Assembly (NCBI GenBank): GCA_038207085.1
Contig: JBBRAE010000006.1
Location: 1,818-65,817 of the forward strand
DNA length: 64,000 nt
Direction of reading: 5' to 3'
DNA from: Armatimonadota bacterium
Lineage (GTDB): Bacteria > Armatimonadota > UBA5829 > DTLH01
In this document: positions 1 through 64,000 of the stretch, piece by piece
Layout: each line of letters starts with the position of its first letter
How positions within the stretch are numbered: the first letter of the stretch is position 1
Notes under the pieces: model-generated
Told to the model about the DNA's origin: nothing
Seen by the model: only the letters and a program-made list of their open reading frames with translations
Database searches by the model: none
Position numbers and translations under genes: made by a program

Positions 1-510
1 CGACCACGCCCGCGGGTATGTCTTTCGTGACGACCGACCCCGCGCCGATTGTGGTGTTGTCCCCGAACGTCACCCCGGGCAGAATGATTGAGCCGCCGCC
101 GATCCAGACGTTGTTGCCGATTGTGATCGGGCTCGCGAGCTCAGGGCCTTTGATGCGTTGGAAGGCGTCGATTGGGTGGTGGGCGGCGTAAATCTGCACA
201 TTTGGCGCGAGCATCACGTTGTCGCCGATTCGCACCTCCGCGCAGTCGAGGATCACGCAGTTGAAGTTTACGTACACGTTCTCCCCGAAGAAGATGTTTG
301 AGCCGTAGTCGCAGCGAAACGGCGGCTCTACCTCAACTTTCGACCCAACACGGCCAAGGAGCTCGCGAAGCATCACCTCGCGCTCGATCTCGTCCGGGCA
401 ATTGTTGAACCGGTACGTAAGCTCCCGGCAGCGCCTGCGCATCGCCGAAAGCTCCGGGTCGGCGGCCACGTAAAGCTCACCCGATAGCATCTTTTCGAGT
501 TCTGTCTTCA
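1..510 (-). CDS. Hexapeptide-repeat (left-handed beta-helix) sugar O-acetyltransferase, maltose/galactoside O-acetyltransferase-like. The start codon is at 508-510 and the 3' part runs off the window start (partial).
   Basis: Reverse-complement translation from ATG at 510 gives MKTELEKMLSGELYVAADPELSAMRRRCRELTYRFNNCPDEIEREVMLRELLGRVGSKVEVEPPFRCDYGSNIFFGENVYVNFNCVILDC...IGDNVMLAPNVQIYAAHH...IGNNVWIGGGSIILPGVTFGDNTTIGAGSVV. These are typical Maa/LacA-family hexapeptide repeats. Not in the ORF track because it is truncated by the window edge. Confidence 0.7.
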
Positions 511-577
511 TAGGGACAGTGTAAAGCGTAATGTGCGAAGTGTAAAGTTGTATTTGGCGGAACGACGACTCCAGATG

Positions 578-586
578 TGGTAAAAT
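578..586 (+). promoter_or_regulatory. Possible extended -10 promoter element (TGgTAAAAT) upstream of hicB. No convincing -35.
   Basis: TGGTAAAAT at 578-586. The AGGAGG RBS and ATG at 629 follow. Confidence 0.25.
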
Positions 587-628
587 GTACCTGCTTGAAT
601 GTGGCATTCACTACGTTTAGGAGGAACT

Positions 629-850
629 ATGGAATACAGCTTCACTGTTGTTATCGAAAAAGACCAGGATGGCTATTATGCCTTCTGTGCTGAACTGGAT
701 GGCTGCTACACCCAGGGCGACACTTATGAAGATGTCGTCAAGAACATAGAAGACGCCATTCGGCTTCATGTTGATGATCGGCTGGAGGCAGGGGAACCGA
801 TCACACAATATGGACAGGTGTCTCTCACCACCCTCAAGGTGGCTGTATGA
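629..850 (+). CDS. hicB: HicB-family (UPF0150) type II antitoxin
   Basis: MEYSFTVVIEKDQDGYYAFCAELDGCYTQGDTYEDVVKNIEDAIRLHV matches the HicB N-terminal RNase H-like fold signature. Start chosen at ATG 629, which is preceded by AGGAGG; the ORF-track start at 599 lacks an RBS. Stop overlaps the hicA start (ATGA). Confidence 0.7.
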   Translation: MEYSFTVVIEKDQDGYYAFCAELDGCYTQGDTYEDVVKNIEDAIRLHVDDRLEAGEPITQYGQVSLTTLKVAV

Positions 851-1077
851 CCGAGAAGCTGCCAAGGGTTACGGCGGGAGAGATTATCAGGGTTCTGGAG
901 CAACTTGATTTCGTCTTTGCGCGCCAGAGCGGCAGCCATAAGATATATCGAAACGCCGCCGGTCGGCGCGTCACTGTGCCATTTCACCAGGGCAAAATCC
1001 TTCATCCAAAAGTCTTGCTGAGTATCCTCAAAGACGCTGATATCGCGCCCGCCAAGCTGAAAGAACTGCTGAGTTAA
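847..1077 (+). CDS. hicA: HicA-family type II toxin (YcfA-like mRNA interferase)
   Basis: RQSGSHKIYRNAAGRRVTVPFHQGKILHPKVLLSILKDADI matches the conserved HicA GSH...G(R/K)...VP.H...(I/L)..G.L..I(L/I)K motif. 4-nt overlap with hicB. The order is hicB then hicA, the reverse of the commoner arrangement. Confidence 0.7.
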   Translation: MTEKLPRVTAGEIIRVLEQLDFVFARQSGSHKIYRNAAGRRVTVPFHQGKILHPKVLLSILKDADIAPAKLKELLS

Positions 1078-1185
1078 CCGCCATCCTCCAAAATGTGATA
1101 GAATATCGTAGAAAAGTCGAGCCTGCGGCGATGGTTTACGATCTCGCGCGCGGGTTATATCTGATTGAAACAATAGATCGGCGGG

Positions 1186-1593
1186 GTGCCTGAGTTGGGG
1201 TTTTCTGCGTTTACGTCTTCACCTATTGCCATGCTCCTTGTGAGCGTCTGTCTTGGAACTACGGGGCAGTTTCTTCTTAAAAAAGGGCTGATGCTCACCG
1301 GTGGAAGCAAAGACGTCGGAGCGGCGGCGGTTCTTGGAGCCCTCAAGGCAATTGGACATCCCATGGTCTTTATGGGGTTTGCCTGCTACGGGATAAGCTC
1401 GATCATCTGGATGATGATCCTCAAAAAGGCCCCCCTGAGCATCGCCTACCCGATGATCAGCCTGAGCTATGTGCTCGTCGTCGCCCTTTCGCCCAAGCTC
1501 CTTGGCGAGCAGGTGAGGTGGCCGGCGATGGTGGGGATATTCTTTATAGTCTCGGGGGTCAGCCTGATCGGCATGGGCCTCGGGAAACGCTAG
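1186..1593 (+). CDS. Small 4-TM EamA/SMR-like membrane protein, ArnE/ArnF-like (undecaprenyl-phosphate-sugar flippase subunit family)
   Basis: About 120-135 aa with four hydrophobic helices (LLVSVCLGTTGQFLLKKG, VFMGFACYGISSIIWMMIL, IAYPMISLSYVLVVAL, MVGIFFIVSGVSLIGMG). Sits directly upstream of two large polytopic membrane proteins. Confidence 0.5.
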   Translation: MPELGFSAFTSSPIAMLLVSVCLGTTGQFLLKKGLMLTGGSKDVGAAAVLGALKAIGHPMVFMGFACYGISSIIWMMILKKAPLSIAYPMISLSYVLVVALSPKLLGEQVRWPAMVGIFFIVSGVSLIGMGLGKR

Positions 1594-1665
1594 GAGGCGG
1601 GCGCTACGGACCGAACGGAACGGCTTCGGCGCGCTGCGCCTGTCATAATTCTTCTTATTCTTGCG

Positions 1666-3933
1666 GTGGTGTTCCTCTACCCGGCGCTAAGGCCCGGCTA
1701 CGCGCTCCTACCGGCCCGGTACTTAAGTGCGATGAGCCCCTGGAACGCCTCCCACAGCGCAACCCAGCCGCAGTGGAACCCGCTGATGTGGGACGGGATC
1801 GCCCAGTTCTACCCCTGGAGGGTCCACCTGCACAGGTCGGTTGTCGATGAGGGGATGATCCCGCTTTGGAACCCCTACCAGTTCTGCGGGACCCCGTTTC
1901 TCGCAAATGCCCAGACCGCGCCGCTTTACCCGCTGAATATCTTGTTCATCCTTTTTGAGCCCGTGCGCGCCTTTGGCCTCTCGGCGATGATCCACCTGTT
2001 TCTTGCAGGCGCGTTCACCTTCCTGCTCGCCCGTGCACTTGGGGTAGGCCGCTTCGGGGCGACGGTGTCGGGGGTGACGTTCGCCTTCAGCGCGTTTATG
2101 GTGCTCTGGCTTGAGCTTCCGACGCTTGTAAACGTCGCGACGTGGCTTCCGCTGGTGCTTTATCTAATCCTTCGCGCGTGGGACAGGACCGGGATCGTTC
2201 ACGCGGTCTTCGCGGGCGCGGCTCTTGGGGTCGCGATCCTTGCGGGGCACTTCCAGATAGCCTCCTACGTTGCCTTTGCCGCGGCGAGTTGGTGGGTGTG
2301 GCTTGGAGTGTCAAGGGTGAGAGTCGACGGCGCGGAGTCAATCACGCGAGCGATAAAACTCGGACTCGTCTGTTTCGCGGTCGCATTCCTGGTCGCCGCT
2401 CCACAGGTGCTCCCCACGCTCGAACTCGCGGGGCTTTCCCACCGGGTGCGCGAGGCAACCGCCGCAGGCTACGCAAGCTATCTCAAGAACGCGATTCCCC
2501 TTCGGCATACGATGACGCTTTTCGTCCCGAACTTCTATGGAAACCCCTCCGCGCCCGGCGGCTACTTCGGCGGAAGCGCCGCAAACTTTATGGAGTACGG
2601 CATGTACGTCGGCATTATGCCGTTGCTCTTTGCGATTCTTGGCGCGGTTTTCGCCCTTCGCTGGCGCGCAGCCGGATATTTCCTGCTGCTTGCGGTCATC
2701 TCGTTCCTGCTCGCGGTGGGGACGCCGTTCAATCTCCCGTTCTACTACCTCGTGCCGGGGACAAGCTCGCTTGGCGGGCCTAACAGGGTGATTGTGCTCT
2801 TCTGTTTCTCCATTGCGATGCTTGCGGGCTACGGAGCGCACTGGTTCTCCCAACTCGCGCTTGAGGAGTACCGGGCGACGGGTCGGAAACAGGGCTGGCG
2901 CGCGCTTGCGATCGGCGGAGCGGTCTTTGCGATACTCTTCCTCGCCTGCCAGACGATCACCTCCGGCGGTCTGCAGTCGCTTGGGGTCGACCCCCGACAG
3001 ATCGTTTCCGCGGCGCTCCCTCAGTACGTGCTCTTTGGAGTGATGCTCCTGGGCTCGCTCGGAGTGATGACTATCTACACCGCCGGGCAGCTCCCCAAGG
3101 GGTTTTTCGCGTTTCTTGCGATCTCTGTGATCGTCGCCGATCTCTTCACCTTTGGCATGGGATTTAACCCGGTCTCGCGTGTGGAGCAAGTCTACCCCCG
3201 GACGGGTCTTACCGACTGGCTCGTGAGCAATGCCGGTGACGCGCGCGTGATGCCGATCAACCCGCGTTGGAGCCTTTTCGAGAACCCCGGCGCGCTGCTT
3301 CCTCCAAACGCCGCGACCGTCTTCGGGCTCTGCGACGTGCAGGGGTACGATTCGCTCTTTTACCGCAACTACAAGCAGTTTGTCGACCGCACGCTTGGGA
3401 CGGACTCAAGCCCGCGAGAGAACGGCAATATGCTCCTTATCCCCCGCTACACCCCCGATTGGCCGCAGGGAATGGCCGGTTTGGTGCTCTCCAGGGAGCC
3501 GCTTGGCGCTCGGGGGCTCGAACGGGTCGCGCGGACCGGCGATGTGCTCATCTACCGGCGAACGGCGTTTGGCCCATACCGAAAGACCTACCTAGTGCCC
3601 GCCGACAACGACCCCATCAAGCCCGTATACAGGTCGTGGGTGGCTGACCGCTCGACAAACAGCGTCGTGGTGGTCGCCGAGACCGATCGGCCCGCCCGTG
3701 TGGTATTGGCCGACGCGTTTTATCCCGGCTGGAAGGCTTACGTCGAGGGCGAGGAGCGCCCCGTAACGCCTGCGGATGGTGTGTTTCGCTCGGTTGCAGT
3801 CGAGCCTGGGACCCAGTCGGTCGTCTTCCGGTATGAGCCGGAGAGCTTCCAGATCGGGGTGTTTCTCGGGCTCATTGGCCTCGCGGTTATAGCTGGCGCC
3901 GGTGGGATGGCGTTAGCCGGGAGGCGTGCGTGA
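1666..3933 (+). CDS. YfhO-like polytopic membrane protein (putative GT-C type glycosyltransferase)
   Basis: 755 aa, more than 12 predicted TM helices. The N-terminal WNP(Y)QFCGTPFLANAQTAPLYPLNILF motif resembles the YfhO family. There is a C-terminal soluble domain. GTG start at 1666. The start is uncertain because the open frame continues upstream without an ATG. Confidence 0.6.
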   Translation: MVFLYPALRPGYALLPARYLSAMSPWNASHSATQPQWNPLMWDGIAQFYPWRVHLHRSVVDEGMIPLWNPYQFCGTPFLANAQTAPLYPLNILFILFEPVRAFGLSAMIHLFLAGAFTFLLARALGVGRFGATVSGVTFAFSAFMVLWLELPTLVNVATWLPLVLYLILRAWDRTGIVHAVFAGAALGVAILAGHFQIASYVAFAAASWWVWLGVSRVRVDGAESITRAIKLGLVCFAVAFLVAAPQVLPTLELAGLSHRVREATAAGYASYLKNAIPLRHTMTLFVPNFYGNPSAPGGYFGGSAANFMEYGMYVGIMPLLFAILGAVFALRWRAAGYFLLLAVISFLLAVGTPFNLPFYYLVPGTSSLGGPNRVIVLFCFSIAMLAGYGAHWFSQLALEEYRATGRKQGWRALAIGGAVFAILFLACQTITSGGLQSLGVDPRQIVSAALPQYVLFGVMLLGSLGVMTIYTAGQLPKGFFAFLAISVIVADLFTFGMGFNPVSRVEQVYPRTGLTDWLVSNAGDARVMPINPRWSLFENPGALLPPNAATVFGLCDVQGYDSLFYRNYKQFVDRTLGTDSSPRENGNMLLIPRYTPDWPQGMAGLVLSREPLGARGLERVARTGDVLIYRRTAFGPYRKTYLVPADNDPIKPVYRSWVADRSTNSVVVVAETDRPARVVLADAFYPGWKAYVEGEERPVTPADGVFRSVAVEPGTQSVVFRYEPESFQIGVFLGLIGLAVIAGAGGMALAGRRA

Positions 3934-5501
3934 AAGACGGCTCGGGCCTGAAGATGGCGCTCGTCTGGGCGTGCCTGATAGTGCTTTTGGCCTCCGTGCC
4001 TTACCTTGCGGGGATGCTTCTTGCTCCAGGCGACGGGATGTTTGCGGGGTTCACCTACAACATCGACGACGCATGCGTCTACTCGTCCTGGGTGCGGCAG
4101 GTCGCCGACGGGCACGTGTTCTACCGCAACCTCTACACACCAGAGCCCCAGAGCGCGCTTCAGTTCAACCTGCTTTTCGCGCTGCTTGGAGCCATCTCGC
4201 GCCTGACAGGGATGTCTGCGGCGGCAGTGCTCCACCTCGCGCGCGTCGTGCTCGGGGTCGGGCTGCTGGCGCTGGTGTGGCGGTTTGCTGCGAGGTTCCT
4301 GTCTGACTCGCGCGCCCGCGCCCTTGTCGTGCCGGTCGTTGGCCTTGGTTCGGGGCTTGGGTGGATTCTTCCCAAGGTGCAGGGGCACGCGGGATCGGTC
4401 GACCTCTGGCAGCCTGAGGCTATCACATTTCTTTCAATTTACCTGAACCCGCTCTTTTTAGCGGGCCTCGTCTTGATGCTTGCCGCGCTTCACTTTTTGC
4501 AGAGTCTCGAAGAAACAGGGCGGTGGCGGGACGCTGGGCTTGCCGGACTGATGCTCCTGATCCTTGGAAACGTCCACACCTACGACGTCTTGACCGTCGG
4601 GGCGGTGTGGGCAAGCTACCTTCTGGTTCGGATGATCAGTCGACAGTTGCCCCCGAAACTGGCTCTGCAAAGCCTCGTGGCCGCCGCAATCGCGCTTCCA
4701 TCGGTCGCCTACCAGTTCTATCTATACCGAAGCGTCGAGGTCTTCCGTGCTCGGGTAGAGACCGCCGCACCGTCACCCGTGGTTTGGGCGTACCTCGCAG
4801 GTTTCGGGCTCTTGATAGTGCTCGGGGTGATAGGTGCAAGGCTTGCCCTGCGCGAGCGGCGGGGAATGATTTTGGTCGTTTGGGCGGTCGTCGGCTTTCT
4901 GCTCCCCTACCTGCCCTTTGCTCAGCAGAGGAAGCTTGCGATGGGGCTTCACCTGCCGATCGCGATCCTCGCCTGCGCGGGAATCGCCTGGATCGCGACA
5001 AAGAGCAGGTCCAAGGTGGCCGCGTTGATCATTCTGATACTTCTTGCGCCGTCGAACCTCGTGTTTATGAGCCGGGACATCGGGATGCTGCAATCGGGCG
5101 TCACAGCGCCGCTCTACCCCGCGTATCTGTCCAACTCAGAAGTAAGCGCGCTTCGGTGGATTAGAGATTACTCGGGCGAGCGCGACACGGTTCTTGCCTC
5201 AAGAGAGATTTCGCTCTTCGTCCCGGCGATTGCGGGCAGGACTGTCTACTTCGGTCACTGGAGTGAGACTCCGGACTATGGAAAGAAACTCGGGGAGTGG
5301 ATGCGCTTCATCACCCCCAGCACTTCCGACATTGCCCGGAGGGAGTATCTGGAATCGACCGGTGCGAGGTGGATCATCTATCCCGCACGACCCGGCGAAT
5401 ACGCAGGCACTACCCTCTTTGACCTGCGGCGCGCGCCTTACGTGCGTTTGGCCTATGAAACAGGTAATGTTGCGGTCTACGAAGTGCAATCGAAGTATTG
5501 A
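3930..5501 (+). CDS. Large polytopic membrane protein with a C-terminal soluble domain (GT-C-like putative glycosyltransferase; family unresolved)
   Basis: 523 aa, many hydrophobic helices. Start overlaps the stop of the upstream gene by 4 nt (translational coupling). Clustered with the ArnE/F-like gene and the YfhO-like gene. Confidence 0.45.
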   Translation: MKDGSGLKMALVWACLIVLLASVPYLAGMLLAPGDGMFAGFTYNIDDACVYSSWVRQVADGHVFYRNLYTPEPQSALQFNLLFALLGAISRLTGMSAAAVLHLARVVLGVGLLALVWRFAARFLSDSRARALVVPVVGLGSGLGWILPKVQGHAGSVDLWQPEAITFLSIYLNPLFLAGLVLMLAALHFLQSLEETGRWRDAGLAGLMLLILGNVHTYDVLTVGAVWASYLLVRMISRQLPPKLALQSLVAAAIALPSVAYQFYLYRSVEVFRARVETAAPSPVVWAYLAGFGLLIVLGVIGARLALRERRGMILVVWAVVGFLLPYLPFAQQRKLAMGLHLPIAILACAGIAWIATKSRSKVAALIILILLAPSNLVFMSRDIGMLQSGVTAPLYPAYLSNSEVSALRWIRDYSGERDTVLASREISLFVPAIAGRTVYFGHWSETPDYGKKLGEWMRFITPSTSDIARREYLESTGARWIIYPARPGEYAGTTLFDLRRAPYVRLAYETGNVAVYEVQSKY

Positions 5502-5526
5502 CCAAAACCCAGGGCTGCGCTATAAT
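5498..5526 (+). promoter_or_regulatory. Near-consensus sigma70 promoter for tRNA-Met (TTGACC-17nt-TATAAT)
   Basis: TTGACC at 5498-5503, a 17-nt spacer, TATAAT at 5521-5526. The tRNA starts at 5540. Confidence 0.6.
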
Positions 5527-5539
5527 ATTCGAGTTACGT

Positions 5540-5616
5540 GGCGGAGTAGCTCAGTTGGTTAGAGCACGCGGTTCATACCCGCGTTGTCGTCGGTTCGAGT
5601 CCGACCTCCGCTACCA
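5540..5616 (+). tRNA. tRNA-Met (anticodon CAT). Elongator type is likely; tRNA-Ile2 (lysidine) cannot be excluded.
   Basis: GGCGGAG acceptor stem pairs with CTCCGCT (G1-U72 wobble). D-arm is GCTCAGTTGGTTAGAGC. Anticodon stem-loop is CGCGG-TTCATAC-CCGCG. T-arm is GTCGGTTCGAGTCCGAC. CCA is encoded. The anticodon stem lacks the three consecutive G-C pairs of initiator tRNAs. Confidence 0.9.
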
Positions 5617-5791
5617 GGCAAAAAACAATCGGCCGCCCTAGGGCACGCTTAACTTGAATATTGCACTTTGTCCATCGGTATCTGCCGCGTGCGATGCTTC
5701 GTAGCAACAGTTACCAATGCACAAGAATCAAGTTAATCCGACACTGGGGCGGCCTTTTTGGTTTGTGGTATAATGCCCGATGGAGGTAGTT

Positions 5792-6007
5792 ATGAAGCAG
5801 ACCTTTTCCGCAAGTATAACCAAAGAGGGAGACTGCTACGTGGCCCAGTGCCTGGAGGTCGACGTGGCGAGCGATGGTGAGACTGAAGAAGAAGCGCTGG
5901 AAAACCTCTCGGAAGCGCTCCAGCTCCACTTTACCCCTCCAGTCGCCACTGTTGTGCCAGGCGTGCGGATGATCGAGGTCGATCTACCTACCCCATCCAC
6001 CCCTTGA
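5792..6007 (+). CDS. Orphan HicB-like / UPF0150-family antitoxin-like protein with no adjacent HicA
   Basis: MKQTFSASITKEGDCYVAQCLEVDVASDGETEEEALENLSEALQLHF matches the UPF0150/HicB fold motif. TGgTATAAT sits 18 nt upstream, and GGAGG precedes ATG 5792. No HicA-like ORF on either strand in 5617-5790. The 3' end overlaps the convergent cdsA 3' end. Confidence 0.5.
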   Translation: MKQTFSASITKEGDCYVAQCLEVDVASDGETEEEALENLSEALQLHFTPPVATVVPGVRMIEVDLPTPSTP

Positions 6008-6824
6008 GCGCGATAGTCACGTAGTAGAAAACTACCGGAGCGACGAAGAGCAGGCTGTCGACTCGGTCGAGGACGCCGCCGTGGCCGGGGAGTAGGTTGC
6101 TGAAGTCTTTTACTCCGACTTCGCGCTTGATCGCAGAACCCGCGAGGTCGCCGATCTGGCCGATTATTCCGATCAATGCGCCAAGCACGAGCCCGTGGGG
6201 TTGAGGGATTCCCAAAGCAGCGCCGAGCACCGCGCCGATTATGATCGAGCAGGCAAGACCTGCGACTGAACCCTCCACCGTCTTGTTTGGGCTGATCGTT
6301 GGCGCAAGCTTCTTTCGCCCGTAGAACTTGCCGACGAAATATGCGCCGCTATCAAGCGCCCAGGTGCAGAGAAGCGCAAACATCACAAGCCACGCGCCAG
6401 TTTCGGCGGTCCAGCGTCCGACTGTGACTGATCCGTCGATCCCTCGAAGCAGAGTGAAGTGCATCAGAAGCCAGCAGACGTACCCCAGGCCAAGAAGAGT
6501 CGAGCCGACGTTTGCGAGTGGCTTGCGGTTGTCCCGCAGAAGCTCGTAGGCAAGACAGATGAGCACGAGCCCGACAAGCGTCGGGCCGATGTAGATCATA
6601 TCAGGTGACACTTTGCGCCCGAAGTACAGCACAAGCCCAGCCGCTACGACGCCAAGCATCCGGTTCGGGCGAAACCCGCCCCTGCGCGCCGCACGGTAGA
6701 ACTCGATCATTCCAACGATCACCGCAACGCCGATCAACAGCATAAACGGCAATCCCCCCGGCCAGAAGACCAGGGCAAGTACGATCGGAATTCCAACTAT
6801 TGCAGTTATTATTCGTGTCAGCAT
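5988..6824 (-). CDS. cdsA: Phosphatidate cytidylyltransferase
   Basis: 278 aa with multiple TM helices and the C-terminal signature PGHGGVLDRVDSLLF. Confidence 0.9.
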   Translation of the reverse strand: MLTRIITAIVGIPIVLALVFWPGGLPFMLLIGVAVIVGMIEFYRAARRGGFRPNRMLGVVAAGLVLYFGRKVSPDMIYIGPTLVGLVLICLAYELLRDNRKPLANVGSTLLGLGYVCWLLMHFTLLRGIDGSVTVGRWTAETGAWLVMFALLCTWALDSGAYFVGKFYGRKKLAPTISPNKTVEGSVAGLACSIIIGAVLGAALGIPQPHGLVLGALIGIIGQIGDLAGSAIKREVGVKDFSNLLPGHGGVLDRVDSLLFVAPVVFYYVTIALKGWMG

Positions 6825-6860
6825 AAGCGTCTCCGGATAGTTGCTAGCCCCTAACCTCTG

Positions 6861-8156
6861 CTACTTACTCTTTCTGCTGTCCAGATACTCCTCAACGACC
6901 TTCATCGCGCAGTAGCTGCTGCACATAGAGCAGACGGCTTCGGCGTGGGTCTCTCGACGCTCGCGGATGCTTCGCGCCTTGACCGGGTCGATGCAGAGCT
7001 CAAGCTGCTTTTTCCAGTCCAGGTCTTTGCGGGCCTTGGACATAGCCTTGTCCCACTCGAACGCGCCGGGGACTCCGCGGACGATATCGGCGGCATGCCC
7101 GGCGATCCTTGAGGCCATCACGCCCTCACGCACATCGTCAACGGTCGGCAGGCCAAGGTGCTCGGTCGGGGTCACGTAACAGAGGAAGTCAGCGCCCGAC
7201 ATCGCCGCGATCGCCCCGCCGATTGCTGCGGTGATGTGATCGTAACCCGGCGCAATGTCGGTCACAAGTGGGCCAAGCACATAGAACGGCGCGCCGTCGC
7301 AGAGGCGCTTTTGGAGCAAAACGTTCGCGCTGATCTGGTTTAGCGGCACATGCCCCGGGCCTTCGACCATCGCCTGGACGCCTGCGGCGCGGGAGCGGTC
7401 GACGAGTTCGCCAAGGATTATCAACTCCTGCACCTGTGCGCGGTCGGTCGCGTCGGCAATGCAGCCGGGGCGAAGTCCGTCGCCGAGCGAAAGCGTCACA
7501 TCGTGCTTGCGGCAGATATCAAGCAGGTCATCGAAGCGTGTGTAAAGTGGGTTTTCGGTCTCGTTTGCGATCATCCAGCAGGTGAGAAACGCGCCGCCGC
7601 GACTGACGACGTCGGTAAGCCTTCCCTGCTTCTGGAGCCTGCCGATAGTCTCTTGGGTGACGCCGCAGTGGACGGTTACAAAGTCGACGCCTTCTTTGGC
7701 CTGGCGCTCGATTGCGGCGAAGATGTCGTCCGCGCTCATATCGACGATCGAACCCTTGCGGTCGATCGCTGCTACGGCTGCCTCGTACATCGGAACGGTG
7801 CCGATTTGGACGGGGGAGCGGGCGAGCACTTCTTTTCTGATTCCCGTGATGTCGCCGCCGGTGGAGAGGTCCATCACGGCGTCCGCGCCTGCGTCGATTG
7901 CGGCCTGGAGCTTCTCAAGCTCGGGCTCGAGGTCCGGGAAGTCGGCTGATGTGCCGATGTTGGCGTTTACCTTGACCCGCAGGCCCTCGCCAACGCCCCG
8001 GGGGGCGCGAAGTTCGCGGTTGATGTTGTGGGGGATGACGACGCGGCCTGAGGCGATGCGCTCCATCAATACCTTTTCATCGACCTGCTCGTCCTTTGCA
8101 ACTGCTATCATTTCAGGCGTGAGCTTGCCGGCCCTCGCCGCTTCAAGTTGTGTCAA
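6861..8156 (-). CDS. thiC: Phosphomethylpyrimidine synthase ThiC
   Basis: 431 aa with a strong ThiC match throughout ([24 protein letters not shown], and the C-terminal [11 protein letters not shown] radical-SAM-type Cys motif). Confidence 0.95.
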
Positions 8157-8830
8157 TCCAGATCATCCTTTCGGGCCAGTGAGTCGGCCCACTTACCTTT
8201 ATTAAAAGCTTTACCAAGCGACTGAGCCGCCGCCGCCATATCAGGCGCGCAGACCACAGCCGATATCACCGCCACCGAGTCCGCACCGGAGGCCGCGACC
8301 TCCGCGATGTTCGCCGGTCCGATCCCCCCGATCGTGCAGACGTGCACACTTACGGCCAATTTGATCTTTCGAACCATCTCAAGCCCGAGCCCCGGCCCCG
8401 CATCCTCTTTGGTCGGGGTAGAGAACACCGGGCTGACGGCGACATAATCCGCGCCTTCTTCTTCTGCCCGAATCGCCTCTTCGACGCTTCCGACCGAGAC
8501 CCCGATGATCGCGCCTTGTCCGAGTATCAGCCTCGCCGCCACGACCGGCAGGTCGTCCTGACCCACATGCAGCCCGTCGGCTCCGCAGGCAAGCGCGATA
8601 TCGGCGCGGTTGTTGACGACAAAGATCGTCCCCGTGCCCTGGGTTATCTCCCGAATGGCGATTGCAGTCGCAAGCAGTTCGCGGTCGGAGGCGCACTTTT
8701 CGCGAAGCTGGACCCAGCTCGCGCCGCCTGCAACAGCCGCACGCGCGATATCGATGTGCGAGCGGTCAGAACGGATATCCCCGTCCGTAACCACATAAAC
8801 ACCCGACCCCGCACGAATCTCAACTGCCAT
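8153..8830 (-). CDS. thiE: Thiamine-phosphate synthase ThiE
   Basis: 225 aa with [23 protein letters not shown] and IGGIGPANI motifs typical of ThiE. Stop overlaps the thiC start by 4 nt (operon). Confidence 0.9.
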
Positions 8831-8844
8831 CGATCAAAATCACC

Positions 8845-8884
8845 CAACAAAAAAGCCGCAACCCCGTCCTGCCGGGTGCGCGGC
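8845..8884 (-). terminator. Intrinsic terminator-like hairpin plus U-tract inside the thiE 5' leader, immediately upstream of the thiE RBS (attenuator-type expression platform)
   Basis: On the minus strand, GCCGCGCACCCGGCAGGACGGGGUUGCGGC is followed by UUUUUUGUUGGGUGAUUUUGAUCG-AUG. An upstream leader segment GACCCCGCUGCC can pair with the 5' half of the terminator (antiterminator alternative). Confidence 0.4.
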
Positions 8885-9105
8885 TGAGATAGAATCACTG
8901 ACTAAAGTGTACCACAACGGGCAGACGGTGTAAAGGATTGGCAGCGGGGTCGGATTGTGTTCGTCGCGGAGAACCCATAAGAGGCTAGATTGAAGGAAGT
9001 TGGCACTTACACATCGAAGTGTCATAGTATGAAGAACACGCTCCGTTACGGCGACACCACGGGAGATTATCTGTCAGAGGAGTCCGTATACCTTTATAGA
9101 AAGTA

Positions 9106-10857
9106 ATGCGCACTATGCCTGGACTCACACAATCATCTTTATTCGACTATTATGAAGAACCGTGCTCCGCCGCGTCCAAGACCGTCTCGGATGCGGTTGA
9201 GGAACTTGCGTCCAACAGTGGCGCGGAAGCACGTGGAGCAATATTCACGCGTCGTGAAGTAGTTGATTTTATTCTCGATCTTGTTGGATACACGCCTGAC
9301 AGACCTCTCCACAGATTGTGTCTTCTGGAGCCCTCTTTTGGGGGTGGCGATTTCCTACTCGCGGTGATTGGCCGGCTGCTGGACGCCTGGCGACGGGAAT
9401 CTCATCAGTTAGATTCAGTCGTCGATAACTTGGGCGATGCGATAGTGGCTGTTGAGCTTCATCACGAGACATTTGCGCGCACTCGACAGGCTGTGATAGA
9501 GCAAATCACCCGGGAAGGAATAGAGTCACGATTAGCTGTAGAGTTGGCTGACCGTTGGCTTTCGCAGGGTGATTACTTGCTGCAGCGACTTGGCGAGAGG
9601 TTTGACTTCGTCGTCGGCAACCCTCCGTATGTGCGCCAAGAGATGATTCCTGCCCCACTCTTGGCCGAGTATAGAAGTCGCTATCAAACTATGTATGACA
9701 GGGCTGACATATACGTGGCCTTTATGGAGCGTTCGCTGCTGGTTCTCAAGAATGGTGGCAGTTTGGGCTTCATTTGTGCTGACCGATGGACGAAGAACCG
9801 CTATGGTGGACCCTTGCGCAACCTTGTCTCAGACGGCTTCAGCTTGGACGTGTTTGTTGATATGGTGAACACCCCCGCATTTCACAGCGAAGTGAGCGCA
9901 TATCCCGCCATTACCATCATCAGCAGACAGAAACAGGGTCCGACCCGTGTTGCTCATCGTCCTACTATTGATCGTACCCAACTGTATGCTCTTGCCAAGA
10001 AGCTGCGCGCGGAGCGACTGACACCAGATGATGAGACTTTGCGTGAACTCGCTGGTGTTGTCAAAGGCTCTGAGCCGTGGCTGCTGGATTCGTCCGACCA
10101 AATCTCGGTTCTTCGTCGTCTTGAGGAGCAGTTCCCGTCTCTCGAACGGGCTGGGTGCAAGGTGGGCATTGGTGTGGCTACAGGAGCGGACGACGCCTTT
10201 ATCTCGGATTACGAGACCCTGGACGTGGAGCCGGATCGGAAACTGCCTTTGGTTACAACCCGCGATATTCAGTCCGGCGAAGTTGTATGGCGTGGTCTTG
10301 GCGTCGTGAACCCATTTGCCGAGGACGGAGGTCTTGTCGACCTTAGCGACTATCCGAGACTTGCGCGGTATTTGGAGACACGAAAGGGCGTGATAGCCGC
10401 CCGCCACTGCGCACAAAAGTCTCCGACCCACTGGTATCGCACTATCGACAGGATAACACCGGCTCTCGCGGCACAACCCAAACTACTCGTGCCAGATATC
10501 AAAGGCGAGGCGCATATAGTCTATGAGGAGGGGCGGTTTTATCCGCACCATAACCTTTACTACATTGTGTCTGCGACTTGGAACTTGCGCGCCCTGCAGG
10601 CGGTTCTGCTTTCAAACGTCGCGCGGCTGTTTGTGGCGAACTATTCGACAAGGATGCGTGGAGGTTACCTGCGATTTCAAGCGCAATACTTGCGCCGCAT
10701 CCGAATCCCTTACTGGCAGGATGTGGCAGATGAGTTGCGCTGCGAGTTGATTGAAGCCGCCGAGTCGCGGAACTCGCTGGCATGTGACAGGGCGGTATTC
10801 AGACTTTATGGATTGAGCGAAGATGAGCGCGCAGTATTGGGAGGCAATGGAGAGTAG
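9106..10857 (+). CDS. Type II restriction-modification N6-adenine DNA methyltransferase (gamma-class, Eco57I/TaqI-like N6_Mtase family)
   Basis: 583 aa. The N-terminal [16 protein letters not shown] (AdoMet region) and the catalytic [10 protein letters not shown] (motif IV NPPY) are followed by a long C-terminal target-recognition region. GC content is lower than in the flanking DNA. Confidence 0.85.
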
Positions 10858-10931
10858 AGATGGCGATCGACGTTGTTGACTATGAGCGAAAATGCAGTGA
10901 GGCGGTTAAGGCTTTTTGAGGCAACCGCGAA

Positions 10932-11600
10932 ATGGCCCGGCAAAAGCAGATCGAGTCCGGCAGATATGATCAGGGTGAACGTGCAGGGGTTACGGCAGGC
11001 AAGAATATGGACGGCTTTATCGCCTTGATCCGCGATATTGTGTCTGCAAACGGACTTGCTCACGCCGAGGTTTACCAGAGCCGAACGTTACTCACCCTGC
11101 CTGGGTTCTTCCGCCCGACCAAGCTTTGGGACCTCCTTGTTGTGCACAAAGGCGCACTGATCGCCGCTATAGAAATGAAGAGCCAGGTCGGCCCGTCTTT
11201 CGGCAACAACTTTAACAATAGAACGGAAGAGGCAATAGGAACCGCACATGACTTGTGGACCGCCTATCGGGAAGGCGCATTCGGCAAGCAACCGAGGCCC
11301 TATGTCGCCTGAATCATGATGGTCGAGGATGTTGCCAAGTCACGTGCCCCGGTCAGTGCCAACTCTCCACACTTTCCTATCTTTCCAGATTTCCAGGGCG
11401 CTTCATATCTCGATCGTTATGATCTGCTATGTCAGAAGCTGGTTCAGGAGCAACTCTACACAGCGGCTTCACTGATAGCATCTCCCCAAAGCGCCGCCAA
11501 GACCGGGGAGTATTCTGAGTTTTCGTCGATGACCAGTATGAAGGCCTTCGTCACATCGTTTGCGGGCCATATTGCTGCAGAGGCTGCCAGGTTGGGATAG
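10932..11600 (+). pseudogene. Type II restriction endonuclease (PD-(D/E)XK fold) interrupted by a single in-frame TGA at 11310-11312. Probably an inactivated R gene of the adjacent R-M system.
   Basis: ORFs 10932..11312 and 11316..11600 are in the same frame. They are separated only by TGA-ATC (GTC GCC TGA ATC ATG ATG). A PD...EXK-like core, [20 protein letters not shown], lies in the first part. The combined length of about 222 codons matches small REases; tentatively PaeR7I/XhoI-like. Confidence 0.5.
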
Positions 11601-11745
11601 ACGTGGCTCGACCTCGTGAGCCATCGCGGCAGATTGACCATGTCCCCGCCGCGTGCTATAATCGAACGTGCTCTGAGCGTGTTTTTTCGCTTCGGCACGC
11701 AGATTTTGCGCGCGGCTGCGCTGTTTTTGGCCGCCAAAGGGATTA

Positions 11746-12348
11746 ATGCTGAACTGGAATGACTACCGGCGAAAAACCGGGCTTGTAATCGTGCTTTCAG
11801 GGCCATCCGGTGTAGGTAAAGACCGGGTGCTGGAGGAGTTCGTCAAGGTCTGTCCCGACGTTTATAAGTGCGTCACTGCGACCACCCGAGCGCCAAGGCC
11901 CGCCGAAGTGCCCGGCAGGGACTATCACTTTCTATCCGTCGACCAGTTCAGGCGAATGGTCGACGACCAGCAGTTTCTGGAGTTCGCCGAGGTACATGGC
12001 AACCTCTATGGAACCCCCAAATCCTGGGTGCTCGAACAGGCCGCACAGGGGCGAGACGTGGTGCTCAAGATCGACGTGCAGGGTGGCATCTCGGTCAAAA
12101 AACAGATCCCCGAAGCCGTGATGATTTTTCTCGTGCCGCCGAGCCTCGAAGAACTCGAACGCAGGCTCCGGTCGCGGGGCACCGAAAACGAGTCCGAGGC
12201 GACCAAGCGTCTTCTCGACGCGCAAAGTGAGCTGCAGTACCTTCCGTGCTATCAGTATATGGTAGTAAACGACGTGGTGGAAAAAGCCGTAGAAGAATTG
12301 AGGGCTGTAATCGTTGCAGAACGCAGCAGGATCGTGCCCCAGGAGTGA
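11746..12348 (+). CDS. gmk: Guanylate kinase
   Basis: LVIVLSGPSGVGKDRV P-loop, TTRAPRPAEVPGRDYHF, and LEFAEVHGNLYGT. Confidence 0.9.
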   Translation: MLNWNDYRRKTGLVIVLSGPSGVGKDRVLEEFVKVCPDVYKCVTATTRAPRPAEVPGRDYHFLSVDQFRRMVDDQQFLEFAEVHGNLYGTPKSWVLEQAAQGRDVVLKIDVQGGISVKKQIPEAVMIFLVPPSLEELERRLRSRGTENESEATKRLLDAQSELQYLPCYQYMVVNDVVEKAVEELRAVIVAERSRIVPQE

Positions 12349-13549
12349 CCTCGCGGGCAAGACAATTATCCTCGGTGTGACCGGGAGCATCGCGGCGTAC
12401 AAGGCAGCCGAAGTGGCGAGCAAGCTCACCCAGCTCGGCGCCGATGTTCACGTGATTATGACCGACTCGGCGACCAAGCTTGTGGGTGAAGCGACCTTTC
12501 GCGCACTTACCCACAACGCAGTCATCACAAGTATGTGGGACGAGCCAAGGGTGGATGAGATCGTCCACGTGTCGCTTCCCAACAAGGCCGACCTGTTTCT
12601 CGTGGCCCCGGCGACTGCGAACCTGATCGGAAAGCTCGCAAACGGGATCGCCGACGATATGCTCACCACCGCCGCGATGGTCGTGCGTGGACCCGTCTTG
12701 ATCGCGCCCGCGATGAACACGAGGATGTACACCAACCCCATAGTGATCGGTAACATGGATCGCCTGAAGAGCCTGGGGTGGAGCTTCGTCGAACCAACCG
12801 AAGGGCTGCTCGCATGCGGCGATGAAGGTGTGGGGCGCTTGGCTGAGCCTGCCGCGATCGTCGCTGCGGTTACGTCCGCCCTTCTTGGCGGCAAGCGCGA
12901 TATGGTTGGGATGAACGTTCTTGTCACCGCAGGCCCGACGCGCGAGCCCGTTGACCCGATTAGATATGTCTCGAATTATTCTTCGGGTAAAATGGGGTAT
13001 GCTATAGCTGAGGCTGCTGCAGCGCGCGGGGCGACTGTTACGCTGGTAAGCGGCCCAACCGAGCTAACCGAACCCCGGGGCGTCGGTGTTGTAAACGTTC
13101 AGACCGCCCAGGAGATGCACCATGCGGTGCTCGACCACGTGGCCTCGGCAAATGTCGTCATCGCCGCCGCGGCTGTAGCTGATTACCGTCCCGCGAAGAA
13201 GAGCGACATCAAACTGAAGAAGCAACAGGACTGGCTCAAGCTGGAGCTTGAACAGACCGAAGATATATTGAAGCATCTGGGAGAGATCAAGGGAGACAGG
13301 GTCCTTGTCGGCTTTGCCGCCGAGACAAACGATCTTATCGAAAACGCGAGAAAGAAGCTCGTCGAAAAGAACCTGGACCTGATAGTCGCAAACGATGTCT
13401 CGGATCCCGCAGGTGTCTTTGGCAGCAACACAAACGCGGTGACTCTTATGCCGAGGCAGGGTGAGATAAGCTCGCTCCCCAGGATGTCAAAGCGCGAGGT
13501 CGCCCACGAGATATTCGATTATATCATGACTAACCTTTGGGAGTTGTGA
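12314..13549 (+). CDS. coaBC: Bifunctional phosphopantothenoylcysteine decarboxylase / phosphopantothenate-cysteine ligase (CoaBC/Dfp)
   Basis: N-terminal flavoprotein domain (ILGVTGSIAAYKA, PAMNTRM) and C-terminal CoaB domain (VTAGPTREPVDPIRYVSNYSSGKMG, AAVADYRP). TTG start at 12314 overlaps the gmk end. The exact start is uncertain. Confidence 0.9.
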   Translation: MQNAAGSCPRSDLAGKTIILGVTGSIAAYKAAEVASKLTQLGADVHVIMTDSATKLVGEATFRALTHNAVITSMWDEPRVDEIVHVSLPNKADLFLVAPATANLIGKLANGIADDMLTTAAMVVRGPVLIAPAMNTRMYTNPIVIGNMDRLKSLGWSFVEPTEGLLACGDEGVGRLAEPAAIVAAVTSALLGGKRDMVGMNVLVTAGPTREPVDPIRYVSNYSSGKMGYAIAEAAAARGATVTLVSGPTELTEPRGVGVVNVQTAQEMHHAVLDHVASANVVIAAAAVADYRPAKKSDIKLKKQQDWLKLELEQTEDILKHLGEIKGDRVLVGFAAETNDLIENARKKLVEKNLDLIVANDVSDPAGVFGSNTNAVTLMPRQGEISSLPRMSKREVAHEIFDYIMTNLWEL

Positions 13550-13588
13550 TGACGAAAGCAGTGTTTACCATACTGCTGTCGCCAAAGA

Positions 13589-13739
13589 CTTCGTCACAAC
13601 GAGAGCGTAAATGGCATAAGGCGCCATTTACTTGGGAGTTGTGATAAAGACTCTCGCAGCGCAAAGCCCGCGCTGCTGCCGTCTTCATCACAACGAGAGC
13701 GTAAATGGGAAAAACGCCATTTACAAGGGAGGCAACTGT
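13589..13739 (+). promoter_or_regulatory. Structured metK 5' leader with two tandem copies of a 42-nt hairpin-containing repeat and a central hairpin. Candidate cis-regulatory RNA of unknown class.
   Basis: Repeat 1 at 13589-13631 and repeat 2 at 13683-13724 both read CTTC(G/A)TCACAACGAGAGCGTAAATGG-loop-CCATTTAC. The 8-9 bp stems are identical but the loops differ (CATAAGGCG vs GAAAAACG). A central hairpin GCAGCGC-AAAGCCC-GCGCTGC lies at 13656-13676. Repeat 2 ends 1 nt before the AAGGGAGG SD of metK. Confidence 0.4.
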
Positions 13740-14888
13740 TTGAAGCAGAGAGATTTTTCGTTCACATCTGAATCAGTAACCGAGGGGCATCCAGATAAGC
13801 TTGCCGACCAGATATCGGATGCCGTTCTCGATGCCATTTTGGCCCAGGATCCGACCGGTCGCGTGGCCTGTGAGGCGTTTCTTACTACGGGACTCGTCGT
13901 CGTAGCCGGTGAGATCACCACGACGGCTTACGCGGAGATCCCCGAGATCGTCCGGCGCACCCTGGAGAGCGTCGGCTACACCCGCGCCAAGTACGGGTTC
14001 GACTTCCAGACCTGCGGCGTGCTGACGGCTATACAGTCGCAGTCCCCGGATATCGCGATGGGCGTCGACAGCGGCGGCGCGGGCGACCAGGGCATGATGT
14101 TCGGCTACGCCTGCAACGATACCCCCGAGCTTATGCCGATGCCGATCATGCTCGCGCACAAGCTCTCCCGCAAACTCGCCGAGGTCCGCAAGAACGGCGA
14201 CATCCGCTACCTGAGGCCTGATGGCAAGAGCCAGGTGACTATTCGCTACGAGGCCGGCAAGCCGGTCGCAGTTGAGAAGGTTGTCATATCGGCCCAGCAC
14301 CAGCCCAACATCCCGCAGGCGACGATCCGCGAGGATATCATCGAGCAGGTTATCAAGCCGGTGCTCGCACACATCTGCGACGGCGTCACCTGCGATATCT
14401 ACGTGAACCCGACCGGCCAGTTTGTGGTCGGCGGCCCCCAGGGAGACACCGGGCTCACCGGGCGCAAGATTATCGTCGACACCTACGGTGGAATGGCAAG
14501 GCACGGCGGAGGATGCTTCTCCGGCAAGGATCCGACCAAGGTTGACCGTTCGGCCGCTTACATGATGCGCTATATAGCGAAAAACATCGTCGCCGCCGGG
14601 CTTGCGGACCGCTGCGAGCTTGAGGTCGCCTACGCGATCGGTGAGGCCGAGCCGATGGGAGTTATGGTCGAGGCATTTGGCACAGAGAATATCCCTGAGA
14701 CCAAGATTATGGAGTTGGTTCGCAAGTATTTCGACCTCACGCCGGGCGGGATTATCAGAAAGCTCAACCTGCGCAGGCCGATATACCAGCAGACCGCAGC
14801 CTACGGCCACTTCGGTCGAATCGATCTCGATGTGCCGTGGGAAGAGACCGACATGGCCGACACCCTGCGCGCCGACGCCGGGATTTAG
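13740..14888 (+). CDS. metK: S-adenosylmethionine synthetase
   Basis: [37 protein letters not shown], and [19 protein letters not shown]-type motifs. Start set at TTG 13740, which follows the AAGGGAGG RBS. The ORF-track start at 13632 would add a non-homologous N-terminus. Confidence 0.9.
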
Positions 14889-15068
14889 AGCTATCAGCTG
14901 ATACCCGTTGGTCGGGGGAATCCGTCCCCCGACCCCGTTCCGCGGATTCTATCCGCCAACCCAAAGATTAACTATGCTCGATAACTGAGTCGGGGGAAAG
15001 ATTCCCCCTAAACAGCGTCCGGGGACGGATTCCCCGGACGAACGTACGCTGAAAGCTGATAGTTTTTT
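14889..15068 (+). other. Highly structured metK-priA intergenic element: a perfect 12-nt palindrome, three related G5/C5 hairpins, and a long-range inverted repeat closing onto a T6 tract
   Basis: TATCAGCTGATA palindrome at 14892-14903. Hairpins GGTCGGGGG-AATCCGT-CCCCCGACC (14910-14934), GGGGGAA-AGA-TTCCCCC (14992-15008) and CGTCCGGGGA-CGGAT-TCCCCGGACG (15016-15040). CTATCAGCT (14891-14899) is complementary to AGCTGATAG (15054-15062), which is followed by TTTTTT (15063-15068). Confidence 0.4.
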
Positions 15069-15079
15069 GGAGCGCAAGA

Positions 15080-17485
15080 TTGTACGTCAGGGTCGCCGTC
15101 GATACCGATGCCGCCAGTTATCTGGACGCCTACTCCTACCAGGTCCCTGAGGAGTTGGCGGACAGGGTGAAGCTCGGGGCGGCGGTCCTTGTCCCCTTTG
15201 GCACAAGCCAGGTGATCGGCTACGTCGTTGGCTTTGAAGACACGCCCGCGGTCGAACGAATTCGGGCGATCCTCGCCGTTATCGATTCCCCCATTACCCT
15301 CGGAGACGACCTGATCGAGCTTGCCGCATGGATGTCGCGCCGCTACGTCTGCGGGCTTTCCCGCTGCGCCCACTCCGCGCTTCCCGGGGTCATCCAGTGC
15401 AAAGTGAAGGGTGTGGTCGAGCTCTTAGACGCCTCGGTCTCCCCTGATTCGTCTGTCGTCACCGCGCTTGTCGAAGCTGGTGGGTCGCTTCCACTTGAGT
15501 CTGTGCGTGCGATCTCTTCGTCTACGATGGCGCAGGTAAGGAAGCTTGAAAAGTCGGGCGCGCTTGTTCGCCACTACGTGCTTGTTCCCCCCGAGGGCAA
15601 GGAACTTCTGGTTCCGGCGGTCGAGCTTGCGATATCCCATGAGGCGGTAGAAAGTGAGATTCATTCTCTGTCCCGCTCTCCAAAACGCGTCGCGGTGCTC
15701 CGCTATGTGCTCGAGCATGGCACGGGGCCGACTTCCAAGATCTGCGCGGAGACCGGGGTTACGGCAAGCGTCGTCGCGGGGCTTGTCACCAAGGGGATTC
15801 TGCGGCGCACCAAGCTAAACGTTCGCCGGGGGGTCGCGCACACTCTTGTAGCATCTACCGCACATTACGAGCTTACCCCAGCTCAGCAGGGGGCGCTCGA
15901 TGCGGTCGTCGAAGGCATCGACACCCGCGCCTACGGCACGACGCTCCTTCACGGGGTGACTGCAAGCGGCAAGACCGAAGTCTACCTGCGCGCAATCGAG
16001 CACGCGACCGCTCTTGGGCAGCGCTCGCTTGTGCTCTTACCCGAAATATCGCTTACGGCTCAGGTACTGAACATATTTAGAACGCGCTTTGGCGACCGGG
16101 TTGCGGTCTTGCACAGCGGGCTTTCGGCAGGTGAGCGCTTTGACGAGTGGACGCGCTCGCAGAACGGGGAAGTCGACATCGTCCTCGGCGCGCGTTCGGC
16201 GATCTTTGCGCCGGTGGACAACCTAGGCCTCGTGATAGTCGACGAAGAGCACGAGCCAAGCTACAAGCAGGACTCCGACCCCCGCTACCACGGGCGCGAC
16301 GTCGCCCTTCAGCGGGCCAGGCAGTCGGGGGCGCTTGCGGTGCTCGGGAGTGCGACCCCGGCGATTGAGAGCTATTACCTCGCCAAAGCGGGTAAATACC
16401 GTCTGGTAGCTTTGAAAGAGCGAATCGCGAACAGGCCGCTTCCCAAGGTCGAGATCACCGACTTGCGCGATGAGTTCCAGAAGGGCAAAGCGACGATCTT
16501 TACCGAGCGCCTGACCGACGGGATCAAGGACCGGCTCGGACGCGGCCATCAGGTGATTCTCTTTCAGAACAGGCGGGCTTACGCGACGTTTCTCTTGTGC
16601 CGGGAGTGCGGCTACACGGCGACCTGCCCGAACTGCTCGGTTTCGCTCAAGCTGCACGCGGCTGAGAAGATGACCCGGTGCCATCACTGCGACTATGAGC
16701 ACCCCGCGCCTTCCGTCTGCCCGACCTGCGGCGGGATGAAGATCGGGAAGTTTGGCATAGGTACGGAAAGAATCGAAGAGGAGGTCCGGTCGGTCTTTCC
16801 TGAGGCTCGGGTGCTTCGGATGGACCGGGACACGACCACCCATAAGGGCTCGCACGGGGCAATCCTCGACGCGTTTCGCCACCGCGAGGCCGACATTCTG
16901 GTCGGCACGCAGATGATCGCAAAGGGGCTCGATTTTCCCGGTGTGACCCTGGTTGGGGTGATCAGCGCGGACACATCTTTGAACGTTCCGGACTTTCGGG
17001 CGGGCGAGCGGACATTTCAGCTGTTAAGTCAAGTTGCAGGTCGTGCAGGACGTGGGACCGATCCTGGCGAAGTAGTAGTACAGACGTTCAACCCGGATCA
17101 CTACGCCGTAGTCGCCGCTGCGGCGCATGACTACGAGAGTTTTTACGAGCAGGAGATCGAGATACGGCGCGAGCTTAGCTATCCGCCCTTCTCGGCGATC
17201 GTCAACGTGGTTGCGGCGGATTCTGACGAGAACCAGTGCCGCAAGCGCCTGAACGAGCTTGCAGACAGGGTGACTCAAAGGCGCGTGCTGGGTGGCGCGC
17301 CGATCGACGTGCGCGGCCCGGTCCCGGCGTCGGTTGCGAAGCTCAGGGGAGAATACCGCTGGCACGTGATATTTCAGTCGCCGGATCGTGGCAGCCTGAT
17401 GAGGGCGCTTCGCTCGGCCCTGGACGCACTTCCATCAGTGCGCCGGAAAGTCGTCGTGGACGTCGATCCGTCAACAATGCTTTAA
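15080..17485 (+). CDS. priA: Primosomal protein N' (replication restart helicase PriA)
   Basis: 801 aa. GVTASGKTEVY Walker A, VIVDEEHEPSYKQ DEEH box, and the Cys-rich zinc-binding region CRECGYTATCPNCSVSLKLH...CHHCDYEHPAPSVCPTCGG. Confidence 0.9.
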   Translation: MYVRVAVDTDAASYLDAYSYQVPEELADRVKLGAAVLVPFGTSQVIGYVVGFEDTPAVERIRAILAVIDSPITLGDDLIELAAWMSRRYVCGLSRCAHSALPGVIQCKVKGVVELLDASVSPDSSVVTALVEAGGSLPLESVRAISSSTMAQVRKLEKSGALVRHYVLVPPEGKELLVPAVELAISHEAVESEIHSLSRSPKRVAVLRYVLEHGTGPTSKICAETGVTASVVAGLVTKGILRRTKLNVRRGVAHTLVASTAHYELTPAQQGALDAVVEGIDTRAYGTTLLHGVTASGKTEVYLRAIEHATALGQRSLVLLPEISLTAQVLNIFRTRFGDRVAVLHSGLSAGERFDEWTRSQNGEVDIVLGARSAIFAPVDNLGLVIVDEEHEPSYKQDSDPRYHGRDVALQRARQSGALAVLGSATPAIESYYLAKAGKYRLVALKERIANRPLPKVEITDLRDEFQKGKATIFTERLTDGIKDRLGRGHQVILFQNRRAYATFLLCRECGYTATCPNCSVSLKLHAAEKMTRCHHCDYEHPAPSVCPTCGGMKIGKFGIGTERIEEEVRSVFPEARVLRMDRDTTTHKGSHGAILDAFRHREADILVGTQMIAKGLDFPGVTLVGVISADTSLNVPDFRAGERTFQLLSQVAGRAGRGTDPGEVVVQTFNPDHYAVVAAAAHDYESFYEQEIEIRRELSYPPFSAIVNVVAADSDENQCRKRLNELADRVTQRRVLGGAPIDVRGPVPASVAKLRGEYRWHVIFQSPDRGSLMRALRSALDALPSVRRKVVVDVDPSTML

Positions 17486-17489
17486 ATAT

Positions 17490-17510
17490 GGGTTAGGGGT
17501 TAGGGGTTAG
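17490..17510 (+). repeat. Three perfect tandem copies of the heptamer GGGTTAG (telomere-like TTAGGGG units), followed by a complementary C-tract region
   Basis: GGGTTAGGGGTTAGGGGTTAG at 17490-17510, then AGG. The C-rich partner CCAGCCCCTATCCTCCAGCCCCCAGCCCC lies at 17522-17550. Located between the priA stop (17485) and the def start (17566). Confidence 0.8.
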
Positions 17511-17565
17511 AGGCTGGTGTTCCAGCCCCTATCCTCCAGCCCCCAGCCCCGGAGAGAGGTTTTAT

Positions 17566-18072
17566 ATGGGTGCAGAACAGATAGTAAGATATGGCAGCAA
17601 GGTTCTAAGTGAGCCGACTCGGGAGGTCGAGGAGATCACCGATGAGATCCGCGAGCTGATCGGGAACATGTTCGAGATCATGCACGAGGCAAACGGCGTT
17701 GGGCTTGCTGCAAACCAGATCGGGGTTCCGCTTCGGCTTTTCGTCTACGATATCGGCGAAGGCCCTCACGTGATCATCAACGGCAAGATCACCAAGAAAA
17801 GCGGCAAGGAAGTCTCAACCGAGGGGTGCCTGAGCATTCCCGGGCTGCAAGGGGACGTTTCTCGCGCACATACGGCGACTATCAGCGGTCTTGATGAAAA
17901 CGGCCAAAAGGTCAGGATCACCGCCGAAGGGCTCCTCGCGCGCGTTTTTCAGCACGAGACCGATCACTTGGACGGGATGCTCTTCATCGACCGAGCCAGC
18001 GCCGACAGCCTTGAGTGGATCATCGGTGGGCAGGACGAGGATGAGGAAGAAGCAGAGGGCGAGAAAGAGTAA
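17566..18072 (+). CDS. def: Peptide deformylase
   Basis: GVGLAANQIG, EGCLSIPG and QHETDHLDG metal-binding motifs, with an acidic C-terminal tail. Confidence 0.9.
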   Translation: MGAEQIVRYGSKVLSEPTREVEEITDEIRELIGNMFEIMHEANGVGLAANQIGVPLRLFVYDIGEGPHVIINGKITKKSGKEVSTEGCLSIPGLQGDVSRAHTATISGLDENGQKVRITAEGLLARVFQHETDHLDGMLFIDRASADSLEWIIGGQDEDEEEAEGEKE

Positions 18073-18114
18073 GGCGGTTCCAACCCAAAGCGCGCACTAG
18101 CCATCTCAACAATA

Positions 18115-19278
18115 ATGGACATATCTTCTTTTGACCTGCTGCTATCCGACCAGGGCCGCGGGCTGCTTGAGCGGCTTGCTTTGTCGGACATTTCAGACGA
18201 CAATCTGCTGAAGTTCATAGTGGACCTTCGAAAAGATCACTCACGTGAGCTTGTGGAGGCGGCGGTTGAGACGGCGATGCTTCGGCGGCGCGCCGGAGCC
18301 AAGTTCTCCCGCGCCGGGGAGATGTTTTTCAGCCGGGAAGCGCTTGAGCAGGCCTCGGGCGAGGTCGTCGCCGCGTATCGGGCGGAGCGGTTTTTCGGGT
18401 TTTCCAGGGTTGCGGACCTTGCGTGCGGCGTCGGAGGGGACGCAATCGGACTTGCCGGGGTTACTCAAGTGTTGGCGGTTGACCGCGACCCCTTGAGGCT
18501 CGCGATGGCGCGGGAAAACGCCCGAGTCTGCGGCGTCGGCGAGCGAATCGAGTTTGTCGAGGCCGACCTGACCGAGTTTGATACCCCCGAGGTCGATGCG
18601 ATATTCTTTGACCCGGCGCGACGCGCCGGTGGGCGGCGCAAGGTTTCGGTGCGAGACTACAGCCCGCCGCTTTCGATCATCGAGCGCTGGCAGGGGCGCG
18701 TCCCGGCGATTGGCGTCAAGATTTCCCCGGCAGTCAAAACCGAGGAGATCCCCTGGGACTGCGAGATCGAGTTCATCTCACTTGGCCGCGAGCTAAAAGA
18801 GGCCGCGCTCTGGTTTGGACCGCTTAGGAGTGCACGCAGGCGGGCGACTGTTCTGCCCTCACGGGCGACACTCTTTGGCGGGGAGGAAAACCCCTCGATC
18901 GCAGTCGTCGAGCCCCTTGATTATCTCTACGAGCCTGACCCCGCCGTGATTCGTTCCGGGCTTGTCGAGTCGCTTGCTGAGATGATCGGTGCGAGCAAAA
19001 TCGACCCAGATATCGCCTACCTCACCTCTGACCATCTGGTCGAGACCCCATTTGCGCGGGGGTACCGGGTGCTTGAGACGATGCCCTTTAACGTGAAAAA
19101 ACTAAATGTCCGACTGCGTGAGCTAGGTGTCGGGCGGGTAATCGTGAAAAAGCGCGGGTCGCCCGTCGAGCCGCAGGAGCTGCAAAAGAAGCTGAAGCTC
19201 TCGGGCGCGGGGGAGATGATCGTCGTGCTGACGCATGTGTTGGGTCGCCCGTCGATCCTGCTTTGTAGTGGAGAATAG
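18115..19278 (+). CDS. Class I SAM-dependent methyltransferase (RNA methyltransferase-like, with C-terminal extension), between def and fmt
   Basis: VADLACGVGGDAIGLAG (motif I), VLAVDRDP, and FVEADL...IFFDPARR. Confidence 0.6.
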   Translation: MDISSFDLLLSDQGRGLLERLALSDISDDNLLKFIVDLRKDHSRELVEAAVETAMLRRRAGAKFSRAGEMFFSREALEQASGEVVAAYRAERFFGFSRVADLACGVGGDAIGLAGVTQVLAVDRDPLRLAMARENARVCGVGERIEFVEADLTEFDTPEVDAIFFDPARRAGGRRKVSVRDYSPPLSIIERWQGRVPAIGVKISPAVKTEEIPWDCEIEFISLGRELKEAALWFGPLRSARRRATVLPSRATLFGGEENPSIAVVEPLDYLYEPDPAVIRSGLVESLAEMIGASKIDPDIAYLTSDHLVETPFARGYRVLETMPFNVKKLNVRLRELGVGRVIVKKRGSPVEPQELQKKLKLSGAGEMIVVLTHVLGRPSILLCSGE

Positions 19279-19282
19279 TGTT

Positions 19283-20230
19283 ATGAGAGTCCTATTTATG
19301 GGCACAAGCCCGTTTGCTGTCGCAGCGCTTCAGGCCTTGGTCGACGCCGGATATGAAGTCGTCGGGGTCGTCACCCAGCCCGACCGCCCGAGCGGCCGCG
19401 GCCAGTCCGTGCACAAGTCGCCGGTCAAGGTGTTGGCCGAGTCACTTGGGCTTGAGCTCTTTCAGCCCGAGAAGATCCGCGCGTCGGAGTCAGTCGAGCG
19501 CGTGAAGAGTCTTGAGCCGCTTGATTTCATCGTCGTCGCGGCGTTTGGTCAGATCATCCCCCAGACAATTCTTGACATCCCGCGCCTTGGGAGCATCAAC
19601 GTCCACGGCTCCCTCCTCCCCAAACTCCGTGGCGCCGCGCCGATCCAGTACGCCGTCCTTCAGGGTGAACCAGTCACAGGTGTCACGACCATGCTAATGG
19701 ACGCCGGGCTCGACACGGGCGACATGCTCCTTAAGGCCGAAACCGAGATTCACCCAGACGAAAACGCAGGCGAACTGATGATGCGAATGGCCGAGGTCGG
19801 CGCAGCGCTTCTGATTGAAACGCTACACGGCCTAGAACGGGGTGAGATCACCCCCGAGATGCAGGATGACTCGGAGGCGACCGTCGCCAGGTCGATCAAG
19901 CCCGAGGAGGCGAAGATCGATTGGACCAAGCCCGCGGGAGAGATCGTCAACCTCGTTCGGGCGTTTACCCCGAGGCCTGGGGCCTATACGTTCTTCTCTG
20001 GGAGCCGGATGAAGGTGTTTATGGCTGAAGTTGGGGCAAGTGAGAAGTCGGGAGAAGCTGGGGAGATCGTAGAAGTCGGATCGGACTCGATCACGGTTGT
20101 TGCTGGCGAGGGGTTTGTTAGACTTAGAGAGGTTCAGCCTGAAAACCGAAAGCGAATGAACGCGGGCGAGTTTGCGCGAGGGGCGAGGGTGATGGCTGGG
20201 GCCAAGTTTGACGGCGCAAACCAACCGTGA
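19283..20230 (+). CDS. fmt: Methionyl-tRNA formyltransferase
   Basis: MRVLFMGTSPFAV, VVTQPDRPSGRGQ, INVHGSLLPKLRGAAPIQ. ATG 19283 chosen at the conserved N-terminus; the ORF-track start 19235 adds 16 non-conserved residues. Confidence 0.9.
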   Translation: MRVLFMGTSPFAVAALQALVDAGYEVVGVVTQPDRPSGRGQSVHKSPVKVLAESLGLELFQPEKIRASESVERVKSLEPLDFIVVAAFGQIIPQTILDIPRLGSINVHGSLLPKLRGAAPIQYAVLQGEPVTGVTTMLMDAGLDTGDMLLKAETEIHPDENAGELMMRMAEVGAALLIETLHGLERGEITPEMQDDSEATVARSIKPEEAKIDWTKPAGEIVNLVRAFTPRPGAYTFFSGSRMKVFMAEVGASEKSGEAGEIVEVGSDSITVVAGEGFVRLREVQPENRKRMNAGEFARGARVMAGAKFDGANQP

Positions 20231-20560
20231 CTGTTCTTGCCGCTCTTTCCTGGTTGTTCTACGTGTTTGTCTGCTTGTCCTTCACAAAACCGCGCATCAT
20301 ATTGCCAAAACGCGCACCAGAGTGCTTGAAATCGGTATATAATGTTGTTATACTGCAATCGAGCGTGGGTAATTGTCGAGAACTTCGCGGATCCACGGCA
20401 CATTCGATTGCGTCCGAATTTTGGGCTATTTTCATATATCATTGGGTTGACGGACGAGGTACGCGCGGAGTTTCAAACCGTGCTCGCACAGTCGACCCGC
20501 AAAACGATACAGCAAAGTGCAACTTCACACTGTTGGTAGAAACGTGAGGCAGAACAGCTT

Positions 20561-22453
20561 TTGAACGGCCAAGAGAAACACGCCGTGTCCGAGTTGGTCA
20601 AGGTGACATTCGAGCCGGATGGCATAGATATTTTCGCGCCTGTCGGGGAGACCCTCTCCCGGGCGGCGCTTGGCGCTGGGTGCGCGGTCGAGACCCCCTG
20701 CGGCGGTATGGGCACGTGCGGCAAGTGCAGAGTATCGGTAGCCGGAAGCGTCTCGGAGCCAGACGCAAGCGAAACAAGATTTCTTAGCGAAAGCGAGCTC
20801 GCTAGTGGTATAAGGCTGGCGTGTCGCACGAAAATTACCGGCGAAGTCACCGTGACCGTGCCCCAGGCCAGCCGTTCTCTCGTACAGAAGATCCTGAGCG
20901 ACGGCATCACAAACGACGTTCATCTGCACCCGGCGGTTACAAAGCTCTATGTGAGCCTGCCGAAGCCCTCGCTTGAGGACGAACGCGGCGAGTTCGAGCG
21001 GCTTGCGGCTGGACTTTCTATCTATGACGTGGCGGCGACCATCGGTGTCGCGATGGCGCGCAAGCTGCCAAAGATTTTGCGAGAATCCGACTATCACGTA
21101 ACCGCGGTCGTTGTAGATAATGAGCTGATCGCAGTCGAGCCAGGCGACACCGCGTGGGCCAACTATGGCATCGCCTACGATCTCGGGAGCACGACAGTCG
21201 TCGGTTATCTTATAGATATGAACACCGGCCATGAGGTCGGGGTAGCGTCGGCGATGAACCCGCAAATCGCTTACGGGGACGACCTGGTAGCGCGGATCAA
21301 CTTCGCGATGACCGAGGAAAACGGCCTTGAGATGCTTCGCACGTCGGTCGTCGATGTGTTAAACAGCATCGCCAAGCGACTTGCCGAGACTCATGACATG
21401 TCGCTTGCGAACGTATACGAAGTGACGCTTGTAGGCAACACCTGCATGGCGCACGTGTTCCTCGGGCTCGACGTGTCAACCCTGGGCCTGTCGCCCTACG
21501 TGCCGACGGTCTGCAGCGAGATGGTCCTGCGAGCTGACGAGGCTGGAATGCTGATAAACCCCGGCGCAAGAGTTCACGTATTGCCAAACGTCGCGGGGTT
21601 TGTCGGAAGCGACCTTATTGCGGTGGTCCTCTCGACCCTTCGGGACGGTGAGAGCCGCACGCGCCTTGCGGTTGACGTAGGCACCAACGGCGAGATGGCG
21701 CTTGTGCACAAGGGACAGATTTGGGCGTGTTCCGCGGCGGCCGGGCCTGCATTCGAAGGCGCGAGGATCAGCAGCGGGATGCGCGGCGGGCCGGGGGCCA
21801 TCGACTCGGTCGAGATAGACGAGACAGTCAGGATTACGACGATCGACAACCGGCGGGCGGTCGGGCTCTGCGGCTCGGGGCTTGTCGATGCGGTCGCGGA
21901 GATGCTTTCTGCGGGGATCGTCGAGAGCACAGGGCGCTTGATCGACCCGGAAGAGGCGACGCACCTGCCGATGGCCGTTCGTGAGCGGCTTGTGCGGGTC
22001 GGCGACGGCGTCGAGTTTATCCTCGCGACCGAGCAGGAGTCGGCCAGGCGGGAGCCGGTCACGATCACGCAGCGGGACGTCCGACAGCTTCAGCTTGCCA
22101 AGGGTTCGATCCGTGCGGCGATCGAGACGCTTCTCAAAGTCGCAGGGGCGAGCTGGGAGGACTTGGACGAGATCTTCCTTGCCGGAGCATTTGGAAATTA
22201 CATTAGGAGGGAAAGCGCTGTAAGAATAGGGTTGCTTCCTCCGATAGATATTGATAATATAGTGCCTGTAGGCAACGCGGCAGGCGCTGGCGCGAAACTT
22301 GCGCTTATCTCCGTTCGAGAGCGGGAGCGGGCTAGTAGGTTGGCGGAAAAGATCGAGCATATCGAGCTTGCGAGCCACCCCGACTACGAGAACGAGTTTA
22401 TGGATAAGATGCTTTTCCCGGAAGCGGCTGGGGAAGTAATTACTGCAATATAA
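20561..22453 (+). CDS. Corrinoid reductive activase (RACo / O-demethylase activating-enzyme type): N-terminal plant-type 2Fe-2S ferredoxin domain plus ASKHA-fold ATPase domain
   Basis: N-terminal CGGMGTCGKCRV...C 2Fe-2S motif. A large C-terminal ASKHA/DUF4445-like domain has DLGSTTVVG and VDVGTNGEMAL phosphate-binding motifs. TTG start. Confidence 0.8.
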   Translation: MNGQEKHAVSELVKVTFEPDGIDIFAPVGETLSRAALGAGCAVETPCGGMGTCGKCRVSVAGSVSEPDASETRFLSESELASGIRLACRTKITGEVTVTVPQASRSLVQKILSDGITNDVHLHPAVTKLYVSLPKPSLEDERGEFERLAAGLSIYDVAATIGVAMARKLPKILRESDYHVTAVVVDNELIAVEPGDTAWANYGIAYDLGSTTVVGYLIDMNTGHEVGVASAMNPQIAYGDDLVARINFAMTEENGLEMLRTSVVDVLNSIAKRLAETHDMSLANVYEVTLVGNTCMAHVFLGLDVSTLGLSPYVPTVCSEMVLRADEAGMLINPGARVHVLPNVAGFVGSDLIAVVLSTLRDGESRTRLAVDVGTNGEMALVHKGQIWACSAAAGPAFEGARISSGMRGGPGAIDSVEIDETVRITTIDNRRAVGLCGSGLVDAVAEMLSAGIVESTGRLIDPEEATHLPMAVRERLVRVGDGVEFILATEQESARREPVTITQRDVRQLQLAKGSIRAAIETLLKVAGASWEDLDEIFLAGAFGNYIRRESAVRIGLLPPIDIDNIVPVGNAAGAGAKLALISVRERERASRLAEKIEHIELASHPDYENEFMDKMLFPEAAGEVITAI

Positions 22454-22484
22454 CAGAGCAGTAAGCCAATTAGGAGGACTAAAA

Positions 22485-23114
22485 GTGGCGGATCTTTCAG
22501 CATTGGCTCAGGCCATTATCAGCGGCAAGAAGGACCAGGCGGAGGCGATCACCAAAGAGGCGATCGCTGAGGGCATGCCTGCTGGTGATATCCTGAACAA
22601 CGGCCTGGTGGCCGGAATGAACGTTGTTGGACAGAAGTTCAAGGCAAACGAGTTTTACGTACCTGAGGTTCTTATCGCGGCAAGGGCGATGAAGGCGGCT
22701 ATGGTACAGTTGAAGCCGGCGCTCGCAGAGACCGGCGCACAGCCGGTTGCACGTGTTGCGATCGGAACAGTCAAGGGCGACCTTCACGACATCGGCAAGA
22801 ACCTTGTTGCTATGATGCTCGAAGGCGCTGGGTTTGAGATTATCGACCTCGGCGTCGATGTCAAGCCCGAGAAATTCGCGGAGGCGGTTACAGATAAGAA
22901 GGCGAACATCATCGCCCTCTCCGCGCTTCTCACCACGACCATGCCTGCGATGAAGGACACTATCGCCTCACTTGAGGCGGCCGGAATTCGCGACCAGGTC
23001 AAGATCATGATCGGTGGCGCTCCCGTCACACAGAACTACGCAGACGAGATCGGCGCAGACGGTTATTCGTCCGACGCTGCAAGCGCTGTGGACACTGCGA
23101 GGAGCTTCGTATAG
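22485..23114 (+). CDS. Cobalamin-binding corrinoid protein of a methyltransferase system (MtaC/MtbC/MttC-like)
   Basis: 209 aa with the B12-binding DxHxxG motif (GDLHDIGKN) in a Rossmann-like domain, and an N-terminal helical cap. GTG start is preceded by AGGAGG. Confidence 0.85.
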   Translation: MADLSALAQAIISGKKDQAEAITKEAIAEGMPAGDILNNGLVAGMNVVGQKFKANEFYVPEVLIAARAMKAAMVQLKPALAETGAQPVARVAIGTVKGDLHDIGKNLVAMMLEGAGFEIIDLGVDVKPEKFAEAVTDKKANIIALSALLTTTMPAMKDTIASLEAAGIRDQVKIMIGGAPVTQNYADEIGADGYSSDAASAVDTARSFV

Positions 23115-23157
23115 AAAGATCAACTGCCCCCAAGGGGTGGTTTGGTTTGTTGATAAT

Positions 23158-23200
23158 CGGCCCGGCTGCTTATTGCGGCTGGGCCGTTTGTTATTTGGGG
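23158..23200 (+). terminator. Rho-independent terminator downstream of the corrinoid-protein gene
   Basis: CGGCCCGGCTGC-TTATT-GCGGCTGGGCCG forms a 12-bp stem with two G-U pairs. It is followed by TTTGTTATTTGGGG. Confidence 0.55.
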
Positions 23201-23298
23201 CGGCGCTCAGTTCTTCGGGCTGGGTTTGGAGTTGTGCTTACGATGCGGCAGGCAACATGGGGCGGGTAGACCAAGATCATCTACAGGCCGGACGGGGT

Positions 23299-24285
23299 TC
23301 ACTTGGCTTTCGCGTGCCTGATAAACTCCTCGACTCCCCATATCTGCCACTGCGGGTCTATCCCGAGGCTTTCGGGGCTCCAGTAGTATCCGGCGATAAA
23401 CCCGCCGTTGAAGCTTCCGAGTTTGTCGATGTATTCGCGGGCGGTCGCTTGTATCTGTTCTTTGTCGGCCTTGGGGAGCTTCCACTGGGTGTCGATCGGG
23501 CTCCAGATCGAAACCCGTCCGCCGATGGTTTCACGGAGCCAGTCGATCCCCGAGAGCTCAGGCTGGTCGAGCTGAAGCACCGTTACGCCGACGTTGGCGA
23601 GGGTGGGGATGATATCTTTAATATAGCCGCAGGAGTGCATCCATGTGTGCAGCCCGAGCTTTTTCGCGTGCTCGACAAGCTCCCGGTAGCCGGGCTCGAA
23701 AATCTCATGCCAGCACTTCGGGCTCACGAGCAGCCGCTCCTGTGTGCCCCAGTCCTCGGCCCACATCACGCCGTCGGCTCCGGCCCACGCAAACTGATCC
23801 ATGCAGCCTTTCAGCATCCGGACGATTATCCCCTGAAGCTCCATCACCTTCTTAGGGTAAAGAAGAACGTCTGCGAGGAACTCTTCCATAAGCCGCATAT
23901 AGCGCATGATGGCAAACGGAAACCCCGGCAGGTGTCCGAGGTGATACTTGTCGGGTTCTGCGTCAAAGGCGTCTTTCGCTTCCTGGTATCGCAACTTCTG
24001 GTCAAACGAGGGCATCTTGTAGGTCGAAAGCGCGTCCCAGTCCTTCAGTCCGCCTTCGATCACTTCGCCCCGGGTGGTGTTTGAGAACCGTTTCCAGACG
24101 TTACCCCACTCGTCCTCCCACTGAGCTCCGTCCTCCATCTCCCAGGTGCGCGACGGCTTCCAGTTGGGGTCGGGAGCGACTCCCCTGCTGACAAAATCGT
24201 TTGGATAAGGCTCGGGAAACGTCATCGGGACTCTGTCGGTCCCGGTGAAGGTGACGCATCTTTTGACTCTTTCACGGCTAGTCAT
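23299..24285 (-). CDS. Uroporphyrinogen-decarboxylase (URO-D)/MtaA-family corrinoid methyltransferase
   Basis: 328 aa in the URO-D-like TIM-barrel family. It is convergent with, and adjacent to, the corrinoid protein and RACo genes. Confidence 0.8.
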   Translation of the reverse strand: MTSRERVKRCVTFTGTDRVPMTFPEPYPNDFVSRGVAPDPNWKPSRTWEMEDGAQWEDEWGNVWKRFSNTTRGEVIEGGLKDWDALSTYKMPSFDQKLRYQEAKDAFDAEPDKYHLGHLPGFPFAIMRYMRLMEEFLADVLLYPKKVMELQGIIVRMLKGCMDQFAWAGADGVMWAEDWGTQERLLVSPKCWHEIFEPGYRELVEHAKKLGLHTWMHSCGYIKDIIPTLANVGVTVLQLDQPELSGIDWLRETIGGRVSIWSPIDTQWKLPKADKEQIQATAREYIDKLGSFNGGFIAGYYWSPESLGIDPQWQIWGVEEFIRHAKAK

Positions 24286-24355
24286 ATCTGCTCACTGATC
24301 TCCTGACATTCCTTGTTTGCCATAGGGTAACACGCACTAACCCTGGGGTCAATCG

Positions 24356-26032
24356 CTACTTTGTCTCAGCGCTGATCCCCGCCGCCTGAACCGAGACTTT
24401 GGCATCTTTGATCGTCGAATCAAGCGTGACGAGAAAACTCGCCTCGCCTGATTTGTCGGTTATGCGGGTCGGCGCGTCGGGTGAGCCGCCGGTCACTTTG
24501 ATGCAGACCGGGATGCCGGGGACGCCGTTTCCTTTGGCGTCCTGCACCGTGACGGTCGCCGTCGCGATGTTCGGCGCACCGGAGGGGTCGGGCTCGACCT
24601 TGACCGCGAGCTTGGCGGGCTTGCTCGGAAGCACCGTCACAGGAAGCTCCAGGCGCTGGTCGCCTACGATCGCTATGATCTTGCCGTCGCCGGTCTTGGA
24701 GGGCGTGAAATACCCCTTCTGGTTGACAAACCCTATGCCGCCGCTCGTCCCCCAGATTACGACCGAGGACTGAGCTTCGGTCGCGGGCAGCGAGGTCGCC
24801 GGGTCGACGAGGGTGATCAATCGGTTGTCAGCCGAGGTCAGGCTGATCGGCCCCACATCGGCAAAGGCGAGTTCCGGGAGCGATTTCTTGGCGCTGTCGG
24901 AGTAGACAACGAGCGCATCGGCGACCGGCCTCTCGCTTCCACCCGACGGACTGTTGATAACCAGCCCCCTGATCGCAAGCGTGGTCGAGCCGCCGCCGTC
25001 GAGGTTGATCGCAGTGACCGCCCCGAGCCGTTTCATAATCCCCGCCATATCAGCGAGGCTCGCGCCAAGGCTGATCGACTGACGCCCGTCGACTGTGACG
25101 ATCAAGACTTCGCCCGACCTGTTCACCCCGACTGCGGTTCGCGGATGCTTGCCGATTACGACATCGGGCTTGAAGCTCTCTTCTGCTGCGTCTATTCTGA
25201 CCTCACCGCCCACGAGGAGCATGGGACCTCCGCCGACCGCTTCTGCCACGTCGTCCCAAAGGGTCCCGGACGCGCCCCGGACGTTTGCGCGCAGGGTGAT
25301 GCGGTCGCCCTTGTGGAGGTTTGTCGATATCCAGATCCCCGCGCCGTTTGCGCCCGAGAGGATCGCCCCGCCCTGTGGGATAGCCGCCCCTGATGCGGCC
25401 GCCGGGTTTGTCACGACGGTCGCCGTAACGTCGGCGTTTGGCCTGATAATACCATCGAGCGAAAGCGTGACTTCGATCCCCTCTTTCTCGCCGCTTGAGG
25501 GGCCAAATATCGGCGTATAGATAGCAAGCTCCGAGGCGCTGCGGTCGCGGTTGATCGCCTTTAGCGGGTAAGACAGTCCACCTGACGCGCGGACCGAACC
25601 CTCAAAGGTCATCCGGTCGACCACCACACCGCCTGCCTTGGTGAAACCGATCGCCGCGCGGCCCATAGGCTCGCTTATGATCTCTCCGCCTCTAATCGCA
25701 AGCCCGAGCGGGTCGCCGGTCCACGGGAAAAAGTCGGCGTTCACCCCCGCAAGCGCGCCTGTGCGGCTGACGAGTCGACTGATGGTCTCCCGCCCCTTGG
25801 TCGCGTCGGTTTCGATAATCCCACCCTGCCCGACTTCAGCCGCGATGCGAACACCGGTAGCTCTAGGATCGACACGAAGCACGTTTGTGATAAGCGCGCT
25901 TTTAGGGTTGGTGTTGATATCCTGGGTGAACTGCACCCCCGGCGCCAGCGTCTTGGTCACGGGCTGCGCAAGCACAGGAAGCGACGTTATCGCGATCGAC
26001 GCGGCGAGGAGGGATCGAAAGGCTAGTTTCAT
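24356..26032 (-). CDS. Secreted phosphodiester glycosidase family protein (NAGPA/DUF2233-like) with C-terminal Ig-like domains
   Basis: Signal peptide MKLAFRSLLAASIAITSLPVLA. Hallmark AINLDGGGSTTL motif. The C-terminal tail has repeated beta-sandwich-like segments. Confidence 0.7.
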   Translation of the reverse strand: MKLAFRSLLAASIAITSLPVLAQPVTKTLAPGVQFTQDINTNPKSALITNVLRVDPRATGVRIAAEVGQGGIIETDATKGRETISRLVSRTGALAGVNADFFPWTGDPLGLAIRGGEIISEPMGRAAIGFTKAGGVVVDRMTFEGSVRASGGLSYPLKAINRDRSASELAIYTPIFGPSSGEKEGIEVTLSLDGIIRPNADVTATVVTNPAAASGAAIPQGGAILSGANGAGIWISTNLHKGDRITLRANVRGASGTLWDDVAEAVGGGPMLLVGGEVRIDAAEESFKPDVVIGKHPRTAVGVNRSGEVLIVTVDGRQSISLGASLADMAGIMKRLGAVTAINLDGGGSTTLAIRGLVINSPSGGSERPVADALVVYSDSAKKSLPELAFADVGPISLTSADNRLITLVDPATSLPATEAQSSVVIWGTSGGIGFVNQKGYFTPSKTGDGKIIAIVGDQRLELPVTVLPSKPAKLAVKVEPDPSGAPNIATATVTVQDAKGNGVPGIPVCIKVTGGSPDAPTRITDKSGEASFLVTLDSTIKDAKVSVQAAGISAETK

Positions 26033-26342
26033 GGTCTTTGGGTTTGCTCCAAACTTGTAGTTACAATAACAATGGACGGGACGAGTGCTCCGTTCTCACC
26101 CGGTTATTTGATCAGATAGAAGAATGTATTAGTTGCCGGAGTCTGTAGTACGCCCTTTGATTTGTGCATCGCACCCTTCGAGAGCCTCAGGGTGAGGGGT
26201 TTGGGTGAAATGTGAGGGATTGTACCGCGCTCACCAATCTATCAAATATAGATCAATCCAAAACCAATCACGTTGAGGCTCTCGAAACGTGCGCTCCACC
26301 AAACTCTCAACACTCACCAATCCCTGGGAGCTAGCCCAATCC

Positions 26343-27125
26343 CTATCCCCGAATAATCTCCTCGATCATCTTCCCGTGCAGCGCCGGGTTCGCCGCGAGG
26401 ATATCCATATGCGGCTCTCTTAGATCAAGAGCGTTCCCCTCAAAGTCGGACACGATGCCTCCCGCTTCTTCGACTAGCACCGTCCCGGCGGCGATGTCCC
26501 AGGCGTTGATTCCGCCCTGCATGTAGACATCGGCCCGGCCTGAGGCGACGTAGGCGCCGATCAGTGCAGCCGAACCGAGGCGTCGGAAGTATGAGGTCTC
26601 GTGTGCGACGCGGTCTACGTAGCTTACGAATTTGGAGTGGTCGGCCCTGCGCCTGACCCAACTGACGGAGATCACGGCGTCCTGCAGGTCCTTTTCGCTT
26701 GAAACCTGCATCGTCACCCCGTTCAGAGTCGCGCCCTGGCCGCGTTCGGCGTAGAACATCTCGTCATGGAGGGGATCGTACACGGCTCCAAATTGGGCGA
26801 CCCCGTCTAGTGCAAGGGCGATCGACACGCTGAAGAAGGGTATCCCGGTCGCGAAGTTGCGGGTCCCGTCGAGTGGGTCGACTAGCCACAGATAGCCTTC
26901 GGTCGACAGCCCCGTCAGCCCGGACTCCTCGGAGAATATGGCGTGGGTCGGAAACTCGCGCCTGATGCGGTCCAGGATATACTTCTCGCTCTCGAAGTCG
27001 ACGTTGGTAACAATATCCCCGCGGTCGGCCCCTTTGGCGTGCCTGCTTTTGACGTTGCCGAACCCGGCCTTGATAATCTGCCCCGCACCGAGCGCGGTAT
27101 CTTTGATAAACTCACCGATTTCCAT
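26343..27125 (-). CDS. Inositol monophosphatase family protein (SuhB-like)
   Basis: WLVDPLDGTRNF, DVYMQGG...WDIAAG motifs. Start moved to the internal ATG (MEIGEF) at 27125. Confidence 0.85.
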   Translation of the reverse strand: MEIGEFIKDTALGAGQIIKAGFGNVKSRHAKGADRGDIVTNVDFESEKYILDRIRREFPTHAIFSEESGLTGLSTEGYLWLVDPLDGTRNFATGIPFFSVSIALALDGVAQFGAVYDPLHDEMFYAERGQGATLNGVTMQVSSEKDLQDAVISVSWVRRRADHSKFVSYVDRVAHETSYFRRLGSAALIGAYVASGRADVYMQGGINAWDIAAGTVLVEEAGGIVSDFEGNALDLREPHMDILAANPALHGKMIEEIIRG

Positions 27126-27203
27126 ATTGTCTCCTCTGAAGTCGTCTTTACCCACTACGGCAGTTGGCTGCGAGACTCCTTCAAAGGACAGCCAGCGTGA
27201 AGT

Positions 27204-27608
27204 CTAACGCCGCATCGAAACCCACGGTGGCCGCCCGATCCCCTCGCGAACTACTATGTCTGGCCTGCCATCGCGTTTGATCGACTGCACGGCGAGGGGG
27301 TAGAGCGTATTGTGGGAGGCGGAGATGTTCTTGATCACCTGACCTGTGACGGTGATTTTTTCGTTTGGTGTGAGCACGATCGGTCTATACCAGGTCGGGC
27401 AGGTCTGGAGTTCGCAGGCGCCGGTCGAGTCGCGCAAGACGAATCTGTTGGGGGCGAACTCCTTCACCCGTCCAGTTATGGTCACAACGGCCGTGTCGGC
27501 GTCTTTGATCGCGCCGGCGACGGTGAATACCTTGGAGTTGGTGAGAGCTACTTCAGCCATCACTCCAATCGAAATTGCCAGCGCAAACGCAATCGGAAAA
27601 AACTTCAT
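27204..27608 (-). CDS. Periplasmic bacterial OB-fold (BOF/YgiW-like) protein
   Basis: Signal peptide MKFFPIAFALAISIGVMA. TITGRVKEFAPNRFVLRDSTGACELQ resembles YgiW/BOF-family OB-fold proteins of about 130 aa. Confidence 0.55.
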   Translation of the reverse strand: MKFFPIAFALAISIGVMAEVALTNSKVFTVAGAIKDADTAVVTITGRVKEFAPNRFVLRDSTGACELQTCPTWYRPIVLTPNEKITVTGQVIKNISASHNTLYPLAVQSIKRDGRPDIVVREGIGRPPWVSMRR

Positions 27609-27777
27609 CAGCATCGCCTCAACCTCCAATAGTCTATTGCTCAGTTGTCAATATTTATACCAGAATTGGTGCGATATCAAACGAGATACTTGCTAGCCAC
27701 CAGCCTGGGGCTAGCAACTTTTCCCGTTGCCCGGTATAATTAACGGGATCGAAAAACGCACCGATCGGGGGACCTGT

Positions 27778-28587
27778 ATGCGAACTATTGGACTTATTGC
27801 TGCAATTACTCTTTTTGCGCTGCCGCTTATGGCTGAGGATACTCTGCCAGCGTCGGCGAACCTGCGCTTTGCCGCGAAAACGGGGGACGTTGCCCGTTAC
27901 AACATAAAAGTTGAAGTGGTCGGCAAGACCAAGTCGCCCGGGGCCAATCAGGCGGTTCCAGTCGACCCAGTGCTCAATCTCGGAGTCGGCGTGACCACGG
28001 GGCCAAGCGCAAACGACGGCAGTTTTCCGCTGTTTGTGACCTGTGACAAGGCCTCTGCGACCCTTGCGGGCACATCGGTCGGGATGGACCCAAGCATGTT
28101 CCCGAAGCTTACGGCGATGCTCGACAAGGCAGGGGCTGTCACGAGGATCCTTCCGCCGGACCCAGCGCGTTCCCGTCAGCCGGGTATCAACTACAGAAGC
28201 TTTGTGCTGCTCCTCAATGCAAATGCGCCTGAGGGCGACATAAAACCCGGCACGACCTGGAAAAAGACGATCGCTGTTCCTTCAGAGATTTACAAATACG
28301 ACGTTACCTACAAGCTGGAGGGAGTCGAAAAGCTCGGCTCGGTCGCAGTCGCGAGGGTTCGGGCGGATATCTCGCTTGTTCCTCCCGCCGGTTCGGCGAG
28401 CTCGGGCAAGGGGTACGCGCTCAATCTCTACTCGCTTGACGGCGCGAAGCTTTTGAAGAGCCACTCGGAGATGAACGTCAAGATCGCAGCAGAGGCTGTA
28501 AAGACTCCTTCGGGTGCCCCGGCGGCGGACGATCCCGGTGACTTCGACGCGCTTATTAAGGTGGATATCACCCAGGCAGGCAAGTAA
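27778..28587 (+). CDS. Secreted hypothetical protein
   Basis: Signal peptide MRTIGLIAAITLFALPLMA. No recognisable domain. Start moved to ATG 27778. Confidence 0.45.
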   Translation: MRTIGLIAAITLFALPLMAEDTLPASANLRFAAKTGDVARYNIKVEVVGKTKSPGANQAVPVDPVLNLGVGVTTGPSANDGSFPLFVTCDKASATLAGTSVGMDPSMFPKLTAMLDKAGAVTRILPPDPARSRQPGINYRSFVLLLNANAPEGDIKPGTTWKKTIAVPSEIYKYDVTYKLEGVEKLGSVAVARVRADISLVPPAGSASSGKGYALNLYSLDGAKLLKSHSEMNVKIAAEAVKTPSGAPAADDPGDFDALIKVDITQAGK

Positions 28588-28593
28588 CGCCTG

Positions 28594-29337
28594 ATGATCC
28601 CACACATAGTTCCGGTCTTGATTGGGTTTACCGGCGCGATCGTCGTCATCTATGTGATGGTTTGCTGGTGGTCCGAGGGGGTGCTGTCCGGTGGCGAAAT
28701 GCTTGCCTACAGCACGATTTACGGTGGCCTGGTCTTCGGGGTGTTCGCCTCGGTCGGACGCGGCGGGCTGGTGTGGGTTGCTCTTGTCCTGCTGGTCGGA
28801 TCAGTCGGCTGGGTCATCAGCTGCAACCAGAAAGAGAGCCTCCGAAGTTACTACAGGGAAAAGATCAAGGCCTACGAGGTATCGATTCGGCATGACCCGA
28901 CCAACACGGCGGCCCGATCAGCAATGGCTGAGGCTTACTACCTGCTGGGCGACCTCGATAAGGCGATTGGCTCGCTTGAGATCGCAGGCGAAAAGGGCAG
29001 GCTCGACTCAAAGGACAACCATCGCCTGGTCGACTGGTGCAAACAGCGCGAGCTTCGCGACTCGAAAACCGTAGTCTGCCACAAATGCTCGGCCTGCAAT
29101 ATTTGGGGGGCGACTCAGTGCTGGGTGTGCAACTCCGTAATAGATTACGCCGGGCGCACGTTGTGGGATAACCTCGTCGACAGCAGGCAGAACGTCAGAT
29201 TTCTCGCAGCCGTGGCCGTGTGGCTCGTCGCACTGATCGTCTCGCTCATCTTGCTCCCGCCTGTTCAGACCGGGATTGTGACGGGATGTTTCACGCTCAC
29301 GATCGCCGGCTGGCTAATGTTATCGTCAAGACAGTAA
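28594..29337 (+). CDS. Membrane protein with TPR-like segment and a CxxC...CxxC zinc-ribbon
   Basis: Two N-terminal TM helices and one C-terminal TM helix. VVCHKCSACNIWGATQCWVCNS zinc ribbon. Confidence 0.45.
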   Translation: MIPHIVPVLIGFTGAIVVIYVMVCWWSEGVLSGGEMLAYSTIYGGLVFGVFASVGRGGLVWVALVLLVGSVGWVISCNQKESLRSYYREKIKAYEVSIRHDPTNTAARSAMAEAYYLLGDLDKAIGSLEIAGEKGRLDSKDNHRLVDWCKQRELRDSKTVVCHKCSACNIWGATQCWVCNSVIDYAGRTLWDNLVDSRQNVRFLAAVAVWLVALIVSLILLPPVQTGIVTGCFTLTIAGWLMLSSRQ

Positions 29338-29347
29338 AGAAGGTTCA

Positions 29348-30028
29348 ATGGAAGGACAGTCAGTAAAGAAGTCGCATCGCAAAGGCACGGTATCGCTCGT
29401 CACGGGCCTTACGGGTTACCTGCTCGCAGTCGTGATACTGTGGTTCAACCAGCAGGCCGCGACATATGAGTATTATATTGTCGGCAACGCGGTGCTGTTG
29501 TTCTTTATCCCCTCGCTCATTATATTCCTGATGGGGGAGGACCACTCGAGCTTCGGACTGACTATCGGAAGCTGGAAGCAGATCAAGTGGTGGGTTGCCG
29601 CGATGTATGCTGTGATGCTCGTCGTGGTGGTCGTTGTCTCCCGCACACCGGAGTTCCACAACTACTACCCGTTCCCGAGGCAGTTCGCGAGCTTTATGGA
29701 GAGTGGGCGGTACGTTCCCGGAGGTATGTTGGCGTTTGTATACGGTGAACTCAGCTACGGGATGTATATGTTCTTCTGGGAGTTCTTCTTCAGGGGATAT
29801 ATGCTCTTTGGCATGTCGCGGAGCTTGAAGTGGGGGTCGATCATCGTGCAGACGATTCCATTTGTGGTCCTTCACCACGGCAAACCCGGCATGGAGCTCG
29901 CCGCTTCGCTTCCTGCGGGGATCATCCTCGGCATCCTTGCCATGCGCTCCAAGAGCTTTTTGCCCTGCTTTGCGCTGCACTGGGCTGTGCAGTTGACGAT
30001 GGACGTGTTCGCGGTAGTTGGAAAGTAA
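29348..30028 (+). CDS. CPBP-family intramembrane glutamic endopeptidase (CAAX protease / Abi family)
   Basis: Multi-TM protein. The EExxxR motif (FWEFFFRGYM), the FxxxH motif (FVVLHHG), and a second His (ALHWAV) are typical of CPBP. Confidence 0.8.
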   Translation: MEGQSVKKSHRKGTVSLVTGLTGYLLAVVILWFNQQAATYEYYIVGNAVLLFFIPSLIIFLMGEDHSSFGLTIGSWKQIKWWVAAMYAVMLVVVVVVSRTPEFHNYYPFPRQFASFMESGRYVPGGMLAFVYGELSYGMYMFFWEFFFRGYMLFGMSRSLKWGSIIVQTIPFVVLHHGKPGMELAASLPAGIILGILAMRSKSFLPCFALHWAVQLTMDVFAVVGK

Positions 30029-30154
30029 TCGCAGCTGGAGTGTCCACTCTATGCAGTAGGCCACCAGTTCCCCGGCTTCGTGCTCAGGGATTTTGATGAG
30101 CGGACACTCCGTGCGAATGGACAGCCAAGTTGGCTGCCCATTCATCAGGCTAGG

Positions 30155-30403
30155 TTACCTCGTGTGGGACTCGGCAGTCCTGCCGTGCCCCGGAACACAG
30201 ACGTCTCGGCTCTCAGAGAGTGTAATCAGCATCGAAATGCCGTACAACCCAGCGAGGCCGACCAGAGTATAGACGATTCGGCTGATGGTGCTCATCTCGC
30301 CGAACAGGTAGCTCACGATGTTAAAATCAAAAAGCCCAACAAGGAGCCAGTTGACAGCTCCGATAACCATAAGTGTTAGAGCTGTAATCGATAGCGCTCT
30401 CAT
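30155..30403 (-). CDS. DUF378 family small membrane protein
   Basis: GAVNWLLVGLFDFNIVSYLFG matches the DUF378 two-TM signature. Confidence 0.7.
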   Translation of the reverse strand: MRALSITALTLMVIGAVNWLLVGLFDFNIVSYLFGEMSTISRIVYTLVGLAGLYGISMLITLSESRDVCVPGHGRTAESHTR

Positions 30404-30521
30404 CGTAACATCTCCTAACCCCCCATCTCTGTGGGGACCAATATTCTCAACTATGTTTTACCCAACCGACGTGCCGCTAATCGCGGCAGGTCAAAACAAC
30501 CCCTATGGTTAAGAAATAACT

Positions 30522-31064
30522 ATGAATCTGAATGAGAAGACAATCAAATCAAGCAAAGTCTATGAAGGCAGGGTGGTGAACCTCCGGGTCGACACGGTGG
30601 AGCTTCCTGATGGCCGCCACGCCACCCGCGAGATCATAGAGCACACCGGCGCGGTTGCGATCGTGCCACTGCTTGACGCGTCCAGGGTCGTGATGGTCCG
30701 CCAGTTTCGCCAGGCCGCGGGCCAGATACTGACCGAGATTCCCGCAGGGACGCTCGAAGTCGGTGAGGAGCCCAAGGCTTGCGCCCTTCGCGAGCTTATG
30801 GAGGAAACGGGCTACTGCGCGGGACGTCTTACCTTGATGTTCAGCACATACCTCGCGCCGGGTTACTCGGAAGAGATGCTCCACACCTTTCTTGCCGAAG
30901 ACCTGACCCCAGCCAAGCTCGATCACGATGATGACGAGTTTCTGGAGGTCATAACCGTGGATATTGAGGACGCGGTCGATATGATCACAAACGGCGAGGT
31001 CCGCGACGCGAAAACCGTCTGCGGCCTGCTGATGGCCCGTCGCCTGAAGGGCATTTGTCCGTAG
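30522..31064 (+). CDS. NUDIX hydrolase (ADP-ribose pyrophosphatase-like)
   Basis: Nudix box GTLEVGEEPKACALRELMEETG. Confidence 0.85.
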   Translation: MNLNEKTIKSSKVYEGRVVNLRVDTVELPDGRHATREIIEHTGAVAIVPLLDASRVVMVRQFRQAAGQILTEIPAGTLEVGEEPKACALRELMEETGYCAGRLTLMFSTYLAPGYSEEMLHTFLAEDLTPAKLDHDDDEFLEVITVDIEDAVDMITNGEVRDAKTVCGLLMARRLKGICP

Positions 31065-31210
31065 GTTCGGACGCCGTGCAAACAACCTCCCGGGATACAC
31101 TCGTTTCTTTACGTAGTGACAAAAGTATGCCGGGCAAGGAGTCTCTCCTCCGCGCCCGGCTAATGCCTTTCACCTCTATTATTTCCTTTTTATTATTATA
31201 GAGTGGGGAA

Positions 31211-31397
31211 TGTCTAAGAGCATGTCTGAGAAGTGTAGTGGCCGTCTGCTGTGACGGCCATCGGCTCCGAAGGAGCCGGAAAACGGTGGAATTTCGTGCC
31301 AATTGAGCATTGCTACGAGTAGGGCAGCGCCTACGGCGCTGATGGCCGGCACGGCGACCGGCCCCTACAATTGGGATTTCTCAGACACGCTCTAAGG
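31211..31397 (+). repeat. Copy 1 of a 187-nt highly structured repeat element with about 20-bp imperfect terminal inverted repeats (MITE-like element or structured ncRNA). Copy 2 is at 53278-53464.
   Basis: About 92 percent identical to 53278-53464. The ends GTCTAAGAGCATGTCTGAGAA and TTCTCAGACACGCTCTAAG are inverted. Internal hairpins are TGGCCGTC-loop-GACGGCCA, CGGCTCC-GAA-GGAGCCG, and CAGCGCC-UACG-GGCGCTG (UACG tetraloop). Loop nucleotides differ between copies while stems are conserved. Confidence 0.6.
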
Positions 31398-31670
31398 GGT
31401 CAGTGTCTGTAGACCGGTGTCGGCGGCGGGGACGATCACGGGGGTGCCGCTTGCGTCGGTCTGGCTGTAGCCGGTTATAGCGGCGAACGTTCCGTCTGCC
31501 GGGGTCTGCCCGAGGAACGTTGTCGCAAGCTTGCACCAGGCTGGGACCGGCACAGGGTTGCCGTTTGCGTCCAGCTGGGTTCCAGGGACAGCCGATCCGT
31601 CGTCGATCCAGATTCCGCCGGAGTCGACGTGCACTTTCCCTGCGACCTTGACGAGTGAGCTAACCTGCAT
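31392..31670 (-). CDS. Hypothetical 92-aa ORF, possibly the C-terminal remnant of a truncated gene, bracketed by two repeat elements
   Basis: The ORF stop abuts the 187-nt element and its start abuts the double-hairpin repeat. Codon usage is GC-rich, but there are no homology cues and no clear RBS. Confidence 0.25.
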   Translation of the reverse strand: MQVSSLVKVAGKVHVDSGGIWIDDGSAVPGTQLDANGNPVPVPAWCKLATTFLGQTPADGTFAAITGYSQTDASGTPVIVPAADTGLQTLTP

Positions 31671-31736
31671 TATTCACGAGGAGCGTGAATAATGCTTTGA
31701 TAGCGAGAGCTTTATTCGCTTCACGAATAAAGCGGG
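31667..31736 (+). repeat. Copy A of a 70-nt double AT-rich hairpin element (3 copies in the window)
   Basis: GCATTATTCACG-AGGAG-CGTGAATAATGC (12-bp stem), then a 14-nt spacer, then GCTTTATTCG-CTTCA-CGAATAAAGC (10-bp stem). Also at 45221-45290 (inverted) and 60068-60137. Confidence 0.6.
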
Positions 31737-31765
31737 CTAACGTGTGCGCGGCCCAGAGTACGTGC

Positions 31766-31796
31766 AAAAAGGCCGGAGAGATTACACTCTCCGGCC
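31766..31796 (-). terminator. Rho-independent terminator downstream of pilT
   Basis: On the minus strand, GGCCGGAGAG-UGUAAU-CUCUCCGGCC is followed by UUUUU, 80 nt after the pilT stop. Confidence 0.5.
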
Positions 31797-31828
31797 TTCG
31801 GTTGTATCTATCAAATTGTGACGTTTGC

Positions 31829-31878
31829 AAAAGCTAAAAGCTAAAAGCTAACAGTTAATGGCTAATAGCTAACAGCTC
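31829..31878 (+). repeat. Tandem AGCTAAN heptad tract containing the 18-mer GCTAATAGCTAACAGCTC shared with 36240-36257
   Basis: AAAGCTAAAAGCTAAAAGCTAACAGTTAATGGCTAATAGCTAACAGCTC lies immediately 3' of the pilT stop. Confidence 0.6.
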
Positions 31879-32942
31879 TAATGCGTCGGTCTTCTCATCA
31901 TCTGCTTGAGCTCGGTGAGGTTTCCTGCGCTGGCCATGGCGTCTTCTTCGGTGATCATTCCGCTCTTGAGGAACTTCGCGAGGCACTGGTTCATGGTCTG
32001 CATTCCCCAGAAGTTGCCCTCGGCGATCGCCTGATAAAGCTGGCTTGATCGGCCTTCTTCTATCAGTTTGCTGATCGTCGGGTTGCCGATCATAATCTCC
32101 ACCGCGGCGATTCTGCCATCGGTGTCGCACCTCGCGATCAGTTTCTGGGAGATGGTCGCCTTGAGCGTTTTTGCAAGCCGAAGACAGATCTGGGGCTTGT
32201 CGTGCGGCGGGAACATGTTGATGATACGCTCCATAGTCTCCGGGGCGCTTGTTGTGTGGACCGTCGAGAAAACGAGGTGCCCAGTTTCTGATGCCGCGAG
32301 CGCTACGTTCATCGTCTCCACGTCGCGCATTTCACCGATCAGAATGACGTCCGGGCTCTGTCGCACAACGTACTTGAGCGACTCTGTGAACGAGTCGGTG
32401 TCTATCCCGATTTCCCTTTGGCTCACGATCGAGCGCTTGTCCGGGTGGACGAACTCGATCGGGTCCTCGACGGTGATGATATTGCAGCGGCGGTTTTCGT
32501 TGATCATGTCGATCATAGCCGCAAGGGTGGTGGACTTGCCGCATCCGGTAGGTCCGGTCACAAGGATAAGTCCCTGCCGCAGCTTGCACATGTCGGTTAT
32601 GACCTGGGGCATCCCAAGCTGCTGGAGGCTGTAAATCTTGAGCGGGATAATACGAAGCACCATCCCTACTGTGCCGCGCTGCTGGTAGACGTTGGCTCGG
32701 AACCTGGCGAGCTCTTTTATCTCGAAGGCAAGGTCGAGTTCACGTCTGCGCTCGAAGCGCCCGATCTGCTCGTGGGCCATGATCCCATAGGCCATGTCGC
32801 GGATCTCGGTTCCTGCGAGCGCAGGCATATCGAGGGTGACAATCTTGCCGTCGATCCGAAACGTCGGCGGTGTGTTATCCTTGAGGAAGATATCTGAAGC
32901 CCGTTTTTCAACGGCGAGTGCGCATAGTTCCTTCAGTTCCAT
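31878..32942 (-). CDS. pilT: Type IV pilus twitching-motility ATPase PilT
   Basis: GLILVTGPTGCGKSTTLAAMI Walker A, VILIGEMRD Walker B, and conserved His/Asp boxes. 354 aa. Confidence 0.9.
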   Translation of the reverse strand: MELKELCALAVEKRASDIFLKDNTPPTFRIDGKIVTLDMPALAGTEIRDMAYGIMAHEQIGRFERRRELDLAFEIKELARFRANVYQQRGTVGMVLRIIPLKIYSLQQLGMPQVITDMCKLRQGLILVTGPTGCGKSTTLAAMIDMINENRRCNIITVEDPIEFVHPDKRSIVSQREIGIDTDSFTESLKYVVRQSPDVILIGEMRDVETMNVALAASETGHLVFSTVHTTSAPETMERIINMFPPHDKPQICLRLAKTLKATISQKLIARCDTDGRIAAVEIMIGNPTISKLIEEGRSSQLYQAIAEGNFWGMQTMNQCLAKFLKSGMITEEDAMASAGNLTELKQMMRRPTH

Positions 32943-32949
32943 ATCGGGG

Positions 32950-33660
32950 TTATACTGCTCCTTTCGACTTGCCTGCGGCGCGGCTTGATATTACGTATAC
33001 CACGACACCGGCGGCGAGCGCTAAAAGCAACGCAAGCCAGATAATCTTTCCACTTCCGCCAGTGGTATTTCCTGCGGTTTTTGCGCCCGGTCCTTCTTTT
33101 GGCTGGCTGACGATCAGCGGCAGCCCGAGTTTGTCGAAGTCCCTGTCTTTGACTGTCACTGCGTAGGAATATGTTCGATTGGTCGTGTCAAAATCTATAT
33201 CGACGTATTTGTTTTGGTAGTCACGGATCGACCTGAACGGCAGCTTGCCCTGAAGCGCGTAGTTGATCTGGATCTTATCGAACCTCTTTAGTGCGACGAT
33301 AAAGGGCTCCACCTGGATAATCCCCGTAGCCCACTCGACGGCTCCACTGTCCACCTGGAAGTCGATGCTGGTCATCTTGGGGCCGCCGGGAGCGCTCGCC
33401 TCGGTTGAGACCGAGACATTGCTGACCTTCCACCCCGCAAGGCGTGCCACTTCCTTCAGGTCGGCGATCGCGTTGGCCCTGGGGACTTCGGAGTTATAGA
33501 TGATGCTTGCCATGTCCTGGGGCATGCTCCCGGATATGATAAGCGCCATCACGTCTGGGGTATCCCCGGTCTGCATCTGTGCGCCTGCGAAAGACGCTGC
33601 GAGGGTGAGTATCCCGAGAGTAAGAACCACAAAAAGTGTAGAACTGCGTTTCAAGATCAA
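32950..33660 (-). CDS. Hypothetical exported protein with C-terminal membrane anchor, upstream of and co-oriented with pilT
   Basis: N-terminal signal/TM (LFVVLTLGILTLAASFAGA). Gly-rich linker. C-terminal TM IIWLALLLALAAGVVVYVI. Confidence 0.5.
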   Translation of the reverse strand: MILKRSSTLFVVLTLGILTLAASFAGAQMQTGDTPDVMALIISGSMPQDMASIIYNSEVPRANAIADLKEVARLAGWKVSNVSVSTEASAPGGPKMTSIDFQVDSGAVEWATGIIQVEPFIVALKRFDKIQINYALQGKLPFRSIRDYQNKYVDIDFDTTNRTYSYAVTVKDRDFDKLGLPLIVSQPKEGPGAKTAGNTTGGSGKIIWLALLLALAAGVVVYVISSRAAGKSKGAV

Positions 33661-34047
33661 CAGGTTATCCTCGATCTATCGTCATGCCGGGTCACCGGCT
33701 GTATCAAGAAAGAGTCTACACCAGAGCCAGCTCCGCGTCAAGGACGCGTTGTTCGGCGGGTAATTGTAGGAATTGTTGGCAGCGGTCAATCTTGATTTGG
33801 AGTGCGGCTTGCGAGAGCCGCTTTCACAAATCTTCCGGCTGGCGATAATATGGCGCTTGCGCGCCTTGCTGTCGCCCGAGAACAAAGCGGCGATTGCTCC
33901 CCGCACTCCACATAAGGGCCGTTTGTCGCCGACAATATTTACATACACCCTTGTTCGGCCAAGGCGCACATTTCTTGCTAATGCTGCAGAGTTCATGCGA
34001 AAATAGAGCCGCGCGTCCAAATGCAAAACGCGCACGGGAGACAACAG

Positions 34048-34842
34048 ATGAAGTTCGTTAGGTTCGCCTCCGCCGCTCACCCCGACGGAGCTTACGGGAT
34101 AATAGAAGGCGGCCGCATCGAGGTAGTCCAAGGCGGTCTCTTTGACCCAATCGAAAAGACCGGTAAAGTGATACCAGAGGCTGATATCGAGCGCTACCTG
34201 CCGCCGGTCGACCCGCCGAATATCGTCGCGATTGGCAAAAACTACGCAGATCACAGCGCCGAGATGGACAGCGCGCCTCCAACTGAGCCGCTTTTCTTTA
34301 TGAAGCCGACGACCTCGCTCGTCGGCCACAAGGGCACAGTCCTTCTGCCGAAGATGGCACCCTGTGAGGTGGATTACGAGGCAGAGCTTACGATTGTGAT
34401 CGGCAAGACATGCCGCAACGTCTCACCTGAAGAGGCGCTCGACTACGTCTTCGGCTACACCTGCGGGATGGACGTTTCAGCACGCGACTGCCAGTTCCGC
34501 GACGGCCAGTGGGTGCGCGCCAAGGGGTTCGACACCTTCTGCCCGCTCGGCCCCTACGTCGAGACCGATCTCGACCCCGGTGCAAGCCGCGTTCGGCTCA
34601 GGCTGAACGGTGAAACGATGCAGGACGCCCTGACGAGCCTGATGCTCTTCGACTGTGCGACGCTCGTAAGCTTTCTCAGCCGCTGGTCGACGCTAATGCC
34701 CGGCACGATAATCCTGACCGGCACGCCAAGCGGCGTAGGCTTCGCTCGAACGCCTCCGGTATTCCTGAAGACAGGCGACACCTGTGAGATCGACATAGAG
34801 GGGCTGGGCGTCCTTGAAGTGGGCATCGCCGAGGAAGGCTGA
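34048..34842 (+). CDS. Fumarylacetoacetate hydrolase (FAH) family protein
   Basis: IVAIGKNYADH, EAELTIVIGK, and GTPSGVG motifs of the FAH fold. Start at ATG 34048 (MKFVRF). Confidence 0.8.
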   Translation: MKFVRFASAAHPDGAYGIIEGGRIEVVQGGLFDPIEKTGKVIPEADIERYLPPVDPPNIVAIGKNYADHSAEMDSAPPTEPLFFMKPTTSLVGHKGTVLLPKMAPCEVDYEAELTIVIGKTCRNVSPEEALDYVFGYTCGMDVSARDCQFRDGQWVRAKGFDTFCPLGPYVETDLDPGASRVRLRLNGETMQDALTSLMLFDCATLVSFLSRWSTLMPGTIILTGTPSGVGFARTPPVFLKTGDTCEIDIEGLGVLEVGIAEEG

Positions 34843-34987
34843 CGTGCTGGCCTTGAGTTCTTCGCCGCACTAGGGTAATATGTAGTATCCATAGTCTTTG
34901 GGGCCAGCGGATAGGGGCAGGTGTCGGTTCAAACCGGCTTCCCAGCTCCAATCCCCGGCCCTTATTTACGTACAAAGGAAACAAGTT

Positions 34988-36049
34988 TTGAATCAGTATC
35001 GAATCGCCACCTACCCCGGCGATGGAATTGGGGTAGACGTTACCGCCGAGGCACTGAAGGTCCTGTGCGCCGCCGAAGTCCGCTTCGGCTTCAAGCTCGA
35101 CGTAACCGAGTTCGACTGGGGACACCGCTATTGGAAGAAGACAGGCGAGGTCGCTCCTGACGATCTGATCGAGACGCTTCGCCCGTTTGATGCGATCTAC
35201 CTCGGCGCGGTCGGCGACCCCGCACATGTGCCCGACCACATAACGCTGATTCCGCTTATCAGGATGCGTCAGGAGTTCGACCAGTACGCCTGCGTCCGTC
35301 CCGCGGTGCTTCTCCCCGGCGTCGAGAGCGTGCTTTCAGACCGTGAGCCAGGGGACATAGACATCGTGGTAGTGCGAGAGAACTCCGAGGGTGAGTATGC
35401 AAGCATCGGTGGCCCGTTCAAGGCAGGGACAAGCGACGAGATTGCCGTCCAGACCGCGATCCACACCCGAAAGGGCGTCGAGCGGATCACCCGCTACGGA
35501 TTTGAGCTAGCCCGAACCCGCAAGAAGCGCCTGACGGTCGTGACCAAGTCAAACGCGATGAAGTACAGCATGGTGATGTGGGACAGGATCCTGGCTGACC
35601 TCGCGCCCGAGTACCCCGATGTCCAGGCCGACAAGGTCCACGTGGACGCGATGACCGTCTACTTCGTAAAGAACCCCGAGCGATTCGACGTAGTAGTCGC
35701 ATCAAACCTCTTCGGCGACATCCTAAGCGATCTCGCAGGCGCGATCACGGGAAGCCTGGGCCTCGCCCCGAGCGCGAACATCAACCCCGAGCGCAAGTTC
35801 CCGTCGCTCTTTGAGCCAGTGCATGGCTCCGCGCCGGACATCGCCGGAAAAGGCATAGCAAACCCAATCGCCGCCATCCGAAGCGCCGCAATGATGCTCG
35901 ATTTCCTAGGCGAGCACGAAGCCGCGAAAGCAATCGACGCCGCAGTAGTCGAGAACTTGGCCGATGCAAATATCCGAACCCCCGACCTTGGAGGAACCGC
36001 GACGACTGTGGAAGTGGGCGACGATATCGCAAAAAGAGTTTCTTCGTAA
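34988..36049 (+). CDS. Isocitrate/isopropylmalate dehydrogenase family protein (tartrate dehydrogenase/decarboxylase-like)
   Basis: YRIATYPGDGIG, VRENSEGEY, and NLFGDILSDLAGAITGSLGLAPSANINP. TTG start at 34988 follows the AAAGGAAA RBS. Confidence 0.85.
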   Translation: MNQYRIATYPGDGIGVDVTAEALKVLCAAEVRFGFKLDVTEFDWGHRYWKKTGEVAPDDLIETLRPFDAIYLGAVGDPAHVPDHITLIPLIRMRQEFDQYACVRPAVLLPGVESVLSDREPGDIDIVVVRENSEGEYASIGGPFKAGTSDEIAVQTAIHTRKGVERITRYGFELARTRKKRLTVVTKSNAMKYSMVMWDRILADLAPEYPDVQADKVHVDAMTVYFVKNPERFDVVVASNLFGDILSDLAGAITGSLGLAPSANINPERKFPSLFEPVHGSAPDIAGKGIANPIAAIRSAAMMLDFLGEHEAAKAIDAAVVENLADANIRTPDLGGTATTVEVGDDIAKRVSS

Positions 36050-36224
36050 GTATCTGATTGAGACGATGGCCCCGGATATTCATCCGGGGCGCTGGGTCCC
36101 CGGGACGTTCGTCCCAGACAATCCCCCCAAATATCCAGCTCAAACGGACAACCCCGCCCACTCGACACCATCCGGCACACATTTCCCGTATTCCAGGAGG
36201 GTATACTAATGTAGGGCTATGCTC

Positions 36225-36257
36225 AACTGCAAGCTAACAGCTAATAGCTAACAGCTC
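36225..36257 (+). repeat. Heptad tract GCTCAAC-TGCAAGC-TAACAGC-TAATAGC-TAACAGC-TC containing the 18-mer shared with 31861-31878, 13 nt upstream of the msrA RBS
   Basis: GCTAATAGCTAACAGCTC at 36240-36257 is identical to 31861-31878. Confidence 0.6.
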
Positions 36258-36275
36258 AAACCAGGAGGACAAACA

Positions 36276-36746
36276 ATGGAAAAGGCCACATTCGCGGCTG
36301 GCTGCTTTTGGGGAGTTGAAGCCGCTTTTCGTGAGATAAAGGGTGTTAAGTCGACCTCCGTCGGCTACATGGGGGGCGCTACCAAGGATCCGACCTACAA
36401 AGAGGTCTGCACGGACCGCACCGGGCACGCGGAAGCCGTAGAGATCGAGTATGATCCAAGTGAGGTCAGTTATGCGGAGCTTTTGGATAAGTTCTGGGAT
36501 ATTCACGATCCGACCACGGTGAACCGACAGGGGCCGGATGTTGGGTCGCAGTATCGCTCGGCGATCTTCTATCACACTCCCGAGCAGTATGAGGCGGCGG
36601 CTGCATCGAAGACGAAACTTGAAGAGTCAGGCAGATATCGCCGTCCGATTGCGACTGAGATCACTCCCGCATCGGAGTATTATCTGGCCGAGGATTACCA
36701 TCAGCAGTATCTGGAGAAGAGGGGACTCGCGAGTTGCCATATTTGA
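36276..36746 (+). CDS. msrA: Peptide methionine sulfoxide reductase MsrA
   Basis: [15 protein letters not shown] active-site motif. 156 aa. Confidence 0.9.
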
Positions 36747-36792
36747 TGGAATTGTGTGGCCCGGAGTTCGGTGTTCCGGGCCACAAAAGGCG

Positions 36793-37770
36793 CTATTCAG
36801 CCGGGCAGTTGCTCGCGACTGCTCCTCGAAGCGGGTTTGCGAGCATATCGATCACCTGATCGGTAAGCGACGGATTGAACCCTCCGGGGTGGGGGAATAT
36901 TGAATAGCTTAGCTCGATCATCCCGGTTCGGGGCGTGCCCGGACCCGCGACAATCAGCCTGATAGCGCTCCCATCGGCCGTTATCGGGAAGTTCCCGTCG
37001 CCTATCACCGTGACCCCTTCTTTGCGGTTTGAGAGATCAGACCAATCGTAACCGACAGTCCCGATTCTTGGCCCAAAGGACGCTTTGGCGTCTTTCAGCG
37101 CGATTGGGATCGCGATTATTAGCTCTGCGTCAGGCGTTCCCTGCCAGTCGACGGTGACTTTCACGTCTACCCGGGGGAGGCCTTCGTGCATCACCACGTC
37201 TTGAACTAATGATGAGCCTCCACACTTATACTCGGAGCGAATTGTCGCTCGCGCCGGTCCGTTTTCGATCAGGTCTACCTGTTCAAGCTTGACGGTGCTC
37301 GGTTTTCCAGCCTGAGCGAACTCGATGGTGCAGGCCTGCGCGCCCTTGGGGACAAGTTGCTTGCCCGCAAGCTTGCTGAAGAGGTCGGAGACGGCGCCGG
37401 TTTTGGGGTCGATCGAAACCCGAGCGTGTTCGTTCTCAAGGGTAAGTGAGCGAGCCGACAGGCGGCTGGATGCGCGGCTTGCGACCGGTTTGATCCAGAA
37501 AAGCCGACAGCTTTTGCCGGGGATGTCCTTGGCGACGAACGTTATTCTGTCGCCGACGACCTGTCCCGCAAACGACACCTTTCCGTTGGTGATGACAACC
37601 GCGTGGGTCTTCTCCACATCAAACGGCGAGTCCACATCGACACTGTCGGTGCGTTCCCAGCCCGATGGGTTTGAGACCGCAACCGCGATCGGTGTGACTT
37701 GTCCCTTCGCACAAAGCAGAGACGGCAGCGTGGTTATGATGAATGTTACAGTAAGCCAGAAGCTCCTCAA
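36793..37770 (-). CDS. Secreted hypothetical protein (beta-sandwich-rich)
   Basis: Signal peptide MRSFWLTVTFIITTLPSLLCA. No recognisable catalytic motif. Confidence 0.5.
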   Translation of the reverse strand: MRSFWLTVTFIITTLPSLLCAKGQVTPIAVAVSNPSGWERTDSVDVDSPFDVEKTHAVVITNGKVSFAGQVVGDRITFVAKDIPGKSCRLFWIKPVASRASSRLSARSLTLENEHARVSIDPKTGAVSDLFSKLAGKQLVPKGAQACTIEFAQAGKPSTVKLEQVDLIENGPARATIRSEYKCGGSSLVQDVVMHEGLPRVDVKVTVDWQGTPDAELIIAIPIALKDAKASFGPRIGTVGYDWSDLSNRKEGVTVIGDGNFPITADGSAIRLIVAGPGTPRTGMIELSYSIFPHPGGFNPSLTDQVIDMLANPLRGAVASNCPAE

Positions 37771-37977
37771 AAGAGCTACCTCCTGTTTCCTTATCCCGGG
37801 TTCGACCCCGGGCAGAGATTTCGTTCTCTAATTTTCGGCATAACCGCGCCCGTTCACTAGCATCCACAGATAATTCCCTTTGCCGTGCGCTGGGTTGAGC
37901 AGCACTTGACCCAGGAAAGCGACCTGATGCTCCCCATAAGCGTATACGCGGTATGCGCCTGCACTTCATCATAGCGC

Positions 37978-38325
37978 GTGAGCCCGCGAATCTCAAGCCC
38001 GCATTTTTCGACTGCCGCCCGGGAGTCCCAGGTCAAATGGCCTGTAGCGGAAGAACGCCTCTGTGTGATACCTCTACACCCGCGAGGGATAGCCTATGCG
38101 CACAACGCGGCCTACTGCATAATGAGCGCGCCGAGCCTCTCCTGCAACATTCTCACTCCCGCCGACTTCGCCTACATCAGGATGCACGGATACGGCGATA
38201 CCGGCGACTACACCGGCGACGCGCTCCGCCGTTGGGCCGAGCACGACACCTATGTTTACTTCAACAACGACTGGGGTGGCTACGCGATCAAGAACGCCGA
38301 GACGCTTCGAACTCTTCTTGCCTGA
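37978..38325 (+). pseudogene. C-terminal fragment of a DUF72 (UPF0759) family gene. The N-terminal two-thirds is missing.
   Basis: ADFAYIRMHGYG...ALRRWAEH...YVYFNNDWGGYAIKNAETLRTLL matches only the last 70 residues of the 250-280 aa DUF72 proteins. The upstream part of the ORF is non-homologous. Confidence 0.35.
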
Positions 38326-38384
38326 GCCTGAAGCACTCTTCCATTCCGTGCTCTCCTGTGGTATAACTTAGGGAGTTTCACGCG

Positions 38385-39599
38385 ATGGAAAGGGCTGCTG
38401 TAATGAACGCACTGAGGCTTGCGGAGGTCGACTCGAAGATCATCTGCGAAGAGGACATGGGCGGGTACCGCCGCGTCACAGGTGAGTTCTGGACTGCGCG
38501 CCAGCGCCAGATGCACAGCATCCACTACGCCGTAAGCTACCGTGCTTCGTTCAAGCCGGAATTGCCCTGCTACTTCATCGACCGCTACTGCTCCGACTCC
38601 GAGCGCGACATCGTCTTTGACCCGTTCGGCGGACGCGGGACGACCATTTTGCAGGCCAATATCGGCGGCTACCGCGGCATCTCAAACGACGTGAACCCGC
38701 TTTCCGAGCGCATCTCCCGGCCAAAGACCCTCCCAGTTACAATCGAAGAAATGGGCGCGGCGCTTGAGCAGATCGACCTGTCAGTCGAAGTGGACGTGTC
38801 GGATTATGAGGCGTTTGCGCCTTTCTATCACATAGATACGTACCGTGAGATACTCGCACTGAGGCAATATCTTCTGGACAACCGAACCGAGGCGGACTGC
38901 TTTATAGAGATGATCGCCCTTTCGCGTCTGCATGGGCACAGTGGAGGCTTTTTCTCGGTATACTCGTTCCCCCAGATATCGGTGCCGTCTGCGTCGCAGG
39001 CGAGGATCAACGAGCAGCGCAACCAGACTCCCAATTATCGTCCAATCAAGCCCCGAATCTTGAAAAAAGCCAAGAGCGTCCTAAGAGATTTTAACCCGTC
39101 CGAGCTTGCCGAGCTTCGAAGTGTCGCAGACCACAACCGATTCACCTGCCACGACACGCGCAAGCTTTCGGGCATCGGCGACGGCGAGGTCGCCCTGATC
39201 GTCACCTCTCCGCCGTTTCTCAACAAGGCCGACTACATTCAGGACAACTGGCTTGAGTTCTGGTTCCTGGGTATCGACCCCACTCCACTGCGCGAGCAGG
39301 TCGTCCAGACCGATAACCTCGACACTTGGACCCAGTTTATGACGGGAAGTATGCAGGAGATGCTTCGGGTTCTGCGCGAGGGCGGCGTCGCGGTGGTCGA
39401 GGTAGGGGACATAAAATACGGCAAAAAAGTAGTGAACCTTGATGAAACGATAGTGGAAATCGCCCAGGAGATCGGCTTCGGCGTTGAAGAGGTGTTGATC
39501 AACTCCCAGCAGTTCACCAAGCTTGCGAACTGCTTCAACGTAGACAACATGACCAAAGGCACCAACACAAACCGCCTGGCAGTGCTAAGAAAAATCTAA
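38385..39599 (+). CDS. DNA methyltransferase (N4-cytosine or N6-adenine; motif I before TRD before motif IV) with no nuclease partner in the window
   Basis: Motif I VFDPFGGRGTT and motif IV LIVTSPPFLN (SPPF). Confidence 0.8.
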   Translation: MERAAVMNALRLAEVDSKIICEEDMGGYRRVTGEFWTARQRQMHSIHYAVSYRASFKPELPCYFIDRYCSDSERDIVFDPFGGRGTTILQANIGGYRGISNDVNPLSERISRPKTLPVTIEEMGAALEQIDLSVEVDVSDYEAFAPFYHIDTYREILALRQYLLDNRTEADCFIEMIALSRLHGHSGGFFSVYSFPQISVPSASQARINEQRNQTPNYRPIKPRILKKAKSVLRDFNPSELAELRSVADHNRFTCHDTRKLSGIGDGEVALIVTSPPFLNKADYIQDNWLEFWFLGIDPTPLREQVVQTDNLDTWTQFMTGSMQEMLRVLREGGVAVVEVGDIKYGKKVVNLDETIVEIAQEIGFGVEEVLINSQQFTKLANCFNVDNMTKGTNTNRLAVLRKI

Positions 39600-39633
39600 C
39601 GTTGTTTCGGGGACGGGGTCCCCGAAACCTGTC

Positions 39634-40314
39634 TCACGATCCCGCAGCATTCTCCTCAAGCATCTCCCGGTCAACCACCCGAATCCGCCGACCATCGACC
39701 TCTATCGCCCCCTGCGCCTCAAACCTACTGAAAAGGCGCGACAGCGTCTCGCTCGCGATATCGAGCTCCGCCGCAAGTGTACTCTTGGGTACCGTAAGCT
39801 CAAACTCCCCAGACTCCCCGGCCCGGCCGAGCATATAACTCGCCAGCCTCTCGCCCGCGTCGCGAAGTGTGATCATCTCAAGCTTTGAGACGAGCCTGTG
39901 CGCCCAGATCGACATCGCTCCAAGGAGCTTGAAGCAAAGCTCCGGGTCGCTTCTGAGCAGTTCGACAAACGCTGTCCGCCGAAGCAGCACAAGCGACGAA
40001 TTCCGCACCGCCGCCGCATACGCCGGGTAGCCCTGCCCGAGAAACAGCGCCGCCTCGCCGAATATATCTCCGGGTTCTGCGACGTGGAGCACGTGTTCGC
40101 GCCCGTCGGGCCCGATCTTGTAGACCTTGACCGTCCCGCGCGCGACGATGTACATCCCGCGGCATTCGGCCCCTTCGGGGAAGATCATCTCGCCGCGCCC
40201 GAAAGCCTCTACAGTCGCCGTCGCCGCGATCTTCCGAATCGTCGGCTCATCGACCGACGCAAAGAACCCGCAGCTCCTGAGCGTCTGCACAATACTGATT
40301 CCTGTTTCGCTGTT
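39634..40314 (-). CDS. Crp/Fnr-family transcriptional regulator
   Basis: cNMP-binding domain (GEMIFPEGAECRGMYIVARGTVKVY...GDIFGEAALF) plus C-terminal HTH (TLAAELDIASETLSRLFSRF). Start at the internal ATG (MNSETG). Confidence 0.8.
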   Translation of the reverse strand, partial: NSETGISIVQTLRSCGFFASVDEPTIRKIAATATVEAFGRGEMIFPEGAECRGMYIVARGTVKVYKIGPDGREHVLHVAEPGDIFGEAALFLGQGYPAYAAAVRNSSLVLLRRTAFVELLRSDPELCFKLLGAMSIWAHRLVSKLEMITLRDAGERLASYMLGRAGESGEFELTVPKSTLAAELDIASETLSRLFSRFEAQGAIEVDGRRIRVVDREMLEENAAGS

Positions 40315-40417
40315 CATATCGAACAGTATATAGTGAAGCGCAAGAACCCGCAACAAGTTTCGCTTTACCCCGCCTCAGTGGTATAACATAGAAAACAACC
40401 CAGCTTGGAGGCTACAG

Positions 40418-40696
40418 ATGTCGCAACCATACATCGGCGGGATGCGCCATATCCACATAACCCCCGGGACGTTCGACCAGGCCTGCGGAGAGATCCGCAA
40501 CCTGAGGGACGACACCGAGGTCGCCCGCGTGCTCGACTTTATCGCGAAACTAAAGAGTGAACGCGGCCCTGAGGAGAACGGCAAAGGCAAGTCCAAGCCG
40601 CTCCTGCGCCACGTCGGTCGTTTTAGTTTTAACGAAGGCGAGCGGGAAGCGCTTCTTGATATGGTCCTTCGCGTGCGAGAGGAGGGGACAAGATGA
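40418..40696 (+). CDS. Putative antitoxin partner of VapC (no canonical VapB/AbrB/RHH signature)
   Basis: 92-aa ORF whose stop overlaps the vapC start by 4 nt. Charged C-terminus. Confidence 0.45.
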   Translation: MSQPYIGGMRHIHITPGTFDQACGEIRNLRDDTEVARVLDFIAKLKSERGPEENGKGKSKPLLRHVGRFSFNEGEREALLDMVLRVREEGTR

Positions 40697-41124
40697 GGGA
40701 TTACATACTCGACATCGACCACATTCTCGGCCTGATCTCAGGCAACGAGGAGCTGACGCGCAGACTTGCTGAGGCCAAAAACGACGCCCGTTTCGGGATC
40801 ACTACCACAATCCTGGGCGAGCTTTACTTTTTGATAAGGTCAAGCGCCCAGATGGACGCCAACGTCGCGAGCCTGACCGAGCTTGCACGCGACCTTGAGG
40901 TCTGGCAGTTCAACCGCGGCGCAGCCGAGATCACCGGGGAGATACTGACCCAGGCGCGCGCGCTGGGCCGCCCGATTTCCGAACCCGAAGCCCAAATCGC
41001 CGCCATCTCCCGCCAACGCCAGGCGACTCTACTCACAAGCCAGGAGCGTTTCGCCGACATCCGCGACATCACATTCGAAAACTGGCTCGCGCCGCAATCG
41101 ACGAGGCATACGCTGGTGCGATAG
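40693..41124 (+). CDS. vapC: PIN-domain toxin, VapC family
   Basis: N-terminal YILDIDHILGL PIN signature (conserved Asp). About 140 aa. Confidence 0.75.
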   Translation: MRDYILDIDHILGLISGNEELTRRLAEAKNDARFGITTTILGELYFLIRSSAQMDANVASLTELARDLEVWQFNRGAAEITGEILTQARALGRPISEPEAQIAAISRQRQATLLTSQERFADIRDITFENWLAPQSTRHTLVR

Positions 41125-41236
41125 CGGGTCGATTTCTCACAGACAGGAACCAAAGATCGTAGCAAAGCCGGAGGTATGCCGGCCAGTGGCGGCGAAGTAG
41201 ACCGTAGTCTGTAGTACAATGTGAGAGGTCTTTGCT

Positions 41237-44200
41237 GTGAATCAGGAAAACAGGTCAGTCGAGGTTCTAAACGGTTGGTGGGATTTTCTGCCGATCGACC
41301 ACCCGGTCAATGGTAGACACGATTTTGGATTGGAAGGATCGTTGGAACCGGTGCAGCCGATTATTCCTGAGACGGTTCCCTCGGACGGCTGGCTGGCGGC
41401 GGCTTATCTCGTGCCGGGGTTCTTTACGGACCATTACTATCCTGAGGATTGGCAAAAGTGCAGGAACGCCTGGGCCAGGACTCGGTTTGATGTCGGGACG
41501 CTCGTGAGCGGGCGAAGAGCGTATCTTCTCATCGGCGGGGCGATCCAGCAGGCTTATATTTTTGTAAACGGCGAGAGAGTCGCGGTGCAGGAGGACATGT
41601 TCATCGGCGATGAGGTCGATATCACGGGCAGCCTCCGCGACGGAGAAAACGAGCTTGCCGTCTTTATCACAGAGTTTCCCACGTTCCCTCATCCCACCAA
41701 CGAGAAGATCAGGCTTATCGATCACCCCTGGGGGTGCTGTATATCCCATTCCCAGGCCGGGATCTGGCAGGATGTGACGCTGGAATGGCGGTCGGCGGTC
41801 CATGTGTCCGACGTGACGATCAGGACTAGCGTGCGCGAGAGTGCGATTACGGTCATCTCCAAAGTGCGAAATGACGGGATGTCTGCGTTTGATGGAACGC
41901 TCTCGGGGATAGTTGAGGACGCCGGGAGCGATGTGTTCAAGCTTCCCGAGGTTACAGTGTCAGTTGGGCCTGGCGAGGAGATAGAGCTCACACAGACGGC
42001 GCAGTGGACGGATTACCGGGAGTGGTGTCACGAAGACCCACATCTCTACCACCTGCGCCTCACGATTCCTGGCGTCGATGTGAAACGCGAGAGGTTCGGA
42101 TTTCGGGAAGTCTGGATCGATGGGCACAGAATGTTGCTCAACGGTCGGCCCCAGAGATGGAGCGGCGAGTGGTGCCACAAAGCCCACGCTCACTGGATCA
42201 GACCTGAGTATATCCGACAGTACTACAAGCAGATCAAAGACCTGAACATGAACTACGTTCGGATGCACACATTTCCGCACCCGCAGCAGTATCTCGACAT
42301 CGCGGATGAGATGGGGATATTCGTCTGCCAGGAGTCCGCGCTTCACGGTTCCGGACCCTATGGATGGGATACCCCCGCGCTCTGGGAGCGCTCAGCGAAA
42401 CACGTTGCCCGAATGGTGCGGCGCGACAAGAACCACCCGTCTCTTGTGCTCTGGAGCGTCGAAAACGAGATGCGGTGGGCGCTTAACATCGTTCCAAGTT
42501 CCAAAACGGAGCTGCCGAAGCTTCGGAAGCTCTTCAACGAGCTCGAACCTACCCGGCCCGCCTATCACGACGGCGATAGTTCTCTCTGGAATGAAGATGA
42601 ACAGCCGATTATTTCGCGTCACTACGGCCCCCCATGCCATGGCTGGGGTTGGTGGGAGAAGAAGAACGTTCTGCACGCGGGGGAGATGGGCCGATGGCAC
42701 TACGCCTCGCCCTATACGGCGCTTCAGTGGGCTGGGGATGAGGTATACACCGACTACCGCCTGCTCTCACAGTCGATTGCCCGCGACTGCGCACGAATTG
42801 TCGAGCTTGGGCGTGCCAACGAGGTCACCTGCGCGTTCATCTGGAACACTTCAGGCCTTGACAACTTCAGGTCGTCAGAGGCCAAGACCTTTACTTGGGA
42901 TGACCCCCGGAGCCGCTATATCAAGCCTCTCGCGCATCGGCCATACGAGTCTGAATACGCCTGGTGGGAAGACGGCGCGGGTTATCGCCCCGGTGCGAGC
43001 TTCGAGGTGATGAAACAGGCCTTCAGGCCGCTTGCGCTCGTGATCCGTGAGGAGCGGACGCAGTTCTACAACGACGCTCTGGCTCATCATACCGTCTATG
43101 TTGTAAACGACCTCGCATCGGACGTTGAGGGCGACCTCACGGTGCGGTTGGAGCAGAATGGGACTGTCCTCTGGGAGACGAGCGAACGTGTGTCGGTCGG
43201 CAGGGGGCTCACGGGGACGGTGACCGTCCATGTCCCACTTACAGGGACGAGTGAGGGCGACGCGGTGATTGTGACCGGGCTTGCCTGCGAATCAGGAGTC
43301 GACGAAGTGCGACGTGATCTCAGGGTCGCGGACAAATCGGCTCTTCTCGACAAACTCGACCTGCCGGTAGTTGCAGTCTGGGGTGAAGGCAGGATTCTGC
43401 CGTGGCTCAAGTCCCATGGGATAAGAACCAAGGTCATCGACAGCCTCTCCGAGCTCAATGCCGAGCAAACACCGATCGTGATCGTTGCGGAGAACACGGT
43501 AGAACCTGGAAGCGACTGTAACGCCAGGCTCAGGTCGTTTGTGGCGTCTGGGGGGCGGGCGCTTGTGCTTGAGCAGGCCAATTCTATCTTTCCAGGCGTG
43601 TCGATGGCTAGAATGCCGGTTGAGATGGCCCATGTTCGGTCTGTTCACCATTCGGTGACGCGCGGGATCACGGGCGCGGACCTGAGGTTCTTTGGTGATG
43701 ATCCGTACGGCGTGCCGTCCTCCAATAGTTGGGTCACGCTCTACCCCTACCTCAAGCCTGTCGAGGAGCAGTTGGTGCGGCCGATAATCGACTCAAGCGG
43801 CGGTGATTTTTCCTCAGGTGGGCTTACGTGGGCCCCAGTCATCGAGGCACAGATAGGGACAGGGACGGTGATTGCCTCTCAGCTTAGGCTGTTCGATCGG
43901 CTCGATGACCTGCCTGTTGCAGACCATCTGCTGCGAAACGCTCTTGACTATCTGGCGCGCTACGAACCCGAAATGTGCTTCACGTGGGCGGATGACGGCA
44001 TGATGGCCCGGCTTCCGGAGCTATTTCCAAACGACGCAGACTTCTACTCAGGGTCCGCGCCGTCGAGTTCGCTTCTAGTCGGAGACAAGATTCCGACCGA
44101 GGATGCGGCTGAGTGGCGGAGATGGATCGAGAACGGGCAAACGGTGGTTGTCTGGGGACTCACGGAGGCCGCAAAAGGGTTCTGGGAGCAGGTCGCAGGT

Positions 44201-45190
44201 GAGAAGATCGAGCTGTTCACGCCGGAGCACGCGGTCTATCACCTTATACGTGGGCTTGAGCACCGTCTGACCGAGAGCATCAGCCACGAAGATACTTGCT
44301 GGCTCGACTGCTGGACCTATAGATCGGTGAACGTCAAGAACCCAATCGTGGACCAACTTCTTACGCTTGACGGCGGCGAGATGCTGCTCACGAACTCGGA
44401 ACGCTCTGGGCTTGACGTGCTCTTCGGGGACGAGAAGGCCACGGAATGGAAACGGACGCCTACCCTGACCGCGCTGTTCGACGGGCCCGCTCCGAGGATC
44501 GGCGGAGGTCTGGTGAGTTTCAAGGTGGGCAAAGGTGAGCTTGTCTTCTGCCAGGTTAGATGGATGCCTGAGCTGTGGCAGTTCAGGCGGTTCTTAGGGC
44601 TCTTTCTGTGGAACCTGGGAATGCACACCGCGACCGATGTGCTCGCTGGCGAGGGTATCGCCGCTGCGGGACGAAAAAGCGACGGCTACCCGACGTCTGT
44701 TCGAGTCGCAATGGGAGTCTCAGATGGTGATTTCGTCGATCTGCTGGGTAAAGCCAAGCACAAGGCAGACACTTTCGACCCCACCAACGTGCTATTTGGA
44801 GGCTGGCCGGGATGGGCTGGGGCAGAGTCGCCTTTGGGTGAGGTCACGGCGTCCGTGCTGCCCGGAGAAGGGCCGCTGACGCTTGGGATCGTCGCGATGT
44901 CCCCTGAGCCCCGGAAGTTTATGCAGACCGTCGGTGGGCTGCCGAACCCGGACCTGCAGACGTTCCTCCGAATGCGCGGGGAAGGCAATATCCGAGTGTG
45001 GGTGAACGGCGTGGAGTGGGGGAGTTACGATCTTACCGGAGGGGCGGCTGTCTACGTGGCCGACATAGACTTCGAGGCCGGTGCAAACACTGTCCTGATG
45101 TCCTGGCAGCCAAAATCGCCCGAAGACCGCCTGACGCTCGCATTCGAGAACAAGGACCGGCACCCGGAAACGACGTTCGAGTTCGTGTGA
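41237..45190 (+). CDS. Large glycoside hydrolase family 2 protein (beta-galactosidase/beta-mannosidase-like) with extended C-terminal domains
   Basis: 1317 aa. GH2 sugar-binding and TIM-barrel regions (NHPSLVLWSVENE acid/base region, NYVRMHTFPH). GTG start. Confidence 0.8.
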   Translation: MNQENRSVEVLNGWWDFLPIDHPVNGRHDFGLEGSLEPVQPIIPETVPSDGWLAAAYLVPGFFTDHYYPEDWQKCRNAWARTRFDVGTLVSGRRAYLLIGGAIQQAYIFVNGERVAVQEDMFIGDEVDITGSLRDGENELAVFITEFPTFPHPTNEKIRLIDHPWGCCISHSQAGIWQDVTLEWRSAVHVSDVTIRTSVRESAITVISKVRNDGMSAFDGTLSGIVEDAGSDVFKLPEVTVSVGPGEEIELTQTAQWTDYREWCHEDPHLYHLRLTIPGVDVKRERFGFREVWIDGHRMLLNGRPQRWSGEWCHKAHAHWIRPEYIRQYYKQIKDLNMNYVRMHTFPHPQQYLDIADEMGIFVCQESALHGSGPYGWDTPALWERSAKHVARMVRRDKNHPSLVLWSVENEMRWALNIVPSSKTELPKLRKLFNELEPTRPAYHDGDSSLWNEDEQPIISRHYGPPCHGWGWWEKKNVLHAGEMGRWHYASPYTALQWAGDEVYTDYRLLSQSIARDCARIVELGRANEVTCAFIWNTSGLDNFRSSEAKTFTWDDPRSRYIKPLAHRPYESEYAWWEDGAGYRPGASFEVMKQAFRPLALVIREERTQFYNDALAHHTVYVVNDLASDVEGDLTVRLEQNGTVLWETSERVSVGRGLTGTVTVHVPLTGTSEGDAVIVTGLACESGVDEVRRDLRVADKSALLDKLDLPVVAVWGEGRILPWLKSHGIRTKVIDSLSELNAEQTPIVIVAENTVEPGSDCNARLRSFVASGGRALVLEQANSIFPGVSMARMPVEMAHVRSVHHSVTRGITGADLRFFGDDPYGVPSSNSWVTLYPYLKPVEEQLVRPIIDSSGGDFSSGGLTWAPVIEAQIGTGTVIASQLRLFDRLDDLPVADHLLRNALDYLARYEPEMCFTWADDGMMARLPELFPNDADFYSGSAPSSSLLVGDKIPTEDAAEWRRWIENGQTVVVWGLTEAAKGFWEQVAGEKIELFTPEHAVYHLIRGLEHRLTESISHEDTCWLDCWTYRSVNVKNPIVDQLLTLDGGEMLLTNSERSGLDVLFGDEKATEWKRTPTLTALFDGPAPRIGGGLVSFKVGKGELVFCQVRWMPELWQFRRFLGLFLWNLGMHTATDVLAGEGIAAAGRKSDGYPTSVRVAMGVSDGDFVDLLGKAKHKADTFDPTNVLFGGWPGWAGAESPLGEVTASVLPGEGPLTLGIVAMSPEPRKFMQTVGGLPNPDLQTFLRMRGEGNIRVWVNGVEWGSYDLTGGAAVYVADIDFEAGANTVLMSWQPKSPEDRLTLAFENKDRHPETTFEFV

Positions 45191-45220
45191 CAGTGTGCGG
45201 GCGGATGTCGACTGGCCTAT

Positions 45221-45290
45221 CCCGCTTTATTCGTGAAGCGAATAAAGCTTTCGTTAACAGAGCATTATTCACGCTACTCGTGAATAATGC
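45221..45290 (-). repeat. Copy B (inverted orientation) of the 70-nt double AT-rich hairpin element, between convergent gene ends
   Basis: GCTTTATTCG-TGAAG-CGAATAAAGC, then GCATTATTCACG-CTACT-CGTGAATAATGC. Confidence 0.6.
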
Positions 45291-45293
45291 AGG

Positions 45294-46862
45294 CTATTCC
45301 TCTGTGGGGACTGCTTGGAATAACCCCATAGGTTCGTCGCGGAATATTCGATCATCCATCAGCTTCAAGTTGTCTGATACGATGGGTTTGAAACCCATTT
45401 GGGCGAGGCAATCGCGCTCCAGGTCGATCCCTGGAGCTATCTCGGTGAGCACAATACCTTCGTCCGTCATCTCAAATACGGCGCGCTCTGTAACGTATAG
45501 CACCTTGTGCCCGCGCTCTCTGGCGTAGGCTCCGTTAAAGGTCAGATGCTCCACGGCAGAGACAAACTTTGGATGGGCGCCTTCGCTGAGTATTTTGATC
45601 TTCCCGTTGCCTATCTCGGTCTTCAGGCCGCTTACGGCGAATGTGCCGCAAAAGACAACTTCCTTGGCGTTCTGGGTGATGTTGATGAACCCGCCGGCGC
45701 CCGCCAGGCGTGAGTTGAACTTGCTCACGTTCACGTTGCCGTTCTGGTCGACCTGGGCCATCCCAAGAAACGCTTTGTCGAGTCCGCCGCCGTCGTAAAA
45801 GTCGAATATTGCGGGCTGGTCAACTATCGCTTCGGGATTGACTGTCGCTCCAAAGCTCAGTCCCGATGCCGGAACCCCACCGATCGCTCCTGCTTCGACC
45901 GTCAGGATCATCCGGTCGCGGATATCCTCTTCATCGGTCACTCTGGCTATCCCCTCCGGGATACCTATACCGAGGTTGACCACCGATTTGTGGCCGATCT
46001 CCATAGCAGCTCTGCGGCAGATGACTTTGCGCTCGTCAAGTGGCATCTTCTCCAGCACATCATCACAGTGACCCTGGTGCTTGCAGTAAGCGGGGTTGTA
46101 CACCTCGGCGTAGGTCTGGTGGTGGTTATCCGGATGTGCTACGACTATTGCATCCACCATCATTCCCGGAATCTTCACAAGCCAGGGGCTGGTGTTGATC
46201 TTGTTGATGATCTGCGAGACCTGGACGATGACTATTCCCCCGGAGTTTCTGGCTGCCTGCGCCATAGAAAGCATCTCAAACGTGCCGATCTCTTTCTCAA
46301 GGGTAATGTTGCCCATTGCGTCGGCGGTGGTGCCTCGCAGGATCGCGACATTGATAGGAAAAGCCTTATAAAACAGCCACTCGCGCCCGCCAATGTGCAT
46401 AAGCTCAACCACGTCTTCCGTTGACATGCTGTTTAGCCTGCCGCCATCGTGCCTGGGGTCGACAAATGTGTGGAGCCCAACGTGAGATATGGTTCCGGGT
46501 TTCCCCGCGGCGATGTCGCGATACATATGGGAGATCACACCAAGGGGAAGGTTGTACCCCTCGATTTTGTTCTCCAGAACTAGTTGGCCGAGCTTGGGCA
46601 TCAGATTCCAGTGCCCACCGATTATCCGTCTGATAAGCCCTTCGTGAGCGAGATGGTTCAGCCCCTTGCTTTTGCCGTCACCCTGGCCTGCGGTGCAGAC
46701 GAGCGTGAGCCCCTTCGGGTTACCTGTCTTCAGGAACCGTTTTTCGAGGTGTTGAGTCAACTCCTCGGGGTGGCCGCTGCCTGCAAACCCGCCGCTTGCG
46801 ATGGTATCGCCGTCTTTGATCAACCTGACAGCTTCGTCAGCCGTCATAAGCTTGTGCTTCAA
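45294..46862 (-). CDS. Acetyl-CoA hydrolase/transferase family protein (CoA-transferase)
   Basis: 522 aa. The N- and C-terminal halves each have a CoA-transferase-like fold (DGDTIASGGFAGSGHPEEL, GGQVDF-like region LGMAQVDQNGNVNVS). Confidence 0.75.
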   Translation of the reverse strand: MKHKLMTADEAVRLIKDGDTIASGGFAGSGHPEELTQHLEKRFLKTGNPKGLTLVCTAGQGDGKSKGLNHLAHEGLIRRIIGGHWNLMPKLGQLVLENKIEGYNLPLGVISHMYRDIAAGKPGTISHVGLHTFVDPRHDGGRLNSMSTEDVVELMHIGGREWLFYKAFPINVAILRGTTADAMGNITLEKEIGTFEMLSMAQAARNSGGIVIVQVSQIINKINTSPWLVKIPGMMVDAIVVAHPDNHHQTYAEVYNPAYCKHQGHCDDVLEKMPLDERKVICRRAAMEIGHKSVVNLGIGIPEGIARVTDEEDIRDRMILTVEAGAIGGVPASGLSFGATVNPEAIVDQPAIFDFYDGGGLDKAFLGMAQVDQNGNVNVSKFNSRLAGAGGFINITQNAKEVVFCGTFAVSGLKTEIGNGKIKILSEGAHPKFVSAVEHLTFNGAYARERGHKVLYVTERAVFEMTDEGIVLTEIAPGIDLERDCLAQMGFKPIVSDNLKLMDDRIFRDEPMGLFQAVPTEE

Positions 46863-47089
46863 TATCTATCCTTCTTCGCGGGTGGGAATCCCTGGACGCA
46901 AGTATCGTTCAGTCTCGGGGATAAGAGAATACTATGGGAAGTAAGCAGTTTTGTCAATGCGCCCTAGGCTGAATGCTTAGATACGTACTACCAGATGAGG
47001 ACTAGCGGCAGCTTGGAACACGAGCCGACGAGCTTGGATTCTTTTGTGACCGGCCACTACACTATTTCCCCCAACTCATACTTGCGGGT

Positions 47090-49126
47090 TCAGCTGACCA
47101 GCTCAGCGGCTCCCCATAGCAGCACATGCCGATCCTTGGCGAAATGCGCCGCATCTGCCGTAAACCCGCCGGGACAAACCAGCAGGCCCTGCACGATACG
47201 ACTCCCCCGAGGCAGCACGTCGCTCAGTTCTCTGACCGCCCGGACGTCCGCGGGTGAAGACCAGTTCCTGCACTGCACGAAGAGCGTAATCTCTGAGCCC
47301 AGCTCATCTCTCATACGCGCGATCAGGTCGACTCCTCCACCGTGTGAAGGCGGTGACATCTCCACCTCATAGCCCAGGCGTTCAAGACGGTATTTTGCGA
47401 GCATATCGAGCTCCGGGCCGGACAACTCCGAGATTGAGACATCCCTGGCGCTGGTGCGTTGACGTCTGGGCGGCTCCAGGTTGAAGATACCGAAGAGCTC
47501 TTTCTCCGTGAGACTCCCTCCGAGGTCCATGCACACGTCATCCACATATTCGGTGAAGAGGCTCTTCTTGCTCCGCAGTATCTGATGGATGCGCTCCTCT
47601 ATAGTGTCTTCGCAAATGTACTTGTAAACGCTGACGCCCCGAGTCTGCCCGATCCGGTGGGAGCGGTCTTCGGCCTGCGACTCGCTCGCCGGGTTCCACC
47701 AACGGTCGAAGTGGAAAACGTAGGATGCGCTCTGAAGATTCAGCCCGACTCCCCCGGCTCGAAGCGACAGGATCATGACACCGGCTTCGGGATTGTCTCG
47801 GAAGGCTCTCGTGGCTTCTTCGCGCTGGCCGATGCTCATGTCTCCTGTATAAAGCACCGGCCCGAACCTCGCAAGCGCACGCCCGAGGCGATAAACTCCG
47901 TAGGTCTCGCTCGTAAACTGCGAGAAGATCAGCGCCTTATGCCCCTCCTCCCGAAGCGCGCTGAGTCTTCTGACCATATCCTCCAGCTTGGATGAGCGAC
48001 CCGATTCGGTGGCGAAATTGCATATCTGCTTCAGCCTGGTGATAAGAGCGAGCACATCTGTTACGGTGGCGTCCTGTCCCTTATCGCAAAGCAGAGCCGT
48101 ACCCGTTCCCAGCAGACCGCCATACTCCTCTCGCTGCTCTTTCGTAAGCGGTACCGCGAGTACGGTTGTGAGCTTAGGTGGCAGGTCCGAAAGAACCTCC
48201 GATTTCTTCCTTCTGAGCTGAATCTCCGCAAGCCTGGACCGGATATCTTCATCTTTGATGGGGCCGGGGATGAGGAACGACATTATCGAGCGAAGGTCCT
48301 CGACGCTGTTCTCCAGTGGGGTCCCCGTGAGCGCCCACCGGCGCTCAGAGGTGATGCTGCACACCGCTCCGCTGACCGCGGACTCCTTGTTCTTAATCCG
48401 CTGCGCTTCGTCCAGACAGACCAGGTCCCATCCAACTTGCGATGCTCGAATGCGGCCTATGTCCGAGCGCAGCGTCTCATAGCTGACTATCTTGACGTGG
48501 ACGCGTGAGTCCCATTTCCACACCCTTTGCGCGGCGGACCCCGTGATCTCGACGGTTCTAAGCTCCGGCGCCCACTTTGCCATCTCCGCCCGCCAATTCC
48601 TGATGACCCCGGCAGGAGCGACGATGAGGGTGGTTTCGATCTCTCTTCTCCTGGTGAGCAGCCGGATGGCCGCAGCTGCCTGAACGGTCTTGCCGAGGCC
48701 CATGTCGTCCGCTAAAAGGATATGAGGGCGCTCGATGAGCATCCTGATCCCGGTCCGCTGGAATTCCATCAATTCCGAGGGCCATTCTATCGGGCCCGAT
48801 GCCGCGAGGCATATCGAGAGCGGCGGCTGAAGTAGTGCGGCGAGCCTTTTGTTCAGAGACGGCATCTCCGGCGCTGGATCGGACCTGTTGCGGCTGATCG
48901 CGCCGCCTTCCCTGTTTTGGGGCCAAAAAAACGGTGGGACAGCTGTCGATTCATCCCCCTGCCATGGCGCGAGGCTGAGAGAAACCGAGCCACTGTCCGT
49001 GGTTTTCGTTCTGCGTTCGAGCGTCTGCAAAGCTCCTACTTCAGGAACGCTTCGCATGGCCGTGTGCGTGCCGGAGGACGTTGGGAAGGCCGCAGTTGTG
49101 TTTATTAAATAGCTGACGGCACTCAT
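47090..49126 (-). CDS. SNF2-family helicase/translocase fused to a C-terminal Mrr-like (PD-(D/E)XK restriction endonuclease-like) domain
   Basis: SNF2 motifs LADDMGLGKTVQ (I), LVCLDEAQRIKN (II), ALTGTPLEN (III), and GGVGLNLQSASYVFHFDRWWNPASESQAEDRSHRIGQ (V-VI). The C-terminal 130 aa carry GGVDLIAR...LFVQCRNW, which is Mrr_cat-like. Confidence 0.85.
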   Translation of the reverse strand: MSAVSYLINTTAAFPTSSGTHTAMRSVPEVGALQTLERRTKTTDSGSVSLSLAPWQGDESTAVPPFFWPQNREGGAISRNRSDPAPEMPSLNKRLAALLQPPLSICLAASGPIEWPSELMEFQRTGIRMLIERPHILLADDMGLGKTVQAAAAIRLLTRRREIETTLIVAPAGVIRNWRAEMAKWAPELRTVEITGSAAQRVWKWDSRVHVKIVSYETLRSDIGRIRASQVGWDLVCLDEAQRIKNKESAVSGAVCSITSERRWALTGTPLENSVEDLRSIMSFLIPGPIKDEDIRSRLAEIQLRRKKSEVLSDLPPKLTTVLAVPLTKEQREEYGGLLGTGTALLCDKGQDATVTDVLALITRLKQICNFATESGRSSKLEDMVRRLSALREEGHKALIFSQFTSETYGVYRLGRALARFGPVLYTGDMSIGQREEATRAFRDNPEAGVMILSLRAGGVGLNLQSASYVFHFDRWWNPASESQAEDRSHRIGQTRGVSVYKYICEDTIEERIHQILRSKKSLFTEYVDDVCMDLGGSLTEKELFGIFNLEPPRRQRTSARDVSISELSGPELDMLAKYRLERLGYEVEMSPPSHGGGVDLIARMRDELGSEITLFVQCRNWSSPADVRAVRELSDVLPRGSRIVQGLLVCPGGFTADAAHFAKDRHVLLWGAAELVS

Positions 49127-49653
49127 GGCTCGAAAAGATCGGGGTAGACTTCCCGCAGCCCGATCTCGGCCCTCTCGAACGGTTCGAGCAGCAGCCCACG
49201 AACGGCGATTATGTTAATCAGACGCCTCGCCGGGGAGTTTTCGTCCTGTTCTATAGTCCATTGGAGCAAAATATCGCCGTCTAGTTCGGAATCTTCGGGA
49301 GGCGGTTCCTGGGATATAAGAACGATCGGGGTCTCGACCTGTATCTGCTCCGAAAACAGCCTTGAATCGACTTCATCTGCCCGGCACACGATGACAAGCG
49401 GCGCCACCGGGCACGCATCGAATATGGCCGCTGCCAGAGACCTCACGCATGTGAGAAAAAAGTCCTCGGGACGCCAAAGGGTAGGGGATGGCGCCTGCAC
49501 TCTGGCATACGTGAACTCCACCGGCTCCCCGGCGGCATCGATCATAAGCATCGCCCCGAGCCAGAAATCGTCGGCCACATGCGGCAGGAACCTTAGGAAA
49601 CCCGCCGCACCTGGAGGGTCGTCGGTTATTCCGTGGAATGGGATTGGGGACAT
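49123..49653 (-). CDS. Hypothetical protein (176 aa), operon partner of the SNF2-nuclease gene
   Basis: Start overlaps the upstream gene stop and stop overlaps the downstream gene start (ATGA-type coupling). No recognisable motif. Confidence 0.5.
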   Translation of the reverse strand: MSPIPFHGITDDPPGAAGFLRFLPHVADDFWLGAMLMIDAAGEPVEFTYARVQAPSPTLWRPEDFFLTCVRSLAAAIFDACPVAPLVIVCRADEVDSRLFSEQIQVETPIVLISQEPPPEDSELDGDILLQWTIEQDENSPARRLINIIAVRGLLLEPFERAEIGLREVYPDLFEP

Positions 49654-49659
49654 AATCGG

Positions 49660-50910
49660 CTAACCCTCCCCAGTTTCCTCCCGCGAAAGCTCCACATCCT
49701 CCGAGTAATCCGGCGTCATCTCCTCTACGACTACCTCGGGCCTATATTCCGGGTAGAGCAGCATCATATCCCACTGGGTTATCCACGACTTGACGTGCTC
49801 TCGTATTGACCTCGAAGCCAGCAGCTCTCCGCCCTGCGCGGGAGGAGCGTCCCACTCGAATGCGCGGGAGTGAAGAAGGCGGACCCGTTCCTTCAGTTCC
49901 TTAAACTCATCAAGCTTCACCGACCTGAGTGATTTTGCGCGCCTCAGCACCTTCATTCCGGCTTCGGCGTCGCGCGCGAGCTCAATGTCGCCGGCGCGGC
50001 CCCGATCCCGCAGCCATTCCGGAATCTCCGAGTCTCTCTTCTGCTCCTCGGCCGTGGCCCAAAAGTCATCGGTGATCGAGAATACGGGGAGCAGTCCCGA
50101 AATCTTGATATCCTTCACGACCCCTGCGAGCCGGGCCACCTGGGCATACGACTTGGCGCGTTGCAGCTTGCTGTAGCGAAGCATCAGCTCCACTTCATCG
50201 ATCAGCACTACCCAACCGGTGTATCCCGCAGCGTGAAAGAGCCTTGGCAGAAACCTCCACAGATGGACACCGAGTTCCCTCTGCGGCATGGTCGTGACCC
50301 TGTAGTAGTTATGGAGCTGAATCTCCTTCAGCGCTCTCCTGATGTCGGACACCTTCATCGGGTATCCCGACCACTCCCAGGCTGCCTGATCGAGAAACTC
50401 CTCGGCCCCAGCGGGGTGGTCTTCGATGATCTTGAGCAGCGGCGCGAACCTGCCCGCGAGTGCAGGCTGTTCGACCGCCCATTTGAAAAGCAGCGAGAAT
50501 CGTTCGCCGGTGAGTCTCTCCGAGAAGAGCACTTCAGGCACCGCTCGTCCGGCCGTTTCCACAAGCGCTGCCGTCTCAGCCGCGGCACGGACCAGCTTCA
50601 GTCCGTCGAAAAGTGGTGTCTCCTTGCTTATGACCACGTGGCTGCACACGCACCGCTGCTCCATGGCCTCGTGTCTCAGATACTCGAGCAGATGCGACTT
50701 GCCAGCGCCGAACCCGCCGGAGATGACCATCGCCCGGGGCGAGGTATCGTCTTTCTGTGCCGATTCCTCCAGTTCCCAGAGCATCTCCGTGAATTTCTGG
50801 GTGATGTCCCCCTGGAAAACCGGGAGTTGGCGGACCGCGTCGCGGTTGGGAACCCCCGCACGCAGCGCTTCGATCGCGCGTCTTGCCATTAGTCTGCCGT
50901 CGTTATTCAT
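49660..50910 (-). CDS. P-loop NTPase (Walker A/B), tentatively BrxD/DUF2791-like ATPase
   Basis: Walker A AMVISGGFGAGKSHLLEYL and Walker B GWVVLIDEVE. 416 aa. Confidence 0.6.
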   Translation of the reverse strand: MNNDGRLMARRAIEALRAGVPNRDAVRQLPVFQGDITQKFTEMLWELEESAQKDDTSPRAMVISGGFGAGKSHLLEYLRHEAMEQRCVCSHVVISKETPLFDGLKLVRAAAETAALVETAGRAVPEVLFSERLTGERFSLLFKWAVEQPALAGRFAPLLKIIEDHPAGAEEFLDQAAWEWSGYPMKVSDIRRALKEIQLHNYYRVTTMPQRELGVHLWRFLPRLFHAAGYTGWVVLIDEVELMLRYSKLQRAKSYAQVARLAGVVKDIKISGLLPVFSITDDFWATAEEQKRDSEIPEWLRDRGRAGDIELARDAEAGMKVLRRAKSLRSVKLDEFKELKERVRLLHSRAFEWDAPPAQGGELLASRSIREHVKSWITQWDMMLLYPEYRPEVVVEEMTPDYSEDVELSREETGEG

Positions 50911-51904
50911 CGCTCGCCCCGCTTTCTCCTACCCGGACCATGGCCGCCAGAAGGTCCTGGCGGGAGACGTCGTGCACCTCGCTGAACAGGCGGCTCTGCA
51001 GAGCGTAGTATCCGAATATGGACCTCTTTTCATCCGTCTCGATCGCATCCGGCGCCGCCGCACAGATGAGGCAGTGTGTGATCTCGTCGGTCTCATCTAT
51101 GAACTGCCTCAGCACTTCATAGGCATCGAGGAGAGAACTGCGGCTGTAGTGGAGCGTGTTCAGGTCGTCATCCATCCCCCTTGGACGCACGGCGAGAAGC
51201 GCCGACAGGTCGATCCCGACGACCAGCCCCTTGCCGATCGATCTTGCGAGCCAGTGTGCGAACGCTCTCAGTAGATCACGGGCGTTCTGCCGGTTAATCT
51301 TGGAGTAGATGCGAAGGTCTCGAAGCGCGGAAGCGCCCACCTTTTCACCGCGGAGCCAAGAGCTGATCGTCTCTGTATCGCTCGGGCTGACGTTACGAGG
51401 AAAGAACTGCGCTTTTCGAAGCTGAGAGATGGCAGTGCGAAACTCCTTACACATATCGCGGTCCTGAACGATCTCGTCCGTTGTTGCGCGGCGAAGCTCC
51501 CTCAGCAGTTCTTCGGGGATGAGGCCGTTAGCCGATGCGATGGTTTCGGTGTCGGAAAGCTCGGTGTCCTCGGGCATCAGATAGCCACGTTCACGGAGAA
51601 ACCTGATTCCGTCCAGAATCATGAGAGCATTCCAGTCAATCTGCCTGCTGATGGCGAAGAATACCTGGTCGATTCTGTCCACCCGGGTCTCAGCGGCGGA
51701 TACCTGGACGTATAGGCAGTTCCGCTCCTCGGCCTTGCGGCGCAGATGCTCAAGCGCCACTTTCGATCCGCCAGCGTCTCCGGCGAGCACCAGCTTGAAC
51801 GCGGATCCGCCTTCCATTATAAAGTTCTCAAGATAATAGCTGTCGATTACCCGAAGCCAGTCATCTAAAGTCGCAGTCAAATCATCCACCTCACTCTGAA
51901 GCAT
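50903..51904 (-). CDS. Paralog of the downstream P-loop ATPase with a degenerate Walker A
   Basis: FKLVLAGDAGGSKVALEHL aligns with VISGGFGAGKSHLLEYL of the next gene but lacks the GK[ST] core. Start set to the internal ATG (MLQSEVDD) at 51904 to avoid a 175-nt overlap with the upstream gene. Confidence 0.5.
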   Translation of the reverse strand: MLQSEVDDLTATLDDWLRVIDSYYLENFIMEGGSAFKLVLAGDAGGSKVALEHLRRKAEERNCLYVQVSAAETRVDRIDQVFFAISRQIDWNALMILDGIRFLRERGYLMPEDTELSDTETIASANGLIPEELLRELRRATTDEIVQDRDMCKEFRTAISQLRKAQFFPRNVSPSDTETISSWLRGEKVGASALRDLRIYSKINRQNARDLLRAFAHWLARSIGKGLVVGIDLSALLAVRPRGMDDDLNTLHYSRSSLLDAYEVLRQFIDETDEITHCLICAAAPDAIETDEKRSIFGYYALQSRLFSEVHDVSRQDLLAAMVRVGESGASDE

Positions 51905-52673
51905 TGAACCGGATCGTGCAGTAGAGCCGCCGCTGTCCGTCCCTGGTGATGACGGACAGCATCTTTCTGTCATCCCTGGTGCTGCTGCTTGCCTCAAGGA
52001 CCGCGGTATGGCCCCTGACCTCCAGGCTCTCGCCGGAGGCGTCGAGCAGATACATGTCTCGAACAAACTCCTGCTCGGAATAATCGCTGCCTGGCGCGGC
52101 GGCCATTATCTCATAAATATCGCGCAGGTAGAGTGACTTGCCCGCCCAGGGTTCGGACTTTTTGATGTTGCTGGAGGCGAGTGCCTTGTACACCTTGAAA
52201 AGGGAGGCGAGAAACCGTGCGGCAGGAAATCTGTTTGGTCGGTTTTGGACAGCGCTCAAAATGGCGGCTAGAGTGCGTGGCCGGAGGTGTATCTCGGTCT
52301 TCTTGTCTATCTTGACCGCTCTGCCGGCGGTGTCGAGCCTGAGGATAGCCGGGTACACGTAGAGCACGTCCCCATGCTCGTGATAGTCCACTCCCGACTC
52401 AGCGAGCGCAGCCTTCAACTCGTCCTGATACTCCTCGCATGCGAAATAGTCTGCGATGCCGCAGTCCTCCCAGCTTGAGCTAAACTGCTGTAGTCCTTCA
52501 AGGGCCTTCACCAGTTCCTGCTCCGCGTCTGCGAGCTTCCGCGACAGGGTCTTTATCTCTCCACCGTCCAGCATCTTGAGGCATGCCGAAGCCGCCGTTG
52601 CGCCTTTCCTGGCCGCGCCGACCACTGGCTTCAGAGCCTCCACGCTGCTGGCGATCGTCTCTTCAAATCTCAT
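51891..52673 (-). CDS. Hypothetical protein (260 aa), first gene of the five-gene operon
   Basis: AT-rich putative promoter region directly upstream (52674-52760). No recognisable motif. Confidence 0.5.
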   Translation of the reverse strand: MRFEETIASSVEALKPVVGAARKGATAASACLKMLDGGEIKTLSRKLADAEQELVKALEGLQQFSSSWEDCGIADYFACEEYQDELKAALAESGVDYHEHGDVLYVYPAILRLDTAGRAVKIDKKTEIHLRPRTLAAILSAVQNRPNRFPAARFLASLFKVYKALASSNIKKSEPWAGKSLYLRDIYEIMAAAPGSDYSEQEFVRDMYLLDASGESLEVRGHTAVLEASSSTRDDRKMLSVITRDGQRRLYCTIRFNASE

Positions 52674-53277
52674 TTATAAACTCCCGTTTCTATCGATTCA
52701 ACATATTATTATACGCGAGCGTTCCTCATTCCTTCGTCAATACACAGAGTATCATCTTTGGGGTGTGGACTGTAATACTATTTATAATGAATGGGGCCGT
52801 TTTCAAGGTAACAGCTACTGGAGCTATGACGGGACGGGCGGCTGGGAGGATTGCACGGATCTGGAGATCTGGCGAGTCACACGCAAGAAGGAGCTGCAGG
52901 ATGACCAGCCGGTCGGCTGTTTGTTGATCCGAAGCTGCACGCGGCCGGTTACGGCGAGAAGCTGACCGATCCGACCAAGCTGCCGGAACTGTTCGCTTAC
53001 ACGCTGCAGGCGGACTCGCCGCTGTGGAATGCCGGGCTGGACATGAAAGCGCGCTTCAACATCGACACTGGTGGCAAAGACTTCACCGGCGCCCCTATCC
53101 CCGCGGACAAGCTGCGCTGCGTCGGTGCGTGTGTGAACCTGGGGAAACCGTAATGTAATAGACTTGCCCGGAAATCATCGCTGAGTGGATTCTGAGGCTA
53201 TTTTTTCGTCAGGCAATGCGTAGTGATTTTCACACTTTGGTATGCTGCTGGAACGATTCGATTCAGCCTTCTTCTCA

Positions 53278-53464
53278 AGTCTAAGAGCGTGTCTAAGAAG
53301 TGTAGTGGCCGTCCGTCGTGACGGCCATCGGCTCCGAAGGAGCCGGAAAACGGTGGAATTACGTGCCAATTGAGCATTGATACGAGTAGGGCAGCGCCTA
53401 CGGCGCTGATGGCCGGCACAGCGACCCGCCACTACAATCGGGATTTCTCAGACACGCTCTAAGC
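53278..53464 (+). repeat. Copy 2 of the 187-nt structured terminal-inverted-repeat element
   Basis: About 92 percent identical to 31211-31397 over the full length. Differences are concentrated in hairpin loops. Confidence 0.6.
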
Positions 53465-53640
53465 AGATTTAGTTCCCGCTGCCGTGGGAGATTGTACCGT
53501 CGCTGCGGGAACTGAATTGTGCAAAGCCCATAGTTGGGGCTAATGGAAACGTTCCGGCAGCATACCACGACATGATAATCGCTGCACAATCAACTGTCGC
53601 TGTTCCTCACTCATAGTTAGTACTCATCAAGACTGAACTT

Positions 53641-55170
53641 TTACCTTTCCCCGAACGCCACCCCACGCACATACTCGTTCGTCCGCACCAGCGAATCTGC
53701 CGTGCTGGCGATCGTTTTGCCATTCACCGTAAGACCAAGAAACCGGACATTCTCTATCATGTGCTCGGTGTCGCAGCCCTTAATGTCGATGCTGGGTATG
53801 TCTACGCCGCGCACATCAATTCCGCTGAACACAACGTTGCGCACCCGTCAGACTCCGCTGTCCTTGGCCCAGACATCCTTCTGATTGTCAATCTTCACCA
53901 ATGCTCGGCCCATGTGATCGTCGCAGGAGCTTTTCGGATACTCCACAGACATACGCTCAAATATGACATCCTCGACGGTACCACTGTCACTGACGTGCAC
54001 GCCAATCGGCCAGTTGCGAGCAAAGATCACATCACAATCGGTGAATCGAACATTTCGTATGTTGGCCCGCGTCTCATAGGATATCCCGAACGCATAGCCC
54101 CAGTCGTTCCATGCCACGCAACGTTCATAGCGGATGTTCTCAGCCTTAAGCTCCGGGTTGGTCGTCTTGACCACGAAACTGTCGTCGTGATTGCGGATGA
54201 AGCAGTCACGAACAGTTATATTTGAGGAACTCACGCAGTTGATACCATCACTGTTCAACCTCCCACTTATCCCACAGACACCCTCAATGGTCACATCGTC
54301 GCAATCAACGATGGGAATGTTCCAGTTAGGTGAATTGCGCAGAGTCACACCCTCGACTCGTACTCGCTGTGAGCGTCCCAGACGAATGAGGTTCTTGGCG
54401 GGATGCGGTAGCAGCGTACCATCCAGAATACCTCGTCCGCAGATTCTAACGTCCTGCACTTCGGCGACATCTATCACTGGGCCAGGGTAATAGTACAGAT
54501 TGAGCACGCCGCTTCGCTTACCGCTGGCGCCGGCTGGCAGCACCCCCCGCACAATGGCGTCACCGTGCAGGTAGACAGTCTGCCCGCTTTTGACCTTGAT
54601 GGTATTCACCCAGTGCTCCCCCGGGCCAAAATAGATCACGTTGGGATCTTCGGGTTTCGGAGCGTTGACTTCCGGCCGATGAGTGAACAGGTGCAGTGGC
54701 TCCTTGTCGGAACCATCAAGTAGCACGGTGATCTGCCGAGGCTTGTCCATACGGAAGCGGACAGTTCGACCCTTCACATCTGCGGTGATACCAGCCGATC
54801 GGGGCAGGATGTCAGCCTTACTAAAATCACGGTCCACAGTTACTGTTACTTCCACAGTCCCTGAGAAATCAAAGCGCGCAAATCCACACCAGTCAGTGGG
54901 CCCATTAAGCATGTGAGTCCATCCGGTGTCTGCGGGGCTGCTGATCTGCTCTCGGACACGAGCACTCCACACAGGAACTGTCACCCCGCCGACCTGAACC
55001 TTGTAAAGAGGAAACGGCGACTCAGTAAGTGGAATGGCCCAGGTAGTCACCTTGCCCATTGTCGTGGCTCCAGCCATCGCCTCTTTCGGCCCCACTGCGC
55101 CGTCTTGGGCAACGCAGACCAACGAAGCAACAACAATGCAAGCGGCAAATACCGCAACCACTCCATTCAA
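53641..55170 (-). pseudogene. GH28-like right-handed beta-helix glycoside hydrolase (polygalacturonase-like) interrupted by an in-frame TGA at 53848-53850
   Basis: A 440-aa ORF (signal peptide, then NSDGINC, RNHDDSF and beta-helix repeats) ends ...AKDSGV-TGA. The same frame continues RVRNVVFSGIDVRG...IENVRFLGLTVNGK for 68 more codons. Confidence 0.5.
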
Positions 55171-55641
55171 GGTTTGACCCTCCTGTTGCGTCCGAATACA
55201 TCTATGGGAACCACGTCCTTAAGCACATGTCTCATGCGTCGAACTTGAGCGGTGTCCAGGGCGTAGGTTCCCCTACTTGAACACGATGTCTTTGGTGTGG
55301 TCCCCAATTTCGACATTTGCCGCGTTCCGTGAAACAGGCCGTCCATATCGCACGACATTCTCAAAGGTAACGTTAGGTACGTCGAACGGGCCGAGTATCC
55401 CATGTTTCCACGTGTTTGTCAACATGTGTATTTTCCTCATTTTCTGCGCCGTCCTCCAGAAATGAGAAAGGTGTGCCCTGCTCTTTTCACAAGGCACACC
55501 AGTGCAAGACTACTGCCGTCTGGGTATATGCCTGATCTGGAGATGTTGTCAATGCAGATCATTGCGTAACTACTCAGGCACGTTGAGTCGGAGTTTATTT
55601 CAAGCAGTTATCATCGTGATGTATGGGGCATGATGTAGCAA

Positions 55642-55872
55642 ATGAAAGCTGCACCCGATCCGAGAGTCGCAATATTGGGATTGTCTCGCAGTGAACTTGT
55701 CGTGCTGGTTGATAGTCTGCTGGAACGGCTGTCGACGTTGGAAGGCAGCCTCCGGCAACTCCAGGAGCAGAATGCCTCGCTCTCCGCCGAGAACGATGCG
55801 CTCCGTGCCCAAGTCAAGGAACTGCTGGATAAGCTGAATAAAGACATTCACAACAACAGCAGCCATCCGTGA
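55642..55872 (+). mobile_element. IS66-family transposase N-terminal fragment (leucine-zipper region only). A remnant.
   Basis: The coiled-coil LERLSTLEGSLRQLQEQNASLSAENDALRAQVKELLDKLNKDIHNNSS resembles the LZ_Tnp_IS66 N-terminus (...LEARL.KNSSNSSKPP). The ORF stops after 76 aa with no zinc-finger or DDE domain following. Confidence 0.5.
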
Positions 55873-55969
55873 CCGCCGACCTCCAGAGTATCGAATGGAA
55901 CCCGCTTGTCGGTTTTTGCTAAAAGAAGCGCTGTTTCTAAGCTCAATTCGCGAAAAAAGCTTAGAAGCG

Positions 55970-56044
55970 TGGTGGGCGATACTGGATTCGAACCAGTGAC
56001 CCCTTCGGTGTGAACGAAGTGCTCTCCCACTGAGCCAATCGCCC
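55970..56044 (-). tRNA. tRNA-Val (anticodon CAC)
   Basis: The reverse complement is GGGCGAT-TG-GCTCAGTGGGAGAGC-A-CTTCG-TTCACAC-CGAAG-GGGTC-ACTGGTTCGAATCCAGT-ATCGCCC-A-CCA. All four stems pair. CCA is encoded. Confidence 0.9.
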
Positions 56045-56109
56045 GTGCTTACTTGCGTAGATTATTGTATACCAACATAACTGTCGTGTCAAGCTTTTTT
56101 GATCTTGCG

Positions 56110-56490
56110 GACCGCTGCGATTTCGGAGGGTTTCGCATCGCTCACGACGCGCTTATCACCACCTACGGCATCGGCGCGATTCTATTTACCATACTGTTTG
56201 TGAAAGAACTGTGAGCCGTCAAGGTGTCGATGTGGTCATATCTCGGAGCACTTTGTCTGTTCATCCTGGCTGCCGGAGTCGACTAGCTGCAGGTCAATTG
56301 GGCGCCGGGCACAAGGGCGCTTACCATATCGAGCATAATCGAGGAGCTCGCCCAGTACATAGCAGAGACCACATTTGTGTTTGCGTTCCTGAGCTATGGG
56401 GTTGACAGAACAGTGCGGTTGATCGCCGGGCTTGGTAACACATCGAGGCGAACGCGCACGGAGTTTGTGGGCGCTTTATCGCGCAAATAG
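56110..56490 (+). pseudogene. Possible fragments of a disrupted membrane transporter gene (MFS-like) split by stop codons
   Basis: Consecutive short frames encode hydrophobic segments: ...ALITTYGIGAILFTILFVKEL-stop, AVKVSMWSYLGALCLFILAAGVD-stop, and ...AQYIAETTFVFAFLSYGVDRTVRLIAGLG. Confidence 0.2.
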
Positions 56491-56495
56491 AGTTG

Positions 56496-56529
56496 TATCG
56501 CTCCGGGAAGCAATCTACCCGGAGCGATA
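56496..56529. terminator. Perfect 12-bp hairpin just downstream of osmC (possible terminator; weak U-tracts on both sides)
   Basis: TATCGCTCCGGG-AAGCAATCTA-CCCGGAGCGATA. ATTTG is on the plus side and TATTTG on the minus side. Confidence 0.35.
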
Positions 56530-56540
56530 ATTTGACTGTG

Positions 56541-56966
56541 CTAGACGAGCTTGGCGTCGAGTGTGATCTCAGTGCCCGCGAGCGCTTTCGAAACCGGACA
56601 ACCCACCTTGGCGGCGTTTGCCTGCTCCATAAACGCGGTCTCGTCGATGTTGGGAATCTCCGCCTCCATCGTGAGCGCACTCTTGGTGATCGCAAACCCT
56701 TCGCCGACCTTGTCAATCGTCACCTTTGCAATGGTGTGGATCCTCTTGGGGTCGTACCCCGCGGCGGCCAGCCCGGCTGCAAGAGCCATGCTAAAGCATC
56801 CGGCATGCGCAGCTCCGATCAGTTCTTCCGGGTTGGTGCCAGTGCCTTCTTCAAATCGTGACATAAACGAATAAGCGCCTTCAAAAGCCCCACTTTCAAG
56901 CTTCATTATGCCCTTGCCGTCGAAAAGATTGCCCTGCCACTCTGCTTCTGCGGTTCGTGTTGCCAT
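56541..56966 (-). CDS. osmC: OsmC/Ohr-family peroxiredoxin
   Basis: GAAHAGCFSMAL and VGCPVSKAL motifs. 141 aa. Confidence 0.85.
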   Translation of the reverse strand: MATRTAEAEWQGNLFDGKGIMKLESGAFEGAYSFMSRFEEGTGTNPEELIGAAHAGCFSMALAAGLAAAGYDPKRIHTIAKVTIDKVGEGFAITKSALTMEAEIPNIDETAFMEQANAAKVGCPVSKALAGTEITLDAKLV

Positions 56967-57133
56967 GATTCCTCCTGCGTTTGGTTGTTTGCTATTACAA
57001 GCTCGTCCGTATTATACCAACCAAGCGCAATTTCTAACCCACATTCATCACGTTTGTTGTGGACAATGCGTAATTTGCAGGAGATTTATTGGCCTGACAA
57101 GCGAAGAGGCCGCACGTGGCGGCCTCTGTCTGA

Positions 57134-57325
57134 CTATATGCTCTGCTGCCTTTTCTTCTCTCCCAGGGTTTCGTCAGCATACTTGTCCGGATGCTTCTCA
57201 AACTCCTGGGCATCCTCAAGCGAGCAAAACCAGTAAGTCGTGTCTTTGTATTCGATCTGCTCCGGATACTCGACGTCGTCGATCTCACGGTGGCAGACTG
57301 GGTCTATGATAGGCATACTACACAC
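57134..57325 (-). CDS. YHS-domain small metal-binding protein
   Basis: PVCHREID...YWFCSLEDAQEFEKHPDKY matches the YHS/TRASH-like motif. Confidence 0.6.
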   Translation of the reverse strand: MCSMPIIDPVCHREIDDVEYPEQIEYKDTTYWFCSLEDAQEFEKHPDKYADETLGEKKRQQSI

Positions 57326-57385
57326 CTCCTAGTACCCTCTCATAGAAATGATACCCGCTCTCGAAACCTGCGAAACAGCGAGCCA

Positions 57386-58069
57386 TCAATAAAATTTGGG
57401 AGGCCGCTGGATGCGTGAAAGCTCATCTTTGAATCTCAGCCAGTCCGGTGTGTTGAACTCCGGGCCGTCTATGATCGAGCCGCCGCTCAGTACTCTTGGG
57501 TATCCGTTGCCGATGACGTAGAACGATTCGCCGTTCGGCAGTGTGTATACCGTGCCTGCACCGAGCCCGTAGGCCATAGGCATCTGTGGCTGATTGCCAA
57601 CGCTTCCGTAGAACACTGGCCCGCTATTCGGTGCAGGGGCGACAGATTCATACTGGTCCATCCCCGGCTCGAACCCTGGCGCTGGCGCAATCGGTCCGAC
57701 AGGTTTTGGAGCTACAGCGGGCGCAGGCTTGGGCTTGGGCGAGATGATGTATCTGCCGTCTGACAGCTTGACCGTGAGGCCCGCGCCGTCGGCGAGTGAT
57801 TTCAGAGCATCTACAAAGGGGACGTTTTTCATCCCAAGTGTAATGGTGCCCGACACGCTGGGCTGGATCGTATATTTATAACCAGCCTGCTGAAACAGCA
57901 GGTCGATAGCGTCGATGACTGGGCTGTTTGTCACTTGCAGAGTCACCATTTTGGGTGCAGTGGGGCTCACGGTTGCTGTGGTTGTGTCCGAGAAACCTGC
58001 GGACGCTACCATGAGCAGACCCGCGACCACCTGCATAAGGGTGAGTTTTATCCATCGCTGAACAGCCAT
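57386..58069 (-). CDS. Secreted hypothetical protein with secretin/TonB-N-like short domain and Pro-rich linker
   Basis: Signal/TM IKLTLMQVVAGLLMVASAG. An STN-like segment (VIDAIDLLFQQAGYKYTI...VPFVDALKSLADGAGLTVK). A PKPKPAPAVAPKPVGPIAPAPG linker. Confidence 0.45.
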   Translation of the reverse strand: MAVQRWIKLTLMQVVAGLLMVASAGFSDTTTATVSPTAPKMVTLQVTNSPVIDAIDLLFQQAGYKYTIQPSVSGTITLGMKNVPFVDALKSLADGAGLTVKLSDGRYIISPKPKPAPAVAPKPVGPIAPAPGFEPGMDQYESVAPAPNSGPVFYGSVGNQPQMPMAYGLGAGTVYTLPNGESFYVIGNGYPRVLSGGSIIDGPEFNTPDWLRFKDELSRIQRPPKFY

Positions 58070-58217
58070 TGTTTCCTTACCTCCATCCACAAGTGCAAAC
58101 GCACCTGCAATATGTTTCTACCCAGTTCAGCGGTGCACACGCGGTTTTTGGGCGCACATGCGGAAAACTCATATATTATTATTGTGCCGTGTCGGAGGGT
58201 CGGTCTGGATGCGCGGG

Positions 58218-58829
58218 TTAGATCGCTCTTGCTCGAATTGCAAGGCAGATCGGCCACGCCGAACGTGCTTCGATGGGCTCAAAGCCAGCGTTCTGGAGGT
58301 AGCGGGCCATGCTTTTTCTGGTGTAGGTCTTGCAGGGGATGCCCTTTGACTCAAGATATTTTCTGTAGAGGAACGCAAAGGCTCCGGCCTGGGGTGCGAT
58401 TATAAGCATCTCGCCGCCGGGCTTTATCATACGTCGAAGAGACAAGAGGAACTTGACCGGGTCGATTGCGAACTCAGCGACTCCGGCGCAGAAGAGAAAA
58501 TCGACGGGAAGGGAGATGTCGCACGGCGGCTCGGAGTGTTCGATATCCATCACGCAGGCGGGAAAGCCGAGTTCTTTTACGATCGAGACCATCTGGCCTG
58601 AGATATCCACTGCACAGACGTTGAACCCGCGGTCGCGGAGCACCTGGCAGTAGTAGCCGGGCCCGCATCCTGCGTCGAGGGCCGCGCCCTGTCCTGATTT
58701 GGGGATCATGTCGAGCGTAATCGCAAGCTCGCGGTTTCTCATCCATCCCATCAGGCCTTTGGAGGCTCGTCCGAGGTAGTTTTTTGAAGCGGTGTCGTAG
58801 TAATCCCTAAGAATCTCTCGCGAATTGTT
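58218..58829 (-). CDS. Class I SAM-dependent methyltransferase (Methyltransf_11-like)
   Basis: ALDAGCGPGYY motif I, and CAVDISGQM. Start at ATG 58829 (MNNSREIL). Confidence 0.75.
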   Translation of the reverse strand, partial: NNSREILRDYYDTASKNYLGRASKGLMGWMRNRELAITLDMIPKSGQGAALDAGCGPGYYCQVLRDRGFNVCAVDISGQMVSIVKELGFPACVMDIEHSEPPCDISLPVDFLFCAGVAEFAIDPVKFLLSLRRMIKPGGEMLIIAPQAGAFAFLYRKYLESKGIPCKTYTRKSMARYLQNAGFEPIEARSAWPICLAIRARAI

Positions 58830-58888
58830 CATAGTCTGTCTCCAGCACAAGTATAGCTGATTACCTGGTTTTTATGCCAGGGTTTTGT

Positions 58889-59872
58889 TTATTCTTCCAC
58901 ACTGCCGTATTCGGCGCGAAATAGCGTTTGCAATTGGTCGTCTTTTCGTTCGATTACGGCACGCCTGATCTTGCGCAGGGAATCGTCGGTCGCATATACC
59001 CGAAGCGCCGAAAGCGCTTCCTTGGCTGTGTTTGATTCTGCATTGCGGAGCACATCAAGCAAGAATTGGAACGCTTCATCGGTGCGAACGAGCGCGATCG
59101 GCAGGATCAGGCCTCTGCGGATGGTGGGGGAGGGGTAGCTGTCCCAACGCTCGCGGAGCAGGTCGTAGGCGCGGGCGACTCGAGAGTTGCCGATGGCAAG
59201 CGCCGCCGATTGGGAGATCGCCGGGGCAGGGGAGTCGAGAAACCGCACGAGAAAGTCGATAGAGCGATCCGGGGCCATCGTGATAAGCCCATCCAGACAC
59301 TCCCTGACTACCTCGGGGTCGCTGTCGCCTGCGTGCGCTTTCAGCCGGAGGAGATGCTCACTTTCGGGTCGGCCGAGGTATGCGGTCGCCTTTGCCGCAG
59401 CTGCGCGAACGCTCGAGTCGGGGTCTACCAAGAGGTCCGTAAGTATATACAGCGCATCGGTGTGCTCGGTCCGGGCGAGGCCGAAGGCGCAGCCGATTCT
59501 GACCTGCACGGCAGTGTCGACCGGGCCGCCGTACGCGGGCTCTATCTGAACATATTTTGCTCCTGCGACCAACACCTCATCTCCCATATACTCCATCTCG
59601 TTTAGAGCGTTTACTATGGAGATTTTGGCGTTGCAGAGCTTGTCTTTCTTGCTGCCGTTGGTCATGAGACTCTCAAAGGCTGAGATCATATCCGGGACGA
59701 GATCGTGCAGCTTTCGGCGTCCGGCGATGTCGGCTGCCGCGGAGACGAGCAGGCTGTTTGCGCCATCAATGGCGAGCTTCAGTGTGGCGATGGTCTGGGC
59801 TCCTACGGGGCCGGTCCCAAGGCTCTGAAGTGCGTTGTAGGCGGCTTCGAAACTCGACGATGTCTTTCTCAT
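58889..59872 (-). CDS. HEAT-repeat domain protein
   Basis: Repeated about 30-aa units with ...VR.AAA.ALG.IG... periodicity. Confidence 0.6.
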   Translation of the reverse strand: MRKTSSSFEAAYNALQSLGTGPVGAQTIATLKLAIDGANSLLVSAAADIAGRRKLHDLVPDMISAFESLMTNGSKKDKLCNAKISIVNALNEMEYMGDEVLVAGAKYVQIEPAYGGPVDTAVQVRIGCAFGLARTEHTDALYILTDLLVDPDSSVRAAAAKATAYLGRPESEHLLRLKAHAGDSDPEVVRECLDGLITMAPDRSIDFLVRFLDSPAPAISQSAALAIGNSRVARAYDLLRERWDSYPSPTIRRGLILPIALVRTDEAFQFLLDVLRNAESNTAKEALSALRVYATDDSLRKIRRAVIERKDDQLQTLFRAEYGSVEE

Positions 59873-60067
59873 TGCGGCAATATCTCCTCTGCAGCCAGTC
59901 CGTGGCAGGTCCCGATGAATGATAGGCTGAGCTTTAGCCAGCTGTCAAGTGGAGATTCCCTGATAGCCGGTCATAATCGGCTTTGGAGTGCGGCGTGCGC
60001 GCGCCGCTTTCACAGACATTCCGACTGACGACAATATGGCGCTCACACACTGCACTCCACATAGCCC

Positions 60068-60137
60068 GCATTATTCACGAGAAGCGTGAATGATGCTCTC
60101 TTAGCAAGAGCTTTATTCGCTTCACGAATAAAGCGGG
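60068..60137 (+). repeat. Copy C of the 70-nt double AT-rich hairpin element
   Basis: GCATTATTCACG-AGAAG-CGTGAATGATGC (one G-U pair), then GCTTTATTCG-CTTCA-CGAATAAAGC. Confidence 0.6.
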
Positions 60138-60277
60138 ATAGAGTCTGCCCAGCACCCAGTGGAGGGTTGCCTGTCGCAATGTGGAGGATTATGTGTCGGC
60201 AGTCGGGCATTGTGGGGTGGTGGCTGGATGAGCTACTTGCCGCTCATCCAGCCATTTGATACGATTTCTTTCTTTCA

Positions 60278-61732
60278 TCACGCCTGGCGCTTTATGTAAA
60301 CGGCTTTATGCTCAGTGAAAGCCAGGACACCGGTGTTTCCGGCCTCGGGGAGCCCGCGGCCCGACTCCTTGACCCCGCCGAACTCAAGCTGCGGCTCTTT
60401 CCAAGCCGTCGGCATGTTCACGTGGCAGACACCAGACTCTATCCCATCGACGAATCTCATGGCCTTGTCGAGGTCGTTGGTGTAGATCGAAGACGAAAGC
60501 CCATACTCCACCGAGTTCGCAATCTCAAGCGCTTCTTCAAAATCTTTCGCGCGGATGACCGAAAGCACCGGCCCGAAGATCTCTTCCCTGGCGATTCGCA
60601 TCTCGGGAGTGACATCAGCAAAGACTGTGGGTGCGATGAAGTAGCCGCTCTCAAGCTCGCCGCCTGAAAGCGCCGTGCCACCCGCGCATAGCCTCGCGCC
60701 TTCTTCCTTGCCGACCTGGATGTACTCGAGTATCGTCTTATACTGGGTAGGGCCTGTGACCGGGCCCATTTGGGTCTTCTCGCAGAGCCCGTTTCCTATG
60801 ACCAGGCTCTTTGCCTTCTCCGTGATCCTCTCGACGAAGGCGTCGTAGACCGAGTCTTCGACCACGGCGCGGCTGGTTGACGTGCACCACTGCCCGCTGC
60901 AACTGAACGCGCCAAGCGCGGCGGCATCGACTGCCCGGTCGAGGTCGGCGTCCGCGAGGACCACAAGCGGGTTCTTGCCGCCGAGTTCGAGCTGGATCTT
61001 GATCTGTCGGCTTGCGACTTTCTCGGCGATACCGAGGCCCACACTTGTCGACCCCGTGAAGGATATCGCCCGGACTGCGGAGTGGGTAGTCAGCGTGTCG
61101 CCGATCGCCGAGCCCCGGCCCGTCACGTAGTTGACGACACCTGCGGGGAAGCCTGCCTGGTCGAGCACTTCAAAGAGGAGGCCTGAGGTCATCGGGGTGA
61201 AGTCGGCGGGTTTGAGCACTACGGTGTTTCCTGCGATCAGTGCGGGGAACATCTTGCGGCACGCGACGTTTAGCGGGAAGTTCCAGGGGGTGATCAGTGT
61301 CACGACACCAAGCGGCTGGCGCGTCAGGTAGCAGAGCACTCCCGGCTGTTCGGAGGGCACTTGCTCGCCACCGAGACGCCATCCCTGTCCGATCTGAAAG
61401 TCGGCCTCTTTGATCGCTGCCAGAAACTCCACTCGGGATTCTCTGAGCGTCTTGCCGTTCTCAAGGGTGATCGCGCGGGCGAACTCGTCCTCGCGTGCCT
61501 TCATAAGCTCGATAGCCTTGCGCAGATACTCCGCGCGCTTCGGGACCGGGGTCGCGCGCCATGCCGGGAAAGCCGCCTCAGCAGCTGCAAATGCTTTCTC
61601 CGCGTCCTCGATCACCGATGCCTGCACATGGCAGATGATCTCGTCCCTGTTCGCGGGGTTGATATTATCCGAGGTCTTGCCCGAGACGGACTCGACCCAT
61701 TTGCCGTCGATGTAGTTCTTGATAATCTTCAT
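60278..61732 (-). CDS. NAD(P)-dependent aldehyde dehydrogenase family protein
   Basis: LELGGKNP (catalytic Glu region), FSCSGQWCTSTSR (catalytic Cys), and EIFGPV. 484 aa. Confidence 0.9.
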   Translation of the reverse strand: MKIIKNYIDGKWVESVSGKTSDNINPANRDEIICHVQASVIEDAEKAFAAAEAAFPAWRATPVPKRAEYLRKAIELMKAREDEFARAITLENGKTLRESRVEFLAAIKEADFQIGQGWRLGGEQVPSEQPGVLCYLTRQPLGVVTLITPWNFPLNVACRKMFPALIAGNTVVLKPADFTPMTSGLLFEVLDQAGFPAGVVNYVTGRGSAIGDTLTTHSAVRAISFTGSTSVGLGIAEKVASRQIKIQLELGGKNPLVVLADADLDRAVDAAALGAFSCSGQWCTSTSRAVVEDSVYDAFVERITEKAKSLVIGNGLCEKTQMGPVTGPTQYKTILEYIQVGKEEGARLCAGGTALSGGELESGYFIAPTVFADVTPEMRIAREEIFGPVLSVIRAKDFEEALEIANSVEYGLSSSIYTNDLDKAMRFVDGIESGVCHVNMPTAWKEPQLEFGGVKESGRGLPEAGNTGVLAFTEHKAVYIKRQA

Positions 61733-62106
61733 ACTATTTGCCTGTTACCTGCCAATCTTTCTGTGACCAGTAGTGGATCGCTCTGTCTCTGCAACTTGAT
61801 CCCGAACACTATATCGTATCATGAGATGTTCGCTTGTCAACACCCAAAATGACACTGGGGTAGAATTATGCGTGTGGAAGCTACCTTAACGATGCGGCCA
61901 CCTCTGCCCTGCCGACATTTTGGATCATCTTGCTTCGGCCGCCGTATGACCGACGACACTGCGATTCTGGTCGTCGGTCGGAACCTGTGGGTCTAGCATA
62001 CGGACGACCGCTCTCTGTTTCGTGCGCGGGCAGATGGTCAATACTTGCATTACGGTGGGACTCAGAAAGCAATGCTACTTGCGCTCACGGGGATGGTTTG
62101 TTGATC

Positions 62107-64000
62107 ATGGCGGATGAACTCGACGCAGCGGCCATTACTGGTCTGTCCGAGCAGGAGGCTGCCGACAGGCTGGAGAATGACGGGTACAATGAAATCCAGA
62201 CGGCAAGGCCGGGCAACGTCTTTGCCGTCGCCCTCAGCGTTGTAAGAGAGCCCATGTTTCTTCTGCTTATCGCGGGTGGATGTGTGTACCTCCTGCTCGG
62301 CAGCACTGGAGAAGCGCTGATGCTGCTCGGGTTTGTCGTTGCTGTTATAGGCATCACCATTTACCAGGAGAGAAAGAGCGAAAGGGCTCTTGAGGCCCTG
62401 CGGGATCTGTCCAGCCCCCGGGCATTGGTCATACGAGCGGGTCTGCAGATGCGTATTGCCGGTCGCGAAGTGGTCCGCGGGGATACACTTGTCATCCGGG
62501 AAGGCGACCGCGTGCCTGCCGACGCGGTTCTTCTCTCAGCGACTAACCTCAGTGTCGACGAATCCCTGCTGACCGGAGAGTCTGTGTCTGTTCGGAAATC
62601 TGCCTGGGACGGCGTTGCCGAAATGGGGCCTCCGGGCGGCGACGATCTGCCATTTCTGTACTCGGGAACCCTGGTAGTCAATGGGCAGGGGATCGCCGTG
62701 GCGCAGTCCGTCGGCGCACGTACCGAGCTTGGCAAGATCGGCACTGCGCTTCGTGGGATACAGTCTGAGGATACACTGCTGGAGCGTCAGACCAGACGTC
62801 TTGTCCGCAACCTGGCCATAGTCGGCCTGTCTTTGTCGGTCTTTCTGGTGGTAGCCTACGGCATCACGAGGGGCCACTGGATCAAAGGCGTCTTGAGCGG
62901 GATTGCCCTGGCGATGGCAGTGCTTCCGGAGGAGTTTCCCGTAGTGCTCACGGTCTTTCTTGCTCTGGGGGCTTGGCGCATTTCTCTCAAACACGTCCTA
63001 ACCCGCCGCATGCCCGCAATCGAGACTTTGGGGGCCGCGACTGTGCTCTGTGTGGACAAGACCGGGACGCTCACCCTCAACCGTATGTCGGTGAGAAAGC
63101 TGCTGGCTCAAAATGAGTTCTGCGAGACCGGCCCCGTGGCGCTTCTGTGCCTGCCGGACACATTTCACGAGCTTGTGGAGTTTGCCGTCCTTGCAAGCCA
63201 AAGGGACCCTTTCGACCCGATGGAAAGGGCGATCAAGGAGTTTGGCGAGGAGTATCTCGCACGCACGGAACATCTTCACGGCAATTGGATACTGGCCCGT
63301 GAATACCCGCTATCTGCTGAACTGCTGGCGATGTCGCACGTGTGGCAGTCCCCGGAGGGGCATGATTACGTCATTGCCGCCAAAGGCGCCCCCGAGGCCA
63401 TCTTCGATCTCTGCCACATGTCAGGAATCGAGCGACAAGAGGAATACTTGAGAGTCAACGTCATGGCCGATCAGGGGCTGAGGGTGATCGGGGTTGCCAG
63501 GTCATCGTTTCAGCACCAAGCGCTGCCAATAAAACAGCACGACTTTGAGTTTGAGTATTTGGGGCTCGTAGGCTTGGCCGACCCCGTGCGACCGGCTGTG
63601 CCTGATGCCGTCAAAGAGTGCCGCAACGCCGGAATAAGGGTCGCAATGATCACCGGCGACTACCCCGGCACCGCGCAGAGCGTCGCTGAGGAGATAGGTC
63701 TGGAGTCTCCGGGCGAATGTGTCACAGGAGAGGAACTCAGCCAAATGAGCGACGCGGAGATGCGGGGGCGTATCCGTTCCACCAACATCTTCGCCCGGGT
63801 CGTCCCTGAACAGAAGCTGCGCCTGGTAAGGGCGCTGCAGGCCAACGGAGAGATCGTTGCTATGACCGGAGACGGAGTGAACGACGCCCCCGCGCTGAAA
63901 GCCGCCTATATCGGCATCGCTATGGGAGGACGCGGCACCGATGTAGCCCGGGAAGCCGCCGACTTGGTGCTCCTGGATGACGACTTCTCCTCGATCGTCG
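62107..64000 (+). CDS. Cation-transporting P-type ATPase (P2-type-like). The 3' end runs off the window (partial).
   Basis: ATG 62107. The frame is open to the window end. DKTGTLT phosphorylation motif, TGES actuator motif (LTGESVSV), and MITGDYPGTA / TGDGVNDAPALKAA hinge motifs. Absent from the ORF track because there is no stop in the window. Confidence 0.85.
   Translation, partial: MADELDAAAITGLSEQEAADRLENDGYNEIQTARPGNVFAVALSVVREPMFLLLIAGGCVYLLLGSTGEALMLLGFVVAVIGITIYQERKSERALEALRDLSSPRALVIRAGLQMRIAGREVVRGDTLVIREGDRVPADAVLLSATNLSVDESLLTGESVSVRKSAWDGVAEMGPPGGDDLPFLYSGTLVVNGQGIAVAQSVGARTELGKIGTALRGIQSEDTLLERQTRRLVRNLAIVGLSLSVFLVVAYGITRGHWIKGVLSGIALAMAVLPEEFPVVLTVFLALGAWRISLKHVLTRRMPAIETLGAATVLCVDKTGTLTLNRMSVRKLLAQNEFCETGPVALLCLPDTFHELVEFAVLASQRDPFDPMERAIKEFGEEYLARTEHLHGNWILAREYPLSAELLAMSHVWQSPEGHDYVIAAKGAPEAIFDLCHMSGIERQEEYLRVNVMADQGLRVIGVARSSFQHQALPIKQHDFEFEYLGLVGLADPVRPAVPDAVKECRNAGIRVAMITGDYPGTAQSVAEEIGLESPGECVTGEELSQMSDAEMRGRIRSTNIFARVVPEQKLRLVRALQANGEIVAMTGDGVNDAPALKAAYIGIAMGGRGTDVAREAADLVLLDDDFSSIV

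Follow-up and report, generated by a model that had tools for sequence, protein, structure and literature searches.

The DNA between thiE and gmk in this Armatimonadota-like host raises the question of whether a Type II restriction-modification (R-M) pair lying there is still a working pair, or whether its endonuclease gene (R) has been inactivated beside a methyltransferase gene (M) that is kept. Loss of R with retention of M is a common fate of R-M systems. A previous, sequence-only reading of the window (that is, the whole stretch of 64,000 nucleotides that was analysed) had proposed just this outcome, on the strength of one TGA codon within R. We find a Type II pair in which the M frame is open and R carries two nonsense codons, not one. 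The locus is very probably a Type IIP PaeR7I/XhoI module in which M is intact and R was recently inactivated by these two TGAs, leaving a solitary methylase.

The M and R genes

9106–10857, + strand: M, PaeR7I-type methyltransferase gene, 583 codons plus TAG (10855–10857), an intact open reading frame
9619–9630, + strand: NPPY catalytic motif IV of M, residues 172–175, located from the sequence and an alignment with M.PaeR7I
10860–11600, + strand: R, XhoI/PaeR7I-family endonuclease pseudogene, 246 codons plus TAG (11598–11600), with two in-frame TGAs
11130–11180, + strand: PD-(D/E)XK-type catalytic core of R, with D91 (11130–11132), E105 (11172–11174) and K107 (11178–11180) all intact

The product of M has Pfam matches to an Eco57I-type catalytic domain [2.8e-21, PF07669] and a TaqI-like C-terminal specificity domain [TaqI_C, PF12950, residues 432–532]; its Pfam match to PF02384 [N6_Mtase] is weaker. 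It also matches the PADLOC model MTase_II [1.2e-264, PDLC03313] over positions 4–561 of 563, and in an alignment of 567 aa its identity to paeR7IM from plasmid pRSB105 is 69%. The FGGGDF motif (AdoMet, approximately residues 78–83) is followed by NPPY and then by the specificity domain, which is the gamma-class order. This order and its length (583 aa here, 577–584 aa in its homologues) mark it as a full-length PaeR7I-type gamma-class N6-adenine methyltransferase, as had been read from the sequence on the basis of the GNPPY motif (residues 171–175) and the uninterrupted frame. M carries private substitutions at 18 of 293 conserved columns, the highest number among 118 homologues, and some of these are non-conservative. 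Based upon its full-length frame M presumably continues to be active, but with these substitutions its activity is not assured.

The ATG of R at 10860 lies 2 nt past the stop codon of M, and is preceded at a distance of 7 nt by GGAG. When R is read through both TGAs it matches Pfam PF04555 over positions 1–191 of 191 [330.7 bits against a cut-off of 25, 3.8e-99], a score far beyond chance, and the PADLOC model REase_II [5.5e-119, PDLC03540] over positions 1–245 of 247. The 120 top homologues listed are nearly all 246 aa in length (a few are 241–250 aa), with 98–100% coverage and 76–81% identity, while plasmid copies of paeR7IR are 74.8% identical over residues 1–246. The tentative assignment to the PaeR7I/XhoI type that had been made from the sequence is thus borne out for both genes. 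No NCBIfam model matches R.

The limits of R differ from those first given, in which the methyltransferase was followed after a 75-nt spacer by a frame of 223 codons. The count of 223 is correct for 10932–11600; the gene itself starts at 10860 and has 246 codons. Because the homologues align from residue 1, and because M and R abut in related loci, the supposed spacer is the first 24 codons of R. Among 80 loci drawn from species-representative genomes, 79 have M upstream of R and in the same orientation. In 77 of them R begins within −20 to +26 nt of the end of M; 33 loci have a junction of 0 nt and 12 have one of 2 nt. With its junction of 2 nt the present pair is an abutting Type II R-M operon.

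The PD...EXK-like core noted from the sequence (WDLLVV...AAIEMK) is present in the R frame. Its residues D91, E105 and K107 show no variation among R and 18 homologues (alignment A1), so that R retains the catalytic D...ExK signature. The frame of a functional XhoI/PaeR7I enzyme is uninterrupted; that of R is broken, and we consider the gene a pseudogene of this family. From the conserved motif, and from what is known of the superfamily, we assign R, with due reserve, to the PD-(D/E)XK fold. A search of PDB sequences with R gave no match, and thus no solved structure of the family was found by sequence. An AlphaFold2 model built upon a 19-sequence alignment reached a mean pLDDT of only 40, the homologues being too alike.

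Two in-frame TGA codons

10917–10919, + strand: first in-frame TGA, codon 20 of R, TGG to TGA at a conserved Trp, overlooked by the sequence-only reading
10932–10934, + strand: ATG, codon 25 of R, taken in that reading as the start, with TGAGG 10 nt upstream
11310–11312, + strand: second in-frame TGA, codon 151 of R, TGG to TGA at a conserved Trp, in the context GCC TGA ATC ATG ATG
11316–11321, + strand: ATG ATG, codons 153–154 of R, 3 nt past the second TGA

The R frame had been described as split by the TGA at 11310–11312 alone. That codon is where it was said to be, and a further TGA lies at 10917–10919, upstream of the start that had been assumed. Codons 20 and 151 specify Trp in 18 of 18 homologues (alignment A1) and are TGG in all 71 of the genome loci which are ungapped and therefore comparable. 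Both lesions are therefore G-to-A transitions, TGG to TGA.

The course of events that we propose is as follows. M and R, 2 nt apart, would have formed one operon placed at a break in synteny between thiE and gmk; M, by homology, would methylate the adenine of CTCGAG, and R would once have cut C^TCGAG. Two G-to-A transitions would then have turned Trp codons 20 and 151 into TGA. Translation begun at the intact R start would yield only 19 residues. A restart at Met25, which is conceivable given the TGAGG sequence, would lead as far as codon 151, short of the final third of the protein, with loss of the C-terminal 96 residues. Two premature stops of this kind suggest that R activity has been lost. 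M would meanwhile stay a full-length frame, and in this way the R-M system of the cell would be giving way to a solitary methylase.

Could the two TGAs be errors? If the population carried TGG at one or both positions, R would be functional, and the stops would belong to a minority allele or would have arisen in sequencing or assembly. The source is indeed a metagenome-derived contig. Logan contig SRR19962012_97794 (7,980 nt), which is 100% identical to window positions 5683–13662 with both TGAs included, speaks against an artefact, although the Logan and deposited assemblies may share reads. Records from an NCBI contig likewise list M and a 126-aa fragment of R, and no repaired R allele was found among approximately 15 billion proteins. 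An artefact would further demand two independent substitution errors within a single 741-nt gene, both of them creating stop codons, in a clean 64-kb window whose other genes are intact, whereas natural nonsense alleles occur in about 2.5% of the loci of this family. Substitution errors are rare in a short-read consensus, which also counts against it. We regard this explanation as very unlikely.

Gene callers give a 126-aa product for 10932–11312, and one might suppose from this that the pieces are functional genes in their own right, such as one for a small control or other protein and, behind it, one for a short nuclease. All three pieces are, however, collinear and ungapped with single 246-aa proteins, and none matches a helix-turn-helix or control-protein family; nor is such an arrangement seen in any of 160 homologous loci. 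The ungapped alignment to these single polypeptides holds only when both TGAs are read through. There is scarcely any likelihood left for separate genes: the question raised with the first reading, whether its two open reading frames are distinct, is answered by their being halves of one 246-aa protein, and the interpretation as an interrupted endonuclease survives. We also considered a C-protein-controlled system and rejected it, the short frame before the first TGA being the N-terminus of R, with no match to a control protein. Position 25 is Ala, Lys or another residue in 159 of the 160 loci and Met in one, and Met occurs there in none of the 120 proteins. Around codon 151 the homologues read W-L/M-M-L/M-VED; since Met153 is usual in the family, the 94-codon frame which follows the second TGA is a by-product and not a gene of its own. 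The proper annotation is accordingly an M gene followed by an R pseudogene at 10860–11600 with two internal stops, rather than a 126-aa "XhoI" protein.

Decoding of TGA in R

Both TGAs align with Trp, as would be expected if TGA specified Trp in this host or in a donor of the module that used TGA for Trp; decoding as Gly or as selenocysteine would be further forms of the same explanation. TGA ends 12 of the 30 longest open reading frames of the window, while frames of up to 1322 codons, housekeeping genes included, are uninterrupted, and TGA is therefore an ordinary stop in the host. The remaining Trp codons of R (W90 and W133) and all those of M are TGG, as follows from these frames being open otherwise. 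A code-4 donor is also difficult to reconcile with a G+C content of 54% and 75% identity to plasmid-borne PaeR7I. The RNA structure predicted for the 60 nt after each TGA is weaker than in shuffled controls (z of +0.8 and +1.9) and holds no SECIS-like element or hairpin; the only tRNAs in the window are tRNA-Met and tRNA-Val, neither of them a suppressor. We therefore reject selenocysteine insertion on account of the weak downstream structure, and a code-4 host or donor because TGA terminates frames of the window; as far as the window shows, there is hardly any chance that R is recoded. Programmed read-through, which had been offered as an alternative to gene loss, likewise goes unsupported, with no structure past the TGAs and TGA a normal stop in this host.

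The main alternative is that R is attenuated and not dead. The UGAs might sometimes be read by Trp-tRNA(CCA), restoring the wild-type residue and giving a trace of active enzyme; a further possible route is termination followed by re-initiation at Met25 and Met153, yielding trace or split enzyme. UGA in place of Trp is the one pairing of stop and residue for which near-cognate read-through gives back the wild-type protein. The catalytic residues are intact and R shows no excess of decay; an A follows the second UGA, with an ATG 3 nt downstream, and after the first UGA comes the rare Met25 with TGAGG 10 nt upstream. In E. coli K-12 approximately 2–4% of UGA codons are read through by Trp-tRNA (PMC10570021). 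At such rates, two stops in series would leave about 4e-4 to 1.6e-3 of the normal yield. As in leaky UGA decoding by Trp-tRNA in bacteria, the UGAs of R are found at Trp positions; R differs in having two of them in series, lacking a stimulatory context, and neither is followed by a stimulatory structure. Codon 151 falls in a hydrophobic segment past the helix that follows ExK, and an enzyme split here probably would not fold.

Nor is the choice of Trp codons a strong argument for attenuation. Nonsense makes up 3.9% of the possible point changes in R, and there are 21 transition routes to a stop, eight of them at Trp codons; two hits at Trp would arise by chance with a probability of about 0.1, which is mildly unusual and not significant. 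Elsewhere in the family TGG to TGA accounts for only one of four single-nonsense R alleles, with no family-wide preference. Nothing in the R sequence points to read-through being used or selected, and the two stops in series make the yield negligible. An attenuated R thus seems very improbable to us, and so does its stronger form, in which the two UGA-for-Trp codons serve as a throttle. Trp-tRNA, by reading them as near-cognate codons, perhaps aided by restart at Met25 and Met153, would supply traces of a wild-type PaeR7I-like nuclease, and with these the lineage would retain restriction, or post-segregational addiction, at a low level that it can tolerate. Such a throttle, were it real, would account for an R gene without further decay, and only read-through, if it occurs, would bear on how toxic defence genes are attenuated.

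Age, origin and specificity of the module

The preferred reading, in which R is inactive, leads to the question of how long it has been so. When the columns shared by 95% or more of 120 homologues are considered, R has eight private amino-acid changes, all of them conservative (L>V, I>V, F>Y, G>A, A>V, E>D, R>Q and L>M). This ranks it second of 121 sequences, of which it is also the most divergent. At the nucleotide level 10 of 323 conserved columns carry private changes, two of these being the stops themselves; intact homologues have 0–22, with a median of about eight. In this test for relaxed selection, based on private substitutions at conserved columns, R is not an outlier. The M-R pair would appear to be a divergent lineage in which R has not decayed faster than M. 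Since there is no extra decay beyond the stops, the inactivation looks recent.

Broken R genes are found elsewhere in the family. We compared 160 related loci, 80 from species-representative genomes and 80 from metagenomes. Four (about 2.5%) have R with one nonsense codon and one has a truncated R:

L025, genome locus: W133, TGG to TGA
L068, genome locus: Q192, CAA to TAA
L071, genome locus: R truncated after residue 225
L098, metagenome locus: C191 to TGA
L163, metagenome locus: S182 to TAG

No R with two stops occurs among the 160. A preference for TGG to TGA hinted at by the genome loci was not upheld by the metagenome loci. Visibly broken R genes thus make up about 3% of PaeR7I-family loci, to which the present locus adds one data point. 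Orphan methyltransferases derived by R decay offer the obvious parallel, an intact M beside an R with inactivating mutations. The present case would be an early stage of that route, R being still of full length and 80% identical to active-looking homologues, and it has two stops where others in the family have a single one.

The intervals on either side of the module are these:

8831–9105, strand not assigned: spacer between the divergent genes thiE and M, non-coding, G+C 0.51–0.52
11601–11745, + strand: spacer between R and gmk, with a strong sigma-70-like promoter at 11634–11662 (11 of 12 matches plus TG)

On the left thiE adjoins the module and is divergent, as described before, and on the right lies gmk. 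The spacer at 8831–9105 resembles none of the flanks of other family loci and contains no Rfam family. Rfam searches yielded nothing in 6000–14000, nothing credible at a relaxed threshold in 8700–9300, and no TPP riboswitch upstream of thiE.

The Gmk protein next to the module is 72% identical to proteins of Armatimonadota MAGs and 85% identical to one on a JGI contig; a Gmk search of the contigs of GTDB species representatives gave no relative, so that the host would not be one of these, and its Armatimonadota-like affiliation is deduced from the names of the Gmk homologues. The order gmk-coaBC-metK downstream is common to the window and to its relatives, and priA-def is also kept on three longer contigs. 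Upstream of gmk the closest relative has remA and ybbR, and others have unrelated genes; the R-M pair is absent from the gmk locus of the relatives that we examined. Against the gmk locus of the nearest relative, nucleotide homology sets in only at 11734, at a distance of 12 nt from the gmk ATG, and the lineage-specific block thus has its right-hand limit here. We found no flanking direct or inverted repeats that would hint at a transposon or an integration scar, and past the stop codon of R the similarity to other family loci ceases.

The G+C content of 9106–11600 is 54.1%, compared to 58.0% for the window, in agreement with the lower G+C already noted for this segment; the thiC/thiE stretch to its left is at 0.60–0.65. 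Members of the family at 65–80% identity are found in Desulfuromonadales, Fibrobacteraceae, Kiritimatiellia, Planctomycetes, Bacillota, Cyanobacteria and many Proteobacteria, as well as on mobilizable plasmids. Low G+C, this wide spread among phyla and plasmids, and the absence of the module from the gmk locus of relatives make horizontal acquisition, which had been suggested earlier, probable.

PaeR7I recognizes CTCGAG and cuts after the first C, and its methylase produces m6A at the fifth base (PMC3031569). The 64-kb window contains seven CTCGAG sites compared to 26.0 expected under a maximal-order Markov model (Poisson P of about 1e-5), and of the 2813 hexamers expected 10 times or more it is the second most depleted. 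The deficit agrees with the specificity that is predicted, and suggests that the DNA was long exposed to cutting at CTCGAG. In 43 kb of contigs from relatives which lack the module at the gmk locus there are seven sites against 15.8 expected; given this milder deficit, the signal may be partly lineage-wide. From 69–75% identity to the PaeR7I proteins and the depletion of the site, we infer that R would have cleaved C^TCGAG and that M methylates its adenine. The organism would then carry a CTCGm6AG mark without restriction.

The closest described counterpart is the Pseudomonas aeruginosa plasmid system PaeR7I (paeR7IM/paeR7IR, compared here in the copy on IncP plasmid pRSB105, DQ839391), with which the present module shares the abutting M-R order, the sizes of both proteins (M 574–583 aa, R 246 aa), the Pfam families and the NPPY and D...ExK motifs. 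It differs in the two premature TGAs of R, in its chromosomal location in an Armatimonadota-like host, and in having no adjacent invertase gene (paeR7IN) or transposon. Likewise, with regard to the XhoI family (PF04555; Type IIP, isoschizomers acting on CTCGAG), R is a high-scoring match of full length and the host DNA strongly avoids CTCGAG. Among 111 matching plasmid records, only 33 cover at least 80% of R. This kind of system, its family and its fate of losing R while keeping M are already known, and what is new is a slightly unusual, double-stop instance in a poorly sampled phylum; its significance beyond correct annotation is little.

Broken endonuclease genes in the PaeR7I family

The window is not alone in carrying a damaged XhoI/PaeR7I-family endonuclease (R) gene, since 5 of the 160 other PaeR7I-family loci possess an R gene which is visibly broken.

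Visibly broken R genes in other PaeR7I-family loci
L025 (genome), R W133 changed to TGA
L068 (genome), R Q192 changed to TAA
L071 (genome), R truncated, ending after residue 225
L098 (metagenome), R C191 changed to TGA
L163 (metagenome), R S182 changed to TAG

In all three of the genome loci (L025, L068 and L071) the broken gene adjoins a match to the methyltransferase (M) free of internal stops. Within the plasmid collection 80% or more of R was covered in only 33 of the 111 records matching it, and truncated remnants of the plasmid-borne homologue paeR7IR appear to be present on many Klebsiella, Enterobacter and Citrobacter plasmids. In a further locus, L044 (Chitinolyticbacter albus NZ_JANBVF010000035.1), M is separated from an intact R by a gap of 477 nt. 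A second XhoI-like gene, more distantly related, survives in this gap (3676–4114) as two degraded fragments, which lie in different frames and show 39% and 55% identity. These look like the remnant of an earlier R gene which has since been replaced by a new one.

A methionine codon downstream of the first TGA

Codon 25 of R, four codons past the first in-frame TGA, is ATG (10932–10934). Methionine is rare at this variable position, being found in 1 of 160 loci and in none of 120 proteins. The TGAGG which lies 10 nt upstream of this ATG was created by the TGG-to-TGA change itself. Met25 could be a coincidence or a restart site.

Flanking spacers

The closest relative is locus L083, whose Gmk is 85% identical to that of the window. 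There the start of gmk is overlapped by remA, which is preceded by ybbR; the window lacks remA, and homology to L083 begins only at 11734. Two features lie in the replaced stretch, within 11601–11745:

11634–11662, near-consensus sigma-70-like promoter, TTGACC-17-TATAAT with TG
11664–11684, terminator-like hairpin

On the other side of the module lies the region upstream of the thiE-thiC operon (minus strand; 8831–9105), where Rfam searches found neither a TPP riboswitch nor a member of another family, even when the threshold was relaxed. The leader of this operon may have been displaced by insertion of the restriction-modification module, or its regulation may be different.

Hexamer depletion

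Over the whole 64-kb window the most strongly depleted hexamer is TGGCCA, with 2 occurrences observed versus 17.5 expected; CTCGAG, the PaeR7I site and predicted specificity of the module, is less depleted. This deficit hints that a restriction system of BalI/MscI type, specific for TGGCCA and located somewhere in the genome, acts on this DNA or once did so.

Follow-up and report, generated by a model that had tools for sequence, protein, structure and literature searches.

Corrinoid-carrier and activase genes that lie apart from the methyltransferases they serve are known in non-acetogens (PMC5764234, PMC12478193), and genetic proof of such an arrangement comes from the split methionine synthase/glycine-betaine system of roseobacters (PMC5764234, PMC12478193). 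In that system a RamA-like protein of Fer2 and DUF4445 domains and a stand-alone protein of B12 cap and B12 domains serve a split MetH, for which the genes of the Hcy and pterin subunits lie elsewhere (PMC5764234), and MtgC is common to methionine synthesis and betaine demethylation (PMC12478193). Clusters of UroD, corrinoid-protein and RACE genes without an H4folate methyltransferase have likewise been described (Kountz & Balskus, PMC10418091). A first-pass annotation of the locus considered here, which lies in an Armatimonadota MAG, read its RACo, corrinoid-protein and URO-D genes as three of the four components of an O-demethylase-type module, and as a notable capability if the host were neither acetogen nor methanogen. 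Given that both dispersed carrier/activase genes and UroD-corrinoid-RACE clusters are already on record, the capability is less notable than that. The relevant features of the window, the whole 64-kb stretch of DNA analysed, are these.

1201-5501, forward strand: displaced gene block encoding a small TMEM234/EamA-like membrane protein, YfhO and a further membrane protein of roughly 524 aa
20326-20354, forward strand: promoter-like site, TTGAAA, a 17-nt spacer and TATACT with an upstream TG (10/12 consensus matches)
20448-20544, forward strand: 3' end left over from a small TPR-protein gene (pseudogene fragment)
20561-22453, forward strand: RACo/RACE-type ATP-dependent reductive activator of corrinoid proteins (630 aa, TTG start)
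22485-23114, forward strand: stand-alone corrinoid (cobalamin) carrier of MtxC type (209 aa)
23158-23196, forward strand: intrinsic-terminator-like hairpin (23158-23186; 12 pairs, 10 G-C) followed by a T-run
23299-24285, reverse strand: cytoplasmic URO-D-fold protein of an uncharacterised subfamily (328 aa; PF01208, 51.9 bits)

Pfam matches and inspection of motifs agree with the first-pass annotation on the positions, domains and motifs of the three main reading frames, and no second copy of the RACo, corrinoid-protein or URO-D gene was found within the 64 kb. Its statement that the window holds no pterin-binding or second corrinoid methyltransferase also stands: Pfam returned no Pterin_bind, MTTB or second URO-D domain among 35 long reading frames (168-1317 aa, including every non-nested one of at least 180 aa). 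Similarly, the absence of a B12 riboswitch is upheld, as the window gave no hit at the Rfam gathering score, nor any at E ≤ 1. We consider the most probable reading, at roughly 60%, to be that RACo and the corrinoid protein form a carrier-activator operon serving a dispersed corrinoid methyltransferase system, with the URO-D gene as an accidental neighbour. Gene content, operon boundaries, conservation, rearrangement and the missing conserved linkage are shown; methyl shuttling, ATP-dependent reactivation and the identity of any client are inferred.

The activase carries, in order, an N-terminal [2Fe-2S] Fer2 domain, RACo_linker, Raco_middle and RACo_C_ter (the ASKHA ATPase), and aligns along its whole length with RACo of Carboxydothermus hydrogenoformans (PDB 3zyy; 352 bits). 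The cysteine motif C47-x5-C53-x2-C56 and C88 are all found, the ASKHA phosphate motifs fall at D207 and D372, and the TTG start and GAGG ribosome-binding site are kept in the nearest relative, locus L096 (88% aa identity). The corrinoid protein consists of a B12-binding_2 cap and a Rossmann B12-binding domain whose DxHxxG motif, D99-L-H-D-I-G (residues 99-104), points to B12 binding. Its best PDB match is Moorella 1y80 (212 bits). Close relatives, at about 50-56% identity, occur in fusions with MTTB, URO-D, Pterin_bind or S-methyl_trans domains; the clade thus serves many kinds of methyltransferase. Other close relatives are fused to AraC HTH or PocR-histidine kinase domains, and the cap and B12 architecture is common to CarH-type photoreceptors; from these one might argue that the protein senses or stores B12 rather than carrying methyl groups. 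Yet it has no DNA-binding or signalling domain, CarH scores only about 30 bits, far below the methyltransferase carriers that match best, and coupling to an ATP-dependent Co(II) reductase fits Co(I) chemistry only, all of which makes a sensor or store very improbable.

On family knowledge, the corrinoid protein would bind cobalamin and, cycling between Co(I) and methyl-Co(III), pass methyl groups from one methyltransferase to another. The activase would accept an electron on its [2Fe-2S] cluster, and ATP hydrolysis by its ASKHA domain would drive re-reduction of inactive Co(II) to Co(I). Given that there is no methyltransferase in the operon, here or in the orthologous Armatimonadota loci, the pair would represent a carrier/activator core common to methyltransferase subunits whose genes lie elsewhere, and the URO-D protein at most one candidate client, in trans.

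RACo and the corrinoid protein form a conserved two-gene operon, ancestrally of three genes, that extends from about 20330 to 23196 on the forward strand and has its own promoter-like site and terminator, both called by consensus match and not from transcripts. The promoter-like site falls in a stretch collinear with L096 sequence 5' of the TPR gene (window 20298-20456 aligns with L096 1677-1836). It also lies inside 20231-20560, which had been described as AT-richer and is so, with 48% GC against 58% window-wide. The same region contains a TPR-gene 3' remnant that the first-pass annotation missed. The TPR protein is 115-120 aa long in relatives; its gene is intact 5' of RACo in L008, L009, L090, L093, L094, L096 and L097, and truncated in L007. 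L096 positions 1837-2208 are absent from the window, L096 TPR residues 87-119 match window 20467-20544, and the fragments match the TPR proteins of L008 and L009 in two reading frames. With the 5' two-thirds of the gene deleted, the window copy is thus a pseudogene fragment. At its other end the operon is closed by the terminator-like element, at the very place where synteny breaks, and L096 has an equivalent hairpin at the same position with different stem bases.

Nine orthologous loci (57-88% aa identity) were compared, and in seven of them RACo and the corrinoid protein stand together, the exceptions being L097, which meets a contig end, and L009, without an adjacent corrinoid protein. The small TPR gene is upstream in eight of the nine, and gene order is unchanged in L090 and L091. 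The operon is under strong purifying selection, with dN/dS of about 0.08-0.09 (against L096, 0.081 for the activase and 0.094 for the corrinoid protein). The URO-D gene, by contrast, occurs in none of the nine, and no methyltransferase gene was seen in their annotated or searched flanks. Collinearity with L096 (blastn) runs from 18655 to 23164 and then ends, 50 bp beyond the corrinoid-protein stop codon and between that gene and the URO-D gene. In relatives the TMEM234-YfhO-524aa block lies directly 3' of the corrinoid-protein gene; tblastn with the downstream genes of L007, L008 and L094 finds it at window 1201-5486, now about 21 kb away. The URO-D gene therefore became a neighbour of the operon by a recent, lineage-specific rearrangement, and the adjacency does not represent a three-part demethylase module.

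It is accordingly quite unlikely that the three genes are a cis-encoded O-demethylase or mlp module lacking only its methyl-corrinoid:THF methyltransferase. The genes are physically adjacent, the URO-D protein fits MtaA/CmuA-type models over hemE and has an H-x-C that aligns with that of MtaA, close relatives of the corrinoid protein include URO-D fusions, and the clusters of PMC10418091 show that such a set can do without an H4folate methyltransferase. Nevertheless, the URO-D gene runs on the opposite strand and is separated from the pair by a strong, conserved terminator and a synteny breakpoint at 23164; linkage is found in 0/9 orthologous RACo loci and 0/80 URO-D-family loci; and the MtaA/CmuA models reach only 36-41 bits against cut-offs of 235-400. 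The claim of three module components out of four is consequently not sustained. Several points do count against an accidental neighbour. On a rough estimate, the URO-D gene would in a single genome lie next to the sole corrinoid protein-RACo pair by chance with a probability below 1%; the URO-D protein is methyltransferase-like; and one fusion protein, P0306, joins a URO-D domain to a corrinoid domain 50% identical to the window's.

A more specific version of the carrier-activator reading assigns the pair to a housekeeping methionine synthase of the split kind, as its cobalamin subunit and reactivase, with the PF02574 and PF00809 subunits encoded at other loci. The architecture is that of the Phaeobacter/Ruegeria parts (PMC5764234, PMC12478193), and the pair is kept across the phylum, under its strong purifying selection, in the housekeeping string gmk-coaBC-metK-priA-def-fmt, although the def-fmt synteny may merely be inherited. 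Corrinoid relatives at about 52% identity carry S-methyl_trans or Pterin_bind fusions, but in others just as close the partner is an MTTB, URO-D or regulator domain, so that fusions do not tell the readings apart. Neither the window nor the flanks contain a PF02574, PF00809 or DUF1638 gene, and Hcy- or pterin-binding genes were not seen in any locus retrieved, a sample too small to carry weight. Further, the corrinoid protein is nearer to MtxC-type carriers (139-212 bits, with MttC, Dhaf 4jgi and MtmC all outscoring MetH) than to the B12 domains of MetH (about 105 bits); this argument is weak, since roseobacter MtgC is likewise not MetH-derived (PMC12478193). Taken together, methionine synthesis is a tentative assignment, possible but doubtful.

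The URO-D gene forms a transcription unit of its own. A gene for a secreted NAGPA-like protein lies 70 bp upstream of it, and 184 bp separate it from the corrinoid gene, on which it converges. It belongs to a large uncharacterised subfamily nearer to MtaA than to HemE. HemE identity was rejected, the hemE model being absent or at 10-14 bits, and only MtaA/CmuA-type NCBIfam models match; they are also the best models for five subfamily members, at 29-53 bits against the same cut-offs. The AlphaFold model (pLDDT 91) has TM-scores of 0.63-0.73 to HemE and MtaA. H217-x-C219 corresponds to the MtaA-like His-x-Cys metal motif (H-I-C in MtaA), and D240 aligns with a Glu of MtaA. The subfamily looks like a metal-dependent methyltransferase rather than HemE. 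It is widespread, with members in Planctomycetota, Anaerolineae, Poribacteria and other phyla besides Armatimonadota, and its gene neighbours are mostly sugar- or transport-related: across 80 loci, one each from different species, first or second neighbours include SBP_bac_5 (12), PGM/PMM (7) and GFO_IDH_MocA (5), and MFS transporters, GH2, GH10, AraC and GntR also occur. None of the 80 repeats the window's neighbours on the URO-D side. Linkage was checked within 10 kb of these loci; phmmer searches of 1.14 Mb of flank gave no hit to the window RACo or corrinoid protein and none to the MetH B12 domain. Among the neighbours there were just two B12-binding hits, both in class-B radical SAM enzymes.

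Could one corrinoid protein-RACo pair nonetheless serve, in trans, several dispersed URO-D methyltransferases in sugar-uptake and glycan loci, for example in removing methyl ethers from methylated sugars? The MtaA-like His-x-Cys and D240, tandem URO-D paralogues, neighbours that extend to GH78, GH141 and GH172, and the abundance of both the subfamily and RACo-corrinoid genes in Armatimonadota are consistent with this. The A1 profile gives URO-D-corrinoid fusions 47-99 bits against 18 bits for MtaA, and a literature search on sugar demethylation returned only an aerobic P450 route (PMC6292453). P0306, the closest corrinoid-linked URO-D relative (hhalign probability 99.3%, 25% identity over 320 columns), makes a functional link in trans plausible, and such fusions keep the URO-D enzyme a possible client. 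Against such a hub are the absence of corrinoid linkage in all 80 species, the mere 25% identity of the fused URO-D domains and the lack of conservation of D240 in P0306. Likewise, the third Cys of MtaA, a Zn ligand, has no counterpart in the subfamily. On balance, this wider role is unlikely.

Returning to the carrier-activator operon and its known counterparts, RACo/AcsV of C. hydrogenoformans (3zyy, 4c1n) and O-demethylase RACE share the full-length domain order of the window activase, and the AcsV model covers it end to end, with a score of 445 bits that falls short of the cut-off, 800. Genes for CODH/ACS or CoFeSP are absent from its surroundings, however, and the window activase is paired with a small corrinoid protein of MtxC type rather than with CoFeSP. 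The O-demethylases of acetogens and Desulfitobacterium (OdmABCD/VdmB, MtvABC, Dhaf_4610-4612) have the same component types, namely an MT I of the URO-D superfamily, an activator and a small corrinoid protein (Dhaf 4jgi, 141 bits to the window protein), but they are operons that include MT II, whereas the window lacks MT II and its linkage to an MT I is not conserved. MtaA, a methylcobamide:CoM methyltransferase (PDB 4ay7), has the URO-D barrel in common with the window protein (TM 0.63-0.68) at 14% identity, and differs in the sugar and transport neighbours of the window subfamily. Type 1 mlp clusters match the architecture first proposed, combining a bacterial RACE with UroD protein(s) and a corrinoid protein, but they are inherited as units and require at least two SCMT-like proteins, Mlp2 and Mlp3, whose identity to MtaA, MtbA or MtsA is about 30% (PMC10418091); the window has a single, more distant URO-D protein whose adjacency is not conserved. 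From the split MetH/Mtg system of Phaeobacter inhibens and Ruegeria pomeroyi the locus differs in its Armatimonadota host, with many relatives from anaerobic reactors, in having no DUF1638 partner near the operon and no Hcy or pterin subunits in the available window and flank sequence, and in a carrier that adjoins its activase, with a small TPR gene ancestrally in front. In that system too, a cap and B12 carrier and a ferredoxin-DUF4445 activase work with catalytic subunits encoded elsewhere, and one carrier can serve more than one module (PMC5764234, PMC12478193).

The first-pass annotation had read a RACo-type activase gene, a corrinoid protein gene and a URO-D gene as an O-demethylase-like module without its fourth component. 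Three open reading frames with the described domains and motifs are indeed present:

20561-22453, + strand: RACo-type activase, 630 aa (Pfam Fer2, RACo_linker, Raco_middle, RACo_C_ter)
22485-23114, + strand: corrinoid protein, 209 aa (Pfam B12 cap domain, B12-binding_2, and B12-binding)
23299-24285, - strand: URO-D-family protein, 328 aa (weak Pfam URO-D match, 51.9 bits, residues 121-298)

The module reading nevertheless stands only in part, as the domains and the distinctness of the URO-D protein from HemE speak for it, but the URO-D gene lies beyond a synteny break and is not a conserved component. The interpretation we prefer, at a probability of roughly 60%, is that a conserved, terminator-bounded operon forms the core of a corrinoid methyltransferase system with dispersed components and that the URO-D gene is an accidental neighbor.

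The scan of the window covered 35 long open reading frames (168-1317 aa, including all non-nested frames of at least 180 aa), and the absence from the window of a pterin-binding or second substrate-specific methyltransferase was borne out, with no Pterin_bind, MTTB or second URO-D domain among the 35; likewise, neither RACo, nor the corrinoid protein, nor URO-D has a paralogue in the window. The claim that the region 5' of RACo contains no B12 riboswitch also holds, with no cobalamin riboswitch found by Rfam in the window even at E<=1. Weak Rfam matches to a fluoride riboswitch and sraL fell below threshold inside coding sequence and were taken as chance. Defense-type genes occur at 9106-10857, 38385-39599 and 47090-52066, and comprise an Eco57I/TaqI-like restriction-modification methylase, an N6_N4 DNA methylase, an SNF2 helicase-Mrr endonuclease fusion and two adjoining BrxC/BrxD-like ATPase genes. 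Glycan-degrading genes are abundant (36793-37770, 41237-45190 and 53848-55170) and include a 1317-aa GH2-family protein, a GH28/beta-helix protein and a GH38-C-like protein.

The activase has the ferredoxin, linker, middle and ASKHA domains of the RACo/RACE family (COG3894), with Pfam scores of 37.8 bits for Fer2 and 75, 183 and 271 bits for the linker, middle and C-terminal ASKHA domains. Four cysteines supply the [2Fe-2S] ligands (C47-x5-C53-x2-C56 and C88, within and beyond the motif CGGMGTCGKC), and the ASKHA phosphate-binding DxG motifs are D207-L-G-S-T and D372-V-G-T-N. The protein aligns over its full length with 3zyy, the RACo structure of C. hydrogenoformans (352 bits), and also spans the whole AcsV model (NCBIfam NF040756), scoring 445 bits there where the cut-off is 800. 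In the CODH/ACS pathway CoFeSP is activated by AcsV, and no acs or cdh genes occur in the window or in the orthologous RACo loci. The adjacency of the two genes in 7 of 9 loci is circumstantial evidence that RACo may use ATP to reduce Co(II) to Co(I) in the partner corrinoid protein. The top matches of RACo, as of the URO-D protein, are Armatimonadota MAGs.

In the corrinoid protein, the B12-binding_2 cap scores 81 bits and the Rossmann B12-binding domain 106 bits, and the DxHxxG motif reads D99-L-H-D-I-G. Its closest solved relative is the Moorella cobalamin-binding protein 1y80 (212 bits), followed in the PDB ranking by MttC, Desulfitobacterium 4jgi and MtmC, with MetH B12 domains at about 105 bits. 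It scores 200.0 against a cut-off of 215.3 on TIGR02370, the model for methyltransferase cognate corrinoid proteins, and lies below the cut-offs of the substrate-specific models (MtgC 216 vs 370, MtbC 198 vs 350, MtaC 123-126 vs 420-450). Judged by its sequence, it is a generic family member without a substrate assignment.

A library-wide search returned 15,464 relatives of the corrinoid protein, and many of those at about 50-56% identity are fusions. The partners include MTTB (P0270), URO-D (P0283, P0306, P0326, P0327, P0331, P0333 and P0360), Pterin_bind (P0297) and S-methyl_trans (P0295 and P0314). Such fusions were considered as Rosetta stones for the client; since they span every methyltransferase class as well as regulators, they do not identify it. 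The regulators, relatives in the same identity range, carry an AraC-type HTH or PocR and a histidine kinase (P0259, P0260, P0262, P0282, P0309 and P0354), pointing to B12-sensing regulators that arose from methyltransferase carriers. Three further corrinoid-domain fusions (P0252, P0355 and P0368) have N-terminal regions of 350-430 aa without a Pfam match that could be unrecognized methyltransferase modules.

The limits of the operon emerge from nine orthologous RACo loci of 57-88% amino acid identity (L007, L008, L009, L090, L091, L093, L094, L096 and L097). A metagenome scan with a single RACo protein query yielded 3 loci. The corrinoid protein lies directly 3' of RACo in seven of these; L097 ends at a contig end and L009 is without it. 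A small TPR gene of 115-120 aa sits just 5' of RACo in 8/9 loci, with a 63-aa truncated copy in L007, an overlap with the RACo start in L093, and intact examples at L008 7629-7976, L009 7560-7907 and, in the nearest relative, L096 1837-2306, the 5' part of which has no window counterpart. The small TPR protein thus appears, from gene order, to be a conserved RACo partner in Armatimonadota, and this consistent coupling is a testable lead in its own right. The usual order in the relatives is gmk-coaBC-metK-priA-def-fmt on the 5' side and, on the 3' side, a 141-aa protein, a TMEM234/EamA-like protein, YfhO and a protein of about 530 aa. Neither URO-D nor any other methyltransferase is present in the annotated or searched flanks of the nine loci. 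Further, purifying selection acts on both genes, with dN/dS values relative to L096 of 0.081 (RACo) and 0.094 (corrinoid protein). As far as gene order and sequence can define it, the conserved unit is the carrier and activator alone, without a methyltransferase.

Two other features of these flanks deserve mention. A THUMP-like class I SAM methyltransferase (PF18096 and Methyltransf domains; 18115-19278) lies between def and fmt, overlapping the fmt frame by 44 bp, in an insertion common to the window and L096; in L007 and L008 def is followed directly by fmt. The TMEM234/EamA-like, YfhO-family and ~530-aa membrane block (L007 10912-15299; L008 10630-14903; L094 12821-17518) stays associated with the corrinoid protein down to 57% identity, the association being broken in the window, L096 and L009. 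The block looks like an envelope-glycosylation set, and its association may reflect either a functional tie or inherited synteny.

By blastn, L096 is collinear with the window over 18655-23164 with a single gap, in which L096 1837-2208, the 5' two-thirds of the TPR gene, is missing from the window (a deletion of about 370 bp). A remnant corresponding to residues 87-119 of the L096 TPR protein persists at 20467-20544, within the corresponding window stretch 20298-20544, and RACo and the corrinoid protein are intact; RACo has the same TTG start and GAGG ribosome-binding site in L096. The region 5' of RACo (48% GC) had been taken as AT-richer and probably regulatory. Given the TPR remnant, it is an intergenic stretch, which carries a promoter-like site at 20326-20354, plus a gene remnant. 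On the other side, 44 bp past the corrinoid stop codon, lies a terminator-like hairpin of 12 pairs followed by a T-run (23158-23196), and L096 has an equivalent hairpin in the same place with different stem bases. Homology with L096 stops at 23164, where the next L096 genes are unrelated and URO-D is not among them; the block of TMEM234, YfhO and the 524-aa protein, which in relatives comes after the corrinoid protein, sits at 1201-5501 of the window; and the URO-D gene closes a minus-strand series, with a secreted NAGPA-like gene 70 bp before it. Taken together, these observations make the corrinoid/URO-D junction a lineage-specific synteny break. On adjacency alone, one would annotate a pathway of the O-demethylase type for an uncultured lineage of Armatimonadota, whereas the comparative context leaves only carrier and activator as the conserved unit. 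The question is then no longer which fourth component is missing but which dispersed methyltransferases draw on the core.

Neither of the two findings that the first-pass annotation had named as fatal to its reading was seen. The B12-binding domain and DxHxxG motif of the corrinoid protein are present, consistent with B12 binding, and the URO-D protein does not group with HemE: on TIGR01464 it gives no match at E<=10 and two relatives reach 10-14 bits against a cut-off of 303. NCBIfam searches with five subfamily members returned MtaA/CmuA-type matches only, at 29-53 bits and far under the cut-offs; the window protein scores 36.4 vs 235.4 on TIGR01463, 36 vs 400 on MtaA_Meth and 40.9 vs 244 on PRK06252, and the four further members are likewise below the family cut-offs. 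The subfamily has at least 820 relatives, all of about 310-350 aa, and an alignment of 28 members (A1) has as invariant positions H217-x-C219 (MHSCG), E177-D-W-G-T-Q, W56/D58/E59/W60, R128/Y129, Q241-P242, D265/Q267 and Y301. The predicted model (pLDDT 91) is a URO-D barrel equally near HemE and MtaA (TM 0.63-0.73, 13-18% identity), which Foldseek does not separate; the likeness is at superfamily level only. Against the PDB, the A1 profile matches MtaA alone (E=0.0075). The MtaA zinc site consists of H-x-C, a Glu and a distal Cys; H217-x-C219 aligns with H-I-C of MtaA (4ay7), D240 aligns with the Glu, and the A1 alignment has no conserved distal Cys. UroD proper is not a metalloenzyme, and MtaA uses zinc for thiol-substrate activation (PMC539065). 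On these grounds the URO-D protein is neither HemE nor a member of any curated family, and it resembles a metal-dependent methyltransferase.

Scanning species-representative genomes for the subfamily turned up 232 relatives, of which the best 80 loci (1.14 Mb of flanks) span Armatimonadota, Hebobacteria, Anaerolineae, Planctomycetota/Brocadiia, Poribacteria, Latescibacterota, Limnochordia and Mahella. These flanks contain neither a homologue of the window RACo or corrinoid protein nor a B12 domain of the MetH type, and the window's own URO-D-side neighbors recur in 0/80. Two B12-binding matches near URO-D-family genes, considered as carriers, are both class-B radical SAM enzymes. Aggregated over the 80 loci, first neighbors are SBP_bac_5 (12), GFO_IDH_MocA (5), MFS/nucleoside symporters (3), DUF4886 (3), a URO-D paralogue (3) and AraC (2), and second neighbors are PGM/PMM (7), radical SAM (4) and also GH10, GH2, xylose-isomerase-like and GntR proteins; GH78, GH141 and GH172 are among the neighbors in individual Armatimonadota loci. 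Tandem URO-D paralogues occur in Armatimonadota at L001 10001-12174, beside GH78 rhamnosidase and GH141/beta-helix genes, and at L005 10001-12148. In a clade of about 50% identity (L033, L034, L036 and L040) two large genes of about 600-660 aa flank the URO-D gene, a layout suggestive of a conserved operon for taking up and catabolizing an imported compound. A further Armatimonadota locus (L006 3415-6219, GCA_900174595.1) encodes a 934-aa DUF1638-hydantoinase_A (ASKHA-type) fusion about 4 kb from a URO-D-family gene; genetic evidence in Phaeobacter connects DUF1638 with B12 reactivation of the RamA-like kind (PMC5764234). A defined, widespread and uncharacterized subfamily with an MtaA-like metal motif and sugar-related contexts is thus a second testable lead.

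Whether A1-type URO-D enzymes are clients of the core in trans can be weighed against the fused proteins. The A1 profile scores 98.7 bits on the URO-D domain of P0306, 65 on P0333 and 47-55 on P0360, P0327 and P0283, with MtaA well below at 18 bits, and hhalign pairs A1 with P0306 at 99.3% probability (25% identity, 320 columns), HSCG, DEWG and VDxQ being kept and D240 not. Such superfamily-level evidence indicates that A1-like domains can probably work with this corrinoid protein clade, but it is not specific to the window gene, and a role for these enzymes as the clients seems unlikely. More speculative still, and very improbable as it stands, is a hub-and-spoke arrangement in which one TPR-RACo-corrinoid core would serve dispersed URO-D enzymes in sugar-uptake and glycoside-hydrolase loci for anaerobic methyl-ether removal from methylated sugars, in Armatimonadota and perhaps other glycan-degrading phyla. 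If true, it would be a cobalamin-dependent counterpart of the aerobic P450 sugar demethylases. Literature searches on Armatimonadota corrinoids, on URO-D with glycoside hydrolases and on corrinoids with methylated sugars found nothing relevant.

Among known systems, the O-demethylase operon combines MT I, CP, MT II and AE; the window, by contrast, has no Pterin_bind domain, and the linkage of its MT I candidate is not conserved. In no orthologous locus does the corrinoid protein adjoin a cognate methyltransferase. Type 1 mlp clusters, which contain UroD, a corrinoid protein and RACE without an H4folate methyltransferase, require at least 2 SCMT-like Mlps (PMC10418091). Their Mlp2 and Mlp3 are about 30% identical to SCMTs, whereas the window has one URO-D protein, about 14% identical to MtaA, with no paralogue and no conserved adjacency. 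Split methionine synthase has a stand-alone cap+B12 protein and a Fer2+DUF4445 activase, both of which are present here. Phaeobacter has a three-part MetH that works with a RamA-like Fer2+DUF4445 protein and a cap+B12 protein, and in Desulfovibrio RamA-like proteins cofit with MetH (PMC5764234). The clients of the carrier-activator core might be split methionine synthase subunits, a doubtful but credible proposal. The 64-kb window holds no PF02574 (Hcy), PF00809 (pterin), DUF1638 or full-length MetH gene, and E. coli MetH Hcy, pterin and reactivation domains searched against 1.55 Mb of loci matched the orthologous corrinoid proteins alone, a sample small enough that the result has no bearing on this proposal. 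Methionine synthesis is the most economical client candidate for the dispersed core we favor. In Ruegeria, MtgC is common to methionine synthesis and betaine demethylation with the subunits at separate loci (PMC12478193), and arrangements in which a stand-alone carrier and its activase form a core for dispersed methyltransferases are already established (PMC5764234, PMC12478193).

Follow-up and report, generated by a model that had tools for sequence, protein, structure and literature searches.

The two repeats that lie 22 kb apart in the window (the whole 64-kb stretch of Armatimonadota DNA that was analysed) are very probably copies of a non-coding MITE of the IS5 family with a PIF/Harbinger-like TWA footprint. 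We demonstrate its terminal inverted repeat (TIR), its target-site duplication (TSD), the context of its target, its lack of coding capacity, and the connection of its TIR with IS5-family transposases in other genomes; we infer that it was mobilised in trans in its Armatimonadota host. The first-pass annotation, made from the sequence alone, had offered two descriptions, a MITE-like element or a mobile structured ncRNA. The former is strongly supported by the 15-bp TIR, the 3-bp TAA TSD, and the occurrence of the same terminus with TWA around IS5-family elements elsewhere. The strong predicted fold follows from the palindromic design of the element, which is thus a commonplace relic of mobile DNA and does not represent a new structured RNA. 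Its significance beyond annotation is small: it represents a previously unlisted MITE family in the poorly studied Armatimonadota.

Extent and anatomy of the two copies

Both copies were found where the first-pass annotation had placed them (31211-31397 and 53278-53464), and their identity, previously estimated at about 92%, is 94% over 185 nt with 0 indels by BLAST (E 2.6e-79). The gap-free aligned repeat pair, 31215-31395 and 53282-53462 (94% identity), has abrupt edges of similarity, and the two copies are dispersed, with flanks that are unrelated to one another; a segmental duplication is thereby ruled out. A third copy in the 64-kb window was not detected by short-word BLAST, by an nhmmer profile, or by a pattern search allowing 3 mismatches. 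The TIR pattern occurs 4 times in the window, once at each end of each copy, compared with 0.02 occurrences expected. As bounded by TIR and TSD, the element proper is 175 bp in each copy, and not 187 nt as initially reported. Its features are:

31215-31217, no strand: left TSD of copy 1, TAA preceded by C; read directly and equal to the right-hand TAA
31218-31392, no strand: copy 1 of the MITE proper, 175 bp; from the TIR and TSD boundaries
31218-31232, plus strand: left TIR of copy 1, GAGCATGTCTGAGAA; 14/15 match to the right TIR
31378-31392, minus strand: right TIR of copy 1, reverse complement GAGCGTGTCTGAGAA; from the sequence and pattern search
31393-31395, no strand: right TSD of copy 1, TAA followed by G; read directly
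53282-53284, no strand: left TSD of copy 2, TAA preceded by C; read directly
53285-53459, no strand: copy 2 of the MITE proper, 175 bp; from the alignment, TIR and TSD
53285-53299, plus strand: left TIR of copy 2, GAGCGTGTCTAAGAA; from the sequence and pattern search
53445-53459, minus strand: right TIR of copy 2, reverse complement GAGCGTGTCTGAGAA; from the sequence and pattern search
53460-53462, no strand: right TSD of copy 2, TAA followed by G; read directly

Each copy is laid out as TAA-GAGCRTGTCTRAGAA...TTCTCAGACACGCTC-TAA; copy 1 reads TAA-GAGCATGTCTGAGAA...TTCTCAGACACGCTC-TAA, and copy 2 is arranged alike. The left and right 15-bp TIRs are identical at 14 of 15 positions in either copy. 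The terminal inverted repeats noticed at first pass are therefore real, while the closing helix of about 20 bp ascribed to them resolves into the 15-bp TIR plus a near-palindromic C-TAA-G target. Positions 4-66 are approximately 72% reverse-complementary to positions 117-186, each of these arms (~65 nt) contains a GC-rich palindrome of its own, and a profile of the element matches its own reverse complement (E 1e-16); the whole element is an imperfect palindrome.

A look for target-site duplications, which the first-pass annotation had proposed, found TAA on both sides of both copies as a direct duplication between C and G (target C-TAA-G). On the left, both copies also have the same three bases, GTC, next to the TSD. 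The shared C is explained by the target preference described below, and the shared GT was put down to chance (1 in 16).

The terminus in other genomes and its link to the IS5 family

The genome scan used the query TWAGAGCRTGTCTRAGAA, which represents the TIR and not the interior of the element; the source genome is not among the loci listed. The scan returned at least 108 loci, a count that by itself proves nothing because chance alone would yield ~140 hits to an 18-mer of such degeneracy in 596 Gb. At 36 of the 108 listed loci, against an estimated 1-2 by chance, there is an inverted partner TIR (≤2 mismatches, within 4 kb), and in ~26 of the pairs among the listed loci the same triplet, TAA or TTA, flanks both sides, where the scan had fixed one side only. 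Many genomes among the matches listed contain multiple loci in which a family-specific interior adjoins the terminus. Most paired elements among the listed loci are small and non-coding (61-336 bp); six are long, at 848-1013 bp (L025, L037, L060, L079, L090, and L095). The ORF of the L060 element matches DUF4096 (1e-29 to 3e-29), DDE_Tnp_1 (1e-24), and, with 226 bits against a cut-off of 110 bits, the NCBIfam model NF033580 'IS5 family transposase'. The L090 ORFs contain the same Pfam domains (DUF4096 and DDE_Tnp_1), the DDE ORF scoring 96.7 bits on NF033580, which is under the cut-off. By tblastn, relatives of the IS5-family transposase were identified in 9 of the listed loci. The same design is also seen in annotated IS5-family elements on plasmids of Nostoc (C-TTA-GAGGGTGT...) and Rhodococcus (C-TGA-GAGAGTGT...). 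Position -1, immediately outside the TSD, is C in 54 of 110 ends compared with a background of 27%. The target of insertion is roughly C-TWA-G, and the preference for C accounts for the C...G that is common to both window copies.

When GAGCGTGTCTGAGAA and the TWA duplication are taken together, they bound dozens of unrelated MITE families among the listed loci (L001-L108), in phyla that include Cyanobacteria, Acidobacteriota, Verrucomicrobiota, Chloroflexota, Planctomycetota, Gammaproteobacteria, and Actinomycetota. These MITEs range in size from 61-64 bp, almost only two TIRs, up to 336 bp (e.g., L003 6306-6369, L052 6172-6232, and L012 6156-6491). The combination of GAGCGTGTCTGAGAA and a TWA duplication is thus a handy annotation signature for IS5-family elements and for dozens of unrelated MITE families in many phyla.

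The window element has the attributes expected of a MITE: small size without a transposase gene, a TIR, a TSD, dispersed copies (two known), and a 15-bp TIR that it has in common with the transposase-bearing 848-1013-bp elements in other genomes. Its ends, GAGC...GCTC with TAA, have the IS5 short-type design of GAG termini and a 3-bp T-N-A duplication. In the proposed mechanism, an IS5-family DDE transposase acting in trans, encoded elsewhere in the genome or by a past resident, would bind both TIRs of the MITE, which would be cut out and then inserted at a C-TWA-G target. Staggered cleavage and repair would duplicate the central 3 bp, here TAA. Copies 1 and 2 are independent insertions that have since diverged by ~6%, and the large predicted folding energy is a by-product of the TIRs and the ~65-nt part-complementary arms.

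Five points weigh against assignment to an IS5-family MITE, of which one, the shared GTC, is described above and another, the empty site that was not recovered, is described below. In addition, only two copies are known, no IS5-family transposase or transposase similarity was found within the 64-kb window, and no full-length element with the sub-terminal sequence of the MITE was found, as matches to all fetched loci stop after 20-25 nt and leave no sub-terminal sequence in common with a parent IS. Assignment at the level of the family does not depend on such a match. No further copy was identified by metagenome scans with an internal 20-mer or with both ends and a free interior, in viral contigs, in PLSDB plasmids (distant mode), by nhmmer and BLAST on all fetched loci, or through spurious ORF calls in a six-frame query of 5.8 billion proteins. 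A literature search with the TIR string returned only unrelated primer sequences. Homology with a 183-bp MITE family of Gammaproteobacteria was considered and rejected; 20-25 nt of the right end are common to the two, and past the terminus the aligned sequences are dissimilar.

A MITE of another superfamily, such as one of the IS630/Tc1-mariner type with its TA duplication, or a REP/BIME moved by a RAYT transposase, would be in keeping with the TA present in the target and with an element that is palindromic and GC-rich inside. However, a TA duplication leaves the termini unequal by one base, whereas the 3-bp TAA gives symmetry, and TTA/TTA or TAA/TAA is matched on both sides in ~26 independent elements among the listed loci. 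The full-length elements that share the TIR code for IS5-family enzymes instead of those expected for IS630 or RAYT. REP/BIME are palindromic units of 20-40 bp that begin with a conserved GTAG/CGTC head, go together with a RAYT gene, and are without TIR or TSD (PMC3733652); in contrast, the window element is 175 bp and has both. We consider derivation from another superfamily extremely unlikely.

Among known systems, the IS5-family MITE of the window is closest in design to the IS5 short-type IS (0.85-1.0 kb; DUF4096 and DDE_Tnp_1; NF033580), with which it has in common termini beginning GAG.GTGT and a 3-bp T-N-A duplication in a C...G context. Elements with exactly the 15-bp TIR of the window code for IS5 short-type transposases in other genomes. 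The window element differs in that it is 175 bp, has no transposase gene, and has an interior that matches no full-length element found. We take the short-type elements with this design to be the IS427/IS1031/ISL2 subgroups of ISfinder. PIF/Harbinger elements of eukaryotes have 3-bp duplications that read TWA and spawn many short non-autonomous derivatives with only the TIR in common. The likeness of the window element to these and to Tourist-type MITEs, which have a 3-bp duplication as well, is one of design; they belong to another domain of life, and the window element lacks their Myb-like second protein. The DDE transposase of PIF/Harbinger, a group characterised by 3-bp duplications, has phylogenetic ties to the IS5 family (PMC12730594).

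Smaller elements offer further comparisons. Correia, ERIC, RUP, and QMITE2 are small, TIR-bounded, non-coding, and intergenic, and have highly stable predicted RNA (PMC3184786, PMC10969869), all of which the window element shares; they differ from it in TIR sequence, in TSD, and in the IS family presumed to be their parent, and some have documented effects on transcripts. Two Nostoc elements among the listed loci (L005 7208-7359 and L096 4573-4725) are 152-153 bp, with termini GAGGATGTCTGAAAA / GAGCATGTCTGAGAA and TTA or TAA duplications. These may be Nezha, a MITE of Nostoc/Anabaena. According to PMC3184786, which summarises Zhou et al. 2008, Nezha owes its mobility to an ISNpu3-like transposase, measures ~130-170 bp, has a TIR common to an IS in another species, is flanked by direct repeats, and has a very stable predicted fold. 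The window element resembles Nezha in size, in a TIR shared with an IS of another species, in direct repeats, and in its stable fold; it differs in its unrelated interior and its Armatimonadota host.

Predicted folding and coding capacity

The first-pass annotation listed three internal hairpins, of which two were confirmed: TGGCCGTC/GACGGCCA, with 8 bp and a 6-nt loop, and CGGCTCC-GAA-GGAGCCG, with 7 bp and a triloop. The third, CAGCGCC-TAC-GGCGCTG, has a 7-bp stem and a UAC triloop; the UNCG-type tetraloop reported for it arose from counting one G twice. Relative to shuffled sequences, the element folds with a z-score of -7.8 on one strand and -9.6 on the opposite strand. The near-equal folding of the two strands is accounted for by the long imperfect palindrome that the element forms, and such two-strand folding is expected of palindromic DNA and not of a strand-specific RNA. 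When 17 unrelated MITEs with the same TIR were folded, their z-scores ranged from -2.7 to -18, with a median of about -6, and the window element scored about -6 in this comparison. Very stable predicted secondary structure is described as a standard trait of MITEs in reviews (PMC3184786, PMC10969869).

Rfam 15, which the first-pass annotation had named as a check, gave no family at the gathering threshold over the whole window except for two tRNAs elsewhere in it. In a permissive scan of the locus the best match was to a plant miRNA precursor, which scored 42 bits where 197 are required, a sub-threshold match attributable to the long hairpin. The first-pass annotation also held that substitutions between the copies cluster in loops while stems stay intact, and preferred selection on RNA structure as the reason. 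Three of the 11 internal substitutions do fall in one hairpin loop (TGCTGT/CGTCGT), and the two GC-rich triloop hairpins are unchanged between copies; the mirror-image hairpin of the other arm has three substitutions. Base pairs take up 74% of positions in the MFE structure of copy 1 and include 7 of the 11 substitutions. Five of these seven break the pair, one changes C-G to U-G, and one is a double change from U-G to C-A; none is compensatory (two copies, and hence limited power). The fold of copy 2 is 10 kcal/mol weaker than that of copy 1. A local-hairpin model of the opposite strand places 5 of the 11 substitutions in pairs, with 3 of the 5 pair-breaking. The claim of loop-clustered substitutions was accordingly not upheld. 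Nor is the preference for selection on RNA structure supported, given the lack of an Rfam family, folding on both strands, MITE-typical z-scores, and stems that were not spared.

These data bear directly on the proposal of a mobile structured ncRNA gene, in which one strand would be transcribed and a multi-hairpin fold kept by selection. The very stable MFE (z -7.8), the three substitutions in one loop, the two triloop hairpins identical in both copies, and a weak promoter-like site (9/12) at 31169-31196, just upstream of copy 1, could all be read in its favour. We nevertheless judge such a gene very unlikely: no Rfam family reaches threshold, the opposite strand folds better (z -9.6), most substitutions fall in pairs without compensation and weaken copy 2, unrelated MITEs with the same TIR give like z-scores, and the ends are a transposase-type TIR and a TSD. 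Moreover, no promoter-like or terminator-like site was found inside either copy, no T-run follows any hairpin, and no promoter-like site was found upstream of copy 2. As a caution, an extreme z-score and apparently loop-only changes do not amount to evidence of a functional RNA when just two copies are compared and the transposon is palindromic.

The minus-strand ORFs that overlap the copies measure 105/57 aa and 85/73 aa and have ARNSTVFRLLRSRWPS in common, as noted at first pass. That a protein was thought unlikely agrees with the outcome of a concatenated six-frame translation of both copies, which found no homologue among 5.8 billion proteins. A small minus-strand protein-coding gene, to which these overlapping ORFs would belong, has practically no likelihood; the ORFs start and end in unrelated flanks, their frames and boundaries differ between the copies, and one of them runs antisense into a NUDIX gene. 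The two overlapping ORF pairs were marked as spurious.

Surroundings of the two insertions

Copy 1 of the IS5-family MITE lies between two convergent genes, a NUDIX gene (30522-31064, plus strand), whose stop is 150 nt from the start of the copy, and a conserved 92-aa ORF (31392-31670, minus strand). That copy 1 abuts the stop of this ORF, as the first-pass annotation had stated, was confirmed from the sequence: the TAG stop on the minus strand consists of the last TIR base and TA of the right TSD. The reconstructed empty site, ...GTC-TAA-GGGG..., provides the same TAG stop, and so the 92-aa ORF was not truncated by the insertion, which used the TTA overlapping the stop codon. The ORF is real and conserved: it shares 56% identity with the C-terminal half of a protein of 169 aa from a relative, and both end at the same residue, which places the insertion precisely at the native stop codon. 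It has no Pfam domain, and its 169-aa homologue adjoins pilT in a related metagenome contig.

In the nearest relatives (NUDIX 80-82% protein identity), a URO-D-like gene of 334-374 aa lies between NUDIX and the small ORF (L110 569-2398 and L111 1427-2984). The corresponding part of the window, 31065-31877, lacks the URO-D-like gene, and its small ORF is 92 aa compared with 169 aa in the relatives; the locus has thus undergone rearrangement around the point where the MITE inserted. A search through NUDIX homologues and the flanking genes yielded no empty site, as the relatives are too divergent or rearranged, with unalignable intergenic DNA, and neither insertion is spanned by the short Logan contigs from the same sample. 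One of these contigs (L109, sample SRR19962012) ends 66 nt inside copy 1, in keeping with a break of the assembly at a repeat, but there are also contigs of SRR19962012 that end at non-repeat positions. Directly upstream of copy 1 is a very AT-rich stretch, TATTATTTCCTTTTTATTATTATAGAG (31178-31204), and the weak sigma-70-like match (9/12, 31169-31196) overlaps it.

By analogy with proposals for ERIC, Correia, and REP, the hairpin of copy 1 might have been co-opted as a bidirectional attenuator or a 3'-end RNA stabiliser. Its position, 150 nt past the NUDIX stop and touching the stop codon of the 92-aa ORF, would place it in the path of transcription from the 3' ends of both convergent genes, its predicted stability is high on both strands, and such effects are described for other MITEs in a review (PMC10969869). 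On the other hand, no U-tract follows any hairpin, a terminator scan was empty in and beside copy 1, copy 2 sits in a quite different and apparently decayed context, and convergent intergenic regions are simply places that tolerate insertions. We regard co-option of this kind as unlikely. A co-opted hairpin acting at the RNA level in the wider sense, whether as this bidirectional NUDIX/92-aa stabiliser or attenuator or as an sRNA from the AT-rich promoter-like stretch, is likewise improbable, marginally more so. If co-option were true, selection would be acting on the two triloop hairpins, which are perfectly conserved.

Copy 2 is intergenic, with a cluster of BrxC/BrxD-like ATPase genes on one side and a split GH28-like gene on the other, 2.5 kb from tRNA-Val. 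The cluster consists of two adjacent BrxC/BrxD-type ATPase genes (PF10923; 49660-52673, minus strand) of 416 aa and 387 aa, and a 260-aa ORF that lacks a Pfam domain lies upstream. The two genes may be a phage-defence module. At 53641-55170 on the minus strand, a GH28/beta-helix glycoside hydrolase ORF of 440 aa has a 67-aa ORF immediately after it, on the same strand in a different frame. The latter, by its position and sequence, may be the detached C-terminus of the GH28 ORF, which suggests a disrupted gene and fits the 'decayed island' in which copy 2 had been placed at first pass. A 76-aa coiled-coil ORF (55642-55872, plus strand), ending ...NKDIHNNSSHP, lies beside tRNA-Val (55970-56044, minus strand). 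Its Pfam hits are generic coiled-coil hits only. We take it to resemble the leucine-zipper N-terminus of IS66-family transposases, and it may be what is left of a transposase in an island linked to the tRNA.

Follow-up and report, generated by a model that had tools for sequence, protein, structure and literature searches.

A 73-bp, two-palindrome repeat of Armatimonadota, very probably a MITE with a YTAR-like target

Introduction

Described bacterial MITEs include the Correia elements of Neisseria, RUP of Streptococcus pneumoniae and the RU/ERIC-type elements of enterobacteria. Like the repeat reported here, they are short and non-coding, bounded by terminal inverted repeats (TIRs) and a TA-centred target-site duplication (TSD), and present in tens to hundreds of copies that lie mostly between genes or at gene ends. 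They likewise form hairpins in transcripts, show insertion polymorphism and—as we propose for the present family—depend on a transposase supplied in trans. With a length of roughly 100–170 bp they exceed our element, which measures 73 bp, and they duplicate TA, compared with four base pairs of the form YTAR here. The two palindromic half-units and the Armatimonadota host further set the present element apart, and we found nothing in its sequence that links it to known bacterial MITEs.

Other systems offer partial parallels. The duplications documented for IS5 are 4 bp long and of the form YTAR (PMC5009759); IS5 thus shares with our element both the length of the duplication and essentially the same C/T-T-A-A/G consensus. 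The target is looser here, extending to ATAG, GTAG, CTAT and CTAC. The ends of IS5 start with GG, whereas the termini of our element start with CC. REPs and REPINs resemble it in having palindromic units of ~35 nt that are often paired, extragenic and highly repeated; they depend, however, on a Y1 HUH enzyme and make no TSD, in contrast to the 4-bp duplication and empty sites described below. Tourist-like MITEs, eukaryotic elements of the PIF/Harbinger type that rely on IS5-related transposases, are similarly non-autonomous, carry TIRs, use a TA-centred target (TWA) and are often nested and near genes; being longer and flanked by a 3-bp duplication, they provide a mechanistic analogy only.

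Here, we analysed a 64-kb stretch of DNA from an Armatimonadota bacterium (the window), a member of a phylum that is little studied and known almost only from MAGs. In a full-text literature search, MITEs and 'Armatimonadetes' were not mentioned together in any paper. We argue that the repeats in question are very probably copies of a MITE, that is, a 73-bp non-coding DNA transposon whose transposase acts in trans. The family is previously undescribed; as a kind of selfish repeat, it is ordinary.

Results

Three copies and a relic of a two-hairpin unit

The original prediction held that the window contains three copies of a 70-nt element composed of two hairpins, and the repeat itself proved real: a motif search returned each hairpin three times, at the predicted positions, against no chance match to either motif in dinucleotide-preserving shuffles. 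Hairpin 2, GCTTTATTCG-CTTCA-CGAATAAAGC, has a 10-bp stem and occurred three times with 0 mismatches. Hairpin 1, GCATTATTCACG-N5-CGTGAATAATGC, has a 12-bp stem, occurred three times with at most one mismatch and, as described, varies in its loop (AGGAG, AGTAG and AGAAG in the three copies). The one stem substitution, A to G in copy C, yields a G.T wobble and is indeed compatible with G-U pairing. Two dimensions needed correcting. The spacer between the hairpins, put at 14–16 nt, measures 13 nt, and alignment of the three copies with their flanks extended the conserved unit to 73 bp, CCYGCATTATTCACG...CGAATAAAGCGGG, with CCY/GGG lengthening both ends as terminal inverted repeats. The left end (CCYGCATTATTC...) and the right end (...GAATAAAGCGGG) are mutually inverted: the left terminus reads CCYGCATTATTC(A)CG, compared with CCCGCTTTATTCG for the reverse complement of the right terminus, giving TIRs of 13–15 bp (CCYGCWTTATTCRYG).

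The three copies are identical to one another at 66–68 of the 73 positions (90–93%), contain no ORF, have a G+C content of 42–47% (window, 58%) and fold as single strands at −21 to −24 kcal/mol (z = −6 to −7). Each is bracketed by a 4-nt direct repeat. A search with nhmmer, using an HMM of the family, recovered a degenerate fourth copy (E 3e-6), which reads CTAA and then CCCACATTCATCACG..., with erosion of both hairpins and an indistinct right end. With three copies and one relic in 64 kb, the element is multicopy, as expected of a MITE. The features are as follows:

31660–31740, + strand: copy A; left TSD CTAA at 31660–31663, element at 31664–31736, right TSD CTAA at 31737–31740; hairpin 1 at 31667–31695, hairpin 2 at 31709–31733
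45217–45297, − strand: copy B, inverted; element at 45221–45293, TSD ATAG (CTAT on the + strand) at 45217–45220 and 45294–45297
60061–60141, + strand: copy C; TSD ATAG at 60061–60064, element at 60065–60137, TSD ATAG at 60138–60141
57034–57105, + strand: degenerate fourth copy (relic); element at about 57038–57105

The family beyond the window

Are these the only copies? The original prediction had named this outcome as part of its own refutation; it can be dismissed, as well over 100 copies exist elsewhere. A scan of one genome per GTDB species for the exact two-hairpin pattern found the same element in the Armatimonadota MAGs JBDKSP and JBDKUN and in one unclassified MAG, CAZPYA; three single hairpins in Prevotella were discarded as chance matches. 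A pattern scan of JGI metagenomes yielded at least 120 loci, and among the matches listed, most derived from three metagenomes, on contigs of up to 225 kb. Applying nhmmer to ~1 Mb of retrieved loci gave 123 full-length copies, 107 of them unique, and the element is exactly 73 bp long in 89 of the latter. These 107 further copies stem mainly from Armatimonadota MAGs and the three JGI metagenomes, and the loci that carry them are otherwise dissimilar to the window, indicating that the family spans several species. In the Ga0118677 loci we counted 88 TIR pairs in 537 kb, corresponding to ~1 per 16 kb after removal of index matches and to a similar density in the window; by extrapolation rather than by count, a genome might hold a few hundred copies.

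The CoA-transferase encoded in the window is closest to named Armatimonadetes/Armatimonadota proteins, at 76% and 70% identity. No copy was present in ~100 kb from the closest relatives, which we selected by this protein, and CoA-transferase neighbourhoods at 76–81% identity in relatives were not syntenic and contained no copies. The distribution of the family is therefore patchy. Neither a plasmid blastn search nor a scan of viral contigs returned a match to the element.

A 4-bp duplication at a YTAR-like target

In 61 of the 107 unique copies, the same four bases stand to the left and to the right of the element, compared with an expectation of 13.5 and a maximum of 26 in 10,000 permutations. 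These matched flanks differ from copy to copy: CTAA is the most frequent (22), followed by CTAG (9), TTAG (8), CTAT (7) and ATAG (5), with CTAC (4), GTAG (2), CGAG (2) and others being rarer, so that at least 10 different tetranucleotides are represented. Their consensus is YTAR (C/T-TA-A/G). CTAA, CTAG, TTAG and TTAA together make up 40 of the 61 exact duplications and one-base variants the remainder; ATAG, GTAG, CTAT and CTAC thus deviate from strict YTAR. Since the flanks co-vary between left and right and yet differ between copies, they are a 4-bp TSD at a YTAR-like target and not a fixed motif of the element.

Empty sites, nested insertions and assembly breaks

An assembled Logan contig (L133, run SRR19962012) carries a CoA-transferase gene whose product matches that of the window at 100% identity. 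Beyond the stop codon it continues as GAGGAATAG|GCCAGTCGACATCC, which equals the window minus exactly 77 nt (the 73-bp element and one ATAG) and hence represents the orthologous empty allele for copy B, with GAGGAATAG|GCCAGTCG as its junction. The empty allele keeps the same TAG stop, and the CoA-transferase protein is unchanged by the insertion. A paralogous empty site exists as well: locus L061 reads CTAT-(73 bp)-CTAT, compared with a single CGAT in the corresponding repeats of L035 and L130. Furthermore, several copies are nested inside a sister 73-bp element, inserted at its central TTAG with duplication of TTAG, and dozens of sister copies run uninterrupted across the nested-insertion junction. 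The filled and empty alleles for the same organism suggest that the family is live.

Two other Logan contigs of run SRR19962012 stop inside hairpin 2, L138 at copy A and L012 at copy C. This is expected of a repeat in k-mer assembly, and the family accordingly explains breaks in short-read assemblies of these organisms.

Gene 3′ ends and stop codons

All copies had been placed between genes and at gene 3′ ends, one of them between convergent genes. The latter is copy B, flanked by a GH2-family gene (+) and the CoA-transferase gene (−), and the general placement broadly holds, copies A and C lying downstream of minus-strand genes. Across the family, 71 of the 107 copies have the end of a long ORF within 60 nt. 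In 22 copies, the duplicated TAR doubles as the stop codon of an ORF that spans at least 100 codons, and a histogram of ORF-end offsets shows 23 events at offset 0 against no more than seven at any other offset. Copy B provides an example within the window:

45294–45296, − strand: TAG stop of the CoA-transferase gene (45294–46862, −), part of the TSD of copy B

YTAR includes TAA or TAG on both strands, and this overlap between target and stop codons would account for the element's place at gene 3′ ends. As the duplication restores the stop codon, such insertions are harmless; a YTAR target, in other words, lets a transposon occupy stop codons without damage. Target preference together with purifying selection would probably suffice to explain the position of the copies.

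Two palindromic units and the decay of their stems

Unit A (35 nt), a central YTAR (4 nt) and unit B (34 nt) make up the 73-mer, and both units are palindromic. Plausibly, the element arose as a dimer when one palindromic unit inserted into the YTAR that had been re-created next to another, after which the dimer was propagated. Single-hairpin half-elements and one-hairpin forms of 26–34 bp do occur in the retrieved loci; given that their flanks match inconsistently, we do not claim that half-units move independently.

AT-rich perfect stems had been taken to imply constraint. We tallied the stem pairs over the 107 copies:

Unchanged: 2112
Changed on one side, still paired: 41
Compensated on both sides: 41
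Broken: 143

Broken pairs thus outnumber compensated ones, and recent insertion of a mobile element explains the perfect stems better than constraint does. The compensated changes divide subfamilies (CACG/CGTG in the window, CATG/CATG elsewhere), whereas the broken pairs are scattered. This scatter and the relic at 57038 indicate that individual copies decay and that active masters keep the palindromes. In the masters of the subfamilies, the hairpins are retained through compensatory changes—a requirement absent from a plain TIR-binding model—and hairpin formation may therefore matter.

Discussion

How would such an element move? The repeat is short, non-coding and multicopy, and it has TIRs, a TSD and empty sites, the features by which a MITE is recognised. 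We propose that a transposase encoded elsewhere and supplied in trans would bind the element ends and make a 4-bp staggered cut at a YTAR-like target, into which the element would insert with duplication of the 4 bp. Insertions into stop codons and short intergenic regions would be harmless and hence accumulate at gene 3′ ends. The hairpins would follow from the palindromic architecture of the ends in active masters, with the copies decaying afterwards.

As to the mobilising enzyme, the 4-bp YTAR duplications made by IS5 point by analogy to an IS5-like DDE transposase, a candidate that we regard with as much doubt as confidence. Neither an IS5-family transposase nor a full-length IS with CCCGCWTTATTC ends was found in the scanned ORFs of the window and in ~1 Mb of loci. 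Pfam detected no transposase among the 30 window ORFs scanned (of 55 with a length of 110 aa or more), an all-vs-all blastp comparison of the locus ORFs revealed no multicopy transposase, and neither the window nor ~1 Mb of related loci yielded a longer or autonomous element with matching TIRs; metagenome contigs usually lack multicopy ISs. Several candidate partners were inspected and rejected. TIR pairs with matching flanks at a distance of 200–6000 bp, collected from all loci, proved to enclose housekeeping genes that lie between two separate copies, and 'solo' TIRs, considered as partner ends, were mostly half-elements or truncated copies. An IS21-like and an IS4-like element also failed as partners, their ends being unrelated. 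The former (L032, ~1135–3745) is an IS21-family element with IstA/IstB and multiple terminal repeats, and the latter (L077, 5915–7290) is 1376 bp long with 48-bp TIRs; the ends of both are unlike those of the 73-bp element.

A different origin would make the repeat a REP or REPIN, that is, two inverted extragenic palindromes moved as single-stranded DNA by a RAYT (Y1 HUH). The original prediction had suggested REP-like elements among other possibilities, and as a description of a dispersed, palindromic, extragenic repeat family this stands; the element is short and multicopy, each of its two hairpins is preceded by a tetranucleotide that contains TAG, and a weak Y1_Tnp gene occurs in a related organism. 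What fails is the REP/REPIN mechanism, since the copies carry TSDs: their flanks are direct and not inverted repeats, they co-vary within a copy and differ between copies, and a single tetranucleotide remains at empty sites. The check for RAYT genes, run with Pfam on 30 of the 55 window ORFs, found none, and the loci with the Y1_Tnp gene carry no copy of the element. We therefore consider a REP/REPIN origin extremely improbable. On one strand, each end has a sub-terminal hairpin beside a tetranucleotide, an arrangement that also recalls IS608-type ends, and one could envisage an IS200/IS605-type PATE that inserts as single-stranded DNA 3′ of a specific tetranucleotide without duplicating it. 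Such an element would, however, have a constant right tetranucleotide, whereas here it changes with the left flank and comes in at least 10 kinds; moreover, our element is symmetric, with true TIRs, unlike the ends of IS200/IS605. This leaves a PATE with next to no chance of being correct.

Could the hairpins instead have been selected at gene ends, as bidirectional terminators, a structured small RNA or a 3′-UTR motif? The hairpins are strong (z of about −7), most copies lie close to the end of a long ORF, and one sits between convergent genes. Yet neither hairpin is followed by a T/U tail on either strand, the stems are A+T-rich, and a terminator and promoter scan around copy A (31400–32000) called 0 terminator-like sites, which speaks against the bidirectional terminators of the original prediction. 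Its suggestion of a small RNA family fares no better: Rfam gave no match on the element, either at the gathering threshold or at E ≤ 1, and only two tRNAs reach the gathering score in the window. Copy A, moreover, adjoins a separate structure that was found by eye:

31768–31800, − strand: hairpin and T run, GGCCGGAGAG-N7-CTCTCCGGCC-TTTTT, 31 nt from copy A

Judged by eye, this looks like the intrinsic terminator of the pilT-like gene, albeit one that the automated scan did not flag, and its hairpin has a weak Rfam match to an sRNA 3′-terminator region. Also contrary to selection at gene ends, the site of copy B carries the element in the window but not in a contig from the same organism, copies are nested in other repeats, occur in either orientation and decay, and a target that contains stop codons already explains the position at 3′ ends. 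Taken together, we hold a selected terminator, small RNA or 3′-UTR motif to be very improbable, whereas a secondary, co-opted effect of the inserted element on mRNA 3′ ends is possible.

The MITE reading itself, in its ordinary form, treats the hairpins as a by-product. It is rather unlikely, though conceivable, that there is more to them—either through a transposase type new to 4-bp YTAR duplications that recognises the hairpins, or through co-option of the hairpin pairs in mRNA. If the former applied, the palindromic hairpins may be the real recognition feature and the ~34-nt single-hairpin unit the minimal mobile module. If the latter, hairpin pairs adjacent to stop codons may serve these Armatimonadota as mRNA 3′-end stabilisers or terminators.

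No new biological principle is opened by a family of this kind. Rather, if the MITE reading is right, it offers a clean and apparently active example from Armatimonadota, notable for its very small size, its two-palindrome build, the insertions that share a stop codon and the signs of current activity. There is also a practical message: annotators should be wary of labelling such hairpins as terminators or sRNAs.

Neighbouring repeats and genes

Several further features of the window and of the retrieved loci deserve mention. The organism with the weak Y1_Tnp match (IS200/RAYT-like in Pfam; a 177-aa gene at L134/L135 1–506) has a CoA-transferase 79% identical to that of the window, and the 11 kb fetched from it contained no copy of the 73-bp element. 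The sister 73-bp subfamily, CCTGCATTATTCATA...CATGAATAATCCGGG, is present in the JGI loci L024, L035, L049, L067 and many others (e.g. at L035 1408–1487), and a palindromic repeat of ~166 nt lies at L035 1482–1649 and L130 8842–9012; both are targets of nested insertions by the 73-bp element.

Within the window, a 185-nt repeat occurs at 31212–31396 and 53279–53463. Its two copies are 94% identical, have 15-nt inverted ends (GAGCRTGTCTGAGAA / TTCTCAGACACGCTC) and are flanked on both sides by TAA, and it gives the impression of another MITE-like family, unrelated to the 73-bp element; none of the fetched loci contained a copy. Between this repeat and copy A extends a 92-aa ORF (31392–31670, −) without a Pfam match, whose first ATG lies inside hairpin 1 of copy A and whose stop codon coincides with the boundary to the 185-nt repeat. 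This could be a remnant of a gene, or else a small gene enclosed by a mobile element on either side. On the other side of copy A, short tandem-like repeats of the type GCTAA(A/C)A (31810–31881, and again at 36232–36260) are rich in CTAA, the preferred target of the 73-bp element; those at 31810–31881 lie between the stop codon of the pilT-like gene and the hairpin with T run at 31768–31800.

A 62-nt repeat at 33796–33857 and 59982–60043 (85% identical), the second copy of which is directly beside copy C, is located upstream of two minus-strand genes, one at 32950–33660 and the other a HEAT-repeat gene at 58889–59872, and may be a shared promoter or leader. Lastly, the window encodes defence-type genes at 47090–52066, 9106–10857 and 38385–39599: two BrxC/BrxD-like ATPases, an SNF2 helicase with an Mrr_cat nuclease domain, an Eco57I-like methylase and an N6_N4 DNA methylase, which together may form a BREX-like or restriction island.
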